A stretch of DNA of 64,000 nt from Labilithrix sp. Lineage in GTDB: Bacteria > Myxococcota_A > Polyangia > Polyangiales > Polyangiaceae. The stretch is taken from contig JAHBWE010000017.1 in NCBI GenBank assembly GCA_019637155.1, positions 1 to 64,000 on the forward strand, written 5' to 3'. Numbering within the stretch: position 1 is the first letter of the stretch; each line of letters begins with the position of its first letter. The notes below the pieces were generated by a model. The model was given only the letters and a program-made list of their open reading frames with translations, was not told where the DNA came from and searched no databases. This document shows, piece by piece, positions 1 to 64,000 of the stretch. A program made the position numbers and the translations under genes.

Positions 1-69
1 GGTAACCGCCGTAGCAGCCGTAAGGGCAGGGCTCCGACGGCGGCGCCCGCAGCGGCGATGACGATATCG

Positions 70-264
70 TCATCCCGCCTCGCCCTCGCGCTCGGCCCGG
101 AGGGCGAGCTCCGTGATGAGTTCACACGCGCGGACGATGCCCTCGGACGTCGTGTCGATGTGGCCAGCGAAGACCGGGCGGCCGTTCTTATAGCCGACTA
201 TCGGACGGCGCTTCTCGGAGGTCAGACATTCTTCGGCCTCGAGTTGTACGGTATCGTCGGGCAT
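70..264 (-). CDS. small hypothetical protein (64 aa)
   Basis: ORF downstream of 333..842 on same strand; non-biased composition; no recognisable domain. Confidence 0.2.
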   Translation of the reverse strand: MPDDTVQLEAEECLTSEKRRPIVGYKNGRPVFAGHIDTTSEGIVRACELITELALRAEREGEAG

Positions 265-332
265 CGGTTGTCTCCTTGTTCGATGTTCATGCTGCCCCGC
301 CGACGCGAAACTCGGCGGGGCAGCCTCACTCG

Positions 333-842
333 TCAGTTCGGCTGGCTGGCGACGTACTCCGCGTAGGCCGCCTCGTCGCGTTTCCGGAGGACCTCATCGC
401 TCTCGAACACGAGCTCGCACTCGATAGCCTCGTGACTAAGGAGGGCATTGAAGCGGCGCTGGAGCGAGACGATGCCGGCGAAGCCGTAAGGTCGCTTCGT
501 CTGCTGGCGTAGCTCGATGAGCTCCACAACGTGCGGCCAGAGGGCGTAGAGATGGTTGCTCACTTGGACAGCGAATGGAGACCACGTGTCGCGCTGCTCC
601 TCGCTCCAGATCCCCTGAGTCGCCTGAGCAGCAACGGACTCTGCGTTGCCTTCGATGAGCTGCTGGAGCACGCAGGAAAGGTTGTCGAGGTGGGCGAGAC
701 CAGCACCGCCGTCGTCGTCGTCGTCACTGAAGTCGTCGAAGAATGGGCTGAGCAAGTCCTCCAGCGCATACACGTGCGGTTCGATGTTCGATAGAGTTTC
801 ATGAATTCTCTGTTCAATGAGCTCGTCGGATAGTTGGGTCAT
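333..842 (-). CDS. hypothetical acidic protein (start at internal Met MTQLSD)
   Basis: AAGGAG Shine-Dalgarno 6 nt upstream of ATG at 842; ATGA overlap with upstream gene stop; protein-like composition with poly-Asp stretch. Confidence 0.5.
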   Translation of the reverse strand: MTQLSDELIEQRIHETLSNIEPHVYALEDLLSPFFDDFSDDDDDGGAGLAHLDNLSCVLQQLIEGNAESVAAQATQGIWSEEQRDTWSPFAVQVSNHLYALWPHVVELIELRQQTKRPYGFAGIVSLQRRFNALLSHEAIECELVFESDEVLRKRDEAAYAEYVASQPN

Positions 843-1099
843 GGCTTCTCCTTTTCGAAATAGTTCTTCAAGAGAATGCAAGCCTGTTCAGGGATGGTCT
901 TTCGTGCCTTCCTCGCGCTCCTGTGGAGGGACAAGTACGTCTCGTCATCCACAGGGACCAAGATCTGAGGCGCGAAGGTGTCGCCGCGTAGAACTCCGTA
1001 GACGTGGCTGATATCCACTTTGTATTCGGCCGCGAGCTGACGAGCCGTCCGGCCAGCCCTCCTCTTCTGCCGCATCTCCACGGCGGCGAAGAGATCCAT
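839..1099 (-). CDS. small HTH DNA-binding protein (alt. start 1303)
   Basis: Motif RTARQLAAEYKVDISHVYGVLRGD resembles helix-turn-helix; lower-GC region. Confidence 0.45.
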   Translation of the reverse strand: MDLFAAVEMRQKRRAGRTARQLAAEYKVDISHVYGVLRGDTFAPQILVPVDDETYLSLHRSARKARKTIPEQACILLKNYFEKEKP

Positions 1100-1365
1100 C
1101 TTCCTGTGGCCGTTTTCACTGTGAGTCACCCAACCGTGAGCCAAATAAAGCTCTATCAGGAGCCATGATGACCATGGTTCCCAGTGCTCCGATCGACGCA
1201 CGCCGCCCACTTCAACGCATGGGTCGAACTGACATACGAGGCCCTTATCCCAGAGGCATCGTGGACCGTGCAGTTTACGAGTGCAAAACAGCATTTCAAA
1301 CATAGTATTCGGAGGCCATTCCTTTCGTCACTGGTACGCCCGTTGCTCCGATCGCGTGCGCGCGG

Positions 1366-1432
1366 ATCTCTCCTTCTCTTCTCTCTCGATCTCGGATCCC
1401 AGATCCGGAGAGATTCAGAGAGAGGGAGATCC
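1366..1432. repeat. Imperfect long palindrome with perfect core GGATC-cca-GATCC flanked by CT-rich / GA-rich arms
   Basis: ggatctctccttctcttctctctcgatctcggatc cca gatccggagagattcagagagagggagatcc read directly; lies in ~600-bp ORF-poor lower-GC stretch. Confidence 0.4.
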
Positions 1433-1703
1433 GGGACGCGCGAGGTCGGATCAGGTCGGAACATTCCGATGACGTCCTCGGAGAGCGTGACCGTAGAAGA
1501 GGCACGGAAGGATGGTTTTCTGAGCCTCGAGAATCTGGAAGCTATGTCAGGGCCTCCGAAGCGTAAGAGAACCTCGGAAGGGCAACGGGACTCAAGGACG
1601 ATGGCGCCATGAAGACGGCTCGTAATCTCATGGCTCGCTCTCCCTGATCTGACCGGTAGAAAGTCCGCTCGGAGACTCCCTCATTGCGCATGTACCTGAC
1701 GAA

Positions 1704-2204
1704 ATGGCGAGCTCCAACGGCTATCCCTTCACGTCACGACGAAAGGTTGTCGAGCGAATCACCTCGGAGCCCGCCTTCGCGCTGGCGTGCATCCGCCTCG
1801 TCGACGAGCGTCGCGGCTGGATGGCCTCGCACCGGGTTCGGGCAGGCAAGGTCCTCGCGAAGATCATCGCCGGCGATCTATCGCCCTCGGATCTCGCCGA
1901 GGTGATCTCCTTGATCTCGCCCTACGCGCGGACCGTCAGCCGCATCCTGCGCGAGCGCGAGATCGCCGAAGGGGCGCCCGAGCTCGCCGCCAAGGCCGCG
2001 GTGTTCGGCGTGCTCCGTCCCGCTTCAGCAGCGCCCGACACCAGGGAGGTCGTGCAGCCGTCGGTTGCTTCCCCCTCCGTCGCCGACACGCCCGCTGCCG
2101 TGGAGGTGCCGGTTGTCGCGCCGAAGCGTCGTGGACGGTCCCCTGGATCCAAGAACAAAAAGCCGCGCTCGGAGTCCGAACCGAAGCGCCGTCGCCGTTC
2201 CTGA
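1704..2204 (+). CDS. hypothetical protein with basic C-terminal tail (KRRGRSPGSKNKKPRS)
   Basis: Long ORF with varied composition; AT-hook-like basic tail. Confidence 0.45.
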   Translation: MASSNGYPFTSRRKVVERITSEPAFALACIRLVDERRGWMASHRVRAGKVLAKIIAGDLSPSDLAEVISLISPYARTVSRILREREIAEGAPELAAKAAVFGVLRPASAAPDTREVVQPSVASPSVADTPAAVEVPVVAPKRRGRSPGSKNKKPRSESEPKRRRRS

Positions 2205-2293
2205 CCTTCCTCCGTCATTCCATCCCGAAGCGTCGGGGTCACGGCGCGTTGCTTTCTCGCGTCCAGGCTCGGCTCGCAGGCTAACCTGCGAGG

Positions 2294-3004
2294 TTGATCG
2301 CTCACGCAAGTGGGCACGACCGCATCCGAATGGAGGGATTCGTGAACGTCGCGCTGCCACCGCTTCCCGTATTCTCGATACCCGACGCCCGCATCGGTGA
2401 AGGTCTCATCGCCCACGTCCAAAGCGTCAACTCGTTCGCCGCTGTCGCGGCATGGGATCGAGACGCGAACGCGTTCGCCTCCTACGTCAAGGGCTTCCTC
2501 GCGGCGGTTCCGAACATCGAGTATCAGATCGGCGTCGTCGAGCAGCACGCGAGGCACGCCCACGCCAGTCGCGGGTTCTTCGAGAAGACGTTCGGATCGC
2601 CCCCGATGACGGCGGAGATTCAGGCGATGCGGCAGCAGCTCAGGGTGGCCGTCGTTGCCTTGACGGGCATCGTCGAGCAGCTCGAATCGCTCATCGACCA
2701 GACGCCCGACAACCCGGAGGAGAAGAAAGCCCTCCTTGCCGATCTGAAGGCGTTGAAGAAGGAGCTCTCCCAGGAGAAGAAGGAGTTGAGCCTCGCGATG
2801 CGTGAGGTGCGCGCCAACGCACGACGTGCCGGCGCGAACGTCGGCGGCTTCTTCAGCACGCCACGATCGCGTCGCTACGAGCGAATGCAGATCCGGTTCA
2901 ACAAGGAGGCTGCACTCCAACCGCACGAGGACGAGAAGGCAGCCATCGAACGGCGGATCATGTCGGTGGAACGCCTCATCCTCTGGGTCGAGCGGATCAA
3001 CTGA
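2294..3004 (+). CDS. hypothetical protein, coiled-coil C-terminal half (alt. start Met13 at 2330)
   Basis: 236-aa ORF, non-biased composition, EKKALLADLKALKKELSQEKKEL heptad-like segment. Confidence 0.45.
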   Translation: MIAHASGHDRIRMEGFVNVALPPLPVFSIPDARIGEGLIAHVQSVNSFAAVAAWDRDANAFASYVKGFLAAVPNIEYQIGVVEQHARHAHASRGFFEKTFGSPPMTAEIQAMRQQLRVAVVALTGIVEQLESLIDQTPDNPEEKKALLADLKALKKELSQEKKELSLAMREVRANARRAGANVGGFFSTPRSRRYERMQIRFNKEAALQPHEDEKAAIERRIMSVERLILWVERIN

Positions 3005-3100
3005 CGCGAAGCCCGGCGCGTGGGATGAGTCAGGCGCGTTCGTCGCCACCGAATCATCCTCTCGACGAAGTCTGCCGCTGGCAATCTCCCGCCGGAGATC

Positions 3101-3328
3101 TTGCGCTCGTCGGCGTACCAGCTGTCGGAGGTGATGATGTTCTTCCGCGCTCTGACCGCCGACGAAGAGGCCCGCTTCAGGAGCTGGGCGCGCAGCAACT
3201 ACCCGCCCGGTTCCATCATCGACGGTGCGTGGCATCCGTCCGTGCAGGACGAGTGCCTCCGCATCAATCGCGAGCGCGCCGTGTTCGTCATGGACGCCGC
3301 AGCTCCGGGCGAGGAGTCCGCCCCATGA
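3101..3328 (+). CDS. small hypothetical protein
   Basis: 75-aa ORF whose stop overlaps next gene start (ATGA at 3325-3328). Confidence 0.35.
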   Translation: MRSSAYQLSEVMMFFRALTADEEARFRSWARSNYPPGSIIDGAWHPSVQDECLRINRERAVFVMDAAAPGEESAP

Positions 3329-3582
3329 CCGCCGATGAGCTCGCCGAGGTCATCGAGGATCTTATTCGCGCCGTGGTCGAGGACGAGGAGGGCGATGCCG
3401 AGGAGCTGCACGGCGCGCGGCTCTCCTCCTTCCGTCACGCCGGGCTTCTCACGCGGAATGCCGGCGTTGTCATCACGCTGGCCGACGGTTCCGAGTTCCA
3501 GATCTCGGTCGTGCAGTCGCGGATCAGCGACCGTGATGACGAGGACACCGCCGCCGACGACAGCGATGAGGACGCTTCGTAG
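3325..3582 (+). CDS. small acidic hypothetical protein (85 aa)
   Basis: Internal Met of ORF 3025..3582; translationally coupled to upstream ORF. Confidence 0.4.
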   Translation: MTADELAEVIEDLIRAVVEDEEGDAEELHGARLSSFRHAGLLTRNAGVVITLADGSEFQISVVQSRISDRDDEDTAADDSDEDAS

Positions 3583-3777
3583 TCGGGGGCAGGCCTCGTC
3601 AGATCGGTTTTACCCAAACCCCATCACGCGGCCGGACATGGACTCGCGCTCGCCACAAGCGGCGACGGGCCGTGCTCGGCCGTCGCCTTGTTCGACGTGT
3701 ACACGGGGAGGCCCGCGGCAAGATCGCCGGGCCCCCATCGGGATGGGGTGTCTCCTTGAGCTCAACGCCCCTGCCGA

Positions 3778-4488
3778 TCACGCCGTGGCAGCCGTTCGGG
3801 CGAGCACCCTCCCGACCGTCGTCGCCTCCCATCGGCCACCCCGCTTGGTCGGATGCCCCTCGTCGCGGAGGATACGGGCGATCGCGCGGAGCGAGCTCCC
3901 GGCCGTGCGTAGCTCCATGGCACGCCGTACGGCCGCCATCTCGGCCTCGTCCTCGATTACGACGCGACGGCCGTCGCGATCGATCTCGGGCGTTCGCCTT
4001 CGTCCGAGCGGCACGCCGCCGACGAGAACCCCCGTCGACTTGAGATGAGCAAGGCTTTCGCGCGTGCGTTCTGCCGTCGCCTCACGCTCCCATTGAGCGA
4101 CCGAAGCGAGGACGTTCAAGACGAGCCGGCCAGCCGCGGTGCGGGTGTCGATGGAGTCCGAGACGGACAGAAGGGAGCACTTCAACGCGAAGTAGCGCTC
4201 GACCAGATCTCCGAGGTCACGAACCGAGCGAGTGAGCCGGTCCAGCTTCACCACGAGGAGGCCGCTGGCGGAGCCGTCTTCGAGACAGGCGAGCGCGCGG
4301 AGCAGACCGGGGCGACCCTCGACCGTTCGAGCGGAGCGGCCGGCGTCCATCTCGACGCAGACCAGTTCCAAGTCCATCGCGAGGGCATACGCTTCAAGCT
4401 TGGCGCGCTGCGCTGCGAGGGAGACTCCTTCATCGGCCTGCCCTTCGGTACTGACCCTCACGTACCCGACCACACGCGTCTTCGTCAT
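3778..4488 (-). CDS. serine recombinase (resolvase/invertase family) with C-terminal HTH
   Basis: N-terminal VGYVRVSTEGQ catalytic-serine motif, LDRLTRS, C-terminal HTH; start at Met28 of ORF 3778..4569. Confidence 0.85.
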   Translation of the reverse strand: MTKTRVVGYVRVSTEGQADEGVSLAAQRAKLEAYALAMDLELVCVEMDAGRSARTVEGRPGLLRALACLEDGSASGLLVVKLDRLTRSVRDLGDLVERYFALKCSLLSVSDSIDTRTAAGRLVLNVLASVAQWEREATAERTRESLAHLKSTGVLVGGVPLGRRRTPEIDRDGRRVVIEDEAEMAAVRRAMELRTAGSSLRAIARILRDEGHPTKRGGRWEATTVGRVLARTAATA

Positions 4489-4616
4489 GGTCGCCGATAC
4501 TTGTTCAGTGCTCGGATCTTCACCGAGATGACCATCGCCGTTACGGGATGGTTCTTGCGGGATGGTCAAAATCTCCTCGAAGAAGTGTCTTCACGGAGAC
4601 TTCGGTTGAAGGAGAT

Positions 4617-5117
4617 CTATCCTCCGTGGAGGCGATCGACGTGGGACTGGTGCCACGCCGTCTCGATGTCGGTGAGGTCGACATCGTCGCCCACTGCCGC
4701 CACGGCATCGAGCACGATCTGTCTGCGGGCAGCACGGAGCTGTGCATCGAGCGCTGGGAGTAGGGAGGCCGCCGTGGTCAGCACAGCCTGCACGCCCTCG
4801 TCGTGCGTCATCGACTGGAACGAGACCCGCTCGTGACGACGGACGATGTGCTCGGCGAGCTCTCGGGCGCGATAGCGGTCGACCTGGGAAGCAAGCTCGC
4901 TTGCCGTGAAGAACTCCCCGTTGGCCGGTCGCGCGTCGAGCACCGACACGGCGGAGAAGAGCCTTGTGGTTGTCCGCTTGCCATCGAGGAACGACACCTC
5001 GTAGCCCACGCCCGCTGCTGGATCGAGCTGACCGCGCAGTACCTTGATGTGCGAGATGCGCTCGACGACTTTCGCGACCCGCTTGTCGTCTTGACTCGCC
5101 GTAGACGTTGATCCCAT
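4617..5117 (-). CDS. hypothetical protein (166 aa)
   Basis: ORF downstream of DAC-like gene on same strand; varied composition. Confidence 0.4.
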   Translation of the reverse strand: MGSTSTASQDDKRVAKVVERISHIKVLRGQLDPAAGVGYEVSFLDGKRTTTRLFSAVSVLDARPANGEFFTASELASQVDRYRARELAEHIVRRHERVSFQSMTHDEGVQAVLTTAASLLPALDAQLRAARRQIVLDAVAAVGDDVDLTDIETAWHQSHVDRLHGG

Positions 5118-5163
5118 GTCGCTCGGGTATCACGCCGCATGCGCGGAGAACACGGAGAACGGG

Positions 5164-5577
5164 TCAGCGAAGGTCGGCCTCGCGCGCGTGCCGACGGAGC
5201 ACGTCTGCGACGTCATCGGCATCCACGACCTCGACGCGCCCCATCCCGTCCACGATTTGGATCTCGCCGGTGTCCTCGTCGAGCGCGATCGCGACGCCGT
5301 CGGCGAGCTCGGTGGCGCGCTCCACGACCTCCTCCCACGAGAGTGACACACCGGCGCGCTCGACGCGGTCACCTCGGATGATGACGGCGCCACAGTGGAT
5401 CCGGTTGACGTGCTCCGGGACGGCGAGCGCGACGAGAAGCTCCCGGCTCACGACGGCGTCGAGCAGGACGCCGCCGGTGATGTCGTGCGACGGATTCAGC
5501 AAGAGGACCGCGCCAAGACGATGGCGCGACATGATGAGCACCGTGCCGGCGATCTCCTCGGCGACGTCGACGGGCAT
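5164..5577 (-). CDS. DisA_N / diadenylate-cyclase (DAC) domain-like protein with degenerate catalytic motifs
   Basis: Segments match DAC domain order: RLGAVLLLN (cf. GALIVIE), TGGVLLDAVVSRELL, HCGAVIIRGDRVERAG (cf. HDGAVII), AIALDEDTGEIQIV (cf. VVSEETGEISV); DGA is CGA and GTRHRAA motif absent. Confidence 0.55.
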   Translation of the reverse strand: MPVDVAEEIAGTVLIMSRHRLGAVLLLNPSHDITGGVLLDAVVSRELLVALAVPEHVNRIHCGAVIIRGDRVERAGVSLSWEEVVERATELADGVAIALDEDTGEIQIVDGMGRVEVVDADDVADVLRRHAREADLR

Positions 5578-5858
5578 CACGGGCTGGTCTGCCCGGTCAT
5601 CTCGCGGAGCCACAGGCGGAGCCGGAGCCTCGCGCTCCCGTCGGTGCTCTCGCCGATTGCGACCTCAAGGGTCGTCGTGGCGATGTCCGCTTCGTGGTCG
5701 AATAAGGCAGGGGCGACCATCGGCGTCCAGCCGTTCTCGCTCGCGAGGTGATGCCAGCCGCGCACTGAAGGCGCCGCGCGGTGAAGCTGCCAGCGCGTCT
5801 CGCGCGGCAGGAACGACGACGAGATCAGGTCGGGATGCGCCTCGGCGAGCTCGGTCAT
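5577..5858 (-). CDS. hypothetical protein (93 aa)
   Basis: Stop overlaps start of DAC-like gene (ATGA); protein-like composition. Confidence 0.35.
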   Translation of the reverse strand: MTELAEAHPDLISSSFLPRETRWQLHRAAPSVRGWHHLASENGWTPMVAPALFDHEADIATTTLEVAIGESTDGSARLRLRLWLREMTGQTSP

Positions 5859-6023
5859 CCAGTCAGGGACACGCCCAAACGCGTGGAGCCATGACGAGAT
5901 GAGGCGCGCCGCGCGGCAGGTCGAGTCTGGCAGTTGACTGACCGCCCACTCCGACGCAGCCTTGCCCCACTCCGCCCGGATCCATCCTCGCCACCTGTGC
6001 TCGTCAAGCGTGGCGAGGAGCAG

Positions 6024-6422
6024 CTAGCAGAGGGCTTCGTGGTCGCCGTCGCGGTGGACGCGGGGCATGATGCGCTCGACGCCGTGACCTGCGTGGACTG
6101 CGGTCATCACCGGCGACATCGACCGGATCGACATCAGCACGCGCCGGACCGCGCTCGAGACGTGCAGCGCCCGTCCGAGCGCGGAGATCACGTCGGCGAG
6201 ATCGGCCTCCGTCGGCCGGGCGCGAGGGAGCATGATTCGGATAACGTTCGCCGCGTCCTCGCGGTCCTCCGCGTCGGCGCGCATATCGCCCAGCACGGAG
6301 GTCGCGCGGCGCAAGGTCTCCTTGGCGTAGGAGCGGACCACGAGTGGAGGTACGCGACGGACGTCCGAGCCTGCGGCCCGGCAGCCCCGGCTGCAGCTGT
6401 ACGCTCCGAAATGCACGACCAA
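6024..6422 (-). CDS. hypothetical protein
   Basis: ORF upstream of 5577..5858 on same strand; weak. Confidence 0.25.
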   Translation of the reverse strand: MVVHFGAYSCSRGCRAAGSDVRRVPPLVVRSYAKETLRRATSVLGDMRADAEDREDAANVIRIMLPRARPTEADLADVISALGRALHVSSAVRRVLMSIRSMSPVMTAVHAGHGVERIMPRVHRDGDHEALC

Positions 6423-6791
6423 GAGCAGCTACAGAATCTTCTGAACGCGTTCGCCGACCTTCCCCTCGAATGCGACGGTATGACGAGGGTGCTCTCGTTC
6501 GCCCTGCGGGAGGCGGGCGTACCGCACGTCGCCAAGGCCGGAGACCTGCTCGTCGACGGCGTTCGCGTTGTCCCGATCCACTTCTGGATCGAGCTCAGCG
6601 ACGGCTCGCTCGTCGACTATCGGGCCCGGATGTGGAGTGGCGAGGGCGACCACGTCCCTCACGGAGTGTTCCGCTCGGAGGATTGCCCGCGCGTCGAGTA
6701 TCGCGGCGAGGCGGTCGACGTCTCGATGCCACGCGTCGTTTTCGACGTGCTCACGCGTGACAGGTGCGCCGATGCCTCCAGCCGATGCTGA
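6411..6791 (+). CDS. hypothetical protein (127 aa, internal Met of ORF 5934..6791)
   Basis: C-terminal 127 aa have balanced composition (W,F,Y,H); upstream part of ORF is Arg/Pro-rich artefact. Confidence 0.35.
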   Translation: MHDQEQLQNLLNAFADLPLECDGMTRVLSFALREAGVPHVAKAGDLLVDGVRVVPIHFWIELSDGSLVDYRARMWSGEGDHVPHGVFRSEDCPRVEYRGEAVDVSMPRVVFDVLTRDRCADASSRC

Positions 6792-6938
6792 CGCGGGCCG
6801 GAGCGGCGGCGTCTTGGTTCGCTCGTCAGCATCGGCCAGAACAGGGCAAGCCCCCACGCCTCCTCGCCGATGTCGCGGACGTCCAGCTGGAGCTCCTCGT
6901 GAGCGGTCCGGCCTGCCCCGCGACGGTCGGCGTGTCTT

Positions 6939-6951
6939 GGGGGGGGGGGGG
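6939..6951. repeat. G13 homopolymer tract followed by GATAAT and a 7-bp-stem hairpin
   Basis: ttgggggggggggggataat read directly; aaccttc-cttcggagc-gaaggtt hairpin at ~6976-6998. Confidence 0.9.
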
Positions 6952-7081
6952 ATAATCGCATACAGGATTGTCGTAGAACCTTCCTTCGGAGCGAAGGTTC
7001 ATGCACGGATCTCGCCGAGGGACCCGTGCGCCGAGACCCGCCGACCGGATCAACGCGAGAACGGTCCCAAGCCAGAGACGC

Positions 7082-7627
7082 CTATCGTCGGACGTCTCGC
7101 GTCGTACCGTGAGCCTCGAGTCGGCAGTCCGAGATGTGAGGAGCGACCTCTCCGAGACCCCGCTCCGTCTGGATCCGCCCGGTGACGCCAACCATCTCGC
7201 CCGTGTGAAGCGAGGCGAGGGACCCCGTGTCCAAGCGGCACAGGAAAGCGAGACCCTGCCCCGTTTGGACGAGCAAGCCGGTCGGCAAGATTTGGGCTTC
7301 CCCGGTCACGTAGAAGATCCCCGTGTAGACGCTCCGTGCCTGTACAGGGTTGTCGTTGACGTCCCGGATGAGCTGCGGAACGTCGAGGACGGGTGCGCTC
7401 TTGCGCGCGTTCTCCTGATCGCGCTCCACCTTCTGCTTGGCTTCCACGCGGAGGCGGTCTTGCCGCTCCTCCTCCTTACGGGTCGCCTCGGCGTGTTGGG
7501 ACATGCCGAAGAGGATGAGCCCGAGCAACAGTGCACCGGCCCCAGCGGCGCCCAGAATCAGACGCTGTCGCTTACGGTGCCCCTCCACCATGGACTTGAT
7601 GGCCGGATCATCTGAGTAGTCGTCCAT
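7082..7627 (-). CDS. membrane-anchored hypothetical protein (single TM, OB-fold-like C-terminal domain)
   Basis: Start MDDYSDD with GGGGGAAGAG upstream; hydrophobic segment LILGAAGAGALLLGLILFG; divergent from XRE regulator. Confidence 0.5.
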   Translation of the reverse strand: MDDYSDDPAIKSMVEGHRKRQRLILGAAGAGALLLGLILFGMSQHAEATRKEEERQDRLRVEAKQKVERDQENARKSAPVLDVPQLIRDVNDNPVQARSVYTGIFYVTGEAQILPTGLLVQTGQGLAFLCRLDTGSLASLHTGEMVGVTGRIQTERGLGEVAPHISDCRLEAHGTTRDVRR

Positions 7628-7720
7628 CTCTTCCCCCGAATTCGGGCTCCGCGCTTGGCTCGGACCGGGAGCCGGCTTCCTGCGGATCACCTCAAAGTGC
7701 GAAACTAACACTATCGCTTT

Positions 7721-8026
7721 ATGTTTTGGAAGGACGCTCTCCGCGACCTTCCCGGCGTGCGGAAGCTCGATCCTGAACGCGTCGTCGACGGCGTTGGACG
7801 CCGGGTCGCCGAGCTCCGGAAGGAGCGCGGCTGGACGCAGGCCGAGCTCGGCGAGCGCATCAACTTCACGTTCCAGTACGTCGCCCGCATCGAGGGCGGC
7901 GTGAACCTCACGATCCACTCCCTAACGCACCTCGCGAACGCCTTCCGCGTGCCGATCGCCGCGCTGTTCGAGCCTCCCCGCGACGAAGCCCCTCGGCGGC
8001 CTGGTCGGCCACGGAAGAAGGGGTAG
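7721..8026 (+). CDS. XRE-family (Cro/C1-type) HTH transcriptional regulator
   Basis: VAELRKERGWTQAELGERINFTFQYVARIEGG is a classic HTH_3 signature. Confidence 0.75.
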   Translation: MFWKDALRDLPGVRKLDPERVVDGVGRRVAELRKERGWTQAELGERINFTFQYVARIEGGVNLTIHSLTHLANAFRVPIAALFEPPRDEAPRRPGRPRKKG

Positions 8027-8030
8027 ACGT

Positions 8031-8333
8031 TCATTCTCGAGGGCCCGCCTTGCGTCGTCGCCGCTTCGGCCTTGCGCCAAGCACGAACGCCAGGCCCTCG
8101 AACGCGGCGTCGTCGAACCACTGCCTCAGGTCATTCACGTCATCTTCACCGAGCGCGACGCCCACGAACACCCGGCCTCCGTGCTCCGCGGCCGTGCGGA
8201 TCGCGGCCTCGGCGTTGTCCACGCCGTCGTAGAGCCCGAAGCTGGCGAACACGGAGCCGTCGAGCGCGACCGCGATCGGTGAAGGGTGGAGCTGACGCCA
8301 TGTCTGCCGCCCCCTCTTCCGCGCCCGGCTCAC
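8031..8333 (-). CDS. small basic protein, paralog of 8571..8861 (possible GTG start)
   Basis: IAVALDGSVFASFGLYDGVDNAEAAIRTAAEHGGRVFVGVALGEDD...KRRRRK aligns with downstream paralog. Confidence 0.35.
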   Translation of the reverse strand: MSRARKRGRQTWRQLHPSPIAVALDGSVFASFGLYDGVDNAEAAIRTAAEHGGRVFVGVALGEDDVNDLRQWFDDAAFEGLAFVLGARPKRRRRKAGPRE

Positions 8334-8570
8334 TGGCCACGGGCCGCCCAGACCGCGGCGATAAACGGGATGACGATGACGCCAATTGCGAACAGCCAGT
8401 GCCGAAGGCCGACGTGCGCCGGACCGTGCGTCATGAGCATGCCGCGCGCGCCGCAGCGAGGACACCGCCGGGCTCCCCAGGCGACCGGCCGACCGCAGAC
8501 GCCGCACGGGTGTCGGAGGAGTGCCGAGAGGTCCATGAAAGCGGGTACGCGGAGGCGAGCGACGTCTCCG

Positions 8571-8861
8571 TCACCGCCGCTTCTTCTTCGCATCCTTCGC
8601 CGTGTTCTTTCTCCGCCTCCGCTCGCGGGCGACGAACGCCGCGCCGGCGCCCTCGTGCCCGGCGTCGTCGATGCGGGCGAGCACGTCGCGGGCCTCACGA
8701 CCTCGAAGCTTCACCCCGATGAAGATGGCGCCGCCGAGCTCGATCGCCCGGCGGAGGATTCCCTCGGAATCCCTCTCGCCGGCGAAGCCGTGGACGTTGG
8801 CGACGACCGAGCTGTCCGACGCGACCGCGATCGATGCCTTGTGGATCTTCGGCCTCCTCAT
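8571..8861 (-). CDS. small basic protein, paralog of 8031..8333
   Basis: MRRPKIHKASIAVASDSSVVANVHGFAGERDSEGILRRAIELGGAIFIGVKLRG...KKKRR; weak resemblance to Rossmann/CoA-binding-like fold. Confidence 0.4.
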   Translation of the reverse strand: MRRPKIHKASIAVASDSSVVANVHGFAGERDSEGILRRAIELGGAIFIGVKLRGREARDVLARIDDAGHEGAGAAFVARERRRRKNTAKDAKKKRR

Positions 8862-9263
8862 TCGCCAACCTCGCGAAGGCGAGGCGGGCCGAACATCTTG
8901 TCGAATAGCCTTCGTGCGGGAGGGTCCAGGTGGGCGCGCACCGAAGTCCGGAAGGCCTCGTCCTCCCGGGCGCGAACGCAGAGGGCAACCCAGCGTCGGC
9001 CGCGGCGGGTGAGGCACACGGAACACGCCCCGGTGCTCGGATCGAGGCGCCTGGGTCGGGCCAGACAAGCCCTACATGCCCCGATTCTCGCCGGCGCTGT
9101 CATTACGGGGCGCCCGTCCTTGCGTTCGGCGGCATTTCGGACGCGCTCGGAGGGGACGGGACGCCCGCGGGTGCCTTCGGCGAGTGCGAGACAGACGGAA
9201 GGCCGGCGGATCCGCTTCCGTCCCAGGTGATGCAGACGTAGAGCAGGAGTAAAGCGAGGAACA

Positions 9264-9860
9264 TCATGGGGCGGTACACGGATCCTCCCGACCGACTGTT
9301 GACCCGTCCGCGACGGCTCCGCTGATGAAGCCTGCCCGAACAGTCTTGCCCCAACGGGCGTGCGAGCCAAAGCGCCGGGCGTACCCGTCGGCGATGTGGA
9401 GCAGTCGCCGTCGCAACCTCGGATCCTCGGACGCGCGGATGATGGCGAGCTGCCAGCTCGTAGGCATTGCGCCATCGAAGTCCCGAAGGCCGATCAACAC
9501 GCGCACCGCCGACACGAACGTCTCGACGTGCCCCTGTGCGTGGGCGCGGTCCGCCGCACGCCGGGTCCACTCCGTGATCCGCTCGTGGTCGCCGAGCGCG
9601 TCGCGGAGCCCCAAGAGTAGAGACCGGACGACGGCCGCAAGATCGAGTGATCGGTGCACCGCCGTGAGGACGTCGGTTACGACGGCCTCGTCAATGTTCT
9701 CCCGAAGAAGGAATGCGAGCGCCCTGGCGGCGGCCTTTCGCGTCCGCTCGTCGAGTCGATGGTCGGCCACATCGCGGAGAACGCGAGCGTAGAGGCTTTC
9801 GAAGGCCGGGTGCTCGAACGCGCTCTCCGGCCCGCGTCGCGCCGATACAGGGGCGCTCAT
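9264..9860 (-). CDS. hypothetical protein
   Basis: Start MSAPVS overlaps stop of upstream gene (ATGA at 9857-9860). Confidence 0.4.
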   Translation of the reverse strand: MSAPVSARRGPESAFEHPAFESLYARVLRDVADHRLDERTRKAAARALAFLLRENIDEAVVTDVLTAVHRSLDLAAVVRSLLLGLRDALGDHERITEWTRRAADRAHAQGHVETFVSAVRVLIGLRDFDGAMPTSWQLAIIRASEDPRLRRRLLHIADGYARRFGSHARWGKTVRAGFISGAVADGSTVGREDPCTAP

Positions 9861-10486
9861 GGATCGACTCGCTTGCACACGGCGCACTGGATCTCGTACT
9901 CCAGCGAACAGTCGGTGCTGTACGCGTTGGCGAGGCGCTCGTCCGAGCGAAGAAGGCGCAACCAGTCAGGCAGCGGCGCGCTCTCTTGCTCCAGCCTCCT
10001 CGCGCAGTGGAACGCGATCAGATGGAGCGGCACGTGCGCGTTCGGCATCTCGTGGGCGGCTCGGACGCCTCGCTCCCATTCCGGACTGAGCGTTGGTTCG
10101 ACACCGTCGAGCCGCACGGCGACGTGCGCGAGCCAGGCGAACGTGGCCCAGTGCTCGCCACGGAGGGCCCGGTCGGCGAGGTTGACCACCCAGTCGACGA
10201 GACGCTTCCAGGTACCGTCGGCGCTACGGCAGCCGCCGCAGCTCCAGACGCCGCGGATGAGGCGCTGCACGGCTTCCGGCGAGTCGAGTACCTTGCGGGC
10301 CGTCGACAGCGTCTCGGCAAGGCGCTGCTCCGTCTCGGGGAGGTGCTCCAGGGCGTGCTCGGCGACGCGCGCCCACGCGATCCTCTGGCCCGGCGTTGTC
10401 GCGGGCGACCGGATCTCGCGGAGGGCCTGCGTGAGCAGGCTGTCGTAGACGGCGACCACGTCGCCGTCGGACCGTTCGGGAACCAT
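9857..10486 (-). CDS. hypothetical protein (209 aa)
   Basis: Varied composition with W/C/H; translationally coupled to downstream gene. Confidence 0.4.
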   Translation of the reverse strand: MVPERSDGDVVAVYDSLLTQALREIRSPATTPGQRIAWARVAEHALEHLPETEQRLAETLSTARKVLDSPEAVQRLIRGVWSCGGCRSADGTWKRLVDWVVNLADRALRGEHWATFAWLAHVAVRLDGVEPTLSPEWERGVRAAHEMPNAHVPLHLIAFHCARRLEQESAPLPDWLRLLRSDERLANAYSTDCSLEYEIQCAVCKRVDP

Positions 10487-10555
10487 CCTCCCTGATACGT
10501 TTGAGCGAGCCCGACCTCCGGACTGACACCGCGCGTCACGGAATCCGAAGTGCGG

Positions 10556-10888
10556 TCACCACGCCCGGCTGCGAAGCATCTCGACCAAGAGGTCAGCGGC
10601 GAGCGTCTCGGCGGGAACCTCCCCGTCCTCGGCGAGCTCGGCGAGGAGCGCCCACTCGAACTCGGGAAGCGCGACGCGGAGCGTTCCCGCGGGCGCGTGT
10701 GCCTTCAGCTTGGTGATTCGGCACGCGCTGGACTTGGCGATGCCGAACCTCCCGGCGATCTCGGCGAGGGGCGCACCGTTCGCGCGGAGCCGGCGGACCT
10801 CCTCGGCCTGGCCGGGGGAGAGCTTCGCGGCGAACGGGTGCGGGCGGGAATTCATCGCCGGGACGGCGGGACAAGAGGGCGATGCCAC
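10556..10888 (-). CDS. small HTH_7 (resolvase/Hin-like) helix-turn-helix protein
   Basis: LSPGQAEEVRRLRANGAPLAEIAGRFGIAKSSACRI resembles resolvase C-terminal HTH. Confidence 0.5.
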   Translation of the reverse strand: MASPSCPAVPAMNSRPHPFAAKLSPGQAEEVRRLRANGAPLAEIAGRFGIAKSSACRITKLKAHAPAGTLRVALPEFEWALLAELAEDGEVPAETLAADLLVEMLRSRAW

Positions 10889-11014
10889 GAGGGATCAGAG
10901 GAACTCGTCCGAGAGCTCGTCGCTTCGGTCCGTGGCCGACTCGTGATCGAACGCGCGGAGGACGTCATCGTCGCGCGAGGGCGATGGTCACGCCGCTGCG
11001 TAGTCGGACAGAGT

Positions 11015-12382
11015 CTACACTTCCGGAGGGCTCGAGGCCGCCGCGCTTGCGGAGGTTTTTGCCGTCATCGCCCACGTCGCGCCGGACGGCGTCGTCCGAG
11101 CCCGGTTCGAATGGCCAACGAGCTCGAGGATCGCCTCGGCCGCCGCGCCGGGACCGTCGGCCTTCGCGTAGATCGCGCGGATACGCTCCGCGGCGAGCTT
11201 GAAGCTCGCATCGCCGAGGACCTCCTTCACCATCGCCGTCATGCGCGGAGAGATCGCGTCCTCCTGAGAGACTCGGCGCGCCGCACCATGGCGCTCCATC
11301 TCCACGATGTTGAAGTCCTGCTCGGGCTGCAGCGGGATGCCGAGGAAGGGTGTGCCGCCGGCCATCGCCGTCTGCACGCTCCCCTGCCCTCCCGCGATGA
11401 TTGCTAGATTCACGCGCGGCATGATGCGATGGCTCGGGAGAATCTTTTCGACAATCACGTCCTCTCCCGCGAGATCATCGAGGTCGTGCACCGTCGACGC
11501 GACGACGACCCTCACGTCGGCGGCCCTCGCTCCTTGGACCACCCCGCGAATCAGGCTCTCCGGCGTCGAGGTCATCGCGACGTAGACCGTCGGTCGATCG
11601 GCTCCGGCATTCAGGAACTGCTCCACTCGCTCGGGTACGGGGGCGGAGAGTTCCGCGAACAGCGGACCGACGTAGCGGAGCTTCGTCCCGGCGCGATAGC
11701 GCGAAGGATGAGGCTTCCATGCCTCGAGGTCGGCGGCCGAGATACCGAGCACCTCTGGACAATCGGTGACGAGGGTGAGATCGCCGAGGAGGAGCGCGGC
11801 GAAGCTCGGCACGATTTCAACGCCGAGCTCCTCCGCAAGCTCGTTGAACTGGCCGCAATAGAGCCTCGCGCGCGATGGGGCTGAGTTCGTGAGCCAGAGC
11901 GCGACCGACCTCGGTAGCCATCGGCCAAAGGGGATCGTGGAGCGGAGTGGGATGGGTGACAGATTCCGTTCGCACACGGGGGGGACCCATGATCCCGCGT
12001 GATCGGTCACGAGAGGGATGCCGGCGAGTCGGGTCGAGAGGAGCGTGGTCAGAGCAAACCCGGTCACGACGCAGCGGACGGCTCGCTCGCGAAGGAGCTT
12101 CGCCTCGAGCTCTACGAGCGCTCGCAGCTCCTCACGCTCGTAGAGGCGCGCGCGAGGATGCCCGATTCCGGGAATCGCGCCGAGAAATGCGCGTGCCCGC
12201 TCGTTCGACCATCCGGGGCCGAGGACCGTATACGGCACTCGCTCGTCATCGAGCACACGCGTGTATGGCCCACCGTGCGTCACGATGCACGCCTCTGCCC
12301 CACGCACGACGAGCGCCTTGTAGATGGCAAGCGCGCGCGAGGTCTCCGAAAGGAACGCTGCGTTCGGGACGAGACAGATCAT
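11015..12382 (-). CDS. UDP-glycosyltransferase, GT1 family (MGT-like)
   Basis: 455 aa; C-terminal GT-B donor-binding region with GGQGS motif and PQ..DQ signature; N-terminal acceptor domain. Confidence 0.85.
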   Translation of the reverse strand: MICLVPNAAFLSETSRALAIYKALVVRGAEACIVTHGGPYTRVLDDERVPYTVLGPGWSNERARAFLGAIPGIGHPRARLYEREELRALVELEAKLLRERAVRCVVTGFALTTLLSTRLAGIPLVTDHAGSWVPPVCERNLSPIPLRSTIPFGRWLPRSVALWLTNSAPSRARLYCGQFNELAEELGVEIVPSFAALLLGDLTLVTDCPEVLGISAADLEAWKPHPSRYRAGTKLRYVGPLFAELSAPVPERVEQFLNAGADRPTVYVAMTSTPESLIRGVVQGARAADVRVVVASTVHDLDDLAGEDVIVEKILPSHRIMPRVNLAIIAGGQGSVQTAMAGGTPFLGIPLQPEQDFNIVEMERHGAARRVSQEDAISPRMTAMVKEVLGDASFKLAAERIRAIYAKADGPGAAAEAILELVGHSNRARTTPSGATWAMTAKTSASAAASSPPEV

Positions 12383-12387
12383 GCCAG

Positions 12388-12400
12388 ATATGTAACATAT
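12388..12400. promoter_or_regulatory. Perfect palindrome ATATGT-a-ACATAT in 23-bp gap between divergent GT and MarR genes (putative MarR operator)
   Basis: Sequence read directly; only AT-rich element in the 23-bp intergenic region. Confidence 0.5.
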
Positions 12401-12405
12401 TACCT

Positions 12406-12906
12406 ATGTCGAGCAAGCCGACCGTCTCCGAGGAGCCGGGCCTCGCGTTCTCCGAGGAAGAAGTGGACGCGCTGAGCCAGGACAAGATCGTACGGCTCCA
12501 GACGTTCCGGCTCCTGATCGTCCTCGCGAACGGTCTACGGAACATGACCGACAAGCTCCTCGCCGCAGATGGCCTGACGACGCAGCAGGCAGCGGTACTC
12601 ACGATCGCGCGAGGTCTTGGGCGGCCGTCCTTCTCCGAGTGCGCTACCGCCCTCGCGACGAGCCACCAGAACGTGAAGCAGATCGCGCTCGCCCTCGAGC
12701 GAAAGGGGTTCGTTCGCATCGTGCCCGATCCGAACGACGGTCGAATTCGCCGACTCCAAACGACACCGAAGAACGATCGCTACTGGGCCAAACGCAACCC
12801 AAGCGACCACGCCGCCGTCCTCGCGACCTTCAACGCGCTCACACCGCACGAGGCGCGCACGCTGTTCCGGTTGCTGACGAAGTTGAAGACCGGGCTCGAG
12901 GGCTGA
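12406..12906 (+). CDS. MarR-family transcriptional regulator
   Basis: Winged-helix region LTTQQAAVLTIARGLGRPSFSECATALATSHQNVKQIALALERKGFV; divergent to GT gene. Confidence 0.85.
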   Translation: MSSKPTVSEEPGLAFSEEEVDALSQDKIVRLQTFRLLIVLANGLRNMTDKLLAADGLTTQQAAVLTIARGLGRPSFSECATALATSHQNVKQIALALERKGFVRIVPDPNDGRIRRLQTTPKNDRYWAKRNPSDHAAVLATFNALTPHEARTLFRLLTKLKTGLEG

Positions 12907-13205
12907 GCGCGCCGCCGAGCGTGCTGCCGAATGGCGCGCCGCCATGCGTGGAAGGCCGCGTTCTCTTGGACGACCTCGCTCGCCCTCCCGCCAGCATGGC
13001 CGCAACGCCACGACGGACGATGCTCGGCAGGTCGTCCGTGACGGTCGAGCCAGGCCACGACATCACTGAAGCTCTGTTCCCTCTTCCGCCCACACCGTTC
13101 CGGCCGCTTCCTCTCGCCGACCGCTACTGGTGTGGCGACTGGTGTGGCGCGCGCTCCCGGAGGCGCGTTTTGCCCATGTTCGTCGAGCGATCCCGCCCGC
13201 CTCTG

Positions 13206-13255
13206 CCACCTTGCCAAGGTGGACGTCGAGGGTTCGAATCCCTTCTCCCGCTCCA
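13206..13255 (+). tRNA. Truncated tRNA-Gly(GCC): anticodon arm, variable loop, T-arm, acceptor 3' strand and CCA only
   Basis: CCACC-TTGCCAA-GGTGG anticodon stem-loop, GAGGG-TTCGAAT-CCCTT T-arm, CTCCCGC-T-CCA end matches tRNA-Gly; no complementary GCGGGAG 5' strand or D-arm upstream. Confidence 0.6.
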
Positions 13256-13261
13256 CTCGAA

Positions 13262-13290
13262 GGCCGCCGATGGCGGCCTTTCGCGTTTCT
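13262..13290 (+). terminator. Intrinsic terminator following tRNA fragment
   Basis: GGCCGCC-gat-GGCGGCC stem-loop followed by TTTCGCGTTTCT. Confidence 0.6.
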
Positions 13291-13423
13291 GGACGTAACG
13301 GAGCGTTACGCCAGGATGGTCGGACCGGTGGTGTGGCGCCGGGCCGGACTGGTGTGGCGAGTGGTGTGGACCGCCGGACGTTGGAGACGACGCGCGCGAC
13401 TGATAGAAGCCGTCTCCAGCGCC

Positions 13424-14266
13424 ATGCGTGCGAGAGAAACTGCCAGCAATGAACGCGAAGCCCAGCTCCTGACCGAGCTCTCGGATCTCGTCCACGGCGT
13501 CACGATGCCGTTCGCGTGCGGTGGCACCCTGGTGCCGAGCAAGGCGGTGACGCTGCACCTGAAGAACGGGCTGGAGGTCCCCATTCGCCGCGCAGCCGGA
13601 GAACGCGATCGCGATCCCGCCGTCGAGGATCTCGTCGAGCGCTGCGCCCCCGCCCCGTTCGGAAAGGGCAAGAGAACGCTGTTCGGCAGGTCCGTGCGTG
13701 ACGCCCGCCAGCTCAAGGCGGAAGGCGGCGCGTTCTCGGTCGCGGGCTTCGATCCCGTTGAATCCGGTGTGCTCGAGAGCGTGAGACGCGAGTTCGTGCC
13801 GCACGATCCCAACCCGCTGACCGCAGAGCTGTACTGTCTGAACGTCTACTCGCAGGGAGGCCACTTCGAGCCGCACAAGGACACTCCCCGTGGCGACGAC
13901 ATGCTCGGGACGCTCGTCGTGTGCCTGCCCGCCCGCTTCCGCGGCGGGCAGCTCCTCGTCACCCACCGCGGGGCACCACGCAGCTTCGACTGGGCACGCA
14001 AGGTCGAGGAGCAACTACCGGCACCGATGAGCGCGGAGGAGATCGACAATCCGGTTCCCGATCGGCCGGCTGTGCAACACTTCCACGGCTGCGAATACAG
14101 CGCGACGGGCTATTTCGGCAACGAGGGTGGCGACACGGACTTCTATGTCTACGCCGCGCTCCACGTGGAATGCCCGCCCTGGCCAAAACGGGCCGCACGG
14201 AGCAAGGCCGCAGCCCGGGAGAAGGCGCCGAGACGGGCTGTGAGAGCGACGCGTCGGGCGCCCTGA
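13424..14266 (+). CDS. 2OG-Fe(II) oxygenase superfamily protein (prolyl-4-hydroxylase-like)
   Basis: HFEPHKDT (HxD) ... LVTHRG motif arrangement typical of P4H-type double-stranded beta-helix. Confidence 0.7.
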   Translation: MRARETASNEREAQLLTELSDLVHGVTMPFACGGTLVPSKAVTLHLKNGLEVPIRRAAGERDRDPAVEDLVERCAPAPFGKGKRTLFGRSVRDARQLKAEGGAFSVAGFDPVESGVLESVRREFVPHDPNPLTAELYCLNVYSQGGHFEPHKDTPRGDDMLGTLVVCLPARFRGGQLLVTHRGAPRSFDWARKVEEQLPAPMSAEEIDNPVPDRPAVQHFHGCEYSATGYFGNEGGDTDFYVYAALHVECPPWPKRAARSKAAAREKAPRRAVRATRRAP

Positions 14267-14298
14267 CCGGGCACGACAGAGTGACAGGTCGGACCGCC

Positions 14299-14625
14299 AT
14301 GGCGAAGTCGCGGAGTCGCACGTCGAAGCAGAAGCGTCGCGACCGGAAGCGACGGGACGCGATCGCCGCCCATCCGCGAAGGCTCGCGCACGAGACGATG
14401 GTGCTCGTGGCCCCGCCCTGGGCGGACGTCGTTCGCAAGCTCATCGAGCGAATGCGCCCCTCTCCTGGTGCCGTTCCGATCCTCGCCGAGGAGCAGGACA
14501 TCGGCTCCGATCCAGAGTTTGTGGCGATGTTGGACGGCCGCTTCGCCCTCGAGACACAAGGCTTCGGCTGGAGTAGAGACCTGGCCCTCGCCAACGTGCA
14601 GTGTCTCTGCACCCTTGCCGAGTGA
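14299..14625 (+). CDS. hypothetical protein with basic N-terminus
   Basis: Internal Met of ORF 13921..14625; protein-like C-terminal region. Confidence 0.35.
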   Translation: MAKSRSRTSKQKRRDRKRRDAIAAHPRRLAHETMVLVAPPWADVVRKLIERMRPSPGAVPILAEEQDIGSDPEFVAMLDGRFALETQGFGWSRDLALANVQCLCTLAE

Positions 14626-15184
14626 GCTCCGGGTTGCGTTTCTTGCCGACGCCTTCGACGGCGATTGGCCGTACCTCGTGACGCGCGAAGTTCCTCTCGA
14701 AGGCAAGCGAAACCTCGATGAGATCCTCGCGAGCCATCCCGAGCCCGACGAGCCGGAGAGACCAAAGGATCCGTTCTTCGACAGCAAGGAGATGCGTGAC
14801 CTCCTGCACCTCGTGATCAACGCCGTGCTCTACGCGACATCGAGTGAGTTCACCTCGGAGGTTCGACGACCGCCCGCACCCGGCATGCTCGGTCCACGCG
14901 GCAAACCCCTCGAGTTGTCTGGCGAGACCGTGTTCTTTCTCCCGAACCGCATCCTCGTCGGTCCGCCGACGGATACAAGCGCCCTTCCAGCGGGCCGACC
15001 TGGACATAAGATCGAGAAGCGCTTCTGGGTGCGAGGACACTGGCGCAAGCCGAACCCGAGCTGGGAGGATCAACGGCTTCGTTGGATAGCACCGTACTTG
15101 AAGGGCCCCGAGATGACCGCGATCATCGAACGGGCGTACGAGTTGAAGGCAAGGGCTCGGAAAGATGAACGGAACCCCGATTGA
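14611..15184 (+). CDS. hypothetical protein (start uncertain; may be fused to preceding ORF by frameshift)
   Basis: Frame-2 ORF with balanced composition (DPFFDSKEMRDLLHLVINAVLY...) and no ATG near its likely start. Confidence 0.3.
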
Positions 15185-15593
15185 TCGGGCTCACGCGTCG
15201 TGTCGCTTCGCTCTCTCGCGATATTCCTCGACGGCCCCCCAGAACTCCCCCTTGTCCTCCTCCGAGTAGAGATGCTGGTTCTCCTCCATGAGTATCACTC
15301 CCGTCTTCGCAATCGCGAAAGCGATCTCGGGGCGGACCCCAGCCTCCACCGCCGCCGCCTCCAATGCGTTCGGGTCGGGCGTCGGCTGATCGGCGTCGGG
15401 GTCGAAGAAGACCGGATCGTTGGGACCGGGATTGGAACAGGCTGTGGATTTGCCGCTATCGAGCCCTATCGAGCCCTACCCGATGCAGCATGGTCCGTCG
15501 GGCCGTGCACACGCCTACACAGACCGGGATGCCTCTGAGACGGAACGGACAGCGACCAATACCTGGCGTGAGAGTATTGCTCAAAGCGCTTTG

Positions 15594-15900
15594 TCAGCGA
15601 CGAGGAGACGGGGCGCAAGAAGCTCCAATCTCTTCGGCCGAGGCGACAATCACCGCCTTGCGGATCCAGCGGTCGAGGAGCGCCACGTCAGAACAGCCGA
15701 GGATGCGCTCCTTCTGCTCGGCGGAGACGGCGATGCCGCGCGCGTCGAGGACGGTGAGCACGGCGGTCGCTTCGCCGTCCGCCTTGCCCGCGGCGCGGTG
15801 CTCCTTGAGGTGCTTCTTGAAGAAGTCGCTCTGGAACTCGTAGTTGCCTGGGCCATGAGATCCTCGAATGCGGCGCGCGCAACGTCGCCGAGTGAGATGC
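15594..15900 (-). pseudogene. C-terminal fragment of DUF4351 / Rpn-family (PD-(D/E)XK transposase-like) protein, frameshifted
   Basis: EATAVLTVLDARGIAVSAEQKERILGCSDVALLDRWIRKAVIVASAEEI is the conserved myxobacterial DUF4351 C-terminus; N-terminal nuclease part absent; MPYFDLIGISLG...DLMAQ continues in another frame. Confidence 0.55.
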
Positions 15901-16011
15901 CGATAAGATCGAAGTATGGCATGGCGCGCTCGTCGTCGAGGCGGCGGCGCGAACTTTTCGCGCGGCGCGATGGCCCCTCTGCGGTAGGTCGGCGGCGAGC
16001 TACACTCGATG

Positions 16012-16090
16012 GGGTGAGCGAGTCCCCGTTCCTCACCGAGCGCGCGCGGATCCGAGCGCCGGTCGTGATGTCGTTCGCCGCTGCCGCCGG
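16012..16090. repeat. Copy A of ~78-bp dispersed repeat (about 90% identical to 20925-21005)
   Basis: ggtgagcgagtccccgttcctcaccgagcgcgcgcggatccgagcgccggtcgtgatgtcgttcgccgctgccgcc aligned by eye to copy B. Confidence 0.8.
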
Positions 16091-16391
16091 AGCCGCGCTG
16101 CTCGTTTCGCCACATGGCGAGGTCGTTCTCGCCGACGGAGCACTTGGCGAGGTCGATGCGATGCACATCGCGCGGCGGGCCGACCGCCCGATGAGCGACG
16201 AAGAGCGTCGCGCTATCGCCGAAGCTCGGGCGAACCCGCAATGGGTCCACGGCGACATCGTCTCCGCGGAGATCGCCGAGCGGCACGACGTGAGGCGAAG
16301 GCGCGACGCGAGGGATGAGGCAGGTTTGGTGGGCGGCGCGGCGAGCGCCTCGCCGCGACCGACCTCTCGAGTTCCCAGCTCGATTCAATAG
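16018..16391 (+). CDS. hypothetical protein (GTG start) whose N-terminus lies in dispersed repeat
   Basis: N-terminal SESPFLTERARIRAPVVMSFAAAAG conserved with ORF at 20927; weak. Confidence 0.25.
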
Positions 16392-16418
16392 AAGTCGTTC
16401 GTGCGATACGCTGCATCC

Positions 16419-16631
16419 ATGTCGGCAGCTTTACTCGGGCGCGTTCACGGTGCGGTGATCGAGCTCGACGCCCCCGTCCCCGAGCTGGAAGGCCAGCGCG
16501 TTCGACTCATCGTCGAGACGGTCGATGAGTCCGCCGACCCGAAGATGCTGCAGGCAGCGTGGGACGCGTGGCTCGTCCGATCACCCGACGGACCCATCGT
16601 GGACGAGGATGACGACCCGGAGTTCCCGTGA
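16419..16631 (+). CDS. putative type II antitoxin (MazE/AbrB-like)
   Basis: Small acidic protein immediately upstream of and overlapping (GTGA) a MazF-like toxin gene. Confidence 0.5.
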   Translation: MSAALLGRVHGAVIELDAPVPELEGQRVRLIVETVDESADPKMLQAAWDAWLVRSPDGPIVDEDDDPEFP

Positions 16632-16947
16632 TTCGGCGCGGCCAAATCCGATGGTTTCGGTTCTCGCTCCCCGACAAGCGGCGGCCGGTCCTCGTGCTCG
16701 GCCGTGATGACGTGCTGCCATCACTCGCGCAGATCCCCGTCATTCCGATCTCGAGTCAGGTGCGTGGGCTCGCATGGGAGGTGTCCCTCGGCAGCCCGAT
16801 GGGCTTCCGTCGACCTGCGTTCTCAAACCCGAGTGGATTCGGATTGTCGACCGCCCCCACCTCGGCCCGCTCATCGCAACGATGCCGGAGGCGCGTTGGG
16901 GCGACGTGCGGCGCGCCCTCCTCGATGTACTCGGACTGGACGGCTAG
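16628..16947 (+). pseudogene. mazF: MazF/PemK-family mRNA interferase toxin gene with apparent -1 frameshift near 16800
   Basis: Frame 2 gives IRWFRFSLPDKRRPVLVLGRDDVLPSLAQIPVIPISSQVRGLAWEVSLGSP; frame 1 continues DGLPSTCVLKPEWIRIVDRPHLGPLIATMPEARWGDVRRALLDVLGLDG*; together a 107-aa MazF. Confidence 0.7.
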
Positions 16948-16984
16948 CCGCTCGGCGACCGCAGGCAAGGAAGGAGCGGCGGCG

Positions 16985-17287
16985 ATGATCGCGAGCGGAG
17001 TCTCCGCGTCCGGTCTCGTGCTCCGCTCGCCGCAGGAACGCGACCTCCTCGCGCTCCTCGACGACATCTGCCGCCGCCGCGCCGTCACCCGCGACGACGT
17101 CTGCGGCGTCATGCGGACGAAGGCTATCGTGCGCGCTCGTCACGAGCTCTGGTGGTCTCTCCGCCATCACGCCGATCGCTTCTTCAGCTTCGAGGAGATC
17201 GGCCGCCTCTTCCGTCGCGATCATGCCACCGTCCTTCACGGCGTTCGCGCTCACGCGCTACGCCTCGGCGAGCGCGCCGCGACGTAG
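16985..17287 (+). CDS. small protein with DnaA domain-IV-like HTH
   Basis: AAGGAG SD 9 nt upstream; SFEEIGRLFRRDHATVLHGVRAHALRL resembles DnaA C-terminal DNA-binding helix (cf. IGxxFGxRDHTTV). Confidence 0.55.
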   Translation: MIASGVSASGLVLRSPQERDLLALLDDICRRRAVTRDDVCGVMRTKAIVRARHELWWSLRHHADRFFSFEEIGRLFRRDHATVLHGVRAHALRLGERAAT

Positions 17288-17296
17288 TCGACGATC

Positions 17297-17333
17297 GCAG
17301 CAGGACCGACCCTTCCCGCGTCGGTCCTGCTGC
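17297..17333 (+). terminator. Perfect 14-bp GC-rich stem hairpin after DnaA-HTH gene
   Basis: GCAGCAGGACCGAC-ccttcccgc-GTCGGTCCTGCTGC; weak T tract downstream. Confidence 0.45.
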
Positions 17334-17536
17334 GGCTTGCTCCGATTTCTCCGGATCTTCGCGCTCGTCAACAGGTGTGGACGCGAGCGCGCCTTGTCCG
17401 CGCTCGCACATGGCCTATCGGCCTCGTGAGCACCTCGAGGTAGCACGGGCGCGGGCCCTGACGCCGCCGGTGCCCGTACCCACCGCGGGGATGGTGCTCG
17501 CGGACCGCTACCGCATCGCGATGCTCGCCAACGGTC

Positions 17537-17740
17537 GTGTACGTTGGCGGCGACACCCAGCTTGAGGTCGTGGCGCCGAACGCGCGCTCGATGATGGCCC
17601 GAACGCTCCTGGGCGAGCACGTCTTCTTTTGCCCGGAGACGAAGAAGGTCGAGGTCGACGGCGCGCGAGGCCAGGCGATCGCGAAGCTCCTCCGCCTCCG
17701 CGCCGTCGCCGAGGCGAGCGATGCGACGGAGCGATGGTGA
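17537..17740 (+). CDS. small hypothetical ORF
   Basis: Balanced composition; may belong to 17152..17565 frame by frameshift. Confidence 0.2.
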   Translation: MYVGGDTQLEVVAPNARSMMARTLLGEHVFFCPETKKVEVDGARGQAIAKLLRLRAVAEASDATERW

Positions 17741-17863
17741 AGTGACGCGACGACGTTCGTCGTCGAGAGGACGCGGAGGCGTACGTCCAGCACGACCGTC
17801 GCCCATGCGCCGAGAGGACGGTTGCCGAAGCTGCGCGCGCCCATGCTTCGCGGTGAGAGCACT

Positions 17864-19066
17864 TCATTGCGCCCGCCCGAGTCCGTGGAGGCGGTAGAGG
17901 AGCTGCAGCGGACCCTTCTGGGGGTCGGCGAGGGGGCCCGAGAGGGTGGTGAGAAACTGCTTCACGAGGCTCTCGCGCAGCCAGCCGATTGAATACTGCG
18001 CGAAGGGCATGCCATAGGAGTTGTGGGAGGCCACCCACGCGGTCGTCTCCGCGAGCAGCTCGGCGACGAGCTGCCGATCGCGTTCGTCGGAGGGCGGAGC
18101 GGTCACCCAAGGCTGGAGCTCGTCGAATAGTTGCGCCCGCTCCGGATCGCTTTGGCCGTAGCGTCGCAGTACCTCCAGGCTCGTCCGCGGCGGCTTCTTC
18201 GCGTTGAGCTCCGCGCCCTTGTTGTTGATGAAGAGCTCGCGCCCGTTCAAGCGCACGCGGGCGCGCCCCTTGTCGAACGCAGAAGGGCCGCCGAGGTAGT
18301 CATCGAACCGTGCGGCGATCACCATCTCGCCAGCGTGGTTGAGATAACCCCATTTGCCGTCAAGCTTGAAGGCCGCGCGAGCTTCGCTGAACTGACCGAT
18401 AGCCTCGTAGATACAAGGAACCACCTCTGCGCCGACTTCGTCGACGATACCGTATTTACCGTCACGTTTGACGACGGCAATTCCGTCTTTGAACAGGACA
18501 TGCCTCTCGTAGAGGCAGGGAATGATGGCGCGGCCCGCGCGGTCGAGGACGCCGTGGTTCCAGTCCGCGTCGGCGACCAGCGCACGACCTTCGCTGAAGG
18601 TCAGCGCGTCGGCGTACTCGCAGGGGATGGCGACCGCACCGGTCGTGTCGAGGTAGCCGTTCCGCTGTTCGCCCTCGGCGCGCCTGCACATCGCCAGCCC
18701 CTCCGAGAACGGGGCGATCCACGAGTATTCGATAGGCGTGATGACCGTCCCACGCTCGTCGAGCAACCCGATGCGCGCGCCTCGATTGGCGATCAGGATG
18801 CGATGTCCTGCGTGTCCGAGCTCGTCGTACTCGAGCGGAACCACCTCGTCACCGCGTTCGTCGACGGCGCCCCATTTTCCGCCGAGGTGCTCGAGCCGCG
18901 TGGGTTCGTGGTTGTCCGACCGGTCACACAGACCTCCGCCGAGGCAGACGATGCCGAGCCCTTCGCCTTCAGGTGGCTCCACCGCGTGGTCGTACTTCGG
19001 AGTGACGAGGACCTTGCCCTGCTCGTCTTGAAAACCGAACTTGCCGTTGGCTCTGAGGATCTTCAT
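17864..19066 (-). CDS. WG (KWG) repeat-containing protein
   Basis: Multiple GKWG(Y/A)(L/V)(D/N) repeats across 400 aa. Confidence 0.8.
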   Translation of the reverse strand: MKILRANGKFGFQDEQGKVLVTPKYDHAVEPPEGEGLGIVCLGGGLCDRSDNHEPTRLEHLGGKWGAVDERGDEVVPLEYDELGHAGHRILIANRGARIGLLDERGTVITPIEYSWIAPFSEGLAMCRRAEGEQRNGYLDTTGAVAIPCEYADALTFSEGRALVADADWNHGVLDRAGRAIIPCLYERHVLFKDGIAVVKRDGKYGIVDEVGAEVVPCIYEAIGQFSEARAAFKLDGKWGYLNHAGEMVIAARFDDYLGGPSAFDKGRARVRLNGRELFINNKGAELNAKKPPRTSLEVLRRYGQSDPERAQLFDELQPWVTAPPSDERDRQLVAELLAETTAWVASHNSYGMPFAQYSIGWLRESLVKQFLTTLSGPLADPQKGPLQLLYRLHGLGRAQ

Positions 19067-19259
19067 GGTCTCCCGTGACCGCAGCTTGCTTCGTCGGGGC
19101 GTTCATGGCCGCAGCAATCCCAAGAGGCGTCGCGTCGAAGAGCGGAGAGCTCGCCGGATCGGCGGACGCGTAGAAGCGTGGGCCCGCTCCCCGTGTTGCG
19201 AACCGAGGGATCCTCGGGGAGCACCAGATCGAGCGCGACCATATAGACCTCGGCGCACC

Positions 19260-20105
19260 TCATTCGTCGCCTCGGAGCACACGCAGCGCGTGTTCGATGA
19301 CCGCGCGTCGCGGCTCGAGTCGGGCGGCCTGGAGCGCCAGCACCCGAGCGAGCGCGAGGCGGTCGGGGCCGTCGTCATCGTCGTACGGGGGTGGGCAACG
19401 CTTGGCTAGATCGAGGAGCCGCGACGAGGTGACCGGAAATCCGACCGTCCACGCCTCCACGAAGGCGAGCGCCCGCTCTCGCACGCGAGCGTCGGCGTGG
19501 ACGAGCAGGAGCGTCACTGCGGGCCATCCGATGCGGAGCAAATAAGGATGACGATACGCGCTCAGGCGTTCCCATAGCGACGACGTGGGGGCGGCGAGCT
19601 TCGCTGCCAGCACTTCAGCTGACGGGTACACGACCGGTACGTGTCGACGCGCGTTCGGGTGGCCGCCACAACACCAGCCATCCGCGTGGTCGAGCCAACC
19701 AACCTCCTTGACACCGCCGATCTCGGCGATCGAACACTTGCACAGATAGATCCTATCGCGGGTGCCCCACGTGACGCGCGGGGGCGAGAGCGGCGTGCCC
19801 TCGTAGATCGCGGGGAGCTCTTCGCGCGCGAGGGGGCCCGCGACGCTGAAGGACATGCAGTCGAAGGTCTTGACCCGTACCTTGCAATCGCCACAGACGA
19901 GGCGACTACAGCCGATGACCTCGTCGTGCTCGCCCCAGGGCTCGTCTTTCGCCTGCCGGCGCCACGGCTCGTCGTCCGCCTGCGGGAGCCAGCTCCCCAT
20001 CCCGACGAGCAAGCCACCCCTGCTGCAGAACTCGAGCGCGCGCTCTGGTGCTGGAGTCGTGATCTGCACGGGCGCAATCGTCACCCGGCCTCGCTCGCCC
20101 CGCAA
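19260..20105 (-). CDS. hypothetical Cys/Trp-rich protein (likely start Met36 at 20000)
   Basis: Varied composition incl. CGDCKV, WCCGGHP. Confidence 0.45.
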   Translation of the reverse strand: MRGERGRVTIAPVQITTPAPERALEFCSRGGLLVGMGSWLPQADDEPWRRQAKDEPWGEHDEVIGCSRLVCGDCKVRVKTFDCMSFSVAGPLAREELPAIYEGTPLSPPRVTWGTRDRIYLCKCSIAEIGGVKEVGWLDHADGWCCGGHPNARRHVPVVYPSAEVLAAKLAAPTSSLWERLSAYRHPYLLRIGWPAVTLLLVHADARVRERALAFVEAWTVGFPVTSSRLLDLAKRCPPPYDDDDGPDRLALARVLALQAARLEPRRAVIEHALRVLRGDE

Positions 20106-20668
20106 CCCGCGTAGTCGTCACGCGCGTCGGAGGAAGAGCTCGACGCACTGCTGCGCGCGAGCAGTGCCCCGAGCTCCGTCCGCTCCTTGTGCTCTTTCTT
20201 CAGGGCCGCGAGCGTGCGCAGCTCGAGCGAGACCTCATTCGTGAAGGACCACTTCGCCGGCGCCGCGACGAGCGCATCCTCGAGGCTCCCGCGATGCGAG
20301 CTCCCGAGGTCACGCGAGAGCCCCTCGAGCATCGGCACGTCCTTGGCGCGGATCCCAAGCTCGACGATCGCAGGAACGAACGTTCGAGACACCACCCCCG
20401 GAAACTCTCCTACGATGCTCTTCGCGTCGGACGACACGCGACCCTCGGCCCACCTCGTCACCACGTCCTCGGCCGTCGCGCGCTGGGAGTCGCTCAGGTC
20501 GTCCGCCCCCTTGCCGCGGTAGATGGCCTGGTAGCTCATCGTCGCCTGCCCAAGCTCCCCACGCGCCGCAGCGGCCTCCGCCGACCGCACCGACGCTTGG
20601 ACGCTCGAGCCGCAGCCGACACACGACAGCGAGAAGAGAAGCCCCAACCCGAACCACACCCGCCTCAT
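20081..20668 (-). CDS. lipoprotein, hypothetical
   Basis: Signal peptide MRRVWFGLGLLFSLSCVGCGSS with lipobox-like Cys; upstream part of ORF is Arg-rich artefact. Confidence 0.55.
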   Translation of the reverse strand: MRRVWFGLGLLFSLSCVGCGSSVQASVRSAEAAAARGELGQATMSYQAIYRGKGADDLSDSQRATAEDVVTRWAEGRVSSDAKSIVGEFPGVVSRTFVPAIVELGIRAKDVPMLEGLSRDLGSSHRGSLEDALVAAPAKWSFTNEVSLELRTLAALKKEHKERTELGALLARSSASSSSSDARDDYAGCGASEAG

Positions 20669-20924
20669 GCCCCCGGCCGACGGACCGAGCCTCCGCACCC
20701 CGTCCCCATGGACGTCCTTACCAAGAGACTCGCCCGAGTTCACGCGCATCGTTTCATGCTGCAATGAGTATCCGACCTCTTTCAATCTCCAAGATCGCGG
20801 GCACCGATCGAGGCGCCCCTTCGACATGACGACAGTGTCGCCTCGACGTCGGCAATCGGGTCGACCGGAAGCCCGTACTTCTTCTTCGCCGCGGCGAAGA
20901 CGACGCGGGCGCGTACCGGTCACC

Positions 20925-21005
20925 CGGTGAGCGAATCCCCGTTCCGCACCGAGCGCGCGCGGATCCGAGCGCCGCTCGTAGTGTCGTTCGCCGCGGCGGC
21001 GGGTC
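20925..21005. repeat. Copy B of ~78-bp dispersed repeat
   Basis: ggtgagcgaatccccgttccgcaccgagcgcgcgcggatccgagcgccgctcgtagtgtcgttcgccgcggcggcg. Confidence 0.8.
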
Positions 21006-21253
21006 CACCACCGGGCTCGGCGGCGGAGCGATCGGCGAGCGCGAGCGCGGCAGACGGCGCTCCGGCGGAGGCATTCCCCGCGACGTTCCGGCGGGAGACA
21101 AGGCGATACTGGTGATCCGGGTGCGGCCGGAGCCACCGGAGCACCGAGAGCACAGGGCAGCGCCGCCGGGCCCAAAGGCGATCCCGGCGACCCGGGCGCG
21201 GCAGACGCTGCAGGCGCTCGGCTCCTGCGCGCCACGACGTCGGGAAGCTTCCG

Positions 21254-21751
21254 CTATGCGCGCAGCGTGACGAGCACCTCGTCCAGTTGTCCGAACGTCT
21301 CGGCCATCCCGTCGTATGCCCCGGAGGCGAGGGCGGCATCGCGAGCCTCCTTGGAGCGATAGAGCTCGTGCAGCACCATCAGAGTCTTGTCGCCTTCTTC
21401 CTCGAGCGTCACCGTCGTGATGGCCCCGTCCTCGCCGCTCTCGTCATTCGTCCAGACGATTCGTGAGTGCGGAGTCACTTCGATGTACTTGCCAAAGAAC
21501 GCCATCGTCTTCGTGCCGTCGACGTCGAACACGAGTCGGTAGCTGCCTCCAGTACGGATATCCGCCTCGTAAGAGAGCAGGGCCAGCGGCATCGACTTCG
21601 GTACCCACCACCGCCTGAACAGCGCGGGAGTGGTCCACGCCTGAAAGACGATGCGAGCCGGAGCGTCGAAGGTTCGCGTGACGACGATTTCGCGCTCGGA
21701 CTTCGGCTCCACCGTCGTGGGGTTGGGCTCACTGTCTTTTCTTGCGTTCAT
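21254..21751 (-). CDS. SRPBCC-family protein (AHSA1/Aha1-like activator of Hsp90 ATPase homolog domain)
   Basis: 165-aa domain with RIVFQAWTTPALFRRWW..., typical of AHSA1/polyketide-cyclase fold; paired with ArsR regulator. Confidence 0.8.
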   Translation of the reverse strand: MNARKDSEPNPTTVEPKSEREIVVTRTFDAPARIVFQAWTTPALFRRWWVPKSMPLALLSYEADIRTGGSYRLVFDVDGTKTMAFFGKYIEVTPHSRIVWTNDESGEDGAITTVTLEEEGDKTLMVLHELYRSKEARDAALASGAYDGMAETFGQLDEVLVTLRA

Positions 21752-22095
21752 CGAACGTTCTCCTTCCGTTTCAGCTCCTCGATGACCTTGTCCAGCTCTT
21801 CGAAGCGTGAGCTCCAGAGCTGGCGGTACCCCTCGATCCATGCCGTCTCGGCCAAAAGACGGCTCGGGCCGAGCTTGCACGTCCGCACGCGCCCGACCTT
21901 CTCCGTGGCGACGAGCCCGGCTCGCTCCAAGACGCCGACGTGCTTCTTCATGCCCGTGAGGGTCATGTGGAACTTCTCGGCAAGCTCCGTGATCGAAGCG
22001 TCGGCGCGCCCGAGCTGCTCCAGAACGCCGCGCCGGGTCGCGTCCGAGAGAGCGGCGAACGAGGCGTCCAAGCGGGCACCCAAATACTGAACCAT
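21748..22095 (-). CDS. ArsR/SmtB-family transcriptional regulator
   Basis: ASFAALSDATRRGVLEQLGRADASITELAEKFHMTLTGMKKHVGVLERAGLV; ATGA overlap with SRPBCC gene. Confidence 0.8.
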   Translation of the reverse strand: MVQYLGARLDASFAALSDATRRGVLEQLGRADASITELAEKFHMTLTGMKKHVGVLERAGLVATEKVGRVRTCKLGPSRLLAETAWIEGYRQLWSSRFEELDKVIEELKRKENVR

Positions 22096-22206
22096 GCGGT
22101 TCAGTGTCTAGCGCACCGCTTCGGCGCATGCAAGTGAGCTCGTCGCCGAGCGCGGCGGCGCCGAGGGTTGGCGAGGCTGAGGGCATGCGTTAGTGATCGC
22201 GAAAAG

Positions 22207-22893
22207 ATGACCGAGGCGATCAGGTTGGACGAGAGCTGGAAGGTCCCTTTGGCGGGCGAGCTCGGCGCGCCCTACATGGCCGAGCTGAAGCGCTTCCTGC
22301 TGGCCGAGAAGGCGCGCGGCGCGCGGATCTTCCCCAAGGGAAGCGAATATTTTCGCGCGCTCGATTTGACGCCGCTCGAACAGGTGCGCGTCGTCGTCCT
22401 CGGCCAGGATCCCTATCACGGCGCGGGGCAGGCGCACGGTCTGTGCTTCTCGGTTCGGCACGGCGTCCGCTTGCCGCCGAGCCTCGAGAACATCTACCGC
22501 GAGCTGGAGACCGATCTCGGCATCGAGTGCCCCCGCCATGGGTTCCTGGAGCATTGGGCGAAACAGGGAGTGCTCCTGCTCAACAGCGTGCTCACCGTCG
22601 AGATGGGCCGCGCCGCTTCGCACCAAGGCAAAGGCTGGGAGCGCTTCACCGACGCGATCGTCCGGCTCGTGAATGAGAGGCCGGAGCCCGTCGTGTTCAT
22701 GCTCTGGGGGTCCTACGCGCAGCGCAAAGCCTCCTTCGTCGATGCGTCGCGCCACCTGGTGCTGAAAGCCGCGCATCCCTCGCCGCTCTCGGCTCAGAGC
22801 GGATTCTTCGGTTGCCGCCATTTCTCCAAAGCAAACGCCTTCCTCGAATCGAAGGGCCTGAAGCCGATCGATTGGACCTTGCCCGATCTCTGA
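22207..22893 (+). CDS. ung: uracil-DNA glycosylase (family 1)
   Basis: VVVLGQDPYHGAGQAHGLCFSV and LLLNSVLTVE motifs. Confidence 0.9.
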   Translation: MTEAIRLDESWKVPLAGELGAPYMAELKRFLLAEKARGARIFPKGSEYFRALDLTPLEQVRVVVLGQDPYHGAGQAHGLCFSVRHGVRLPPSLENIYRELETDLGIECPRHGFLEHWAKQGVLLLNSVLTVEMGRAASHQGKGWERFTDAIVRLVNERPEPVVFMLWGSYAQRKASFVDASRHLVLKAAHPSPLSAQSGFFGCRHFSKANAFLESKGLKPIDWTLPDL

Positions 22894-22933
22894 ACGACCC
22901 GACATCGCGCCGAAGCCCGAGGCGACGGAGTCG

Positions 22934-24413
22934 TCACTCCGCGTCGTCGTAGTCGGTGCGTAGACCGTGCACGTACGCGCAGCCGCGGCCGTCCTTCTTC
23001 GCGAGGTAGAGTTGCTGGTCCGCGGCCGCGAACAGGCCGTCGCGTGGCGCAGCTCTCTGGCCACGTCGCGCCGCCGATCGAGAGCGAGATGTCGACGGCG
23101 CGCGCCGCGCCGCCGATGCGTCGAGCGGCGGCGGCGAGCTGGTCGACGTTGACGTCGGGCAAGAGCGCCACGAACTCGTCGCCGCCGTAGCGAGCGAGGA
23201 CGTCGTGCGTGCGGACCGACGCGCCGAGGAGCTGTCCGAGCCGCCGCAGGACGTCGTCTCCCGCCTCGTGCCCGCGCGTGTCGTTGGTGCTCTTGAAGAA
23301 GTCCACGTCGATGAGGACGAGCGAGAGGCTCGCGCCGGACCGCGCCGAGCGGGAGCGTTCCTGCTCGAACCGGATCTCGAGCTCGCGACGATTGAGGATG
23401 CCCGTGAGCGGATCGGTGCGCGCGTGCTCCGCGACGCGCGCGAGCAGCGAGAGGTTCTCCCAGACGAGCGCGATCTGATCGACGTAGAGACGCACGTGCT
23501 CGAGCTGGTCCCTCGTGATGCGCTCCTTCGAGTAGCAGTTGTCCGCGAAGATGAGCCCGAGGAGCTCGCCGCGCGTGCGCACCGCGCCGAGCACCATCTC
23601 GCCCGACGCGTCGAGCCGCACGAGCTCGGGGTTCATGGGGGTCGGGCGGTCGAAGAACAGGTCCTCGCCTCCCTCTCGAAGCGCGAGCCCCACTTCATCG
23701 TCGCCGGTGCCGGCGACGAGCATCATCGTCTGAACGCGCTGCTGGAAACGAGTGTCGAAGCGCCGATCGGCGTAGTCGTCGATGAGGCGCTCGATCGTCA
23801 TCCCCTCGAGCTCGATCGCCTCCCAGATGCGGTGCGCCTCGGCGTCGTCGTAGGGCCCGATCGCCTTGGTCCCGACGAAGCCGCGCTTCGCTGCGTCCCA
23901 CATGAAGAGCGCGGCGCGATCGAAGGAGAGGCCGTAGCCCGACGTGAGCCCCGCGAGCATGAGATAGAGCGCCTCGTCGAGGTCGGTCGAGGCGAGCATC
24001 CGCGCCGTGATCTGACGAAGCGTCGTGAGGCTGGACGACTGGAACGCCAGGCTCTCGAGGAGATGGGTGACGTCGCTCGGATCGAAGAGGGCACCGAGCA
24101 TGCGCGTGAGGAGCGCGCGCATTCCGCCCGCGAGGTCGGACGCGTCGAGCGCGAGCCGCTTCTCTCCGACCGCGAGCGTCATCGCGACCGCGCACGGCGG
24201 CGGCGCCGTCGTGACCTCCCCGAACCGAAGGCGCACGCCCTCGAGGGCGAGCTTCAGGACCTGACGCGCGCCGAGCGGAATCGCGGCGACGTCGTCGGGC
24301 AACGTAGCGTCGATCCGAACGGGCTGCGGCAGGCGCCCGACCGCGACGCGCAAGTGCGGGGCGACCGAGACCATCCGGACGTGTCGCTCGAGCTCCGGAG
24401 ACGGCAGACCCAC
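22934..24413 (-). CDS. GAF-GGDEF diguanylate cyclase; C-terminus disrupted by apparent 1-nt frameshift near 23050
   Basis: RYGGDEF active site; frame A reads ...SIGGATWPESCAT then Arg-rich nonsense; alternate frame gives canonical end RDGLFAAADQQLYLAKKDGRGCAYVHGLRTDYDDAE* stopping at 22934. Confidence 0.75.
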
Positions 24414-24452
24414 CCCCTGAGTCTACGCCTCTTGCTCTCCGCCGCTCGGTCG

Positions 24453-25148
24453 TCAGGCGGCCAGGGCGCGGATCGGCTGCGTCTGGTCGGCGCCCATGGC
24501 CGACGGCTCGGACGTGCGGGACGGCGCGGCGGAGAGCGCGCCCGCCTGGAACAGCGGCGCTCCGATCGGCAGGAGCGCGCGGCCTGCTGCGTTCGTCAGC
24601 ACGAGCGAGAAGGCGATGTAGAGGGCGAGCGCCATCAGCGCGACGGTCGCGAGCGCGATCGGCAGAGCGAGGGTGTTCGCGTGCGTCAGCTCGCGCGCGA
24701 TCCGCAGGACGTAGAGGGCGTCGATGTCGAGCAGGAAGACGAAGAGGAGCCTCGAGAAGAAGCCAAACGCGTACGTCATGACCACGAAGATCATCAGGAA
24801 GCAAACGTCCACCGCGAGGATGACGGCGCTCGACGGGACGCGACCCTGCGCGAGCTCGGAGAGCGACCACCAGTTCATCACCCAGTTGAACGAGAACGTC
24901 GTGAGGAGCGTCCCGCCGAGCATGTTCTTGTTCGCGAAGCTCATCAGGCCGGCGAGGAACTGGCAGCCAGCCCCGAAGAAGAGGCAGAACCACGCGCACG
25001 TGCGGAGCGCCTCGGGCGTGAGCGCAGCCTGCACTCCGAACGCGACGGGCAACAGCGACGCGCATCCGATCGCGAGGCCGAAGAGACCGAGCGCGGTCGG
25101 GTCGGCGACGGGCAACGACGAGGTGGAGGACTGGGCGGTCGACTGCAT
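24453..25148 (-). CDS. satP: GPR1/FUN34/YaaH-family membrane protein (acetate/succinate transporter SatP-like)
   Basis: N-terminal ADPTALGLFGLAIG (cf. NPAPLGL) and six hydrophobic helices; GAAGGAG SD. Confidence 0.7.
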   Translation of the reverse strand: MQSTAQSSTSSLPVADPTALGLFGLAIGCASLLPVAFGVQAALTPEALRTCAWFCLFFGAGCQFLAGLMSFANKNMLGGTLLTTFSFNWVMNWWSLSELAQGRVPSSAVILAVDVCFLMIFVVMTYAFGFFSRLLFVFLLDIDALYVLRIARELTHANTLALPIALATVALMALALYIAFSLVLTNAAGRALLPIGAPLFQAGALSAAPSRTSEPSAMGADQTQPIRALAA

Positions 25149-25283
25149 GGCGGCTCCTTCGCGCGGTTCGTGCGCGACGCCCTCCTAGATCGTTTGCGGC
25201 AGTGCAGCAATAGCACTTCAGCAGAAGTTGCATACGTGCGTAATGTTCAGCATTTACGAATGTTGCGCCGCAGCATCGCAGGG

Positions 25284-26177
25284 TCACCGCGCGTGGGCGA
25301 CGAGCGTCTCCTCGAACGCGGCGAGGAAGGCGGGATCGGCGGGCGCAGCCGAGGCGCCGAGGCGGCGCCGGACGAGGAGCGCGAGGTTGTCGGCGAGGAC
25401 CTCCTCCGGGTGAATCGTGTACGCCGTGTTTCGCCCGATTCGGCGGGCCCAGTCCGTCGCGCGCGCCTCGATCAGCACCGGCGCGCCGTCTCCCTCGCGG
25501 ACCACCGTCGCGTCGTTCGGATCGATCTCGAGCAGCGTCACGCGGACGACGTCGTGCATCGACGTTCGTTCGACGACGTCCGCGAGCGGCAGCGGGCTGG
25601 TGAGGAGCGGCACGACCGCGCGCTCCCCGAGCCGCAAGTAGTGCCCGAGCTCGTGCGCGTCGGGGTTCGTCAACCTCCGGTCATCCAGCTCCGGCGGCGA
25701 CGAGATCGGTCCGACGCGCACGAAGCCGAGGAGCGCGTACGCCGCGTCGCGGAGCGCCGGCGACGCACGAGAAGCGACGTGGAAGAGCTCATGAGCAAGG
25801 AGCCGGATCGCGCGCTCGCCGCGGAGGGCTCTCACGCGCGCGGCGGGCAGGACGATCGCGTTCGACCGCGTGTAGGCGTGGTCGCGCTCTTCTCGTCCCG
25901 TCGTCTTCACGACGAGCACCTCCCGCGGGAGCACGCCGCCGAGCCCGCGCGCACCTCGCGCGACCGCGGCGAGCGCCTCCTCCCACGCCGCGGCCTCCTC
26001 GCGCGTGAACTCCAGCGCCTGCTCGCCGAGGAATCGCCGGAGCTCCGCGTCGTCGACCGGTGCGCTCGTCCGCATCCTGAAGGAGCGATCGAAGCCGCCC
26101 AACGCGCGCGTGAAGTCGTCCTCCGCCGCGAGGACCGCCCGCCCCTCGGATGCACTCGCGAGTCGGAGTAGAGTCAT
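25284..26177 (-). CDS. HExxH zinc-metallopeptidase-like hypothetical protein
   Basis: HELFHV motif; start at Met229 of long ORF (upstream Arg-rich part artefactual). Confidence 0.5.
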   Translation of the reverse strand: MTLLRLASASEGRAVLAAEDDFTRALGGFDRSFRMRTSAPVDDAELRRFLGEQALEFTREEAAAWEEALAAVARGARGLGGVLPREVLVVKTTGREERDHAYTRSNAIVLPAARVRALRGERAIRLLAHELFHVASRASPALRDAAYALLGFVRVGPISSPPELDDRRLTNPDAHELGHYLRLGERAVVPLLTSPLPLADVVERTSMHDVVRVTLLEIDPNDATVVREGDGAPVLIEARATDWARRIGRNTAYTIHPEEVLADNLALLVRRRLGASAAPADPAFLAAFEETLVAHAR

Positions 26178-26207
26178 CTCTCGGCCGATACTACTGTTGC
26201 TGTTCCG

Positions 26208-27197
26208 ATGAGTGCCATATCGCGAGAGGACGCCTTCGCTGGTTGCATGCTCGGTCTCGCCGTCGGCGACGCGCTCGGGTTTCCGGCCGAGTTTCGGAGG
26301 CGCGAGCAGATCCTCTCGTCGTTCGGGAGCGCGGGGCTGACCGACTTCGTCGCCCTCCACGATCCGCGATGGCCGGCGCGACCGGCGATCATGGGGCGCG
26401 CCCATCCGCTCGGGACGTACAGCGACGACACGCAGATGACGATCGCGGTGGCCGAGGCCGTCGTCGCGGCGGGCGACGCGTCGCTCGACGAGCTCATGGA
26501 GGAGATGGGGCGCCGCTTCGTCGCCTGGAGTCGTGCGAGCGACAACGATCGCGCTCCCGGGAACGCGTGCATGACGGGCTGCGACGCGCTCGCGCGGGGC
26601 GTCCCTTGGCGCGAGGCTGGCGTCGCCGACTCGAAAGGATGTGGCAGCGCGATGCGCGTCGCGCCGATCGGGCTTCGCTGGTGGAACGATCACGACCGCC
26701 TCCTGGAGGTCGCGCGCGCTTCGGCGGTGCTCACCCATCGCCACGACGCGGGCGTCGAAGGTGCGGCCGCGGCGGCGCTCCTCGTCGCGCTGGCGGTGGA
26801 CGAGCGAACGCCGGTCGAGATGCACGAGGCGCTCATGAAGGAGTGCTGGCCGCGGTCGCACGACTTCGCGGCGTGCCTCTCGAAGGTGCCCGCGCTCCTC
26901 GACGCGCCGCCGGAGGTCGCGCTCGCGGCTGACGGCCTCGGAGAGGCGTGGGTCGCGGAGGAGGCCGTCGCCTCCGCGCTCTGGTGCTTCTGGCGATCGC
27001 CGTTCGATTTCGAGAAGACGGTCCTCACGGCCGCCAACACCGACGGCGACTCCGACAGCATCGCGTGCATCGCGGGCGGCATCTCCGGCGCGTTCAACGG
27101 GGTCCGCGCGATCCCGGAGTCGCTTCGTCGTCGCGTCGAGAACGCGGACGGCCTCTCACGACTGGCCGCGACGCTCGCGTCTTTGCCAGCCCCATAG
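26208..27197 (+). CDS. ADP-ribosylglycohydrolase family protein (DraG/ARH-like)
   Basis: GLAVGDALG, GTYSDDTQM and TDGDSDS motifs. Confidence 0.8.
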   Translation: MSAISREDAFAGCMLGLAVGDALGFPAEFRRREQILSSFGSAGLTDFVALHDPRWPARPAIMGRAHPLGTYSDDTQMTIAVAEAVVAAGDASLDELMEEMGRRFVAWSRASDNDRAPGNACMTGCDALARGVPWREAGVADSKGCGSAMRVAPIGLRWWNDHDRLLEVARASAVLTHRHDAGVEGAAAAALLVALAVDERTPVEMHEALMKECWPRSHDFAACLSKVPALLDAPPEVALAADGLGEAWVAEEAVASALWCFWRSPFDFEKTVLTAANTDGDSDSIACIAGGISGAFNGVRAIPESLRRRVENADGLSRLAATLASLPAP

Positions 27198-27356
27198 CGG
27201 CGTATTCTCCTCACGATCCGCCCCCGCACCTCGCTCGGCGGCTTTTAGAGAGCACAGCCTATTTCGATATCGCGAATTGCGTTCTGCAACGATGTCGAGC
27301 GCGCGAGCATCAACGACGGTTCACGGCGGCGCTCGGGGCGCCGTCGAAACGCGTCG

Positions 27357-27911
27357 TTGGCGGCGGAATGGCGGTTGCACCGATCGCGGCGCGTGGGTCG
27401 GTGCGCGTCGCTCGTCGCGCTCGCCGCAGCGTCGTCGCTGCTGGCGGGGTGCCATTTCGGGGCGCTCCTCCTCGTCAGCAACGCCGCGAGCGCGCGCGGA
27501 CCCTACCGCCCGGAGTCGCTCGCGCGAGAGCTCGGCGCCGGATCGGTTCGGACGATCGGATGCCTCGACGTCGGGCTCGTGCCCTTTCGACGCGACGGGG
27601 GCGACCTCGTCGACCTCCATGTCGGCAATCGCTGCGGATACCCGGAGGCGCTCGACATGCGAAGGACCGTCATCACCGGCTACAGCGACACCGGCGCGCC
27701 GTTCGACGTCGCCTTCTCCGATCCGCGCGGAGAGATCGAGCTCCTCCACCTCGGCGGCGCGGATCACGCGCGCGAGCGAATACGCCTCGATCGCGCGGGC
27801 GCCGCGCGGAGGCTCTGCTTCGACCTCGAGCGCATCGATCCCGACGCGCCCGCCGCCCGGCCGCGGCCGCTCTGCTTCGCTCGGAACGGAGGCGCATGGG
27901 TCCCCGCGTAG
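27357..27911 (+). CDS. lipoprotein, hypothetical
   Basis: Signal peptide with LLAGC lipobox. Confidence 0.5.
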   Translation: MAAEWRLHRSRRVGRCASLVALAAASSLLAGCHFGALLLVSNAASARGPYRPESLARELGAGSVRTIGCLDVGLVPFRRDGGDLVDLHVGNRCGYPEALDMRRTVITGYSDTGAPFDVAFSDPRGEIELLHLGGADHARERIRLDRAGAARRLCFDLERIDPDAPAARPRPLCFARNGGAWVPA

Positions 27912-37756: not shown

Positions 37757-38171
37757 CGCCGGCGTCGACGGCGGTGTGCGGCTGGCTCGAGAAGCCGAGA
37801 TCGAAGGTGGAGTAACCTTGCTTCTCGAGCGGATCGATGACGACGCAGTATTCGCCGTAGCCGCCCGCCTCCGTGGGCAACGTCACGAAGCTCGCGCGGC
37901 AAACCTCCGTCGTCGCGTGCGCCGCGACCTGGCTCGTCGCGAGATCGATGATCGTCACGCTGTGCTTCTTGATGAAGCCGGCGAGGCCGATCTCGCCCGG
38001 TCCTCGCACCTTGATCGCGAAGCGAGGGGTCGCGTCGTCGGTCGCGGCCGCGAGGCGCGTCCCCGGCGAGATGCCTTCGGCCTTGCGGCACGCCGGATCG
38101 ACCGCGTCGGCCTGCGGCGGCGCGGGCTCGCGGCAGGCGAGGAGACCGAAGCTCACGATCAGGAGTGTCAT
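37716..38171 (-). CDS. lipoprotein, hypothetical
   Basis: MTLLIVSFGLLAC lipobox. Confidence 0.5.
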   Translation of the reverse strand: MTLLIVSFGLLACREPAPPQADAVDPACRKAEGISPGTRLAAATDDATPRFAIKVRGPGEIGLAGFIKKHSVTIIDLATSQVAAHATTEVCRASFVTLPTEAGGYGEYCVVIDPLEKQGYSTFDLGFSSQPHTAVDAGVSDPAADPCGEGG

Positions 38172-38239
38172 CGCTCGTCTCATGGTCGACGTCAGCGTAC
38201 CCGAGGAAACGCGACCGCCCTACGAGAGCCTCATCTGCG

Positions 38240-38479
38240 TCAGCGCGCCCGCGCGTCGAGGACGGCGCGGGCGACGAGCATCGCCACGAGCGCCGGCGCC
38301 ACCACGATGAGCACGAACCGGAGGACGAGCACGATCGCCGCGAGCGGGACGATCGATCCCTCGCGGCCGAGGATCATCTCCGCGATCGGATCGAGCACGG
38401 CGAGCCGCCGCGCGAGCAGCACGTACGCGAGCACGAGGCCCGCGAGCACCACCGCCCACCCGACGTGGCGGCGGCTCAT
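38240..38479 (-). CDS. small membrane protein (79 aa, two TM)
   Basis: Hydrophobic helices; internal Met of Arg-rich ORF. Confidence 0.4.
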   Translation of the reverse strand: MSRRHVGWAVVLAGLVLAYVLLARRLAVLDPIAEMILGREGSIVPLAAIVLVLRFVLIVVAPALVAMLVARAVLDARAR

Positions 38480-38522
38480 CGGGGCGGCCTCGCGGTCAGC
38501 GGCGTGAGGGCGTGGCGTCGGC

Positions 38523-39656
38523 TCATCGGAGTGGCCTCGCGGTGAGCATGGCGAGGAGGAGCGCGTTGCCGAGGACGCCGCCGGCCGCGAAGGCCGTGCG
38601 GCCGTCGACGCTCGTGGGGACGCCGAAGAGGCTCGTCGATCGATAGAGCCCGCGGAAGCGCGCGCGGTCGCCGTGCGTCCTCGTCGCCGCGATCGCGAAG
38701 CCCGTCGCGCCGACCGAGACGCCGAAGAGGATCGGGCCCGCGTTGACGTCGCCCTCGCCCGTGAACCCCGACGCATACTCGCGCACGCCGCCGAAGCCGA
38801 GCACGTCGACCCAGAGCTCGGCGACCAGCGCGTCGTAGAGCCTTCGCGCGAGCACGGGCGTCGCGAACGAGAGGAAATACGACGCGATCGCGGTGCCGGA
38901 GCCGCGCGGAGCGTCGACCGCCTCGCAGCTCCCCGACGTCATGCGCTGGAAGAGGAGGCCGGTCTTACCGTGAAGCGCGCACCGCTCGAACGTCTCCGCC
39001 CACCGCGCGAGGAGCTCGGAGCGGTCCGTCTTCGTCGCGCGCGCGTGAAGGCCGATCGAGCCGACGACGGCGGCGACGTCGGGCGGCCACGTCTCGCCCG
39101 GGTACGTCTCGATCATCCCGTGCTTCGACGCCGCGATCCGGCGCGTGAGGTCGGCGGTGATCCGATCGTGGAGCGGCGCGTGCGGGCCATCAGGGTCGAT
39201 CATGCGAAGCATGCCGAGGCCGAGGTTCGTGTAGCCGAGGTACGCGCGGCCCTCGTCGTACGCTCGGTCGCCCTCCGCGGCGTAGACCTGATCGGCGTAG
39301 ACGAGCACCGAGGGGTCCGCGAGGTGATCGGCCGCGGCGCGCATCGCCGGCAGGTACGCTTCGCGCTTCTCGGGGTGGTCGAGCACGATCTGCCCGAGGC
39401 CGAGGAGCGCCATCTGATGGATCGCGATCGTCGACTGGCCGTCGAAGCGGACGAAGCCGGTCTGGTACGCCGTGGGCCCCTCCTGCTCCATGACGCCCTT
39501 CACGACCGTCTGCGCGAGCGCGTCCTGCGCCGCGAGCTCTCCGTCGAAGTACGCGCCGGCGCCCACCCCCGCCGTCCAACGCGGCACGACGAGGACGACG
39601 AAGACGACGACGCTCGTCAGGATCAGCCACCGCCGCGATCGCGACATCGATGCCAC
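38523..39656 (-). CDS. membrane-anchored hypothetical protein
   Basis: N-terminal TM WLILTSVVVFVVLVV; balanced composition. Confidence 0.5.
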   Translation of the reverse strand: MASMSRSRRWLILTSVVVFVVLVVPRWTAGVGAGAYFDGELAAQDALAQTVVKGVMEQEGPTAYQTGFVRFDGQSTIAIHQMALLGLGQIVLDHPEKREAYLPAMRAAADHLADPSVLVYADQVYAAEGDRAYDEGRAYLGYTNLGLGMLRMIDPDGPHAPLHDRITADLTRRIAASKHGMIETYPGETWPPDVAAVVGSIGLHARATKTDRSELLARWAETFERCALHGKTGLLFQRMTSGSCEAVDAPRGSGTAIASYFLSFATPVLARRLYDALVAELWVDVLGFGGVREYASGFTGEGDVNAGPILFGVSVGATGFAIAATRTHGDRARFRGLYRSTSLFGVPTSVDGRTAFAAGGVLGNALLLAMLTARPLR

Positions 39657-39665
39657 GCGCTGGCG

Positions 39666-40223
39666 CTACTTCGGCGCGGCCGCCGCGGCGACGGAGAGGA
39701 GCGTCGCGTGTCCCGCGAGGGCGGCGTCGAGCGCGTCGTCGAGGCCGCCGTTGTGGAACGTGTCGTCGAACGTGTCGTCGGGCGGCGCGACGGTCCCGGC
39801 GCCGAGGAACGCGCGACCGGTCGTGAGGTCGGGGTGGCTCGCGGCGACGAAGACGTCGCCCGGCATCACGTCGGACGCGCCGGCGAGCGCCTTCAGCGTC
39901 CCCGCGCGCTCGCGATAACAACGCGCGTTGCCCGACGCGGCGGCGAACACGCGCTCGCCGGCGACGAGGACGACCGCCACGCCGCTCGCGAGCTGCGGCG
40001 GAAGCCCCGGCGCCGCGAGCTTCGAGGCGCCGGCTTGGTCCGCGCACGCCAGCTTGGCGAACGTGCCCTTCACGACCTCCAGCGCCGGCGTCGCGAGCTC
40101 CCCCTGCACGGCGGTGAGGAGGACCAGCCGCGCGCCGTCGACCGTGCGCGCCTCCACCGTGGAGCAAGCGTCCACCGCCGTACGCCGCCCGACCGTCACC
40201 GCCCCAAACGACATTCGTGCCAT
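39666..40223 (-). CDS. PP2C-like phosphatase domain fragment / hypothetical
   Basis: GNARCYRERAGTLKAL resembles PP2C GDSRAY..R.G.L motif; short for full PP2C. Confidence 0.35.
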   Translation of the reverse strand: MARMSFGAVTVGRRTAVDACSTVEARTVDGARLVLLTAVQGELATPALEVVKGTFAKLACADQAGASKLAAPGLPPQLASGVAVVLVAGERVFAAASGNARCYRERAGTLKALAGASDVMPGDVFVAASHPDLTTGRAFLGAGTVAPPDDTFDDTFHNGGLDDALDAALAGHATLLSVAAAAAPK

Positions 40224-40271
40224 GGCGCGAAACGTATCCGAGATACGCTCGGAAGCGGACGCACGAGGCTC

Positions 40272-41216
40272 ATGAAGAGACGATCGGCGATGGTGTTCGG
40301 CGCGGTCGGCGGCGCAAGCGCGCTCGCGGTGGCGTGCGGCCTCGATCTCACCGGCGTCGCGAGCGTCCGGAGCGAGAGCGACGCGGGCGGCGATGTGTCG
40401 AGGCCGCCGCCGACGACGACGACGGAGCCCGAGGCCGGCGTCGAACCTCGCTGCGACGGCGGCCTCTGTCCGCCGGAGGTCGTCCTCGCGCTGCCGGCGA
40501 CCGAGCTGGTCCGCGCCGTCACCGTCGACGGCCCCTTCCTCTATTACGTCAACGCGACGTCGAAGAAGGTGTTCCGGGTCAACGCCGCCGACGGCAGCGA
40601 GCCGCGAGAGATGGTCTCCGAGGAGGTGCGGCAGCTCGCGGTCCGCGGCGACGTGCTCTTCTACACGTACCCGCAAGGGATCCGCCGGATGACACTGACG
40701 ACGCACGACGCGGTCGGCGGCGGAGAGGGCGTGGTGGGCTGTCTCGACATCGACAAAGACGGCAGTTTTGTCTATGTCGCTGACTTCGCCAAAAACCGTA
40801 TCATGCGCCTCCCCTTCGCCGCCGGCGGCACGGCGGCGGCGCTCTTCGAATCGGAGGACGGCGTGCAGAGGCCGTGGGGCGTCGCGGTCACGGCGACGGA
40901 CGTGTTCTTCACGCTGAGCGGCGGCCCGCCCGGTGAGCTTCGCCGCCGGCCGCTCACGCCGAGCACGACGCCCCCGCTGACCCTCGCGCGCGACCGGGAG
41001 AACCCGAACTGCATGGTGATCGACGAGGCGGGGCGCGTCTACTGGCCCAACAACCGATCGGGGACGCTCGAGCGGATCGACGCGGACGGACGCAACGTGG
41101 TCACGCTCGCCGCCGGCCAGGGGAAGGGCGACGGCGCGACCTTCACCCAGCTCGGCATCGACGCGCGCTTCATTTACTGGAGCGCCGACAACGAGATCCG
41201 GCGGCTCGCGCGCTGA
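40272..41216 (+). CDS. lipoprotein with beta-propeller-like repeats
   Basis: Signal ALAVACG; repeated ..YY/FY..DG.. blocks. Confidence 0.55.
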   Translation: MKRRSAMVFGAVGGASALAVACGLDLTGVASVRSESDAGGDVSRPPPTTTTEPEAGVEPRCDGGLCPPEVVLALPATELVRAVTVDGPFLYYVNATSKKVFRVNAADGSEPREMVSEEVRQLAVRGDVLFYTYPQGIRRMTLTTHDAVGGGEGVVGCLDIDKDGSFVYVADFAKNRIMRLPFAAGGTAAALFESEDGVQRPWGVAVTATDVFFTLSGGPPGELRRRPLTPSTTPPLTLARDRENPNCMVIDEAGRVYWPNNRSGTLERIDADGRNVVTLAAGQGKGDGATFTQLGIDARFIYWSADNEIRRLAR

Positions 41217-41930
41217 TCACTTCCCCGCGCGCCAGGCGGCGACGGGGCCGGGCTTCAGCGACGAGGCGGGGAGCTTGCTCCACGGGATGACGTGCTCCTC
41301 CGGGACGCGCGCGAGGATCACGAGGCCGTCCTCGCGGAGCGAGAAGCGCGGGCGGAAGCCGAGCTCCTCCTCCGTCTCGCTCGTCTCGAAGCGGCCGGCG
41401 CAGAAGTCCTCGCCGAGCCCCTCGTTGCAGTCGGCCTCCGCCGCCTTCAAGCCTTCCGCCGTCAGGACGTCGGAGAGCTTCAGCTCCGCGCCGGTCGCGA
41501 CGTCGAAGGTGTGCGCGTACCACGCGTGGCCGATCGAGCTCATGCCGCTCATGAAGTGGCTCTCCGCGATCGCGATCGAGAGGAGGCCGGCCTCGTTGAG
41601 CTCCACGGTGTAGCTGCCGTCCTGCTCGAGCGTCAGCTCTTCGTCCGCGCCGTCGCAGATGCCCGCGATCACCGGCTCGGCGAGGACCTTCGCGATCGCC
41701 GCCGTCGCTTGCGCGTTCGGCGTCGTGACGACCGGCCAGTCGATCGCGACCCGGCACTCGGGGCTGGCCGATCGGATCTCCTTCGTCGTGACGGTCACGG
41801 CGGCCTCCGGCGCGCCGGTCATGTTCGACTCGCTCGCGGCGTTCGGCTCGTCGGCGGTACCGGCGCAGCCGGCCATGAAGGTCATGAACGTTCCGAGAGC
41901 CAGGGTCGTAGCGAGCGTCTTCATCGTCAT
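41217..41930 (-). CDS. lipoprotein, hypothetical
   Basis: MTMKTLATTLALGTFMTFMAGC signal/lipobox. Confidence 0.55.
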   Translation of the reverse strand: MTMKTLATTLALGTFMTFMAGCAGTADEPNAASESNMTGAPEAAVTVTTKEIRSASPECRVAIDWPVVTTPNAQATAAIAKVLAEPVIAGICDGADEELTLEQDGSYTVELNEAGLLSIAIAESHFMSGMSSIGHAWYAHTFDVATGAELKLSDVLTAEGLKAAEADCNEGLGEDFCAGRFETSETEEELGFRPRFSLREDGLVILARVPEEHVIPWSKLPASSLKPGPVAAWRAGK

Positions 41931-42059
41931 CTCCTCTTGGAAGAGACACGAGCACCTCATATGCCAATGTGGGAGGCCTCGGAACGCGCCGTAAGTGACG
42001 GAAGTTACTCGATCAGCTCGCGTGCGAGGTGGTCCGGCATGCGGGTACAATCCGGCGCC

Positions 42060-43313
42060 ATGACTCCCCGCGGGCGGATCATCGTCTTCGTCGGGATCGC
42101 GCTCGCGATCGGCGTGGCGGTGGGCTCACGCTTCCGGGGACAGCCGGAGGTGTCCGACGCGAACGAAGAAGAGGAGTGCGGCGCGCGCGTGACGAAGGAG
42201 GAGCTGGAGCGCTCGGTCGCGATCGGGACCCAGTTCATGATCGCGCACCAGAAGCCGGCCGGGAACTTCGACTACGAATACGACTGGAAGACGAAGCAGT
42301 ATTCGAACGACGACAACTCCGCGCGCCAGTCGGGCGCGCTCTGGGGGCTCTCCCTGCTCCACGCCTTCGCGGGCGCGGACAAGGCGTCGCCCGAGCTCGA
42401 GGCCGCGCTCGGGCGGGGCCTCGCCTACTTCGACGACGCCTCGCGCACGACGCAGGACGGCTGGCGCTATCCCGTGTATCCCGCCGGCGAGGACGGAGGC
42501 GCGGACGGAGGCGCGACCGGCAGCGCGCCGATCGGCACCGCCGCGCTCGTCACGCTCGCGGTCCTCGATTACGTCCGCAGCCTCCCGGCGTCGGACCAGG
42601 TCGAGCGACCGCGCTGGGCGAAGCGCGCCGACGAGTACGTCGGGTTCCTCGCGACCTCGATTCGCAAGGACGGGACGTGGCCCGGCGAATACAGGTTCGA
42701 GACGGGCGCGGGCGCCGGCGCGCACTCCCCGTATTCGGACGGCGAAGCGCTCCTCGCACTCGTGACCGCGATGAAGTACCACGGCCGCGACGATCTCCGG
42801 CCCGTCATTCTGCGCGCTGCGATCGAGGGGCATCGCGTGAACGTGGAGCAGGCGCGCGCGAAGAACGCCGACTCCGCGACGACGAAGGGCTACTACCAGT
42901 GGTCGTCGATGGCGTACTACGAGCTCGCGACGTCCGCGATGGGAGAGGCGCCCGACGCGCCGCCCTACGGCGAGTGGCTGATGGACCTCGCCGACTGGAT
43001 CATCGACGTGCATCGGATCGTCGGCCGGCCGCGGAACACCGGCTACGCGTACGAGGGCATCGTCTCCGCGCTCGCCTGGGCGAAGGCGAAGAAGGACCCG
43101 CGCGCCGACAAGCTCGCCTGCACGACCCATCGCGGCCTCTCGAACCTGCTCGGCTGGCAGGTCGGTCACCCGCGCGCCGACAAGCTCGGCGCGACCGACG
43201 ATCCGAAGGCCGTCGGCGGCGTGCAGAACCACGCGACCGAGTCGCCGCTCCGCATCGACGTCGTGCAGCACCAGATGCACGCCACGATGCTCGCGATCGA
43301 GCACCTCTTCTAG
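42060..43313 (+). CDS. membrane-anchored hypothetical protein (alpha-helical toroid-like)
   Basis: N-terminal TM IIVFVGIALAIGVAV; 417 aa, balanced composition. Confidence 0.55.
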   Translation: MTPRGRIIVFVGIALAIGVAVGSRFRGQPEVSDANEEEECGARVTKEELERSVAIGTQFMIAHQKPAGNFDYEYDWKTKQYSNDDNSARQSGALWGLSLLHAFAGADKASPELEAALGRGLAYFDDASRTTQDGWRYPVYPAGEDGGADGGATGSAPIGTAALVTLAVLDYVRSLPASDQVERPRWAKRADEYVGFLATSIRKDGTWPGEYRFETGAGAGAHSPYSDGEALLALVTAMKYHGRDDLRPVILRAAIEGHRVNVEQARAKNADSATTKGYYQWSSMAYYELATSAMGEAPDAPPYGEWLMDLADWIIDVHRIVGRPRNTGYAYEGIVSALAWAKAKKDPRADKLACTTHRGLSNLLGWQVGHPRADKLGATDDPKAVGGVQNHATESPLRIDVVQHQMHATMLAIEHLF

Positions 43314-43315
43314 CG

Positions 43316-44652
<1,337 letters not shown>

Positions 44653-44656
<4 letters not shown>

Positions 44657-45966
44657 GACGCCTGCACCGGGATCCGGAGGTCGAAGACCGCGCCGCCGTC
44701 GGGGTGCGTCGCGCCGTCGAGCGTACCACCGTGCTGCTCCGCGATGCGGCGCGCGACGGCGAGGCCGAGGCCGGTCCCGCGCGTGCGCGTCGTCACGAAC
44801 GGCTCGAAGATGCGCGCCTCTTCGCCGGGCGGGAGGCCGGGTCCGCGATCGCGCACCGAGACGCGGAGCTGGCCGTCCTCGTGTGTCGCGACGAGCGAGA
44901 CCTCCGCGTCGCTCGCCTTGAGCGCGTTGTCGACGACGTTGTGGAGCGCGCGGCCGAGGCGGTCGAGGTCGGCGTCGATCGCGGGCGGCGCGCGATCGAG
45001 ATCGACCTGCACGCGCGCGCCGTCGAGATCGGCGAGCGCGCGGTCGACGAGCGCGCGGGGCGTGACGGCGGCGCGCTCGATCGGCCCGTCGCGGACGAAG
45101 TCGAGGAGCGAGGTCGTGAGCACCTCGAGGCGCTCCGCCTCCGCGACGACGCGCTCCGCCTTCGCGCGCCGCTTCGCGTCCGCGCCCTCGGCGGCCTCGG
45201 CCTCGGCGAGGTCCTCGACGAGGAGCTGGGCGTGGCCCTTGAGCGACGCGAGCGGGTTGCGGAGCTCGTGCGCCATCACCGACGACATGCTGCCGAGCGC
45301 GACGAGGCGCTGCGCCCGCGCCGCGCTCGCCTCGAGCGCCGCGACGCGCCGCGCGCTGCGCGACCACGCGACGGCGAACGCGAGGAGGATCGCGCTCGCC
45401 ATCGCGGCGACGACGCCGACGCGGGTGTGATCGCGCTGGAGCGTCACCATCATCGGCGGCTCGAGCTCCACCGCGAGGAGCGGCCCCGCGTTCATGCGCC
45501 GGACGACGACGTAGCGAGGCGAGCCGTCGATGGGGGAACGATCGCGATGCGCGTCGATCGGCGGGAGCTCGTGCGGGAGCGCGGGCGGGTGAGGAGGAGG
45601 GACGATCCCGAGCGCGCGGACGCGGCGCCCCTCGATCGTCGCGGCGCCGGGGCGCGCGGGGCCGGAGGGCATCGTCGCGTGACCCGCCTCGACGACGGGT
45701 CGGCCCTCGCGATCGACGAGCGCGACGTAGCGGAGGCCCTCCGCCTCGTGAGCGGCGAGGAGGCGGCGCAGCGTCTCCGCGTTCGGCGGCTGCACCTCCT
45801 CCGCCGTGAGCTCCGACGCGAGCGCCGCGAGGACGATGTCGCTCTCGCCGCGCGCGACGAGCTCGGAAGCGTCCGCGAGCGCGCGGCGCGAGGTCGCCAC
45901 CGTCACCCCGAGCGCCACGACCGCGAGCGCCGCCATCGCGACGCCGCCCAGCCGACCCGTCTTCAT
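44653..45966 (-). CDS. sensor histidine kinase (HisKA + HATPase_c)
   Basis: H-box HELRNPLASL, N/G boxes; TM segment; ATGA overlap with RR gene. Confidence 0.85.
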
Positions 45967-45979
45967 GCCTTCGTCCTTA

Positions 45980-46019
45980 CTGCGGAACCCGCAGCCGATG
46001 GAGTGCGGATTCTGCACTC
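45980..46019. promoter_or_regulatory. Two inverted repeats (CTGCGG-aac-CCGCAG; GAGTGC-ggattct-GCACTC), candidate enhancer (UAS)
   Basis: Located 50-90 bp upstream of sigma-54 -24 element. Confidence 0.4.
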
Positions 46020-46068
46020 TTCGCCGAGCGCGACCGCGAATTGACGCGTTTTTTGGGGAGTCATCGAT

Positions 46069-46085
46069 TGGCAGGCCCTTTGCGA
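46069..46085 (+). promoter_or_regulatory. sigma-54 (-24/-12) promoter TGGCAG-N5-TTGCG
   Basis: tTGGCAGgccctTTGCg: GG and GC separated by 10 nt, about 50 nt upstream of ATG at 46136. Confidence 0.6.
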
Positions 46086-46135
46086 TGAGCCCCAGCACGC
46101 TCCGAGCCACGGAGCTTCAGGAGAAAGACAGCCCC

Positions 46136-47017
46136 ATGATCTCGATTCGTTCGCTCTCGCTTCCGGTCCTCGCCCTCGCCTCCCTCGTCGCAGGTTGCAG
46201 CGCGGAGAGCGGCACTACCTCCGGCGCGGAGACCACCGATTCGGCGCGCACCCAGATCGTCACGCAGGTCGAGCTCGCGTCGGCGGAGGAGCGCGGCGCC
46301 GGCCCGATCCACCGCCACGGCCCGCACGGCGGCCCCGACTTCCTCGTCGGCGCGGCCCTTCGCGCGCCGCTCGACCTCACCGCCGAGCAGCGCGCGACGA
46401 TCGAGGGGCTCACGCACCGCGAGCGTCCGCCCTTCGATCCGAGCCGCGCGAAGGAGCTCGCGGCCGCGATCCGCGCCGGGAACGTCGCCGCGCTCCCGAA
46501 GCCGCCGGCGCCGGACCTCGCCGCGACGGCGAAGACGATCCAGACGCTCCACGACACGCTCACCGCCTCGCAACGCGCCGCGCTCGTCGACGACATCGAG
46601 GCCCACGCGCCGAAGGTCGATCCGAGCAAGGAGGGCCCGAAGGGCGCCAAGGGTCCGCCCCACGTCATGCGCAAGGTCGTCTTCCCGTTCGGCGACGACC
46701 TCGGGCTCACCGACGCGCAGAAGGAGGAGCTCAAGGCGCGGATCGAGGCGAGCGCGCCGGCGAGGCCCGACCCGGCGAAGCTCGCGGAGATGCGCGGCAA
46801 CATGGAGGCGGCCCGCCTCGACATGAAGGCGAAGCTCCAGAGCTTCAAGGCCGACAGCTTCGACGCGACCGCGTTCGTCACGCCGCCGGCCACGGCGAAG
46901 CCGAACGTCGAGCTCCACCTCCGCGGCAACCCGCTCGCGGACCTCGTCTCGGTGCTGACGCCGGAGCAGCGCGAGAAGCTCGCGCAAAAGATCGAGCTCG
47001 GTCCGCCCGCGCGCTGA
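46136..47017 (+). CDS. periplasmic LTXXQ-motif lipoprotein (CpxP/Spy-like)
   Basis: Lipobox LVAGCS; four LT(A/D/P)(E/S/A)Q repeats. Confidence 0.7.
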   Translation: MISIRSLSLPVLALASLVAGCSAESGTTSGAETTDSARTQIVTQVELASAEERGAGPIHRHGPHGGPDFLVGAALRAPLDLTAEQRATIEGLTHRERPPFDPSRAKELAAAIRAGNVAALPKPPAPDLAATAKTIQTLHDTLTASQRAALVDDIEAHAPKVDPSKEGPKGAKGPPHVMRKVVFPFGDDLGLTDAQKEELKARIEASAPARPDPAKLAEMRGNMEAARLDMKAKLQSFKADSFDATAFVTPPATAKPNVELHLRGNPLADLVSVLTPEQREKLAQKIELGPPAR

Positions 47018-47068
47018 TCTTTTCCGTCGCGCGCGGCGCTCGCGGCGTAGCCTGGTGCGCGTAGCGCC

Positions 47069-48133
47069 TTGAACCGCAAGAGACCGCAGCCCGATTTCGC
47101 CACGACGCCGTCGCTGTCGTCGCCGATCTTCTGGCACTTCGTGTGGAAGATGGTGCCGTGGCTCGTCGCGACCGCGGTGTACATCGTCGCGGCGGCGTCG
47201 ATCGTTCGGTGGGACATGGGCCGCATCGGCGAGGCGCGCGAGGACTTCGGCGCCGAGATGTACGGGATGTACACGCAGCTCTTCTTCGAGCCGACCGCGA
47301 CGCTGCCGCACGCGCCGATCGCCCGCTTCGTGTTCTGGATCACGCCGGCGCTCGGTGTCCTCCTGCTCGTCCGCGGCGTCGTGCGCGTCGGCGCGTCGGT
47401 CTTCGACGTCGAGGAGCGACGCAACCTCTGGGTGAAGATCATGACCGATCGAATGAAGGGTCACATCGTCGTCTGCGGCCTCGGCCACGTCGGCATCCGC
47501 ATCGTCGAGTCGCTCAAGGCGCTCGGCGTCGACGTCGTCGCGATCGAGCGCGACAAGAAGGAGTCGTTCGTCCAGACCGCGGAGCGGCTCTCGGTCCCGG
47601 TGCACCACGGCGACGCCCGCCAGGACGACCTGCTCTCCGCCGCGGGCATCGCGCGGGCCCACGCGGTGGTGTGCGCGACGGACGACGACTTCACGAACCT
47701 CGAGGTCGCGATCGACGCGAAGCGCGAGAACCCGGACATCCGCGTCGTGATGCGCGTGTTCGATCAGCGCGTCGCCGAGAAGATCGGCTCCGCGCTCGAC
47801 ATCGAGAAGACGTTCAGCGCGTCGGCCCTCGCGGGGCCGCTCATCGCGCTGCAGGCGATCTCGAACGGCGTGCTCGGCGTGTACCGCTCCAACGGCGACC
47901 TCCGCGTCGACATGGAGATCTCGGCGCCGAGCGAGTGGGACGGGAAGACCGTCGTCAGCTGCGAGGACGAGATCGACGGGCGGATCGTCGCGCTCGCGCG
48001 GAGCTCCGGCAAGCAGACGCGGCCGCGGCACGACACGAAGATCGAGCGCGGCGACCACCTCACGATCGATCTCCCCGCCTCGATGGTCGGGACCGTCGAG
48101 CGCCTCACGGCGCGCGACGCCGCCCGGAAGTGA
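47069..48133 (+). CDS. TrkA-N (RCK) domain membrane protein, K+ transport-related
   Basis: Two N-terminal TMs then HIVVCGLGHVGIRIVESL Rossmann GxGxxG and TrkA-C-like region. Confidence 0.75.
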   Translation: MNRKRPQPDFATTPSLSSPIFWHFVWKMVPWLVATAVYIVAAASIVRWDMGRIGEAREDFGAEMYGMYTQLFFEPTATLPHAPIARFVFWITPALGVLLLVRGVVRVGASVFDVEERRNLWVKIMTDRMKGHIVVCGLGHVGIRIVESLKALGVDVVAIERDKKESFVQTAERLSVPVHHGDARQDDLLSAAGIARAHAVVCATDDDFTNLEVAIDAKRENPDIRVVMRVFDQRVAEKIGSALDIEKTFSASALAGPLIALQAISNGVLGVYRSNGDLRVDMEISAPSEWDGKTVVSCEDEIDGRIVALARSSGKQTRPRHDTKIERGDHLTIDLPASMVGTVERLTARDAARK

Positions 48134-48142
48134 TCCGTCCCG

Positions 48143-48565
48143 TCAGCGCTTCTTCGTCTTGGCCTTCGCCTTCGCTTTGGCCTTCGGCTTCGCGGCGGCC
48201 TTCTTCGCGGCCTTCTTCGCCGTCTGCCAGACGCCGAGCGTCGCGCCTTGCGGATCGACGAAGACGCCGAGCGCGCCCATGTTCCCGACTTCCATGTATG
48301 GGATGACGATCGTCGCGCCGTTCTTCTTCGCCTTCGCGATCGTCTTCTTCACGTCCGCGACGTCGACGTAGGCGGTCCACGACGTCGGCTGATCGGGCGA
48401 CTGCTTCGCGCCGATGCCGCCGCCGACGCCCTTGCCGACGTCGATGCCGGTCCACTGCATCTCCGGGAAGTCGGTGAGCTTCCAGTCGAAGACGCTCCGG
48501 TAGAACTTCTTCGCCGCTTTGACGTCGTCGGTCGCGAGATCGAGGTGCACGAAAGGGTTTCCCAT
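48143..48565 (-). CDS. VOC (glyoxalase/bleomycin-resistance) family protein with histone-H1-like Lys/Ala-rich tail
   Basis: Core FVHLDLATDDVKAAKKFY; tail AKKAAKKAAAKPKAKAKAKAKTKKR. Confidence 0.6.
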   Translation of the reverse strand: MGNPFVHLDLATDDVKAAKKFYRSVFDWKLTDFPEMQWTGIDVGKGVGGGIGAKQSPDQPTSWTAYVDVADVKKTIAKAKKNGATIVIPYMEVGNMGALGVFVDPQGATLGVWQTAKKAAKKAAAKPKAKAKAKAKTKKR

Positions 48566-48638
48566 GCGCGGCAGCGTCGAACGAAGCGGCGAGGTCGTCA
48601 ACGGTCGCGACGACGCGGTGTACGCTGGAGCGAAGGGC

Positions 48639-49232
48639 ATGGCGAGAGCACGGACCGCCGTCGTCGGTGTCGTCGAGAACGGGAGCTCCGCGGTGCTCGT
48701 CACGATCGCATCGGACGGAGCGTTGCTCGATCGAAGACGCGTCGACCTCACCGGCCCGGACATGCCGACGCACCCGCATCATCATCAAGGATCGTGGGCG
48801 GTCGGCCGCTACCTGAGCACCCCCGGCGCGCGGCCGATGCCGCTCGCCGACGCCGTCGCGCTCGTCGAGCGGGTGCGCGTGGCCGCCGCACGCGGCGCGC
48901 GGGAGGCGCTCGCGGATCTCGCGGCGGCGGTGGCGTCGACGAAGGTCCCGATCCGCGGCATCACGCTCCGCGTGTGCCCGCCGTTGCCGCCGACGGTCGA
49001 GGAGCGCATCGCCGACAACCGCGCGCAGACCTACGCCGACACGGTCATGTACCGCGAGGCGCTCGCCGCCGCGGCGGAGGCGCGCGGATGGAAGGTGCAC
49101 TGGTACGATCGCGAGCGCGTCCGCGTGAGCGCCGCGATCGACGCGATGGGCAAGTCGATCGGGCCGCCGTGGCAGGCGGCGCACAAGCTCGCCGCCGCGG
49201 CGGCGGTCGCCGCGCTTGCATCGCGCGCGTGA
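48639..49232 (+). CDS. hypothetical protein
   Basis: Internal Met of ORF 48519..49232; start uncertain. Confidence 0.35.
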   Translation: MARARTAVVGVVENGSSAVLVTIASDGALLDRRRVDLTGPDMPTHPHHHQGSWAVGRYLSTPGARPMPLADAVALVERVRVAAARGAREALADLAAAVASTKVPIRGITLRVCPPLPPTVEERIADNRAQTYADTVMYREALAAAAEARGWKVHWYDRERVRVSAAIDAMGKSIGPPWQAAHKLAAAAAVAALASRA

Positions 49233-49337
49233 CACCCCGGTCCGCGATCGAATCGGGGGCCAGGTGCGATGCGCGCGAGTCTCCGCGGAGATCGACGAGC
49301 GAGCGCGGGCGGAACGACGGTTGCAGCCTCGCGCGCG

Positions 49338-50150
49338 ATGCGCTCGCTCGGTCCCCTCTGCGCGCTCGCTCTCGCCGCCTGCACCTCCGCCGCCGAGACG
49401 GACGCGCCGCCGGTGCCGGTCGTCGTCCTCACGGACGAGGCGCCGCGCGTCGACGAGGCTGCACCTGCACCTGCGACGGGAGGCGCTCCGGAGGAGGACG
49501 GCGTCGTCCCCAAGCTGTTCGTGCGCGGCTTCGGCGCGGGCGCGCCGGGCTTCGTCGACGGCATGCGCTCGTTCGATACGTACAAGAAGCTCATGATCGC
49601 GGCCGGCTTCGACGGGGAGCGGCACGCGCACGACCTCGGCGACTACGACGACGGCAGCGACCTCGCGGGCATGGTCGGCGAGATCGGCGCGAAGCTCGAG
49701 GGCGTCATGGCGGGCTATCCGGCGACGACGAAGTTCGACGTGCTCGGGCATTCGCTCGGAGGGATCATCGCGCTGCGCGCCGTCCTCGATCGGAAGATGA
49801 CGCCGCGGGTCCGCGCGTTCGTCGCGTTGTCGTCGCCGATCTACGGACAGGACAAGCAGCCATTCAACTGCCGGCTCGGCTTCCGGTGCACCGACGTCTA
49901 CACGACGTACTCGCCGTTCCAGTCCGCGCCGGTGATGGCGTACATGGACGAGCATCGCGCCGAGCTCGCCTCGATCGTGCGCTGCTCCGTCATCTCGCCC
50001 CAGGACGGGACGATCGACACGCCGATGGCGGGCGGACAGTTCCCGGACGGAAAGAACGTCGTCGTCGCGGACGTCTCGCACATGAAGCTGATGAAGAGCG
50101 AGGTCGCCTTCGCCGCGATGAAGGAAGAGTGCTTCGACGGGAAGCTCTGA
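49338..50150 (+). CDS. secreted lipase/esterase (alpha/beta hydrolase) lipoprotein
   Basis: LALAACTS lipobox; GHSLGG nucleophile elbow. Confidence 0.7.
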   Translation: MRSLGPLCALALAACTSAAETDAPPVPVVVLTDEAPRVDEAAPAPATGGAPEEDGVVPKLFVRGFGAGAPGFVDGMRSFDTYKKLMIAAGFDGERHAHDLGDYDDGSDLAGMVGEIGAKLEGVMAGYPATTKFDVLGHSLGGIIALRAVLDRKMTPRVRAFVALSSPIYGQDKQPFNCRLGFRCTDVYTTYSPFQSAPVMAYMDEHRAELASIVRCSVISPQDGTIDTPMAGGQFPDGKNVVVADVSHMKLMKSEVAFAAMKEECFDGKL

Positions 50151-50189
50151 CGCAGCGCGCGGGCCGCAGCCTTGCAATGCGCTCGCGGT

Positions 50190-50582
50190 ATGGATGCGAC
50201 CGATCCGTTCGTTACCCGCCACGGTCTGCGGCCGAAGCGATCGCGCGGCGGAACCTGGCTATTTCTCTTCGGGATCGGCGCGCTCGTCGCGGGGCTCGGC
50301 GTCGCGGGACTCTACTTCGGTCGTCCCGAACGGTGGGACCATCGTGCTGCGCCGAGCGAAGCCGCCACGCCGGCCGCAACGGCGGAGCTGACGTCGGCAG
50401 AGACGGAGACGGAGACGAGGCCGGCGACGCTGACGATCGGCGACGATCCGGCGGCGGAGCCGACCGCCGCGCCACCGCCGCCGCCGGTGAAGCAGCGCCC
50501 TCCGCCGCCACCGAAGAAGCCGCCGCCCCCGCCCGAGCCGACCCCGGAGCCCGAGGCCGATCCGTTCTCCACCGTCCACTGA
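50190..50582 (+). CDS. membrane-anchored proline-rich protein
   Basis: TM WLFLFGIGALVAGLGVAGLYF; PPPPPVKQRPPPPPKKPPPPP. Confidence 0.45.
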   Translation: MDATDPFVTRHGLRPKRSRGGTWLFLFGIGALVAGLGVAGLYFGRPERWDHRAAPSEAATPAATAELTSAETETETRPATLTIGDDPAAEPTAAPPPPPVKQRPPPPPKKPPPPPEPTPEPEADPFSTVH

Positions 50583-50722
50583 CGCCGGCATCTCGTGTGC
50601 ACTGGTGGGAGAATTGTCCACCCTTCCGACACTGGAAGTGTCCGCCCACACCGAAATGTACCTGAAATTTGGGGTGAGGCGTCGTTGTAGGTGTTGGTCC
50701 GACCGTTGCTGATACCCCTGGC

Positions 50723-51544
50723 GTGAACGCCGCCACCTTCCTCCGGGTCGCTGTTGCCTCTCTCCTCGCTGTGCTCGTCGGCTGCGCCGCCGAAGAGGTC
50801 GGGGAGTCGGGGCGCGACGTGAAGTTGCTCACCGGGACCCGCCTCTCGCCGTCGCAGGTCTCGAGCGAGCTCCGCGCCGCCGGCTTCGAGGAGAGCGCGA
50901 TCGGCAAGATGCTCTGCACCGCGAAGTACGAGTCGAGCTACTACGACCGCGCCCTCGACCGCAGCGGCCGCAACGTGAAGCGCGGCCTCTTCCAGATCGC
51001 GAGCAAGTACGTCGGCGAGCTCGACGGCTGCCCGAACAGCACGGAGGAGCTCTACGATCCGGCCCTCAACGCGCAGTGCGCCCGCGCGATCTTCGAGGCC
51101 GAGGGGATCGAGACCTGGTCGAGCTACACGGCGCACAAGTCCGAGTGCGATCGCATGAAGCCGCCGCCGCCGCCGGCCGCGACGCAGCCCGGGACCGACG
51201 TCGTGACGACGCCGGTGTCGATGCCCGAGCCGACCGAGGACGACGTGAACGAAGCGGAGAGCGCGCCGGCGCCCACGCCCGCGCCGAGCACGCCCGATCC
51301 CGCGACGCCCGGCTCGCCGAGCGAGCCCGATCCCGCGACGCCCGCGCCGCCGCCGCCCCCGGCCGCGATCGTCGGCGGCTGCTTCTCGAACACGCTGCAG
51401 GACACGATGGAGCCCGGGGCCTGCGTCGAGTCGAAGTTCGACAAGGTCTGGCAGCAGTGCAAGGACGGCAAGTGGTACCGCGGCGGCGACGACACGAACG
51501 GTCGCTTCGGCCCCTGCAACGGCTCGTTCCCGCTGCCCGAGTGA
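50723..51544 (+). CDS. lipoprotein with C-type lysozyme / alpha-lactalbumin-like (GH22) domain, Pro-rich linker, small Cys-rich C-terminal domain
   Basis: MLCTAKYESSYYDRA (cf. WVCAAKFESNFNTQA incl. catalytic Glu), VKRGLFQIASKY (cf. TDYGILQINSRW; Asp52 replaced), NAQCARAIF (cf. VNCAKKIV); lipobox LVGC. Confidence 0.6.
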   Translation: MNAATFLRVAVASLLAVLVGCAAEEVGESGRDVKLLTGTRLSPSQVSSELRAAGFEESAIGKMLCTAKYESSYYDRALDRSGRNVKRGLFQIASKYVGELDGCPNSTEELYDPALNAQCARAIFEAEGIETWSSYTAHKSECDRMKPPPPPAATQPGTDVVTTPVSMPEPTEDDVNEAESAPAPTPAPSTPDPATPGSPSEPDPATPAPPPPPAAIVGGCFSNTLQDTMEPGACVESKFDKVWQQCKDGKWYRGGDDTNGRFGPCNGSFPLPE

Positions 51545-51545
51545 G

Positions 51546-53156
51546 TCAGGTCATGCTGCCGCGATGGCGCGCGAGGCACGCGTCGCGCGCGCGGACCTGA
51601 TCGGCGAGGAGGGAGCGCGCGTACGCCGCGACCTCCTCCGCGCCGACGAGGAGGCTCCGTCGATGAAGGACCGACGAGAGCGCGCGCGACAGCTCCCGCG
51701 CGGTCGCGTAGCGCGCGGCGGGGTCCTTCGCGAGCGCCTTCATCACGACGCCCTCGAGGTCGCCGGGATAGCCGGCGACGACGGTGCTCGGTCGCGGCGG
51801 CGTGCACTCGAGCACCTGCGAGAGCGTGTCGAGATCGGTCTCGCGGCGGAAGAGGCGGCGCGTCGTGGTGAGCTCCCAGAGGATGACGCCGAGCCCGAAG
51901 ACGTCGGCGCGACGATCGACCCGCTCGCCGCGGACCTGCTCGGGCGACATGTACGGGAGCTTCCCCGCGACCGATCGGCCCGCGCAGCGCGTCCCCTCCA
52001 CCGCGGAGAGCTTCGCGAGCCCGAAGTCGACGACCTTCGTCGCGCCGTCGAACGTCACGAAGACGTTGTGCGGGGTCACGTCACGATGCACGAGCTCGAG
52101 CGGCGCGCCGTCGGGGGACGCGAGCTCGTGCGCGGCGTGGAGGCCCGCCGCGGCGTCGGCGACGATCCGGCAGGCGATCTCCGGCGGCACCGGGCGGCCG
52201 CTCACGCGGACGCTGCGCAGCCACGCGGAGAGCGGCTCGCCGTGGAGGTACTCCATCGCGATCCAGTAGCCGTCGTCTTCCCTTCCGAGCTCGAGGATGC
52301 TCGCGACGTTCGGATGGACGATCGCCGCGGTGAGCCGCGCCTCGTCGAGGAACATCCGCACGAAGTCGTCGTCCTCCTGGAAGTAGGGGTGGAGCTGTTT
52401 GATCGCGGCCCAGCGCTCGAAGCCGCAAGAGCCGGCGAGGCGCGCGAGGTGCACCGTCCCCATGCCGCCGGCGCCGATCTCCTCGAGGAGCCGGTAGCGG
52501 CCGGCGGAGCGCGCGACGGGCGGAGGCATCGCGCCGACGGCGACGAGCTCCGCGTGACGCGCGCGGGAGAAGCTCGGGAGGAACAGGTCGGTCTTCTCGT
52601 CGTCGACGTCGCCGAGCCAGCTCGGTCGCGTCTTCTTGTGCTCCGCCCAGAGCCTCCGCACGCGCGCCACGCGCGGTGAGCTCCCCACCTCCGCCGGCGC
52701 GAGCGCGGCGAACGCGGCGGCGGCCCACGCTTCGTCGACGAGGGCGGCGCTCTCCGGCGTCGCGAGGAGGAGATCGAGGAGGACGAGGACGGAGCGAGCG
52801 GCGCCGCGCTCGTGGGCGCGGCGCGCGACGCGCGCGAGGGCGGCGGCGATGCGGTGGTCGTCGCGGGCGCGAGCGGGGAGCGCGGCGGCGACGACCTCGA
52901 TCGCGGCGGGATCGTCGACGCAGGCGAGGAGCGTCTCGACCGACTCGGCGATCGTGCGCTCCGTCGGCTCGACGTGGGGGAGGAGCGCCGCGACGACCGA
53001 AGCCGCCGCGGCGCGATCGGCCGCGGCCGCGGCTCGTCCTCGCGCCGCGTCGAACGCGGCCCCCAGCGTCGCGGCGGCAAACGTCGCAGGTCGATCTCGC
53101 CAGGCCATGCTCGTAGCACCAGACGGCGGGCCCGTCCGGACCTGACACTTCGCCAC
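51546..53156 (-). CDS. Ser/Thr protein kinase with N-terminal Ala-rich helical domain
   Basis: GAGGMGTVHLA, AIK, HRDVTPHNV, DFG, SPE motifs. Confidence 0.85.
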   Translation of the reverse strand: MAKCQVRTGPPSGATSMAWRDRPATFAAATLGAAFDAARGRAAAAADRAAAASVVAALLPHVEPTERTIAESVETLLACVDDPAAIEVVAAALPARARDDHRIAAALARVARRAHERGAARSVLVLLDLLLATPESAALVDEAWAAAAFAALAPAEVGSSPRVARVRRLWAEHKKTRPSWLGDVDDEKTDLFLPSFSRARHAELVAVGAMPPPVARSAGRYRLLEEIGAGGMGTVHLARLAGSCGFERWAAIKQLHPYFQEDDDFVRMFLDEARLTAAIVHPNVASILELGREDDGYWIAMEYLHGEPLSAWLRSVRVSGRPVPPEIACRIVADAAAGLHAAHELASPDGAPLELVHRDVTPHNVFVTFDGATKVVDFGLAKLSAVEGTRCAGRSVAGKLPYMSPEQVRGERVDRRADVFGLGVILWELTTTRRLFRRETDLDTLSQVLECTPPRPSTVVAGYPGDLEGVVMKALAKDPAARYATARELSRALSSVLHRRSLLVGAEEVAAYARSLLADQVRARDACLARHRGSMT

Positions 53157-53201
53157 GCGCTCTTGTGGCTTGGCTTCAGGGCGGCGGGCGGTCTCGCGGT
53201 C

Positions 53202-53909
53202 CTAGACGAACGAGCGGAGCCACCATCCGAGCTCACGGCGCCGCATGAAGCCGGGGAGCTCGCGCCAGGTCTTCCGGGCTTGCCGGCGTGCGTCGGCGGC
53301 GCCCGCTTCGTCGCCGCGTCGAGCGCGGACGCGCGCGAGCATCACGAGCGGCTCGAGGGTGGACGAGTTGAAGGTCGTGCACGTACAGAGCGCCTCCTCG
53401 GCCTGCTCGTGGCGCCCCAGCTTTTCGAGCGCCTTCGCCGCGCCGAGGTACGCCTCGCCGAAGCGCCGGAAGGTGCGCTCGTTCGCCTTCGAGCTCGCGC
53501 TCGAGAACGGCTCGCCCTTGTCGGGATCGATCCCCACCGCCTCGCCGAAGGCGCGCAGCGCGTCTTCTGCCCTGCCCTTCCCGAGCAGCGCGAGCCCGCG
53601 CAGGTAGGCGATCTCCTGATCGCGCGGGGCCTTCGCGCGCGCCTCGTCGAGCCACCGCAGCGCCGAGCCGTGCCAGCGGAGATCGAGGTAGGCCTGCCCG
53701 AGATCGCGCCGCACGGTGACGTTCGCCGCGTTCATCGTCGCCTGGCGCTTCAGCCCCGAGATACGTCCGAGGTTCTTCACGATGACGACGGGATCGGGCA
53801 ACCATCGCCGCACGAGGAAGAACCCCACGACCCCGAGCGCGACGTACGGATTCTGCTGCGCGAACGCCGCGAACAGCATCACTGCATAATACATCCAGTA
53901 GTAGCTCAT
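53202..53909 (-). CDS. TPR-repeat membrane protein
   Basis: N-terminal TM; TPR-like helices. Confidence 0.6.
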   Translation of the reverse strand: MSYYWMYYAVMLFAAFAQQNPYVALGVVGFFLVRRWLPDPVVIVKNLGRISGLKRQATMNAANVTVRRDLGQAYLDLRWHGSALRWLDEARAKAPRDQEIAYLRGLALLGKGRAEDALRAFGEAVGIDPDKGEPFSSASSKANERTFRRFGEAYLGAAKALEKLGRHEQAEEALCTCTTFNSSTLEPLVMLARVRARRGDEAGAADARRQARKTWRELPGFMRRRELGWWLRSFV

Positions 53910-54049
53910 CGCCCGAAGCCGATCGTAGACGCTTTTCCGCTCACGCTTCGGCGTAGCGATCGACGCCCGCCTCGCCCCGCTCGCTATGCCCTCGTCGCGG
54001 GCGCGCCCTCACGCCCACGTGCGCTCGGAGGGCGTACGTGACCGCGGGA

Positions 54050-55035
54050 CCGACCACGCCTCGCACCACACGAGCGGCGTGACCGCGAGACGAGCACCGT
54101 CTCGCGACTCGCGATCGGCATCACCGCAAGACCAACACCACCTCGCGCCTCGCGCCTCGCGATCCGCGCGCCCGCGGGACGAGCACCGCCTCGCGTCTTG
54201 CGGCCTCGCGATCGGCGCGCCCCCGGAACGACGTAGCGAAAGGCAGAGGCCGCCAGCGCCCCTGACCGACGACGTAGCGAAAGGCCGGAGGCCGTGCGAG
54301 GCCCATATCAAACGCTCATGCGTACGAATGCGCCGTTCGGGTTCGGATAGCGAGGGGACCAAACACCACCTCGCACCTCACGCCTCGCGATCGGCGCGAC
54401 CTCGAGGCACCGAGACCGAACACCATCCCGCGACTCGCGATCGGCGCGACCGCGGGGACCAAACACCACCTCGCGACTCGCGATCCACGCGACCGCGCAC
54501 CATCTCGCGTCTCGCGACTCGCGAAGCGCACGACCGCGAGACCGAGCACCATCTCGCGACCCGCGAAGCGCACGACCGCGAGACCGAGCGCCGTCTCGCG
54601 TCTCGCGATCCACGCGACCGCGCACCATCTCGCGTCTCGCGACTCGCGAAGCGCACGACCGCGAGACCGAGCACCATCTCGCGACCCGCGAAGCGCACGA
54701 CCGCGGGACCGAGCGCCGTCTCGCGTCTCGCGAAGCGCACGACCGCGGGACCGAGCGCCGTCTCGCGTCTCGCGACCGCGGGACCGAGCATCGTCTCGCG
54801 TCTCGCGATCCCGACTCGCGACTCGCGCGACCGCGGGGACCGGAGACCGCGAGAGCAAGCACCGACTCGCGTCTCGCGACTCGCGCGACCGCAGGGACCG
54901 GAGACCGCGAGACCGCGAGAGCAAGCACCGACTCGCGACTCGCGACTCGCGCGACCGCGGGGACCGGAGACCGCGAGACCGCGAGAGCAAGCACCGACTC
55001 GCGACTCGCGACTCGCGACTCGCGCGACCGCGCGC
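54050..55035. repeat. ~1-kb non-coding mosaic of nested tandem repeats built on palindromic TCGCGA (CTCGCGACTCGCGA); sub-arrays with ~41/125-bp and ~63-bp periods
   Basis: 125-bp unit repeated at 54481 and 54606; ~41-bp unit about 6x over 54519-54790; ~63-bp unit 3x over 54840-55030; periods not multiples of 3; no A/T-containing stop codons, hence open in all frames. Confidence 0.85.
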
Positions 55036-55180
55036 GTCTCACCACGCGATCTGCCTTGGTGTGAACCTTCCCTGAAAAAATCTGAAACTGGCGCACATGT
55101 TCCCACCTTGCCTTGCATGTGGGGAGGTGGTTGCTACATAGACACTTGTTCGTTTTTATGAATCGATCGGGAGGCGTCAA

Positions 55181-55903
55181 GTGTTCAAAATGACCTCATA
55201 TTTCGTCCTCGCTTCGGTCGTGCTTGGTGCCTTTGCGGCCGCGGGTTGCGCGGCGCCCTCCGAAGAGGAGGAGGACGTCGCGGAGACGTCGGACCAGGCG
55301 CTCACCGGCTGGCAGAACATCGTCAACATCAGCGTGCCCGGCTTCGGCTACGTGAACACGCTCGCGACGCCGCATCGCGCGCTTCGGCCCGTGCGCGGTC
55401 GCTACATGAAGATGTCCTGGCCGGCCGCGTGCAACGCGCAGCTCACGCAGATGTCCCTCTACGGCACGTCGCTCGTCACCGGACAGCGCCTCCCGATCAC
55501 CGCGGTCCTCGTTCGCGGCCCACAGCTCGAGCCCGGCTCCAGGATCGCGTCCTACTACTCGATCAACAACGGCGACGGCGCGACCGTCCGCGAGATCGGC
55601 CTCTTCGGGTTCGTCGGCGGCCCCTGCGAGATCGCGTTCGAGCAGTCCGACTCGCTCAACGGCGGAGGAGGAGGTGGAGGCGGCGGTGGTGGTGGAGGCG
55701 GTGGTGGTGGAGGCGGCGGTGGTGGTGGCAGCAGCGTGATCTCTGGCTACACCTTCTCCGGCTTCACGCAGTGCCGCTCGCTCGCGAACGACATGGCTTG
55801 CCCCGCGATCGCCGACGCCGTTACCGACGCGTGCCTCGATCGCAACGGACGCACGTCGACCTGCTCCGACTGCACCGTCGTCTGCAGCATCCCTGTTCGC
55901 TGA
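55181..55903 (+). CDS. lipoprotein with 24-residue poly-Gly linker
   Basis: Lipobox AAGC; G24 encoded by GGN run 55661-55729; low-GC promoter region upstream. Confidence 0.6.
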   Translation: MFKMTSYFVLASVVLGAFAAAGCAAPSEEEEDVAETSDQALTGWQNIVNISVPGFGYVNTLATPHRALRPVRGRYMKMSWPAACNAQLTQMSLYGTSLVTGQRLPITAVLVRGPQLEPGSRIASYYSINNGDGATVREIGLFGFVGGPCEIAFEQSDSLNGGGGGGGGGGGGGGGGGGGGGGGSSVISGYTFSGFTQCRSLANDMACPAIADAVTDACLDRNGRTSTCSDCTVVCSIPVR

Positions 55904-55969
55904 GTCTTCCGACGCGCGAAGACACGAGCTTGCGGGCAGCCTCCGACCCTCCGGTGGTAGGTTGATCGC

Positions 55970-57502
55970 ATGACGAAGGACGGCCTGCTCGGCGCCGCGA
56001 TCCTCGCGCTGGCGCTGGCGGGCTGTCCGGGCGCGGGATCGGCGCCGCGGGTCAGCTTCGATCCGCTCGTGGCCTTCGATCGGCGCGACGACGCGATGGC
56101 GCAGACGATGCCGCCGAACAAGCCGGCGGTGCGGCGCAAGCAGCCCTTCGCCGGGTTCAACGAGCAATTCAATCGGCACTACACCGATCCCGACTACACG
56201 CCAGCGACGGTCGTCTACGTGAGCCCCACCGGCAACGGCAACGGCGCGAGCCCGTCGTCGCCGGCGTCGGTGCGGGAGGGCCTGTCGAAGGCCGCGCCCG
56301 GGACGCGCGTCGTGTTCCAGCGCGGGACGTACCAAGGCTGCTTCGAGGTCGGCAAGGACGGCACGTACGACGCGCCGATCGTCCTCTACGCCGAGAAGAA
56401 CCCCGACGGGTCGCGCGGCGTTCGCATGCAGTGCTGCGGCCACGGTCGCGCGAGCTGCTTCAACTTCGAGGGCACGAGCTACGTCGCGGTCGACGGCTTC
56501 GAGCTCCGCGGCGGGCGCTACGGCGTGCGCGCCGTCGGCGGCGACTACGCCGCGAGCCAGCACACGTGGGGGATCGCGGTGCTCCATTGCCGGCTCGACG
56601 GGCAGGGCTTCGACGGCGTCCTCACCGGCGCGGTGGATTGGTCGGTATTCGAGGACAACGTCGTCAGCAACTCGGGCGAGGACGACGGACATGGCATTTA
56701 CCTCTCGAACGGGAGCGACCTGAACATCGTCCGGAACAACGACCTGTTCGACAACATGGGCGCGACGTTCCAGATCAACGCCGACCCTGCGTCGACCTGC
56801 GACGGCGACTTCCGGACGGAAGACTGCGACGCCGTCGCAGGGACCGGCGACGGCGGCCGCGGCGCGTCGGACTTCTTCCTCGTCGAAAATAACTATTTCC
56901 ACCACGGCGACGCGCAGGGCTCGAATTTCACGTCCGTGCGTTACAGCATGGTGCGCAACAACGTATTTGCGTCGTGGGGCCGACACGGCGTCAGTTTCTG
57001 GAGCGAGGCGGCGGACCCGGCCGACAAAAGGCGATTCAACCCGCGGCTCGGGTCGCACCACAATCGCGTTTATCACAACCTATTTGCGTCTACGAACGAC
57101 AGGCACATGCTGCAGTTCGTCGCCAATTCGGATTCCTGCGACGTCCGCAACAACCTGTTCGTCGGAATGACCGTCAGCGGCGACCGCGTGAGCGCGCGCC
57201 CGACCGCGACGTGGCTCGAGACGGACAACACGGTGACGAACAACGTCTACGAGCACAACGTCTACCTCGCGGGCCGGTTCGACGGCCGGCGCGGCCCTGG
57301 CGTGAGCGAGCTCGCGCGCCCGGACCTCGACCCGGCTTGGTTCACGCGGCTGCCGACCGGCCTGCCGAGCACGGTGACGGACTTCCAGCCGAAGCCCGGC
57401 GCGCCCTTCCTCGACATCGCGCCGCGCCTCCCCTCCGTGATGCTCGATCGCGCCGGCAAGCCTCGTGGCGTGCCCGCGGACGTGGGACCATTCGAGCTAT
57501 GA
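55970..57502 (+). CDS. right-handed parallel beta-helix repeat lipoprotein (polysaccharide lyase/pectate-lyase-like)
   Basis: Lipobox LAGC; repeated N-x-(V/I/F)-x-x-N beta-helix rungs (VRNNDLFDN, VENNYFHH, VRNNVFAS, VRNNLFVG). Confidence 0.7.
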   Translation: MTKDGLLGAAILALALAGCPGAGSAPRVSFDPLVAFDRRDDAMAQTMPPNKPAVRRKQPFAGFNEQFNRHYTDPDYTPATVVYVSPTGNGNGASPSSPASVREGLSKAAPGTRVVFQRGTYQGCFEVGKDGTYDAPIVLYAEKNPDGSRGVRMQCCGHGRASCFNFEGTSYVAVDGFELRGGRYGVRAVGGDYAASQHTWGIAVLHCRLDGQGFDGVLTGAVDWSVFEDNVVSNSGEDDGHGIYLSNGSDLNIVRNNDLFDNMGATFQINADPASTCDGDFRTEDCDAVAGTGDGGRGASDFFLVENNYFHHGDAQGSNFTSVRYSMVRNNVFASWGRHGVSFWSEAADPADKRRFNPRLGSHHNRVYHNLFASTNDRHMLQFVANSDSCDVRNNLFVGMTVSGDRVSARPTATWLETDNTVTNNVYEHNVYLAGRFDGRRGPGVSELARPDLDPAWFTRLPTGLPSTVTDFQPKPGAPFLDIAPRLPSVMLDRAGKPRGVPADVGPFEL

Positions 57503-57779
57503 TGTCTTGTCATCGTCAGGGGCTTCGCCCCCGACACCCCCACCCCAGACACGGCCCTCGAAGACTCGGGGCGCTTCGCGCCCGCTTGCGCGGCCGCTTC
57601 TGGGGCCCTTTTGCGCCGACGCCGGCACACAGCGATACGCGTTCGCGGCTTACGTCGCGCACCGCGGCGGCGAGCTCCGCGAAGACGGGACCACGCTGCG
57701 CGCCGAGTGGAAAGACGAAGCCGTGACCGCGAGGGTCGACGACGGCACGGTGTACGGCGTCGAGGCCGCGTGAGCGCTC

Positions 57780-58235
57780 ATGAGCGCGCCGCTCGTCGCA
57801 CGTCTCTTCCATCTCGTTGGGCAAGCGCCGCCGGGCGGGGTGGTCGCGCGGACGTTCGCCCGTGCGCCGCGCGAGCGCCTCGTGCGCGCGGTCGCGTGGT
57901 ATGCGCACGCGCGGACCGGCGGCGTCGCGGCCTCGGCGCTTTTGTCCGGCCTCCGCCTCGTCGTGCGCGGCTGGGACGACATGTACTTCACCGCGACGGT
58001 CCCACGCGGCGCGCGCCGCGCCGACCTCGCGACGCCGAGCCCGCGCCAGGCGCTCGTCATCCGCCACGGCCGCGCGGGCCGCGGCTGGGAGAAGGAGTCG
58101 CTCCCGACCATCGGCAAGGTGCGCGGCGAGATCGACCTCGCCGTCGCGTGGCTCGCCGGCACGACCGGCTGCATCCTCCACGACGACTGCGCCGCACACC
58201 CGGAGCTCGGCGCCGCGTGCGCCGGCTTGCGCTAA
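57780..58235 (+). CDS. hypothetical protein
   Basis: 151-aa ORF with moderate composition. Confidence 0.3.
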   Translation: MSAPLVARLFHLVGQAPPGGVVARTFARAPRERLVRAVAWYAHARTGGVAASALLSGLRLVVRGWDDMYFTATVPRGARRADLATPSPRQALVIRHGRAGRGWEKESLPTIGKVRGEIDLAVAWLAGTTGCILHDDCAAHPELGAACAGLR

Positions 58236-58412
58236 CCTTTCGACGCATTTCACGGGAGGCGATGCGCGACCTCACGAAGAGCGTCCGCGATGGCGCGGTA
58301 GCGCGGAAAATGCGGGCGCGATCATTTTGCAGGGAAGATTTTCGAGCGGCGTTTCGGCCTCGGATCGCGTTGACGCGTCGTCGCTTCGCGCTAAAGGGTG
58401 CGCGTGTTCCTT

Positions 58413-64000: not shown

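Follow-up and report, generated by a model that had tools for sequence, protein, structure and literature searches.

The attachment site attP of phage lambda carries the arm-type sites P1 and P2 in its P arm and P'1 to P'3 in its P' arm, and its use is heterobivalent, with both arm-type and core-type sites engaged. Closer to the organism at hand, the myxophage Mx9 has been reported to integrate into tRNA-Gly genes of Myxococcus xanthus. Attachment sites of ~250 bp, displaced tRNA fragments, an anticodon class of crossover and tandem arrays of islands at tDNAs have been described for Islander-type islands (PMC4383910). Accretion and CIMEs, which are decayed partners without an integrase, are well documented (PMC5704250), and tandem examples include ICESt1/ICESt3-CIME in Streptococcus thermophilus and the pathogenicity islands of Streptomyces (PMC5704250).

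We analysed a 64-kb stretch of Labilithrix DNA (hereafter the window) in which a tRNA-Gly(GCC) fragment lies among short direct repeats. The site shares with the anticodon-centred class A of Islander-type tDNA islands (PMC4383910) a 3' fragment beginning with the anticodon stem that matches its cognate tRNA without a difference and is embedded in island-like, low-GC DNA; moreover, in relatives a tyrosine integrase adjoins the regenerated tRNA, as it does in such islands. Unlike Islander-type islands, the fragment in the window has arm repeats on both sides, and the cognate tRNA and the integrase are not within the window. Like lambda attP, the site spans ~246 bp and has two plus three repeats around an inverted-repeat core with a 7-nt spacer, but it differs from lambda attP in having no adjacent int or xis, in that all five repeats are direct, in lying inside a chromosome rather than on an episome, and in that binding to the repeats is presumptive. 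The likeness to ICE/CIME accretion is that an internal att site lies between islands at one target, that one partner is decayed and without recombination genes, and that both partners are found apart in other genomes. Unlike the cited ICE/CIME cases, the present one concerns a tRNA gene as target and a myxobacterium as host, and the array is seen in the window without its outer att sites. With Mx9 the site has in common the type of target gene and the phylum of the host, and phage genes were not found in the window. Overall, the site is probably an attP-like P-core-P' junction of two islands standing in tandem at a tRNA-Gly(GCC) hot spot, the right-hand one being old and decayed. It is a feature of an ordinary, well-known kind and does not challenge current understanding.

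The tRNA-Gly(GCC) fragment and its presumptive core

13204 to 13255, + strand: displaced tRNA-Gly(GCC) 3' part, not a functional tRNA; exact match to 59 intact Polyangia genes
13206 to 13222, + strand: presumptive core site, the anticodon stem as inverted repeat CCACC/GGTGG, enclosing the 7-nt loop TTGCCAA in which strands would be exchanged

The initial annotation had recognised a truncated tRNA-Gly(GCC) 3' half without the 5' acceptor strand and the D arm, and the sequence is as it described, except that the match in fact starts at 13204 and not at 13206. Positions 13204-13255 read TG-CCACC-TTGCCAA-GGTGG-ACGTC-GAGGG-TTCGAAT-CCCTT-CTCCCGC-T-CCA. Identity to intact tRNA-Gly begins with the TG at 13204, two bases before the anticodon stem, and is complete over nt ~25-76 of the tRNA-Gly(GCC) of Labilithrix and other Polyangiaceae, i.e., over the terminal 52 nt up to the 3' end of the gene. 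The anticodon arm CCACC-TTGCCAA-GGTGG occupies 13206-13222, with the anticodon GCC at 13213-13215, and is followed by the variable loop ACGTC, the T arm GAGGG-TTCGAAT-CCCTT (13228-13244), the 3' acceptor strand CTCCCGC (13245-13251), the discriminator T and CCA (13253-13255). ARAGORN called no tRNA in the whole 64-kb window, in agreement with the earlier reading, under which no full-length tRNA should stand here. At gathering thresholds Rfam returned no match, and in E-value mode it gave a sub-threshold tRNA match of 20.5 bits (cut-off 29) with a broken acceptor stem.

When a 46-nt query (13206-13251) was compared with genome contigs for exact matches, 62 loci were obtained, almost all of them in Polyangiaceae or Labilithrix. 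In 59 of them the match belongs to an intact tRNA-Gly(GCC) gene whose 5' half is GCGGGAGTAACTCAGTGGTAGAGTG, and the remaining three (L013, L015 and L061) are fragments like that in the window. An exact 30-mer spanning the junction of fragment and hairpin was unmatched in the genome contig collection, as was the region 12400-14300 in a plasmid collection. The T-arm/acceptor 28-mer gave 12 matches among viral contigs; those called by ARAGORN are tRNA-Gly genes inside multi-tRNA arrays, and we considered them irrelevant. An inverted repeat flanking an overlap region of 6-8 bp, the form expected of a core, is present at 13206-13222. In all five independent fragments (window, L013, L061, L076 and L015) the tRNA homology starts with the first base of the anticodon stem on its 5' side or two bases earlier. 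By analogy with class A of PMC4383910, this start point would be the signature of a crossover in the anticodon loop.

Presumptive arm-type repeats and hairpins

13090 to 13096, - strand: sixth GGTGTGG, inverted, whose membership in the site is uncertain; absent from L013 and L061
13126 to 13149, + strand: upstream (P-arm) tandem 12-mers, ACTGGTGTGGCG twice; presumptive arm-type integrase sites at the right end of the left-hand island
13260 to 13290, + strand: 9-bp GC-rich hairpin with an interrupted T tract (tRNA terminator); identical in L013, L038, L061 and L077
13289 to 13314, + strand: second hairpin or palindrome, CTGG-A-CGTAACG-GAG-CGTTACG-CCAG; -14.9 kcal/mol, z = -4.0
13327 to 13371, + strand: downstream (P'-arm) repeats GGTGGTGTGGCG, ACTGGTGTGGCG and AGTGGTGTGGAC, oriented like the upstream pair

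The five flanking GGTGTGG copies of the initial annotation, two upstream and three downstream, were confirmed. The motif TGGTGTGG occurs five times in the 64-kb window, always within 13128-13369, against 0.35 occurrences expected, and no shuffle out of 100 gave as many. Each copy is part of a 12-mer (13126-13137, 13138-13149, 13327-13338, 13348-13359 and 13360-13371) with the consensus (A/G)(C/G)TGGTGTGG(C/A), so that two upstream and three downstream copies, all in direct orientation, lie within the 246 bp of 13126-13371. In addition, the fragment is bracketed by an imperfect 38-nt direct repeat (13115-13152 and 13337-13374). The repeats are distinct from the core and stand in both arms within ~250 bp. 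Based on this position, and on the analogy with loci of the same clade in which repeats lie between a tRNA and an integrase gene (see below), we infer that the 12-mers are arm-type integrase sites.

The hairpin that follows the fragment, AAGGCCGCC-GAT-GGCGGCCTT (13260-13280), has a predicted energy of -19.5 kcal/mol. The earlier description of a classic hairpin and T-tract terminator thus stands for the hairpin and is slightly overstated in the word classic, as the T tract is interrupted (TCGCGTTTCT). Because of this interruption, a simple terminator scan does not call the first hairpin. The second hairpin may be a protein-binding site or a second terminator. Weak Rfam matches elsewhere, such as CRISPR-DR20 at 12999-13044 (E = 0.09), were treated as chance. 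An 8-nt spacer separates the hairpin from the tRNA end; it differs systematically (n=6) between intact copies, which have AAGAAAA, and fragments, which have ACAGCGA-like sequences; such a difference is predicted more readily by simple attL/attR pairs than by accretion.

Conservation of a ~250-bp module in related genomes

The same order of elements, i.e., two upstream repeats, the tRNA 3' part from the anticodon stem, the GC hairpin, the second hairpin and three downstream repeats, forms a module that recurs in relatives. By blastn, the window aligns with L. luteola (L061) only over 13134-13371 (86%), with Labilithrix ACE_MYX5 (L013) only over 13113-13296 (84%), and with ACE_MYX8 (L038), which has an intact tRNA, over 13204-13346 (92%). 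Outside the module the flanks in these three genomes are unrelated and carry different genes, the exception being one 95-nt match in L038, and tblastx of the window flanks against all loci gave noise apart from the module. The module follows an intact tRNA-Gly in some relatives and a fragment in others, and the flanking genes are always unrelated. Two metagenome loci illustrate this: in L077 both hairpins and four good repeats follow an intact tRNA-Gly, which is preceded by promoter-like sequence, whereas L076 has a tRNA fragment followed by three repeats. The right half of the module can thus follow either a whole tRNA or a fragment.

At fragment loci, an upstream arm with the same repeat is attached. 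This homologous arm plus fragment was found in two other Labilithrix genomes and one metagenome contig; two copies of the repeat are present in the window and in L013, where the pair lies at an equal distance from the tRNA-Gly fragment, and a single copy in L. luteola. Three or four P' copies are found after the fragment of L061 and of L076, after the intact tRNA of L077 and after a short fragment in the JGI contig L079, and the P' repeats after the intact tRNA of L038 are degenerate. The P' repeat pair was unmatched among viral contigs and had three matches among metagenome contigs, of which L076 and L077 carry the module. The third, L075, has no tRNA fragment or hairpin nearby and looks like a chance match.

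Conservation of 84-92% across species in a module whose flanks are not conserved might also be expected of a functional non-coding unit, either a tRNA-derived small RNA or a regulatory region with repeats bound by a transcription factor. A terminator-like hairpin stands at its end, and the repeats lie upstream of a 2OG-Fe(II)-oxygenase-like gene, for which they could serve as operators. Yet no Rfam family matches, a tRNA-like fold is not predicted, a promoter-like site was not found, the upstream part varies among genomes, and the conserved 3' part does not differ from the tRNA gene, which a recombination core would lead one to expect. Furthermore, the second hairpin has mismatches in L038, L061, L076, L077 and L079, and we read this variation across loci as non-compensatory. 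We regard a non-coding function as extremely unlikely. Instead, the sequence supports the fragment as an attachment-site relic of an integrative element that targets tRNA-Gly.

tRNA-Gly and integrase loci in Polyangia

L023: GGAGCACAC three times between tRNA-Gly and a minus-strand integrase
L018: GGAGCACCACCT three times between tRNA-Gly and a minus-strand integrase
L068 and L037: TCACACC repeats (the reverse complement of GGTGTGA), then the integrase
L036, L046 and L070: TCACACC repeats as in L068 and L037
L041: GTGGTGTGAA twice plus one inverted copy; an integrase was not found there
L026: 25-nt repeats in 5-6 copies

Using an HMM of the integrase family, we found 13 other Polyangia loci with a tyrosine integrase gene just downstream of tRNA-Gly, always on the minus strand. 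The family carries PF00589, and 317 homologs were obtained in a protein search with the L068 integrase. At many loci with an intact tRNA the layout is the canonical one for the left end of an integrated element, in the order tRNA-Gly, element-borne terminator, three direct repeats and opposite-strand integrase. Direct repeats stand between tRNA-Gly and integrase in all the loci read (L023, L018, L068 and L037), which by analogy agrees with the earlier suggestion that the repeats of the window resemble arm-type sites. In L015 a complete attP of like design is present, with two direct repeats, the fragment, two more direct repeats and an integrase 1.3 kb off.

The GGTGTGG-type modules look different in this respect. 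An intact integrase adjoins none of the six in the window, L076, L077, L038, L013 and L079, and in L. luteola a truncated PF00589 integrase (AKJ09_02425) stands on the minus strand, 1.77 kb from the module on its downstream side and close to HTH_17 and IS66 genes. This integrase fragment had three short homologs in a protein search. The L. luteola module has no intact tRNA-Gly within 8.2 kb on its upstream side or 12.2 kb on its downstream side; in that genome, intact tRNA-Gly genes with the exact 3' half occur only 8 Mb away. One reading that accommodates these facts, which we hold to be very unlikely, is that the GGTGTGG module is the tRNA-derived, attP-like recombination site of integrase-less cassettes captured and shuffled at tRNA-Gly by an integrase acting in trans, in an integron-like manner. 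The cassettes in this doubtful scheme would be small units that each combine a regulator with an enzyme, e.g., glycosyltransferase-MarR, epimerase-TetR, Arr, glyoxalase or methyltransferase genes; that composition, too, seems to us a long shot. If true, the scheme would account for the unrelated flanks and for the lack of any integrase at six of seven instances, the seventh (L. luteola) having only a truncated one.

The left-hand region

1 to 13203, strand not applicable: left-hand lower-GC island, the part within the window, recognised by GC and gene content
3778 to 4569, - strand: truncated large serine recombinase
7721 to 8026: XRE HTH protein
10556 to 10888, - strand: HTH_7 protein
11015 to 12382, - strand: glycosyltransferase
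ending at 12906: MarR gene

Anomalous composition and accessory genes upstream of the fragment, as expected of an island, are found across 1-13 kb. On either side of the fragment, from 1 to 23 kb, GC content is 0.61-0.71; beyond, it is mostly 0.69-0.76. The serine recombinase product has 263 aa and matches positions 79-309 of a profile of 651 positions. It is unlikely to be the enzyme relevant to the tRNA site, because the gene is truncated and because tRNA genes are known as targets of tyrosine integrases only (PMC4383910). We also considered the left region as a prophage and rejected this, as only the serine recombinase and the HTH proteins match PHROGs. A tyrosine integrase or its remnant was not found in any frame of the 64-kb window, including the visible 13.2 kb of the left island, by tblastn, phmmer, the family HMM or Pfam. 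In relatives the integrase adjoins the intact tRNA-Gly, and the equivalent position here would fall outside the window.

The right-hand region and the independence of the two flanks

13372 to 22100, strand not applicable: right-hand lower-GC region, read as an older decayed island; right boundary approximate
13372 to 13428, + strand: inverted repeat GTTGGAGACG ... CGTCTCCAGC in the leader of the 2OG-like gene, belonging to the right-hand island; flanks conserved in L079 and L080
13425 to 14266, + strand: 2OG-Fe(II)-oxygenase-like gene, KIT84_20130 of a Labilithrix sp. MAG (product 100% identical), the first of the right-hand island; syntenic with L079 and L080
14292 to 15432, + strand: AcrVA2-like gene remnant and downstream sequence; syntenic with L079, with ~260 nt deleted

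The initial annotation took the fragment as the attR of a tRNA-targeting element with its cargo on the left, which implies native DNA to the right. The first part of this, an att relic, holds; the second is not supported, since the P' repeats go with 2OG-like and AcrVA2-like genes in L079 and the DNA is low in GC. L079 aligns with positions 13233-15432 of the window at 77-80% at the nucleotide level, over a span that includes the end of the tRNA fragment, the second hairpin, the three GGTGTGG repeats and the 2OG-like and AcrVA2-like genes, after which L079 has an SNF2 helicase gene. Its upstream side differs: there, an unrelated repeat, GTTTCTCCAAAG, is present four times and the tRNA fragment starts at the T loop, as if another integrase had acted there. 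L080 retains just the last repeat and the 2OG gene. This comparison with L079 and L080 indicates that the P' repeats travel with the 2OG-like and AcrVA2-like genes and that the upstream arm assorts independently. The P-arm pair is common to the window and L013 only (a single copy in L061), whereas the P' arm with the 2OG-like and AcrVA2-like genes is common to the window and L079/L080 only. Island-like DNA thus lies on both sides of an internal att site, and each side is found separately elsewhere, as tandem accretion implies.

In its simplest form, the attR reading places one island on the left and takes everything from 13256 rightward as native DNA 3' of the original tRNA-Gly, with repeats that are native to the locus. 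The same hairpin does follow intact tRNA-Gly with native-looking promoters in L038 and L077, and a terminator with a TTTCGTTTCTGG tail follows tRNA-Gly in the more distant Polyangiaceae L033, L035 and L062. The spacer that distinguishes intact copies from fragments would also fit a simple attL/attR pair whose B' resembles P', in which B' would be retained by the fragments and P' would stand at the intact copies. But the genes past the repeats differ in every genome (window, L061, L076, L077 and L038), and native DNA within a genus should be syntenic. The downstream repeats match the element-side pair in sequence and orientation, they are linked in L079 to genes of mobile-element type (2OG-like, AcrVA2-like and SNF2 helicase), low GC persists to ~23 kb, and a truncated integrase follows the module in L. 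luteola. On balance, we consider a simple attR unlikely. It appears incomplete because the site looks like a junction of two islands and its supposed native side appears to be element DNA.

The independence of the flanks also bears on the possibility that the whole low-GC region is one element that entered by another route, for instance by way of a serine recombinase, and that 13126-13371 is its intact and idle attP. Full layout and size speak for this, with two arm sites, a core and three arm sites in 246 bp, as do the real attP of the same design in L015, the serine recombinase gene at 3778-4569 and the solitary module of L. luteola. Nevertheless the two sides assort independently, the P arm with L013 and the P' arm and its genes with L079, whose upstream arm and fragment differ; the site has no integrase next to it, and the serine recombinase is truncated to 263 aa. 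An idle attP is in our assessment quite unlikely.

The right-hand island is read as decayed because its 2OG-like protein has an in-frame internal deletion of ~190 aa relative to homologs of ~470 aa and because of the loss in the AcrVA2-like gene. Pfam gave no match for the window ORF at the AcrVA2-like remnant. A second tRNA-Gly fragment closing the right-hand island was not found in the window to the right of the site. Some observations run against a junction of tandem islands, namely a window without an integrase, the lack of a distal fragment, the lack of an intact integrase at GGTGTGG-type instances and the solitary state of the L. luteola module.

Proposed history of the tandem junction

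For the junction of two tandem islands, which we favour, the following course of events would account for the arrangement. The tyrosine integrases of this lineage would exchange strands in the anticodon loop, and incoming elements would for this reason bring along the tRNA sequence from the anticodon stem onward, up to and including the 3' end. Each integration would rebuild the tRNA at the left end of the element, and the old 3' part would be shifted to the right end of the element. The first to enter tRNA-Gly may have been an element with the P' repeats, the 2OG-like gene and the AcrVA2-like gene at its left end. A later element with the same arm specificity would then have entered the rebuilt tRNA and displaced the 3' part that now lies at 13204-13255. 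Such tandem accretion would leave P-core-P' between the two islands, ~250 bp long and arranged like a complete attP.

The right end of the left element would be the GT-MarR region together with the P arm, and the left island would continue beyond the window. An intact tRNA-Gly with its integrase would presumably lie upstream of the window, the integrase being expected to bind the repeats and to direct the crossover to the anticodon loop. The right island would have decayed after the second integration.

Significance for Labilithrix and the Polyangia

For Labilithrix and the wider Polyangia, a group that has been little studied, the feature marks the boundary of an island. It is of value for annotation, as it sets the limits of the islands and explains nearby pseudogenes. 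tRNA-Gly(GCC) is a busy integration hot spot in Labilithrix and the Polyangia, with at least six types of arm repeat across the loci examined, and the candidate integrase/att pairs could become genetic tools for myxobacteria.

Composition and probable right limit of the island region

The lower-GC DNA on both sides of the att site probably has its right limit near 22-24 kb. GC content is 0.61-0.71 in the first 23 kb of the window (1-23000) and mostly 0.69-0.76 beyond; around 22-24 kb, the GC3 of the ORFs climbs from about 0.75 to about 0.9. This rise falls between the genes for a UDG-family protein (22138-22893) and a GGDEF protein (22794-24422).

Genes flanking the att site

The following features lie on the two sides of the att site:

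3778-4569, minus strand: truncated large serine recombinase, 263 aa, matching the phrog_95 profile
11015-12906, divergent: glycosyltransferase and MarR regulator, directly left of the att site
13425-14266: 2OG-Fe(II)-oxygenase-like gene (KIT84_20130), 280 aa, right of the att site
14292-15432: AcrVA2-like region, syntenic with the AcrVA2-like gene (10324-11734) of L079, a JGI contig syntenic with the start of the right-hand island

On the left, the serine recombinase retains a Resolvase domain and only the first half of a Recombinase domain, covering positions 79-309 of the 651 in the phrog_95 model, and is probably a pseudogene. The glycosyltransferase, encoded on the minus strand, is of the macrolide type (UDPGT/EryCIII-like_C). 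At the equivalent position, relatives carry other regulator-enzyme or resistance-type genes, namely a TetR regulator with an epimerase, plus Arr, in Labilithrix ACE_MYX5 (L013), and a glyoxalase, a methyltransferase and NmrA in ACE_MYX8 (L038).

On the right, the 280 aa of KIT84_20130 compare with about 470 aa in hundreds of homologs, to which both its N- and C-termini can be aligned, with some 190 middle residues absent in frame. These homologs are common across soil metagenomes, and most have no Pfam assignment. The AcrVA2-like region of the window, probably a pseudogene, shows a deletion of about 260 nt relative to the L079 gene, which has AbiEi_4 and two helicase genes (SNF2 and ResIII) as neighbours. 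Separately, a plus-strand ORF at 16628-17287 unites a weak N-terminal PemK/MazF-like match with a C-terminal DnaA helix-turn-helix domain, an uncommon combination in one ORF.

tRNA-Gly loci in other genomes

A complete attP-like site with an integrase is present in the contig L015 (1700-4430), where CCCATGCCG repeats flank the tRNA-Gly fragment on both sides. The L015 integrase has 43.6% identity to the tyrosine integrase type of locus L068. The bin of this contig is labelled as a Thermoplasmata archaeon; we suspect that the contig is a Polyangia element placed in the wrong bin, and the element is possibly episomal.

L. luteola has two intact tRNA-Gly(GCC) genes in tandem at about 10.56 Mb (L071 and L026), the second followed by five to six copies of the 25-nt repeat GGAGAGATCTGACCGACGTTGAAGC (L026, 200-400), with no family-type tyrosine integrase within 8 kb. 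At L033 (3052-3150), the sequence after an intact tRNA-Gly contains a comparable hairpin and the motif GACGGAGCG; where repeats would be expected, a run of N masks the sequence in the genome collection. In L079, the tRNA-Gly fragment starts at the T loop, and GTTTCTCCAAAG occurs in two tandem pairs (8510-8610), 130-220 nt upstream of it. These pairs may be the arm of another integrase class that uses the same tRNA.

What the first reader, a model, noticed from the sequence alone, without database searches (positions are those of the whole stretch)
50723..51544. Animal-type (C-type, GH22) lysozyme/alpha-lactalbumin-like domain in a bacterial lipoprotein, with the second catalytic acid replaced
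Residues ~40-140 align block by block with hen egg-white lysozyme: ELRAAGFE/ELAAAMKR; MLCTAKYESSYYDRA/WVCAAKFESNFNTQA (catalytic Glu35 conserved); VKRGLFQIASKY/TDYGILQINSRW (Asp52 is Lys here); NAQCARAIF/NCAKKIV; KSEC/RNRC. GH22 is almost exclusively a metazoan family. The protein is lipobox-anchored (LVGC), followed by a Pro-rich linker and a small Cys-rich C-terminal domain. It could be a horizontally acquired predatory or cell-wall-active factor, or a catalytically altered binding module.
Basis: partly seen in the sequence, partly recalled or inferred. Interest (0 to 1): 0.65.

Follow-up and report, generated by a model that had tools for sequence, protein, structure and literature searches.

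The report
Eroded animal-type lysozyme in a myxobacterium
A soil myxobacterium (Labilithrix) encodes a membrane-anchored protein with the same fold as hen egg-white lysozyme; it belongs to a large, uncharacterised bacterial branch of this 'animal' enzyme family, but this copy has lost one catalytic residue with its supporting network and probably grips cell wall rather than cutting it efficiently.

The parts
50723..51544 (+). Whole gene: 273-aa lipoprotein (= KIT84_19920, Labilithrix sp. MAG), stop codon included
   Evidence: ORF list; 100% identical database protein P0001
50723..50785 (+). Type II signal peptide ending in lipobox L18-V19-G20-C21 (lipobox 50774-50785; lipidated Cys codon 50783-50785)
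   Evidence: Read from the sequence. C21 is invariant and G20 >=90% conserved in alignment A1. Lipidation itself is inferred.
50828..51160 (+). c-type (GH22-like) lysozyme-fold domain, residues 36-146. Cysteines C65/C142 and C103/C119 correspond to HEWL C30-C115 and C76-C94.
50930..50932 (+). Codon of Glu70, equivalent to the catalytic general acid Glu35 of HEWL (E-S motif)
   Evidence: HMMER alignments. Invariant in A1. 96% conserved in 185 other domains and 8/8 in Asp-less proteins.
50978..50980 (+). Codon of Lys86, at the position of catalytic Asp52 of HEWL
   Evidence: Alignments. The column is Asp in 27/31 close homologues and in 98% of other domains.
51161..51370 (+). Pro-rich, low-complexity linker, residues 147-216
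   Evidence: 36% Pro and 86% P/T/A/E/D/S. pLDDT 45-58. Length varies across homologues.
51371..51541 (+). C-terminal four-Cys beta-finger module, residues 217-273: a candidate cell-wall-targeting module
50695..50710 (+). Tentative sigma-54 type -24/-12 promoter element TGGTCCGACCGTTGCT, 12 nt upstream of the GTG start
   Evidence: The pattern occurs 3 times in the window against 0.62 expected. It is conserved at 15/16 bases upstream of the P0002 orthologue. No sigma-70-like site is present. Function is not shown.
50602..50627 (+). Second conserved intergenic block CTGGTGGGAGAATTGTCCACCCTTCC (possible activator site), tentative
   Evidence: Two-sequence alignment with L124
49269..50150 (+). Upstream same-strand gene: alpha/beta-hydrolase (GHSLGG nucleophile elbow) with lipobox LAAC. 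It is syntenic with the Asp-less lysozyme gene in a second organism.
   Evidence: Pfam Palm_thioest 29.3 bits and PGAP1 24.3 bits. 84% identical to the gene upstream of P0002.
50172..50582 (+). Upstream same-strand small ORF: one TM segment plus a Pro-rich tail. It is also syntenic.
   Evidence: No family match. 45% identical to the ORF in the same position upstream of P0002.

Best explanation
The gene encodes a lipid-anchored, peptidoglycan-directed protein that is a duplicated and diverged copy of a native myxobacterial c-type lysozyme. Shown: (i) a lipobox signal peptide; (ii) a domain with the hen/insect lysozyme fold that keeps the general acid (Glu70-Ser71), the GLFQI strand, Trp132 (HEWL Trp108) and two GH22 disulfide pairs; (iii) loss of the entire Asp52 hydrogen-bond platform (Asn46, Gly49, Ser50, Asp52->Lys86, Asn59->Ala93); (iv) a roughly 70-residue Pro-rich tether; (v) a C-terminal two-disulfide beta-finger that also sits at the C-terminus of GH25 muramidase and N-acetylmuramoyl-L-alanine amidase lipoproteins. 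Inferred: after signal peptidase II processing the protein is tethered to the outer membrane (residue +2 is Ala, not Lys) or to vesicles derived from it. The beta-finger docks on cell wall, and the lysozyme cleft binds glycan strands. With the nucleophile/stabiliser replaced by a cationic Lys, it is no longer an efficient retaining muramidase. It acts mainly as a wall-binding or very slow-turnover partner, probably expressed together with the upstream alpha/beta-hydrolase lipoprotein and small membrane protein. The Asp-containing paralogue at the canonical locus supplies true lysozyme activity. Whether the target wall is that of prey or of the cell itself is not resolved.
For: Identity and fold. 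Family context: 27/31 close homologues and 98% of 185 other domains keep Asp. The same MAG keeps an Asp-type copy (P0010, KIT84_06510) at the canonical kinase / GMC-oxidoreductase / lysozyme / metallophosphoesterase locus. The window copy lies at a second locus whose two upstream genes are conserved with P0002. Active-site-specific erosion: 15 columns are >=90% conserved elsewhere. The K/T clade keeps all structural ones (4 Cys, Gly, Leu, Trp, Tyr, plus Glu-Ser). It loses only residues that contact substrate: Asn46 and Asp52 in all three proteins, Gln57 in P0003, Ala107 in the window protein (contact list in PMC5104373). Asp52-Asn46-Asn59 form a hydrogen-bond polygon in HEWL (PMC7919404). Precedent: mammalian LYZL4 keeps Glu35, has Asp->Gly, and lacks bacteriolytic activity (PMC5104373). 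Module as targeting device: it is homologous to modules fused to GH25 (36 of 80 loci), Amidase_2 (2 loci) and one unidentified domain (28 loci), all in lipoproteins with flexible linkers. In the window clade it is the most constrained part (dN_module/dN_neighbour 0.39 against 1.0-3.1 in Asp-type loci; dN_lys/dN_module 3.7-4.5 against 0.5-2.1). The gene is intact and compositionally native.
Against: Glu70-Ser71 are retained in all 8 Asp-less representatives. When normalised to a neighbouring gene, the lysozyme domain evolves at the family-typical rate (dN_lys/dN_neighbour 1.7 against 1.2-2.6). The domain is therefore still under purifying selection, which fits retained catalysis as well as binding. 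HEWL Asp52 mutants keep a few per cent of activity (own knowledge; the Asp52->Glu mutant keeps <3% according to PMC5104373). The replacing residue is not conserved (K, K, T; H, F, Y in other Asp-less proteins), so nothing specific can be said about Lys86. No coordinates could be inspected, so the position of Lys86 relative to Glu70 is unknown. Wall binding by the module rests on domain co-occurrence only. Co-expression with the upstream genes rests on synteny in two organisms.
Confidence: 0.45

Rival explanations
1. It is an active glycan-strand-cleaving enzyme that works with Glu70 alone, as GH23 lytic transglycosylases do. It would be either a substrate-assisted muramidase or a lytic transglycosylase built on a GH22 fold, anchored like the E. 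coli Mlt lipoproteins.
Against: A cationic Lys beside the anomeric centre should destabilise an oxocarbenium-like transition state (inference). Further substrate-contact residues are eroding (Asn59->Ala, Ala107->Thr; Gln57->Met in P0003). LYZL4 shows that a conserved Glu35 does not imply activity. omega of the lysozyme domain is somewhat higher than in Asp-type pairs of equal dN (0.47-0.68 against 0.23-0.54).
Confidence: 0.3
2. It is a conventional, fully active retaining GH22 lysozyme in which another acidic residue (for example Asp79 on the first beta-strand) has taken over the role of Asp52.
For: Asp79 aligns with HEWL Asn44 on the neighbouring strand. Other lysozyme types place the second acid on beta-1 (PMC7511926).
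Against: Asp79 is not conserved even within the K/T clade: it is N in P0002 and G in P0003, with Asp elsewhere. The hairpin is shortened and variable. No compensating acidic column exists in the Asp-less clade.
Confidence: 0.05
3. The gene is a recent horizontal acquisition from an animal (for example an insect) and is decaying.
For: The best sequence and fold matches among solved structures are insect lysozymes.
Against: GC 0.718 and GC3 0.96 equal the neighbours. It has a bacterial lipobox and a bacterial C-terminal module. There are dozens of diverged bacterial homologues with conserved synteny and several paralogues per genome. Identity to animal enzymes is only 21-26%. The ORF is intact, with a highly constrained module.
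Confidence: 0.03
4. It is really a member of the bacterial SLT_3/GH23-type transglycosylase families, and the PF00062 match is cross-talk within the lysozyme clan.
For: PF18896 SLT_3 also passes its cut-off (30 against 27). HEWL itself scores 23.7 bits on SLT_3. CPR proteins with the same NGSxDRGLFQINSIH core score best on SLT_3.
Confidence: 0.05

Closest known systems
Animal c-type lysozymes (CAZy GH22; hen egg-white, human, silkworm lysozyme)
   Different: Bacterial lipoprotein with a linker and an extra C-terminal module. The Cys6-Cys127 and Cys64-Cys80 disulfides are absent, and the 62-75 loop is shortened. Trp62/Trp63 are replaced (Tyr96/Val97). In the window protein Asp52 and its Asn46/Ser50/Asn59 platform are gone.
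Sperm lysozyme-like proteins LYZL4 and reptile SLLP1 (non-bacteriolytic GH22 paralogues)
   Same: A GH22 fold that keeps Glu35 but has lost Asp52 (Gly in LYZL4, Ser in snake SLLP1). They arose as paralogues beside active lysozymes. Rat and mouse LYZL4 lack bacteriolytic activity (PMC5104373).
   Different: They are animal, secreted and involved in fertilisation. They have no lipid anchor and no cell-wall module, and the Asp loss is independent.
Alpha-lactalbumin
   Different: Alpha-lactalbumin loses Glu35 and keeps an acid at position 52, the opposite pattern. It is a regulatory subunit of galactosyltransferase.
Membrane-bound lytic transglycosylases (MltE/EmtA, MltC; GH23, Pfam SLT)
   Same: Outer-membrane lipoproteins with a lysozyme-superfamily domain that uses a single catalytic Glu. 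They share the ES and GLxQ motifs.
Bdellovibrio DslA (Bd0314)
   Different: DslA uses a Glu/Glu pair with the second acid on beta-1, and acts on deacetylated peptidoglycan. It is closer to GH23 and does not match PF00062-type sequence.
Myxobacterial g-type (GH23) lysozymes (Myxococcus, Corallococcus and others)
   Same: An 'animal-type' lysozyme family found in predatory myxobacteria, discussed as inter-kingdom transfer (PMC11576321, PMC12855814).
   Different: A different family (GH23, not GH22) and a different suborder (Cystobacterineae, not Polyangiales/Labilitrichaceae).
Bacterial 'GHF-22' entries listed by Vermassen et al. 2019 (PMC6403190)
   Same: The same Pfam/InterPro family in Labilithrix. 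This is the prior record of the family.
   Different: It is only a table entry derived from InterPro. There is no analysis of catalytic residues, architecture, paralogy or the C-terminal module; 'function ... still await to be investigated'.

Membership tests
GH22 / Pfam PF00062 (c-type lysozyme / alpha-lactalbumin) | Significant match to the family profile above the curated cut-off | tested here: met
   37.3 bits against a cut-off of 27, E=3.8e-9, profile positions 10-114 of 123. 31/31 homologues match, best 1.1e-14.
GH22 / Pfam PF00062 | Lysozyme C alpha+beta fold, closer to GH22 than to other lysozyme-superfamily folds | tested here: met
GH22 / Pfam PF00062 | Catalytic general acid Glu35 | tested here: met
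   E70 aligns with Glu35 and is invariant in A1.
GH22 / Pfam PF00062 | Second catalytic carboxylate Asp52 (nucleophile/stabiliser) | tested here: not met
   Lys86 is at this position. The feature is met in 27/31 close homologues, including paralogue P0010.
GH22 / Pfam PF00062 | Asp52 hydrogen-bond platform (Asn46, Ser50, Asn59) | tested here: not met
   Ser81 with a one-residue deletion, Arg83/Asn84 and Ala93 replace them. These columns are 77-92% conserved elsewhere. The network is described in PMC7919404.
GH22 / Pfam PF00062 | Conserved disulfides Cys30-Cys115 and Cys76-Cys94 | tested here: met
   C65/C142 and C103/C119 fall in these columns, which are 98-100% conserved across 185 domains. 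Bond formation itself is inferred.
GH22 / Pfam PF00062 | Disulfides Cys6-Cys127 and Cys64-Cys80 of vertebrate enzymes | tested here: not met
   There are no Cys at these positions and the 62-75 loop is shortened.
GH22 / Pfam PF00062 | Muramidase (beta-1,4 MurNAc-GlcNAc hydrolase) activity with retention | not testable with these tools
   Needs an enzyme assay.
Bacterial lipoproteins (type II signal peptide) | Lipobox [LVI][ASTVI][GAS]C after a hydrophobic h-region | tested here: met
   LVGC at residues 18-21 follows VAVASLLAV. The Cys is invariant.
Bacterial lipoproteins (type II signal peptide) | Lipid modification and membrane localisation | not testable with these tools
   Outer-membrane sorting is inferred from Ala at +2 (own knowledge of Myxococcus sorting rules).
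GH23 / Pfam SLT (PF01464) lytic transglycosylases | Profile match above the cut-off | tested here: not met
   17.2 bits against a cut-off of 21.3.
Pfam SLT_3 (PF18896, 'lysozyme like domain') | Profile match above the cut-off, and the best-scoring family | tested here: inconclusive
   30 bits against a cut-off of 27, so it passes. It is out-scored by PF00062 here and in family members. CPR proteins L038/L039 score best on SLT_3.
Fibronectin type I-like / vWC-like disulfide beta-finger (C-terminal module) | Fold match and a four-Cys, two-disulfide pattern | tested here: inconclusive
Known lysozyme-inhibitor/immunity pairing (MliC/PliC/Ivy next to the gene) | An adjacent inhibitor gene | tested here: not met
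   No such family appears among the neighbours in the window or in related loci.

The most novel reading that the evidence does not exclude
The Asp-less proteins, including the window protein, are catalytically competent GH22-fold enzymes that cleave glycan strands with a single carboxylate (Glu70), by substrate assistance or as lytic transglycosylases. They are delivered to the wall by a previously undescribed cell-wall-binding module. This would be a natural mechanistic bridge between GH22 and GH23, inside an ancient, natively bacterial c-type lysozyme family whose relation to the animal enzymes (donor, recipient or sister) is still open.
Probability: 0.25. Interest if true: 0.7.

Novelty: new variant of a known kind. 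Interest (0 to 1): 0.45.

Why it matters
Hen-type lysozyme is a textbook enzyme usually treated as an animal invention. This locus belongs to a large, diversified and entirely uncharacterised bacterial branch of the family in Polyangiales myxobacteria, with outliers in Silvanigrellales and a protist. That bears on where animal c-type lysozymes came from, a question now being asked for g-type lysozymes. The window copy adds a natural experiment on the long-debated role of Asp52: a lineage that removed Asp52 and its whole hydrogen-bond platform, yet kept Glu35 and stayed under purifying selection. The C-terminal beta-finger shared by GH22-like, GH25 and amidase lipoproteins is a candidate new cell-wall-binding module, useful for annotation and for engineering lysins. 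If the reading here is right, the practical value is modest: better annotation of 'hypothetical' myxobacterial lipoproteins, and a set of new muramidases to test.

Tried and rejected
(1) Relaxed selection on the lysozyme domain. Raw omega looked 2-4 times higher in the K/T clade (0.47-0.68 against 0.10-0.21). However, dS is compressed by GC3 of about 0.96. When normalised to a neighbouring gene, the domain evolves at the family-typical rate (1.7 against 1.2-2.6), and what stands out is the unusually constrained module. I therefore do not claim strong relaxation.
(2) A single origin of all Asp-less proteins. They cluster in NJ trees, but bootstrap support without the platform columns is only 29%. 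The H/F-type proteins sit at the canonical locus, whereas the K/T clade sits elsewhere. One loss or several remains unresolved.
(3) Direction of transfer between animals and bacteria. Rooting on SLT_3-like CPR sequences gave only an animal-like/bacterial-like bipartition with no nesting.
(4) My guess that the unidentified 150-aa domain fused to tandem modules is RlpA/DPBB-like. It has no Pfam, NCBIfam or PDB sequence support.
(5) An adjacent lysozyme inhibitor or immunity gene: none found.
(6) The C-terminal region as a sorting tag of the MYXO-CTERM type. Rejected, because it is a globular four-Cys beta domain without a hydrophobic helix.
(7) Recent horizontal transfer. Rejected on composition.
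(8) Technical dead ends. The afdb50 fold library was unavailable. One bootstrap script timed out. Source names were missing for most metagenomic relatives.
Only HEWL was verified, at 166 bits on PF00062.

Full report
An ORF lies at exactly 50723..51544 on the + strand (GTG start, 273 aa). Its product is 100% identical to 'MAG: hypothetical protein KIT84_19920 [Labilithrix sp.]'. The window is about 70% G+C throughout.

The N-terminus, MNAATFLRVAVASLLAVLVGC, ends in a lipobox (LVGC) whose Cys21 is invariant among 31 homologues. Pfam PF00062 (C-type lysozyme/alpha-lactalbumin) matches residues 48-140 at 37.3 bits, above the gathering score of 27. PF18896 (SLT_3) also passes (30 against 27), and PF01464 (SLT) does not (17.2 against 21.3). 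NCBIfam has no model for the protein, which explains the 'hypothetical' label.

A sequence search of the PDB returns only c-type lysozymes and alpha-lactalbumins. The alignments put E70 on Glu35 and K86 on Asp52. Residues 147-216 are 36% proline. Residues 217-273 contain four cysteines.

2. THE FOLD IS THE C-TYPE LYSOZYME FOLD.
An AlphaFold2 model built on the 31-sequence alignment has pLDDT above 90 for residues about 35-148 and about 94 for residues 220-270. With Foldseek, the 45 best PDB matches are all GH22 lysozymes or alpha-lactalbumins, led by insect lysozymes (1iiz, E=8.5e-6, TM 0.74 on target length). Bdellovibrio DslA appears only at E of about 0.03.

The four cysteines of the domain fall in the columns of HEWL Cys30, Cys76, Cys94 and Cys115, which are 98-100% conserved across 185 related domains. 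The other two vertebrate disulfides are absent, and the 62-75 loop is shortened.

3. IT IS ONE MEMBER OF A LARGE BACTERIAL FAMILY, NOT AN ISOLATED IMPORT.
The word-indexed search found 31 proteins of 222-292 aa with the same architecture. A scan of one genome per GTDB species found 39 loci. Nearly all are in Labilithrix, Polyangiaceae or 'Myxococcales' MAGs, plus Labilithrix luteola DSM 27648 (two loci). Weak outliers lie in Silvanigrellales and in two CPR bacteria.

An exhaustive profile search of 1.84 billion representatives gave 3,588 hits at E<=1e-3, 589 at E<=1e-10 and 111 at E<=1e-30. Architectures vary: lysozyme domain alone, with the Cys-rich module, or with other tails. The signature C-x-A-x-x-E-S ... 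D-x-G-L-F-Q-I-N is nearly universal.

The strongest non-bacterial relatives are dipteran giant proteins with 3-9 tandem lysozyme domains; P0053 is a Hermetia illucens 'lysozyme'. One is a protist protein, P0099 (KAL0205187.1, Eukaryota sp. TZLM1-RC).

A profile of the myxobacterial domain scores silkworm lysozyme at 68.5 bits over its full length and HEWL at 56.7. Asp-containing members are 29-36% identical to animal lysozymes; the window protein is 21-26% identical.

The gene is compositionally native (GC 0.718, GC3 0.96, like its neighbours). NJ trees separate an animal-like group from the bacterial groups, with neither nested in the other. The direction of any ancient transfer is therefore open.

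4. WHAT IS SPECIAL ABOUT THE WINDOW COPY.
In 27 of 31 close homologues, and in 98% of 185 other domains, the Asp52 column is Asp. The window protein and its two nearest relatives have K, K and T there. Five further representatives have H, H, H, F and Y.

In these proteins the whole Asp52 hydrogen-bond platform is changed:
- Asn46 (92% conserved elsewhere) is changed or deleted.
- Gly49 (84% conserved) is deleted.
- Ser50 (77% conserved) is variable.
- Asn59 (82% conserved) becomes A, S or G.

HEWL crystallography describes Asp52, Asn46 and Asn59 as a hydrogen-bonded polygon (PMC7919404).

Fifteen columns are at least 90% conserved in the rest of the family. The K/T clade keeps every structural one (four Cys, Gly54, Leu, Gly, Trp108, Tyr) and also Glu35-Ser36. 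It has lost only residues listed as substrate contacts in HEWL: Asn46 and Asp52 in all three proteins, Gln57 in P0003, and Ala107 in the window protein (contact list in PMC5104373).

The K/T clade is robust (97% bootstrap). The grouping of all Asp-less proteins is not (29%).

5. PARALOGY AND SYNTENY.
The same MAG (locus-tag prefix KIT84; assembly GCA_026128965.1) encodes P0010. This is an Asp-containing copy at the canonical locus: Ser/Thr kinase (-), GMC oxidoreductase, lysozyme, metallophosphoesterase. Other Asp-type proteins share this locus. So do the H/F-type Asp-less proteins, usually with a sulfatase and a VanY carboxypeptidase nearby.

The window copy lies elsewhere, downstream of two same-strand genes:
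- An alpha/beta-hydrolase lipoprotein (49269-50150; GHSLGG; Pfam Palm_thioest/PGAP1-like).
- A small TM/Pro-rich ORF (50172-50582).

Both are conserved upstream of the P0002 orthologue, at 84% and 45% identity. No lysozyme-inhibitor gene is nearby.

The 140-bp spacer before the gene holds a sigma-54-like element (50695-50710). The pattern occurs three times in the window against 0.62 expected, and is 15/16 conserved in the P0002 contig. No sigma-70-like site was found.

6. THE C-TERMINAL MODULE.

Its profile finds homologous modules (E down to 5e-23) that occur in tandem at the C-terminus of other proteins. In 80 metagenomic loci carrying tandem modules:
- 36 are GH25 muramidase fusions.
- 2 are Amidase_2 fusions (117.5 bits).
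- 28 carry an unidentified domain of about 150 aa.
- 14 are too truncated to classify.

The inspected representative of each class (GH25, Amidase_2 and the unidentified domain) has a lipobox and a Gly- or Pro-rich linker. A module shared by three unrelated peptidoglycan-hydrolase families is most simply a cell-wall-targeting module. This is an inference from co-occurrence.

7. EVOLUTIONARY RATES.
Between the window gene and its K/T-clade orthologues, the module is by far the slowest part (dN 0.04-0.08). The lysozyme domain has dN 0.19-0.30 and the linker about 0.3. The ratio dN_lys/dN_module is 3.7-4.5, against 0.5-2.1 in 28 Asp-type pairs.

Raw omega of the lysozyme domain is 0.47-0.68. However, dS is compressed by extreme codon bias. 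Normalised to a neighbouring gene, the domain evolves at the family-typical rate (1.7 against 1.2-2.6). The module, in contrast, is 3-8 times more constrained than in Asp-type loci (0.39 against 1.0-3.1).

The safe conclusions are these. The gene is functional. The lysozyme domain is still under purifying selection, at most modestly relaxed. The module carries the strongest constraint.

8. MECHANISM.
The shown facts are the anchor signal, the fold, Glu retained, the Asp platform lost, the tether, the shared module, the paralogy and the synteny.

I infer a lipid-anchored, wall-directed protein whose cleft still binds glycan strands, but which no longer performs efficient retaining hydrolysis (confidence 0.45). 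The supporting reasons are:
- The erosion is specific to the active site.
- A cationic residue occupies the nucleophile position.
- There is an animal precedent: LYZL4 has Glu35 conserved, Asp->Gly, and no bacteriolytic activity; snake SLLP1 has Asp52->Ser (PMC5104373).
- An intact Asp-type paralogue coexists in the same genome.

The main rival (0.30) is a Glu-only enzyme, as in GH23 lytic transglycosylases, which lack the second catalytic residue (PMC7511926). Three things favour it: Glu-Ser is retained in 8/8 Asp-less representatives, purifying selection continues, and Asp-less positional orthologues occupy the canonical locus. Sequence analysis alone cannot separate the two. Whether the target is prey wall (vesicle or surface delivery) or the cell's own sacculus is also unresolved.

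9. PRIOR KNOWLEDGE AND NOVELTY.
Vermassen et al. 2019 list GHF-22 (PF00062) in Labilithrix, Frankia and Enterococcus. They state that such bacterial homologues were 'recently identified' and that their function 'still await[s] to be investigated' (PMC6403190). Papers on myxobacterial animal-type lysozymes concern g-type (GH23) enzymes of Cystobacterineae (PMC11576321, PMC12855814). I found none on c-type enzymes.

The presence of the family is therefore known. As far as the held literature shows, four things are new: its size and architecture, the Asp-less lineages with platform-wide erosion, the second-locus paralogue with conserved partners, and the shared C-terminal module. I rate it a new variant of a known kind, with interest 0.45.

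Noticed in passing
window 50695-50710 (+) and 50602-50627 (+): There is a sigma-54-like -24/-12 element TGGTCCGACCGTTGCT 12 nt upstream of the GTG start. The pattern occurs 3 times in the window against 0.62 expected, the other two at 1332 and 55120. It is 15/16 conserved upstream of the P0002 orthologue, and a second conserved block lies about 70-90 nt further upstream. The implied transcript would be nearly leaderless.
   Followed up: partly
window 49269-50150 (+) and 50172-50582 (+): An alpha/beta-hydrolase lipoprotein (GHSLGG; Palm_thioest/PGAP1-like) and a small TM/Pro-rich ORF lie upstream on the same strand. Both are conserved in the same order upstream of the Asp-less lysozyme gene in a second organism (L124), which suggests a three-gene unit.
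   Followed up: partly
window 51544-51548: The lysozyme gene's stop (51544) and the end of the convergent Ser/Thr kinase gene (51546-53156, - strand) are 1 bp apart. This leaves no room for a terminator.
   Followed up: no
L050 and 27 further metagenome loci (L052, L055, L056 and others): A recurrent lipoprotein family carries an unidentified Cys-containing domain of about 150 aa (...GSWYYAASRQRYGCGAHIQIEANGKCVVAETDDYGPDVCV...), a poly-Gly linker and two tandem copies of the beta-finger module. It has no Pfam, NCBIfam or PDB sequence match. By association it may be another cell-wall-active domain.
   Followed up: partly
L040 3056-4249; L043, L044, L046 and about 30 further loci: GH25 (Chalaropsis-type) muramidase lipoproteins carry two tandem beta-finger modules. 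L066 and L070 are 626-aa lipoproteins with an Amidase_2 domain and the same tandem modules.
   Followed up: yes
L003, L123, L125 and JGI contigs of P0040/P0069: The canonical lysozyme locus is conserved: Ser/Thr kinase (-), GMC oxidoreductase, lysozyme, metallophosphoesterase, sulfatase, VanY D-Ala-D-Ala carboxypeptidase (-). L123 additionally has an SH3_3 + DPBB_1 (RlpA-like) gene right after the lysozyme gene.
   Followed up: partly
P0041, P0053, P0063, P0119 and others (proteins): Giant proteins of 868-2353 aa carry 3-9 tandem c-type lysozyme domains (CIAxHES...DHGLFQIS, 30-73 Cys). P0053 is from the black soldier fly Hermetia illucens, so these are dipteran multi-lysozyme proteins. They are the animal sequences closest to the bacterial profile.
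   Followed up: partly
P0099 (KAL0205187.1); L035 and L036; L038 and L039: Close relatives of the bacterial domain occur in a protist genome (Eukaryota sp. TZLM1-RC) and in Silvanigrellales (Bdellovibrionota). CPR bacteria (Microgenomates) carry Cys-free SLT_3-type proteins with the identical NGSxDRGLFQINSIH core, which may be a sequence bridge between SLT_3 and GH22.
   Followed up: partly

What the first reader, a model, noticed from the sequence alone, without database searches (positions are those of the whole stretch)
54050..55035. About 1 kb of nested tandem repeats built on the TCGCGA palindrome in a divergent promoter region
The region between the TPR/Ser-Thr-kinase operon (minus strand) and a poly-Gly lipoprotein gene (plus strand) is filled with CTCGCGA-based repeats. 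A 125-bp unit is duplicated at 54481 and 54606. A ~41-bp subunit (CGCGAAGCGCACGACCGCGAGACCGAGC.CC.TCTCGCG) occurs about 6 times, and a ~63-bp unit occurs 3 times at 54840-55030. There are further short direct repeats at 54060-54480, including CTCGCGATCGGCGCG x3 and ACCAAACACCACCTCGCG x3. The periods are not multiples of 3 and the tract is nearly stop-codon-free in all frames, so the long ORFs in the track are artefacts. The array could be a set of binding sites for a palindrome-recognising regulator, an iteron/centromere-like site or a repeat-expansion hotspot. It is not CRISPR-like.
Basis: seen in the sequence. Interest (0 to 1): 0.7.

Follow-up and report, generated by a model that had tools for sequence, protein, structure and literature searches.

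The report
Orphan intergenic minisatellite of TCGCGA heptads
A real, non-coding tandem-repeat array of about 1 kb sits between two divergently transcribed genes of an uncultured Labilithrix myxobacterium; it looks like a recently expanded, lineage-specific minisatellite, and nothing I could test shows that it is a regulatory or centromere-like site.

Summary
The repeats are real and far beyond chance. About 18-19 head-to-tail units occupy 54037-55026, all in one orientation. Each unit has an inverted heptad (ACCGCGRGAC), an 8-9 nt spacer, 2-4 contiguous NCTCGCG heptads and a 7-8 nt linker. The units are nested in a 125-bp three-unit repeat (two copies, 124/125 identical) and a 66-bp variant (about 3 copies).

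No frame shows the GC3 signal of the flanking genes. Neither long ORF has a homologue among billions of proteins, and Rfam finds nothing.

The composite unit occurs 5 times in the array. Everywhere else it occurs only as single, chance-level hits: 185,579 species genomes, the metagenome collection and IMG/VR. A profile of the units finds no copy elsewhere in the 64-kb window. Homologues of both flanking genes in relatives lie in other contexts with no array. The lipoprotein family's conserved promoter block lies downstream of the array and is intact. The adjacent gene's poly-Gly tract is also expanded (23 Gly against 6-9).

Best reading: a lineage-specific minisatellite grown by slippage and unequal recombination, helped by the self-complementary TCGCGA core. 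A protein-binding array is not excluded, but nothing I tested supports it. Interest is low to moderate.

The parts
54037..54231 (+). Left block: four diverged units (41, 41, 48, 49 bp) plus the start of a fifth. Pattern: ACCGCGRGAC, 7-8 nt, 1-3 x NCTCGCG, A, 7-8 nt.
   Evidence: Unit identities are 61-83%. nhmmer hits at 54083-54120, 54125-54161 and 54172-54218.
54228..54352 (+). Segment without heptads that interrupts the array. It carries its own duplication, ACGACGTAGCGAAAGGC at 54228-54244 and 54269-54285, with the same 41-bp spacing.
   Evidence: family D8. Neither strand folds better than shuffles (z +1.29 and +0.30). No Rfam match.
54353..54491 (+). Three older units of the right block (46, 50, 43 bp), with a CAAACACCA-type spacer.
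   Evidence: 60-83% identity to other units.
54492..54741 (+). Two copies of a 125-bp higher-order repeat, each made of three units (41+42+42 bp). In the 54481/54606 register the copies are 124/125 identical. Two of the three unit pairs are 100% identical and the third is 88%.
   Evidence: period 125, score 542; 99.2%.
54742..54829 (+). Transitional units of 33 and 55 bp. One lacks its linker and the other has gained extra heptads.
   Evidence: (period 33 x 2.1).
54830..55026 (+). Variant with a 66-bp period: units of 58, 66 and 73 bp. The left arm is duplicated (GAGACCGCGAGACCGCGAGAG) and there are 3, 3 and 4 contiguous ACTCGCG heptads.
   Evidence: period 66, 96% matches; 97% between 54843 and 54909; 86-89%.
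55093..55165 (+). Promoter/leader block conserved in the lipoprotein gene family (GCGCACAnG..CCCA..CTTGCATG..GGTTGCTACATAGAnAC..CGTTT). It lies downstream of the array and is not repeated.
   Evidence: Alignments with the upstream regions of homologues in L071 and L120. Calling it a promoter (-35 TTGCAT, TG-extended -10 TACATA) is inference.
55181..55903 (+). Flanking gene: a lipoprotein-like protein (signal peptide followed by Cys) with no Pfam family. It has 23 consecutive Gly, against runs of 6-9 Gly in five homologues.
   Evidence: GC3 0.84.
53202..53909 (-). Flanking gene: a TPR protein (identical to KIT84_19910 of a Labilithrix sp. MAG). It is the first gene of the divergent - strand pair.
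   Evidence: GC3 0.90.
51546..53156 (-). Ser/Thr protein kinase gene downstream of the TPR gene on the same strand.
   Evidence: Pkinase, E 8.9e-31.

Best explanation
This is a lineage-specific, non-coding, hierarchically nested minisatellite, like a bacterial VNTR. It grew in place in the 1.27-kb spacer between the TPR/kinase genes and the lipoprotein gene.

Shown: about 18-19 direct units share one plan, namely an inverted heptad CGCGAGA, a spacer, 2-4 direct heptads NCTCGCG and a linker. The units show three tiers of age: old units at 60-83% identity, a 66-bp variant at 86-97%, and a 125-bp three-unit block duplicated with a single difference. No frame carries a coding signal. No counterpart exists in the other genomes, metagenomes, viral contigs, plasmids or phages searched.

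Inferred mechanism: the TCGCGA core is self-complementary, so any two heptads can mispair in register or as a hairpin. Slipped-strand mispairing would then change heptad number (2-4 per unit). Template switching or unequal recombination between units would duplicate whole units (41-50 bp) and blocks of units (125 and 66 bp).

The likely consequence is structural rather than sequence-specific. The array holds the two divergent promoters about 1 kb apart and should vary in copy number within the population.
For: 1. Repeat anatomy and significance.
2. Age tiers: 124/125 identity for the 125-bp block and 97% for the 66-bp unit; unit identity matrix.
3. Non-coding: GC at codon positions is about 0.70/0.70/0.70 in every frame, against GC3 of 0.84-0.92 in the flanking genes. 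The 391-aa + strand ORF has no hit among 5.8 billion proteins. The 290-aa - strand ORF has no hit among 1.84 billion representatives.
4. Orphan status: the composite pattern gives only singletons in unrelated high-GC taxa, in genome contigs (40 loci), metagenome contigs (42) and viral contigs (2). None of these loci has a heptad cluster (the densest, L018, has no array by TRF). No BLAST match in plasmids or phages. The nhmmer unit profile gives 17 significant hits, all in the array.
5. No conservation: TPR homologues at 74-79% identity have other genes directly upstream. The 69% lipoprotein homologue has a 227-bp upstream region with no tandem repeat.
6. The lipoprotein family's conserved promoter block lies downstream of the array and is intact.
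7. Other signs of slippage or duplication in this genome: poly-Gly of 23 against 6-9, and a second recent intergenic tandem duplication at 35955-36097.
Against: 1. Copy-number variation, the defining behaviour of a VNTR, could not be observed because no second strain or read set was available.
2. The rest of the source genome could not be searched, so the array might be one cluster of a genome-wide family.
3. The heptad/palindrome core is kept even in the oldest units and all units point the same way. Selection for binding would produce that pattern, but so would concerted evolution.
4. An array of about 1 kb is large for a bacterial intergenic minisatellite.
Confidence: 0.6

Rival explanations
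1. The array is a set of protein-binding sites. Runs of 2-4 contiguous heptads, each carrying the TCGCGA palindrome, would be bound cooperatively by a small dimeric protein. This would resemble ribbon-helix-helix proteins on tandem boxes. The roughly 19 clusters would form an extended nucleoprotein complex that regulates or insulates the two divergent promoters, or titrates the protein.
For: The heptad core is the best-kept part of all units, including the oldest ones. The array has a strict single orientation and lies between divergent genes. Contiguous heptads in direct and inverted orientation are what the pSM19035 omega/ParB protein binds (PMC9499535). The 41-42 bp unit length is close to four helical turns, although phasing is weak: R = 0.48 at 10.5 bp, and the units are not independent of one another.
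Against: None of the 18 neighbouring proteins scanned between 34 and 64 kb has a recognisable DNA-binding, partition or replication domain; 5 of them had no Pfam match. Nothing similar lies upstream of homologues of either flanking gene. No comparable array was found in any collection searched. The lipoprotein family's conserved promoter block is outside the array. Recent duplication and homogenisation are enough to explain conservation of the core.
Confidence: 0.17
2. The array is a local cluster of a REP/BIME- or MITE-like dispersed palindromic family that is specific to this genome.
For: Each unit holds an imperfect inverted repeat, CGCGAGAC..GTCTCGCG. Some units fold better than shuffles as single strands (z -2.4 to -2.9). 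The remainder of the source genome could not be searched.
Against: There is no solitary copy anywhere else in the 64-kb window by profile search or by motif search. Only chance-level singletons occur in the 185,579 species representative genomes searched and in metagenomes. The hairpin is degraded in many units (z +0.53 and -0.14).
Confidence: 0.1
3. The tract is transcribed as a long 5' leader of the TPR/kinase genes or as a non-coding RNA, and it acts through RNA structure built from the self-complementary heptads.
For: The - strand of 54480-54780 folds somewhat better than shuffles, with centroid equal to the minimum-free-energy structure (z -2.44, 1 of 100 shuffles). A-to-G changes in the left arm (CGCGAGAC to CGCGGGAC) would keep G-U pairing in + strand RNA.
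Against: No Rfam family matches. The + strand z is only -1.53 and the ensemble is diffuse. Any sequence full of a palindromic hexamer will fold. No sigma-70-like promoter was detected in the spacer. The tract is not conserved in relatives.
Confidence: 0.05
4. The array is an assembly artefact, or its copy number is wrong in a metagenome-assembled genome.
For: The source is a MAG. Blocks that are 99% identical are hard to assemble from short reads.
Against: The units are diverged enough to be placed uniquely over most of the array. The contig is 2.5 Mb, which suggests long-read data; that is my inference. Assemblers usually collapse tandem repeats rather than create nested, diverged ones.
Confidence: 0.04
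5. The tract encodes a low-complexity repeat protein.
For: Long ORFs exist: 391 aa on the + strand and 224-290 aa on the - strand. The main periods, 42 and 66, are multiples of 3.
Against: No frame shows a GC3 signal. Unit lengths of 41, 42, 43, 46, 49 and 50 bp shift the frame repeatedly. The shortage of stops follows from 9% T. Neither strand's ORF has a homologue.
Confidence: 0.02

Closest known systems
Bacterial intergenic minisatellites / VNTR loci, e.g. mycobacterial interspersed repetitive units (MIRU-VNTR). The description of MIRUs is from my own knowledge of Supply et al. 1997/2000 and was not checked here.
   Same: Head-to-tail units of 40-100 bp, in a high-GC genome, in an intergenic position, all in one orientation, with unit variants and evidence of recent gain of copies.
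   Different: MIRUs occur at about 40 loci per genome and often carry short ORFs that overlap the neighbouring genes' stop and start codons. This array is the only copy seen, has no ORF logic, is internally nested (7-bp heptads inside 41-50-bp units inside 66- and 125-bp blocks) and reaches about 1 kb. Copy-number polymorphism could not be tested.
REP/BIME-type dispersed palindromic elements
   Same: GC-rich imperfect palindromes, sometimes clustered in tandem in intergenic regions.
   Different: The defining dispersal was not found, either in the 64-kb window or in any other genome searched. The palindrome is only part of each unit and has decayed in many units.
Heptad-repeat parS/operator sites of plasmid pSM19035, bound by the ribbon-helix-helix protein omega (PMC9499535)
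   Same: Contiguous 7-bp boxes without gaps, in both direct and inverted orientation.
   Different: pSM19035 parS has seven contiguous heptads in the native arrangement tested, needs at least four contiguous repeats for full activity, and works with ParA and ParB on a plasmid. Here most runs are 2-3 heptads, with a maximum of 4. The heptad sequence differs, the context is chromosomal, and no Par or ribbon-helix-helix gene is nearby.
Tandem palindromic operator boxes such as MetJ met-boxes (own knowledge; not tested here)
   Same: Short palindromic boxes repeated 2-5 times in immediate tandem.
   Different: Those operators overlap a promoter and are conserved across a regulon. Here about 19 clusters lie upstream of the conserved promoter block and have no counterpart in relatives.
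CRISPR arrays
   Same: Direct repeats containing a short palindrome, at roughly regular spacing, in a non-coding region.
   Different: There are no unique spacers, because the sequence between heptad clusters is itself repeated. Unit length is irregular, and no cas gene was found among the neighbours scanned.
Higher-order repeat organisation of eukaryotic satellites (a structural analogy only)
   Same: Diverged monomers are grouped into multi-monomer blocks, and the blocks themselves are nearly identical.
   Different: The scale is about 1 kb rather than megabases, and the context is bacterial and intergenic.

Membership tests
Bacterial minisatellite / VNTR | Head-to-tail tandem copies of a 10-100 bp unit, beyond chance | tested here: met
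   TRF periods 41-50, 66 and 125; 18-19 units segmented; motif counts 12, 22, 5 and 7 against 0-1 expected.
Bacterial minisatellite / VNTR | Non-coding, or at least not constrained as a protein | tested here: met
   GC by codon position is flat. Neither strand's ORF has a protein homologue.
Bacterial minisatellite / VNTR | Copy number varies between strains or within the population | not testable with these tools
   No second genome of this lineage is available: the nearest TPR homologue is 79% identical and not syntenic, and there are no reads. Indirect support comes from a 124/125-identical duplication and a variable heptad number per unit.
MIRU-type / REP-type dispersed family | Many copies at different intergenic loci of the same genome | tested here: inconclusive
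   No copies outside the array in the 64-kb window, and only chance singletons in other genomes. The rest of the source MAG could not be searched.
REP/BIME | Stable imperfect palindrome in each element | tested here: inconclusive
   An 8-bp stem, CGCGAGAC/GTCTCGCG, is present in some units (z -2.4 to -2.9). It is degraded in others (z +0.53 and -0.14).
CRISPR | Identical repeats separated by unique spacers of similar length | tested here: not met
   The inter-heptad sequences are themselves repeated (families D1-D7). Unit lengths range from 33 to 73 bp.
CRISPR | Associated cas genes | tested here: not met
   Pfam scans of 18 neighbouring proteins between 34 and 64 kb found no Cas domain.
Iteron origin / plasmid replicon | An adjacent Rep initiator gene, in a plasmid or integrated-element context | tested here: not met
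   The neighbours are a kinase, a TPR protein, a lipoprotein, a beta-helix protein, a lysozyme-like protein, a hydrolase and a radical-SAM protein, among others. There is no match in 72,556 plasmids or 50,697 phages.
Heptad parS (pSM19035 type) | At least 4 contiguous heptads without a gap (PMC9499535) | tested here: inconclusive
   Two units hold 4 CTCGCG heptads: a contiguous run at 54998-55025, and 54795-54828, which is split by a 6-nt gap. All other runs hold 2-3 heptads.
Heptad parS (pSM19035 type) | Cognate ParA ATPase and ribbon-helix-helix ParB genes nearby | tested here: not met
   None found among the neighbours scanned.
Known structured RNA (Rfam) | A match to a curated covariance model at its gathering score | tested here: not met
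   There are only two hits, both below threshold (23.3 bits against 62, and 17.4 against 40).

The most novel reading that the evidence does not exclude
The array is a functional chromosomal scaffold. About 19 clusters of contiguous TCGCGA-containing heptads would be coated by a so-far-unidentified small DNA-binding protein, binding in a ribbon-helix-helix-like manner. The resulting extended nucleoprotein filament would insulate or co-regulate the divergent kinase and lipoprotein promoters, or act as a titration sink. That would be a new kind of heptad operator array in Myxococcota.
Probability: 0.1. Interest if true: 0.6.

Novelty: new member of a known kind. Interest (0 to 1): 0.25.

Why it matters
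If the main reading is right, the finding is mostly useful for bookkeeping. The long ORFs across 53986-55180 should not be annotated as genes. The locus is a likely breakpoint or collapse point in assemblies, and it could serve as a strain-typing (VNTR) marker for this Labilithrix lineage. It is also a clean small example of higher-order repeat evolution, with heptads nested in units nested in blocks. It shows how a self-complementary hexamer can seed runaway slippage in a high-GC bacterium. It would bear on myxobacterial gene regulation only if a specific binding protein were found.

Tried and rejected
1. Coding repeat protein. Rejected: GC is flat across codon positions, and neither the 391-aa + strand ORF nor the 290-aa - strand ORF has a homologue.
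2. Known RNA family. Rfam at E <= 1 gave two sub-threshold hits. Folding gave only weak z-scores: -1.5 and -2.4 for the array, and +1.3 and +0.3 for the heptad-free insert.
3. Promoter and terminator scan. It found no sigma-70-like site in the spacer and only 2 terminator-like hits against 0.8 expected, neither of them in a repeat unit. I also looked by eye for a sigma-54 promoter near 55090-55120. The GG element is not conserved in L071, so I dropped the idea.
4. Comparative genomics through both flanking genes. Exact look-ups of the window's own proteins failed. Homologues of the TPR protein (L001-L006, L119) and of the lipoprotein (L071-L076, L120) are not syntenic and carry no array.
5. 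Dispersed family in public data. Pattern scans of genome contigs, metagenome contigs and viral contigs gave only chance-level singletons (screened). L018 looked rich in heptads, but it has no array.
6. Plasmid or phage origin. BLAST in distant mode found no match.
7. Helical phasing of heptad clusters. It is weak and confounded by the tandem duplication itself.
8. Literature. Searches for a TCGCGA-binding regulator and for myxobacterial minisatellites returned nothing relevant.
9. Terminal inverted repeats of a mobile element. The only pair found is 32 nt long, 72% complementary and made of the heptads themselves.

Full report
**1. Observation**

The 1,271-bp spacer between the TPR gene (53202-53909, - strand) and the lipoprotein gene (55181-55903, + strand) is largely filled with direct repeats. 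Tandem Repeats Finder reports the following:
- period 42 x 8.7 and period 125 x 2.9 at 54411-54775;
- period 66 x 2.8-3.3 at 54812-55017;
- periods 41, 48 and 49 at 54071-54231;
- many 7-bp runs.

Motif counts are far above dinucleotide-preserving shuffles. They are 12 against 0.06, 22 against 1.09, 5 against 0 and 7 against 0. All these matches lie inside the array. All are on the + strand, apart from one palindromic match that one search also reports on the - strand. In the region 54040-55040, the + strand carries 39 CTCGCG against 9 CGCGAG, and the region holds 25 of the window's 127 TCGCGA sites.

Five details need correcting:
- the right-hand unit has period 66, not 63;
- one of the quoted short repeats occurs 1-2 times, not 3;
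- the 41-bp regex matches 3 times exactly and 5 times with up to 3 mismatches, not about 6;
- the main periods 42, 48 and 66 are multiples of 3;
- the shortage of stop codons follows from 9% T, with about 5 stops expected per frame and 0-3 seen.

**2. Anatomy**

Segmentation gives 18 units plus one interrupted unit. They share a single plan:
- ACCGCGRGAC, which contains CGCGAGA, the reverse complement of the heptad TCTCGCG;
- an 8-9 nt spacer (CGAGCACC or CAAACACCA);
- 2-4 contiguous NCTCGCG heptads, usually ending in the TCGCGA palindrome;
- a 7-8 nt linker (TCGGCGCG, TCCACGCG or AGCGCACG).

The unit identity matrix shows three tiers (block identities):
- old units at 54041-54491, 60-83% identical to one another;
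- a three-unit, 125-bp block present twice at 54492-54741, 124/125 identical in the 54481/54606 register;
- a 58/66/73-bp variant family at 54830-55026, 86-97% identical, with a duplicated left arm and 3-4 heptads.

A heptad-free segment at 54228-54352 splits the array. It contains its own 17-bp duplication with the same 41-bp spacing.

**3. The tract is not a gene and not a known RNA**

GC at the three codon positions is about 0.70/0.70/0.70 in every frame across the tract. The flanking genes have GC3 of 0.84-0.92. The 391-aa + strand ORF has no hit at E <= 0.001 among 5.8 billion proteins. The 290-aa - strand ORF has none among 1.84 billion representatives. Rfam gives only two sub-threshold hits.

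Folding energies exceed shuffles only modestly. For the array, z is -1.5 on the + strand and -2.4 on the - strand. Single units range from -2.9 to +0.5. That is expected of any sequence full of a self-complementary hexamer. The heptad-free insert does not fold better than shuffles. No sigma-70-like promoter consensus was found in the spacer.

**4. Source and context**

The TPR protein is identical to KIT84_19910 of a Labilithrix sp. MAG, on a 2.5-Mb contig. Pfam scans describe the neighbours:
- a Ser/Thr kinase and the TPR protein on the - strand;
- a family-less lipoprotein and a beta-helix protein on the + strand;
- further out, a lysozyme-like protein, a hydrolase, a TrkA-domain protein, a histidine kinase and a radical-SAM/SPASM protein, among others.

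None of the 18 proteins scanned between 34 and 64 kb shows a Rep, Par, ribbon-helix-helix or Cas domain, or any other recognisable DNA-binding domain; 5 of them had no Pfam match.

**5. Relatives**

Exact look-ups of the window's own proteins returned nothing, so the rest of the source genome could not be read.

TPR homologues at 74-79% identity (L001-L006 and L119) have unrelated genes directly upstream, and the neighbouring genes differ between these relatives.

The best lipoprotein homologue (P0121, 69% identity, locus L071) has a 227-bp upstream region. The whole 20-kb locus contains no tandem repeat.

Alignment of the window with L071 and L120 shows a conserved block just upstream of the start codon: GCGCACAnG..CCCA..CTTGCATG..GGTTGCTACATAGAnAC..CGTTT, at window 55093-55165. 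I read this as the promoter and leader of the gene family; that is inference. It lies about 60 bp downstream of the last repeat and is intact. The array is therefore an addition upstream of a pre-existing promoter, not part of it.

**6. Is it a dispersed family?**

- A profile HMM of 15 units gives 17 significant hits, all in the array on the + strand, and none elsewhere in the 64-kb window.
- The composite-unit pattern matches 5 times in the array. It matches 40 loci in 185,579 species-representative genomes, 42 loci in the metagenome collection and 2 in IMG/VR.
- Every one of those loci has a single match, and the named genome records are from unrelated high-GC taxa. None has a local cluster of heptads. 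The densest candidate, L018, has no array.
- BLAST in distant mode finds nothing in 72,556 plasmids or 50,697 phages.

The array has no counterpart in any collection I could reach. The one remaining gap is the remainder of the source MAG.

**7. Mechanism**

The data fit growth in place by slippage and unequal recombination:
- three nested periodicities;
- a gradient of unit ages ending in a duplication with one difference in 125 bp;
- a heptad number that varies from unit to unit;
- units that have lost or gained sub-parts, such as the 33-bp unit without a linker and the 66-bp unit with a doubled arm.

The TCGCGA core is self-complementary, so heptads can mispair both in register and as hairpins. 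That is a plausible driver, but it is inferred.

Two independent observations suggest that this lineage or locus is prone to such events. The adjacent gene's poly-Gly tract has 23 residues against 6-9 in five homologues. A second divergent spacer carries a 58-bp x 2.5 duplication with 98% matches.

I give this reading a probability of about 0.6.

**8. Rivals**

- Protein-binding array (about 0.17). The best-kept element is a palindrome-bearing heptad in contiguous runs. That arrangement recalls the heptad sites of the pSM19035 omega protein (PMC9499535) and tandem palindromic operators. However, there is no cognate gene nearby and no conservation. The family's conserved promoter block lies outside the array. 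Recent duplication and homogenisation are enough to explain conservation of the core. Helical phasing is weak and confounded by the duplication.
- Genome-specific REP/MIRU-like family (about 0.1). This can be settled only with the full MAG.
- Structured RNA (about 0.05), assembly artefact (about 0.04) and repeat protein (about 0.02). These are unlikely for the reasons given in sections 3 and 4.

**9. Comparison with known kinds, and verdict**

The array behaves like a bacterial intergenic minisatellite. MIRU-VNTR loci are the closest analogue, a comparison from my own knowledge. It differs from them in being a single locus as far as could be tested, in its nested heptad/unit/block structure, and in its size of about 1 kb.

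It fails the defining tests for the other kinds considered:
- CRISPR: no unique spacers and no cas genes;
- iteron origin: no Rep gene and no plasmid context;
- pSM19035-type parS: most runs are shorter than 4 heptads, and there are no Par genes.

I file it as a new member of a known kind. It is a real feature and worth flagging for annotation and assembly, but it would not surprise a specialist. Interest is 0.25.

The most novel reading still open is a functional heptad-operator scaffold. It has a probability of about 0.1 and would deserve an interest of about 0.6 if true.

Noticed in passing
window 35955-36097 (spacer 35674-36172): A second recent tandem duplication, a 58-bp unit x 2.5 with 98% matches. 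It sits in another divergent intergenic region, between an AMP-binding enzyme gene (- strand) and an ASH/Ig-like protein gene (+ strand). An unusually AT-rich tract follows, caatttatttaaaattaaataaattcg near 36147-36173, in a genome of about 72% GC.
   Followed up: partly
window 55661-55729 (inside the lipoprotein gene 55181-55903): A (GGN)n tract encodes 23 consecutive glycines. Five homologues (57-69% identity) have runs of only 6-9 Gly, two of them continuing as a Gly/Ser mix, so the coding repeat next to the array is also expanded.
   Followed up: yes
window 55093-55165; L071 about 9900-9975; L120 about 250-320: A non-coding block is conserved upstream of the lipoprotein gene family: GCGCACAnG..CCCA..CTTGCATG..GGTTGCTACATAGAnAC..CGTTT. 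It is probably a promoter with a TG-extended -10 element, plus an upstream operator-like element, CACATGTTCCCAC.
   Followed up: partly
L071 about 9850-9880, compared with window units such as 54747-54760: In L071, the hairpin upstream of the lipoprotein homologue (GGGGAACGAGCGCCGATGCTCGTTCCCC) shares 13 of 14 bases with the array unit's GGGACCGAGCGCCG. It could be the seed of the array or a chance match.
   Followed up: no
L063 6187-6252 (IMG/VR contig IMGVR_UViG_3300042691_018263): A viral contig whose displayed end region is AT-rich ends in at least 9 perfect copies of TCTCGCG, the same heptad as in the array. GGTTCGC repeats precede them, upstream of a divergent gene. This may be an origin or operator array, and it may be where the assembly broke.
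   Followed up: partly
L065 1-44, 635-672, 5450-5481, 7408-7468 (IMG/VR contig IMGVR_UViG_3300019487_000198): A viral contig carries several separate heptad (or 14-bp) tandem arrays: GAGGCGT x 6.3, GTGAGGCGTGAGGG x 2.8, CGTGAGGCGAGAGG x 2.3 and AGGCGCG x 8.7. Their nature is unknown.
   Followed up: no
window 53202-53909 compared with L001, L005 and L119: The 235-aa TPR protein is well conserved (60-79% identity) across many Polyangia/Labilithrix MAGs, but its gene neighbours differ in each relative examined. It appears to be a conserved gene in a very fluid context.
   Followed up: partly
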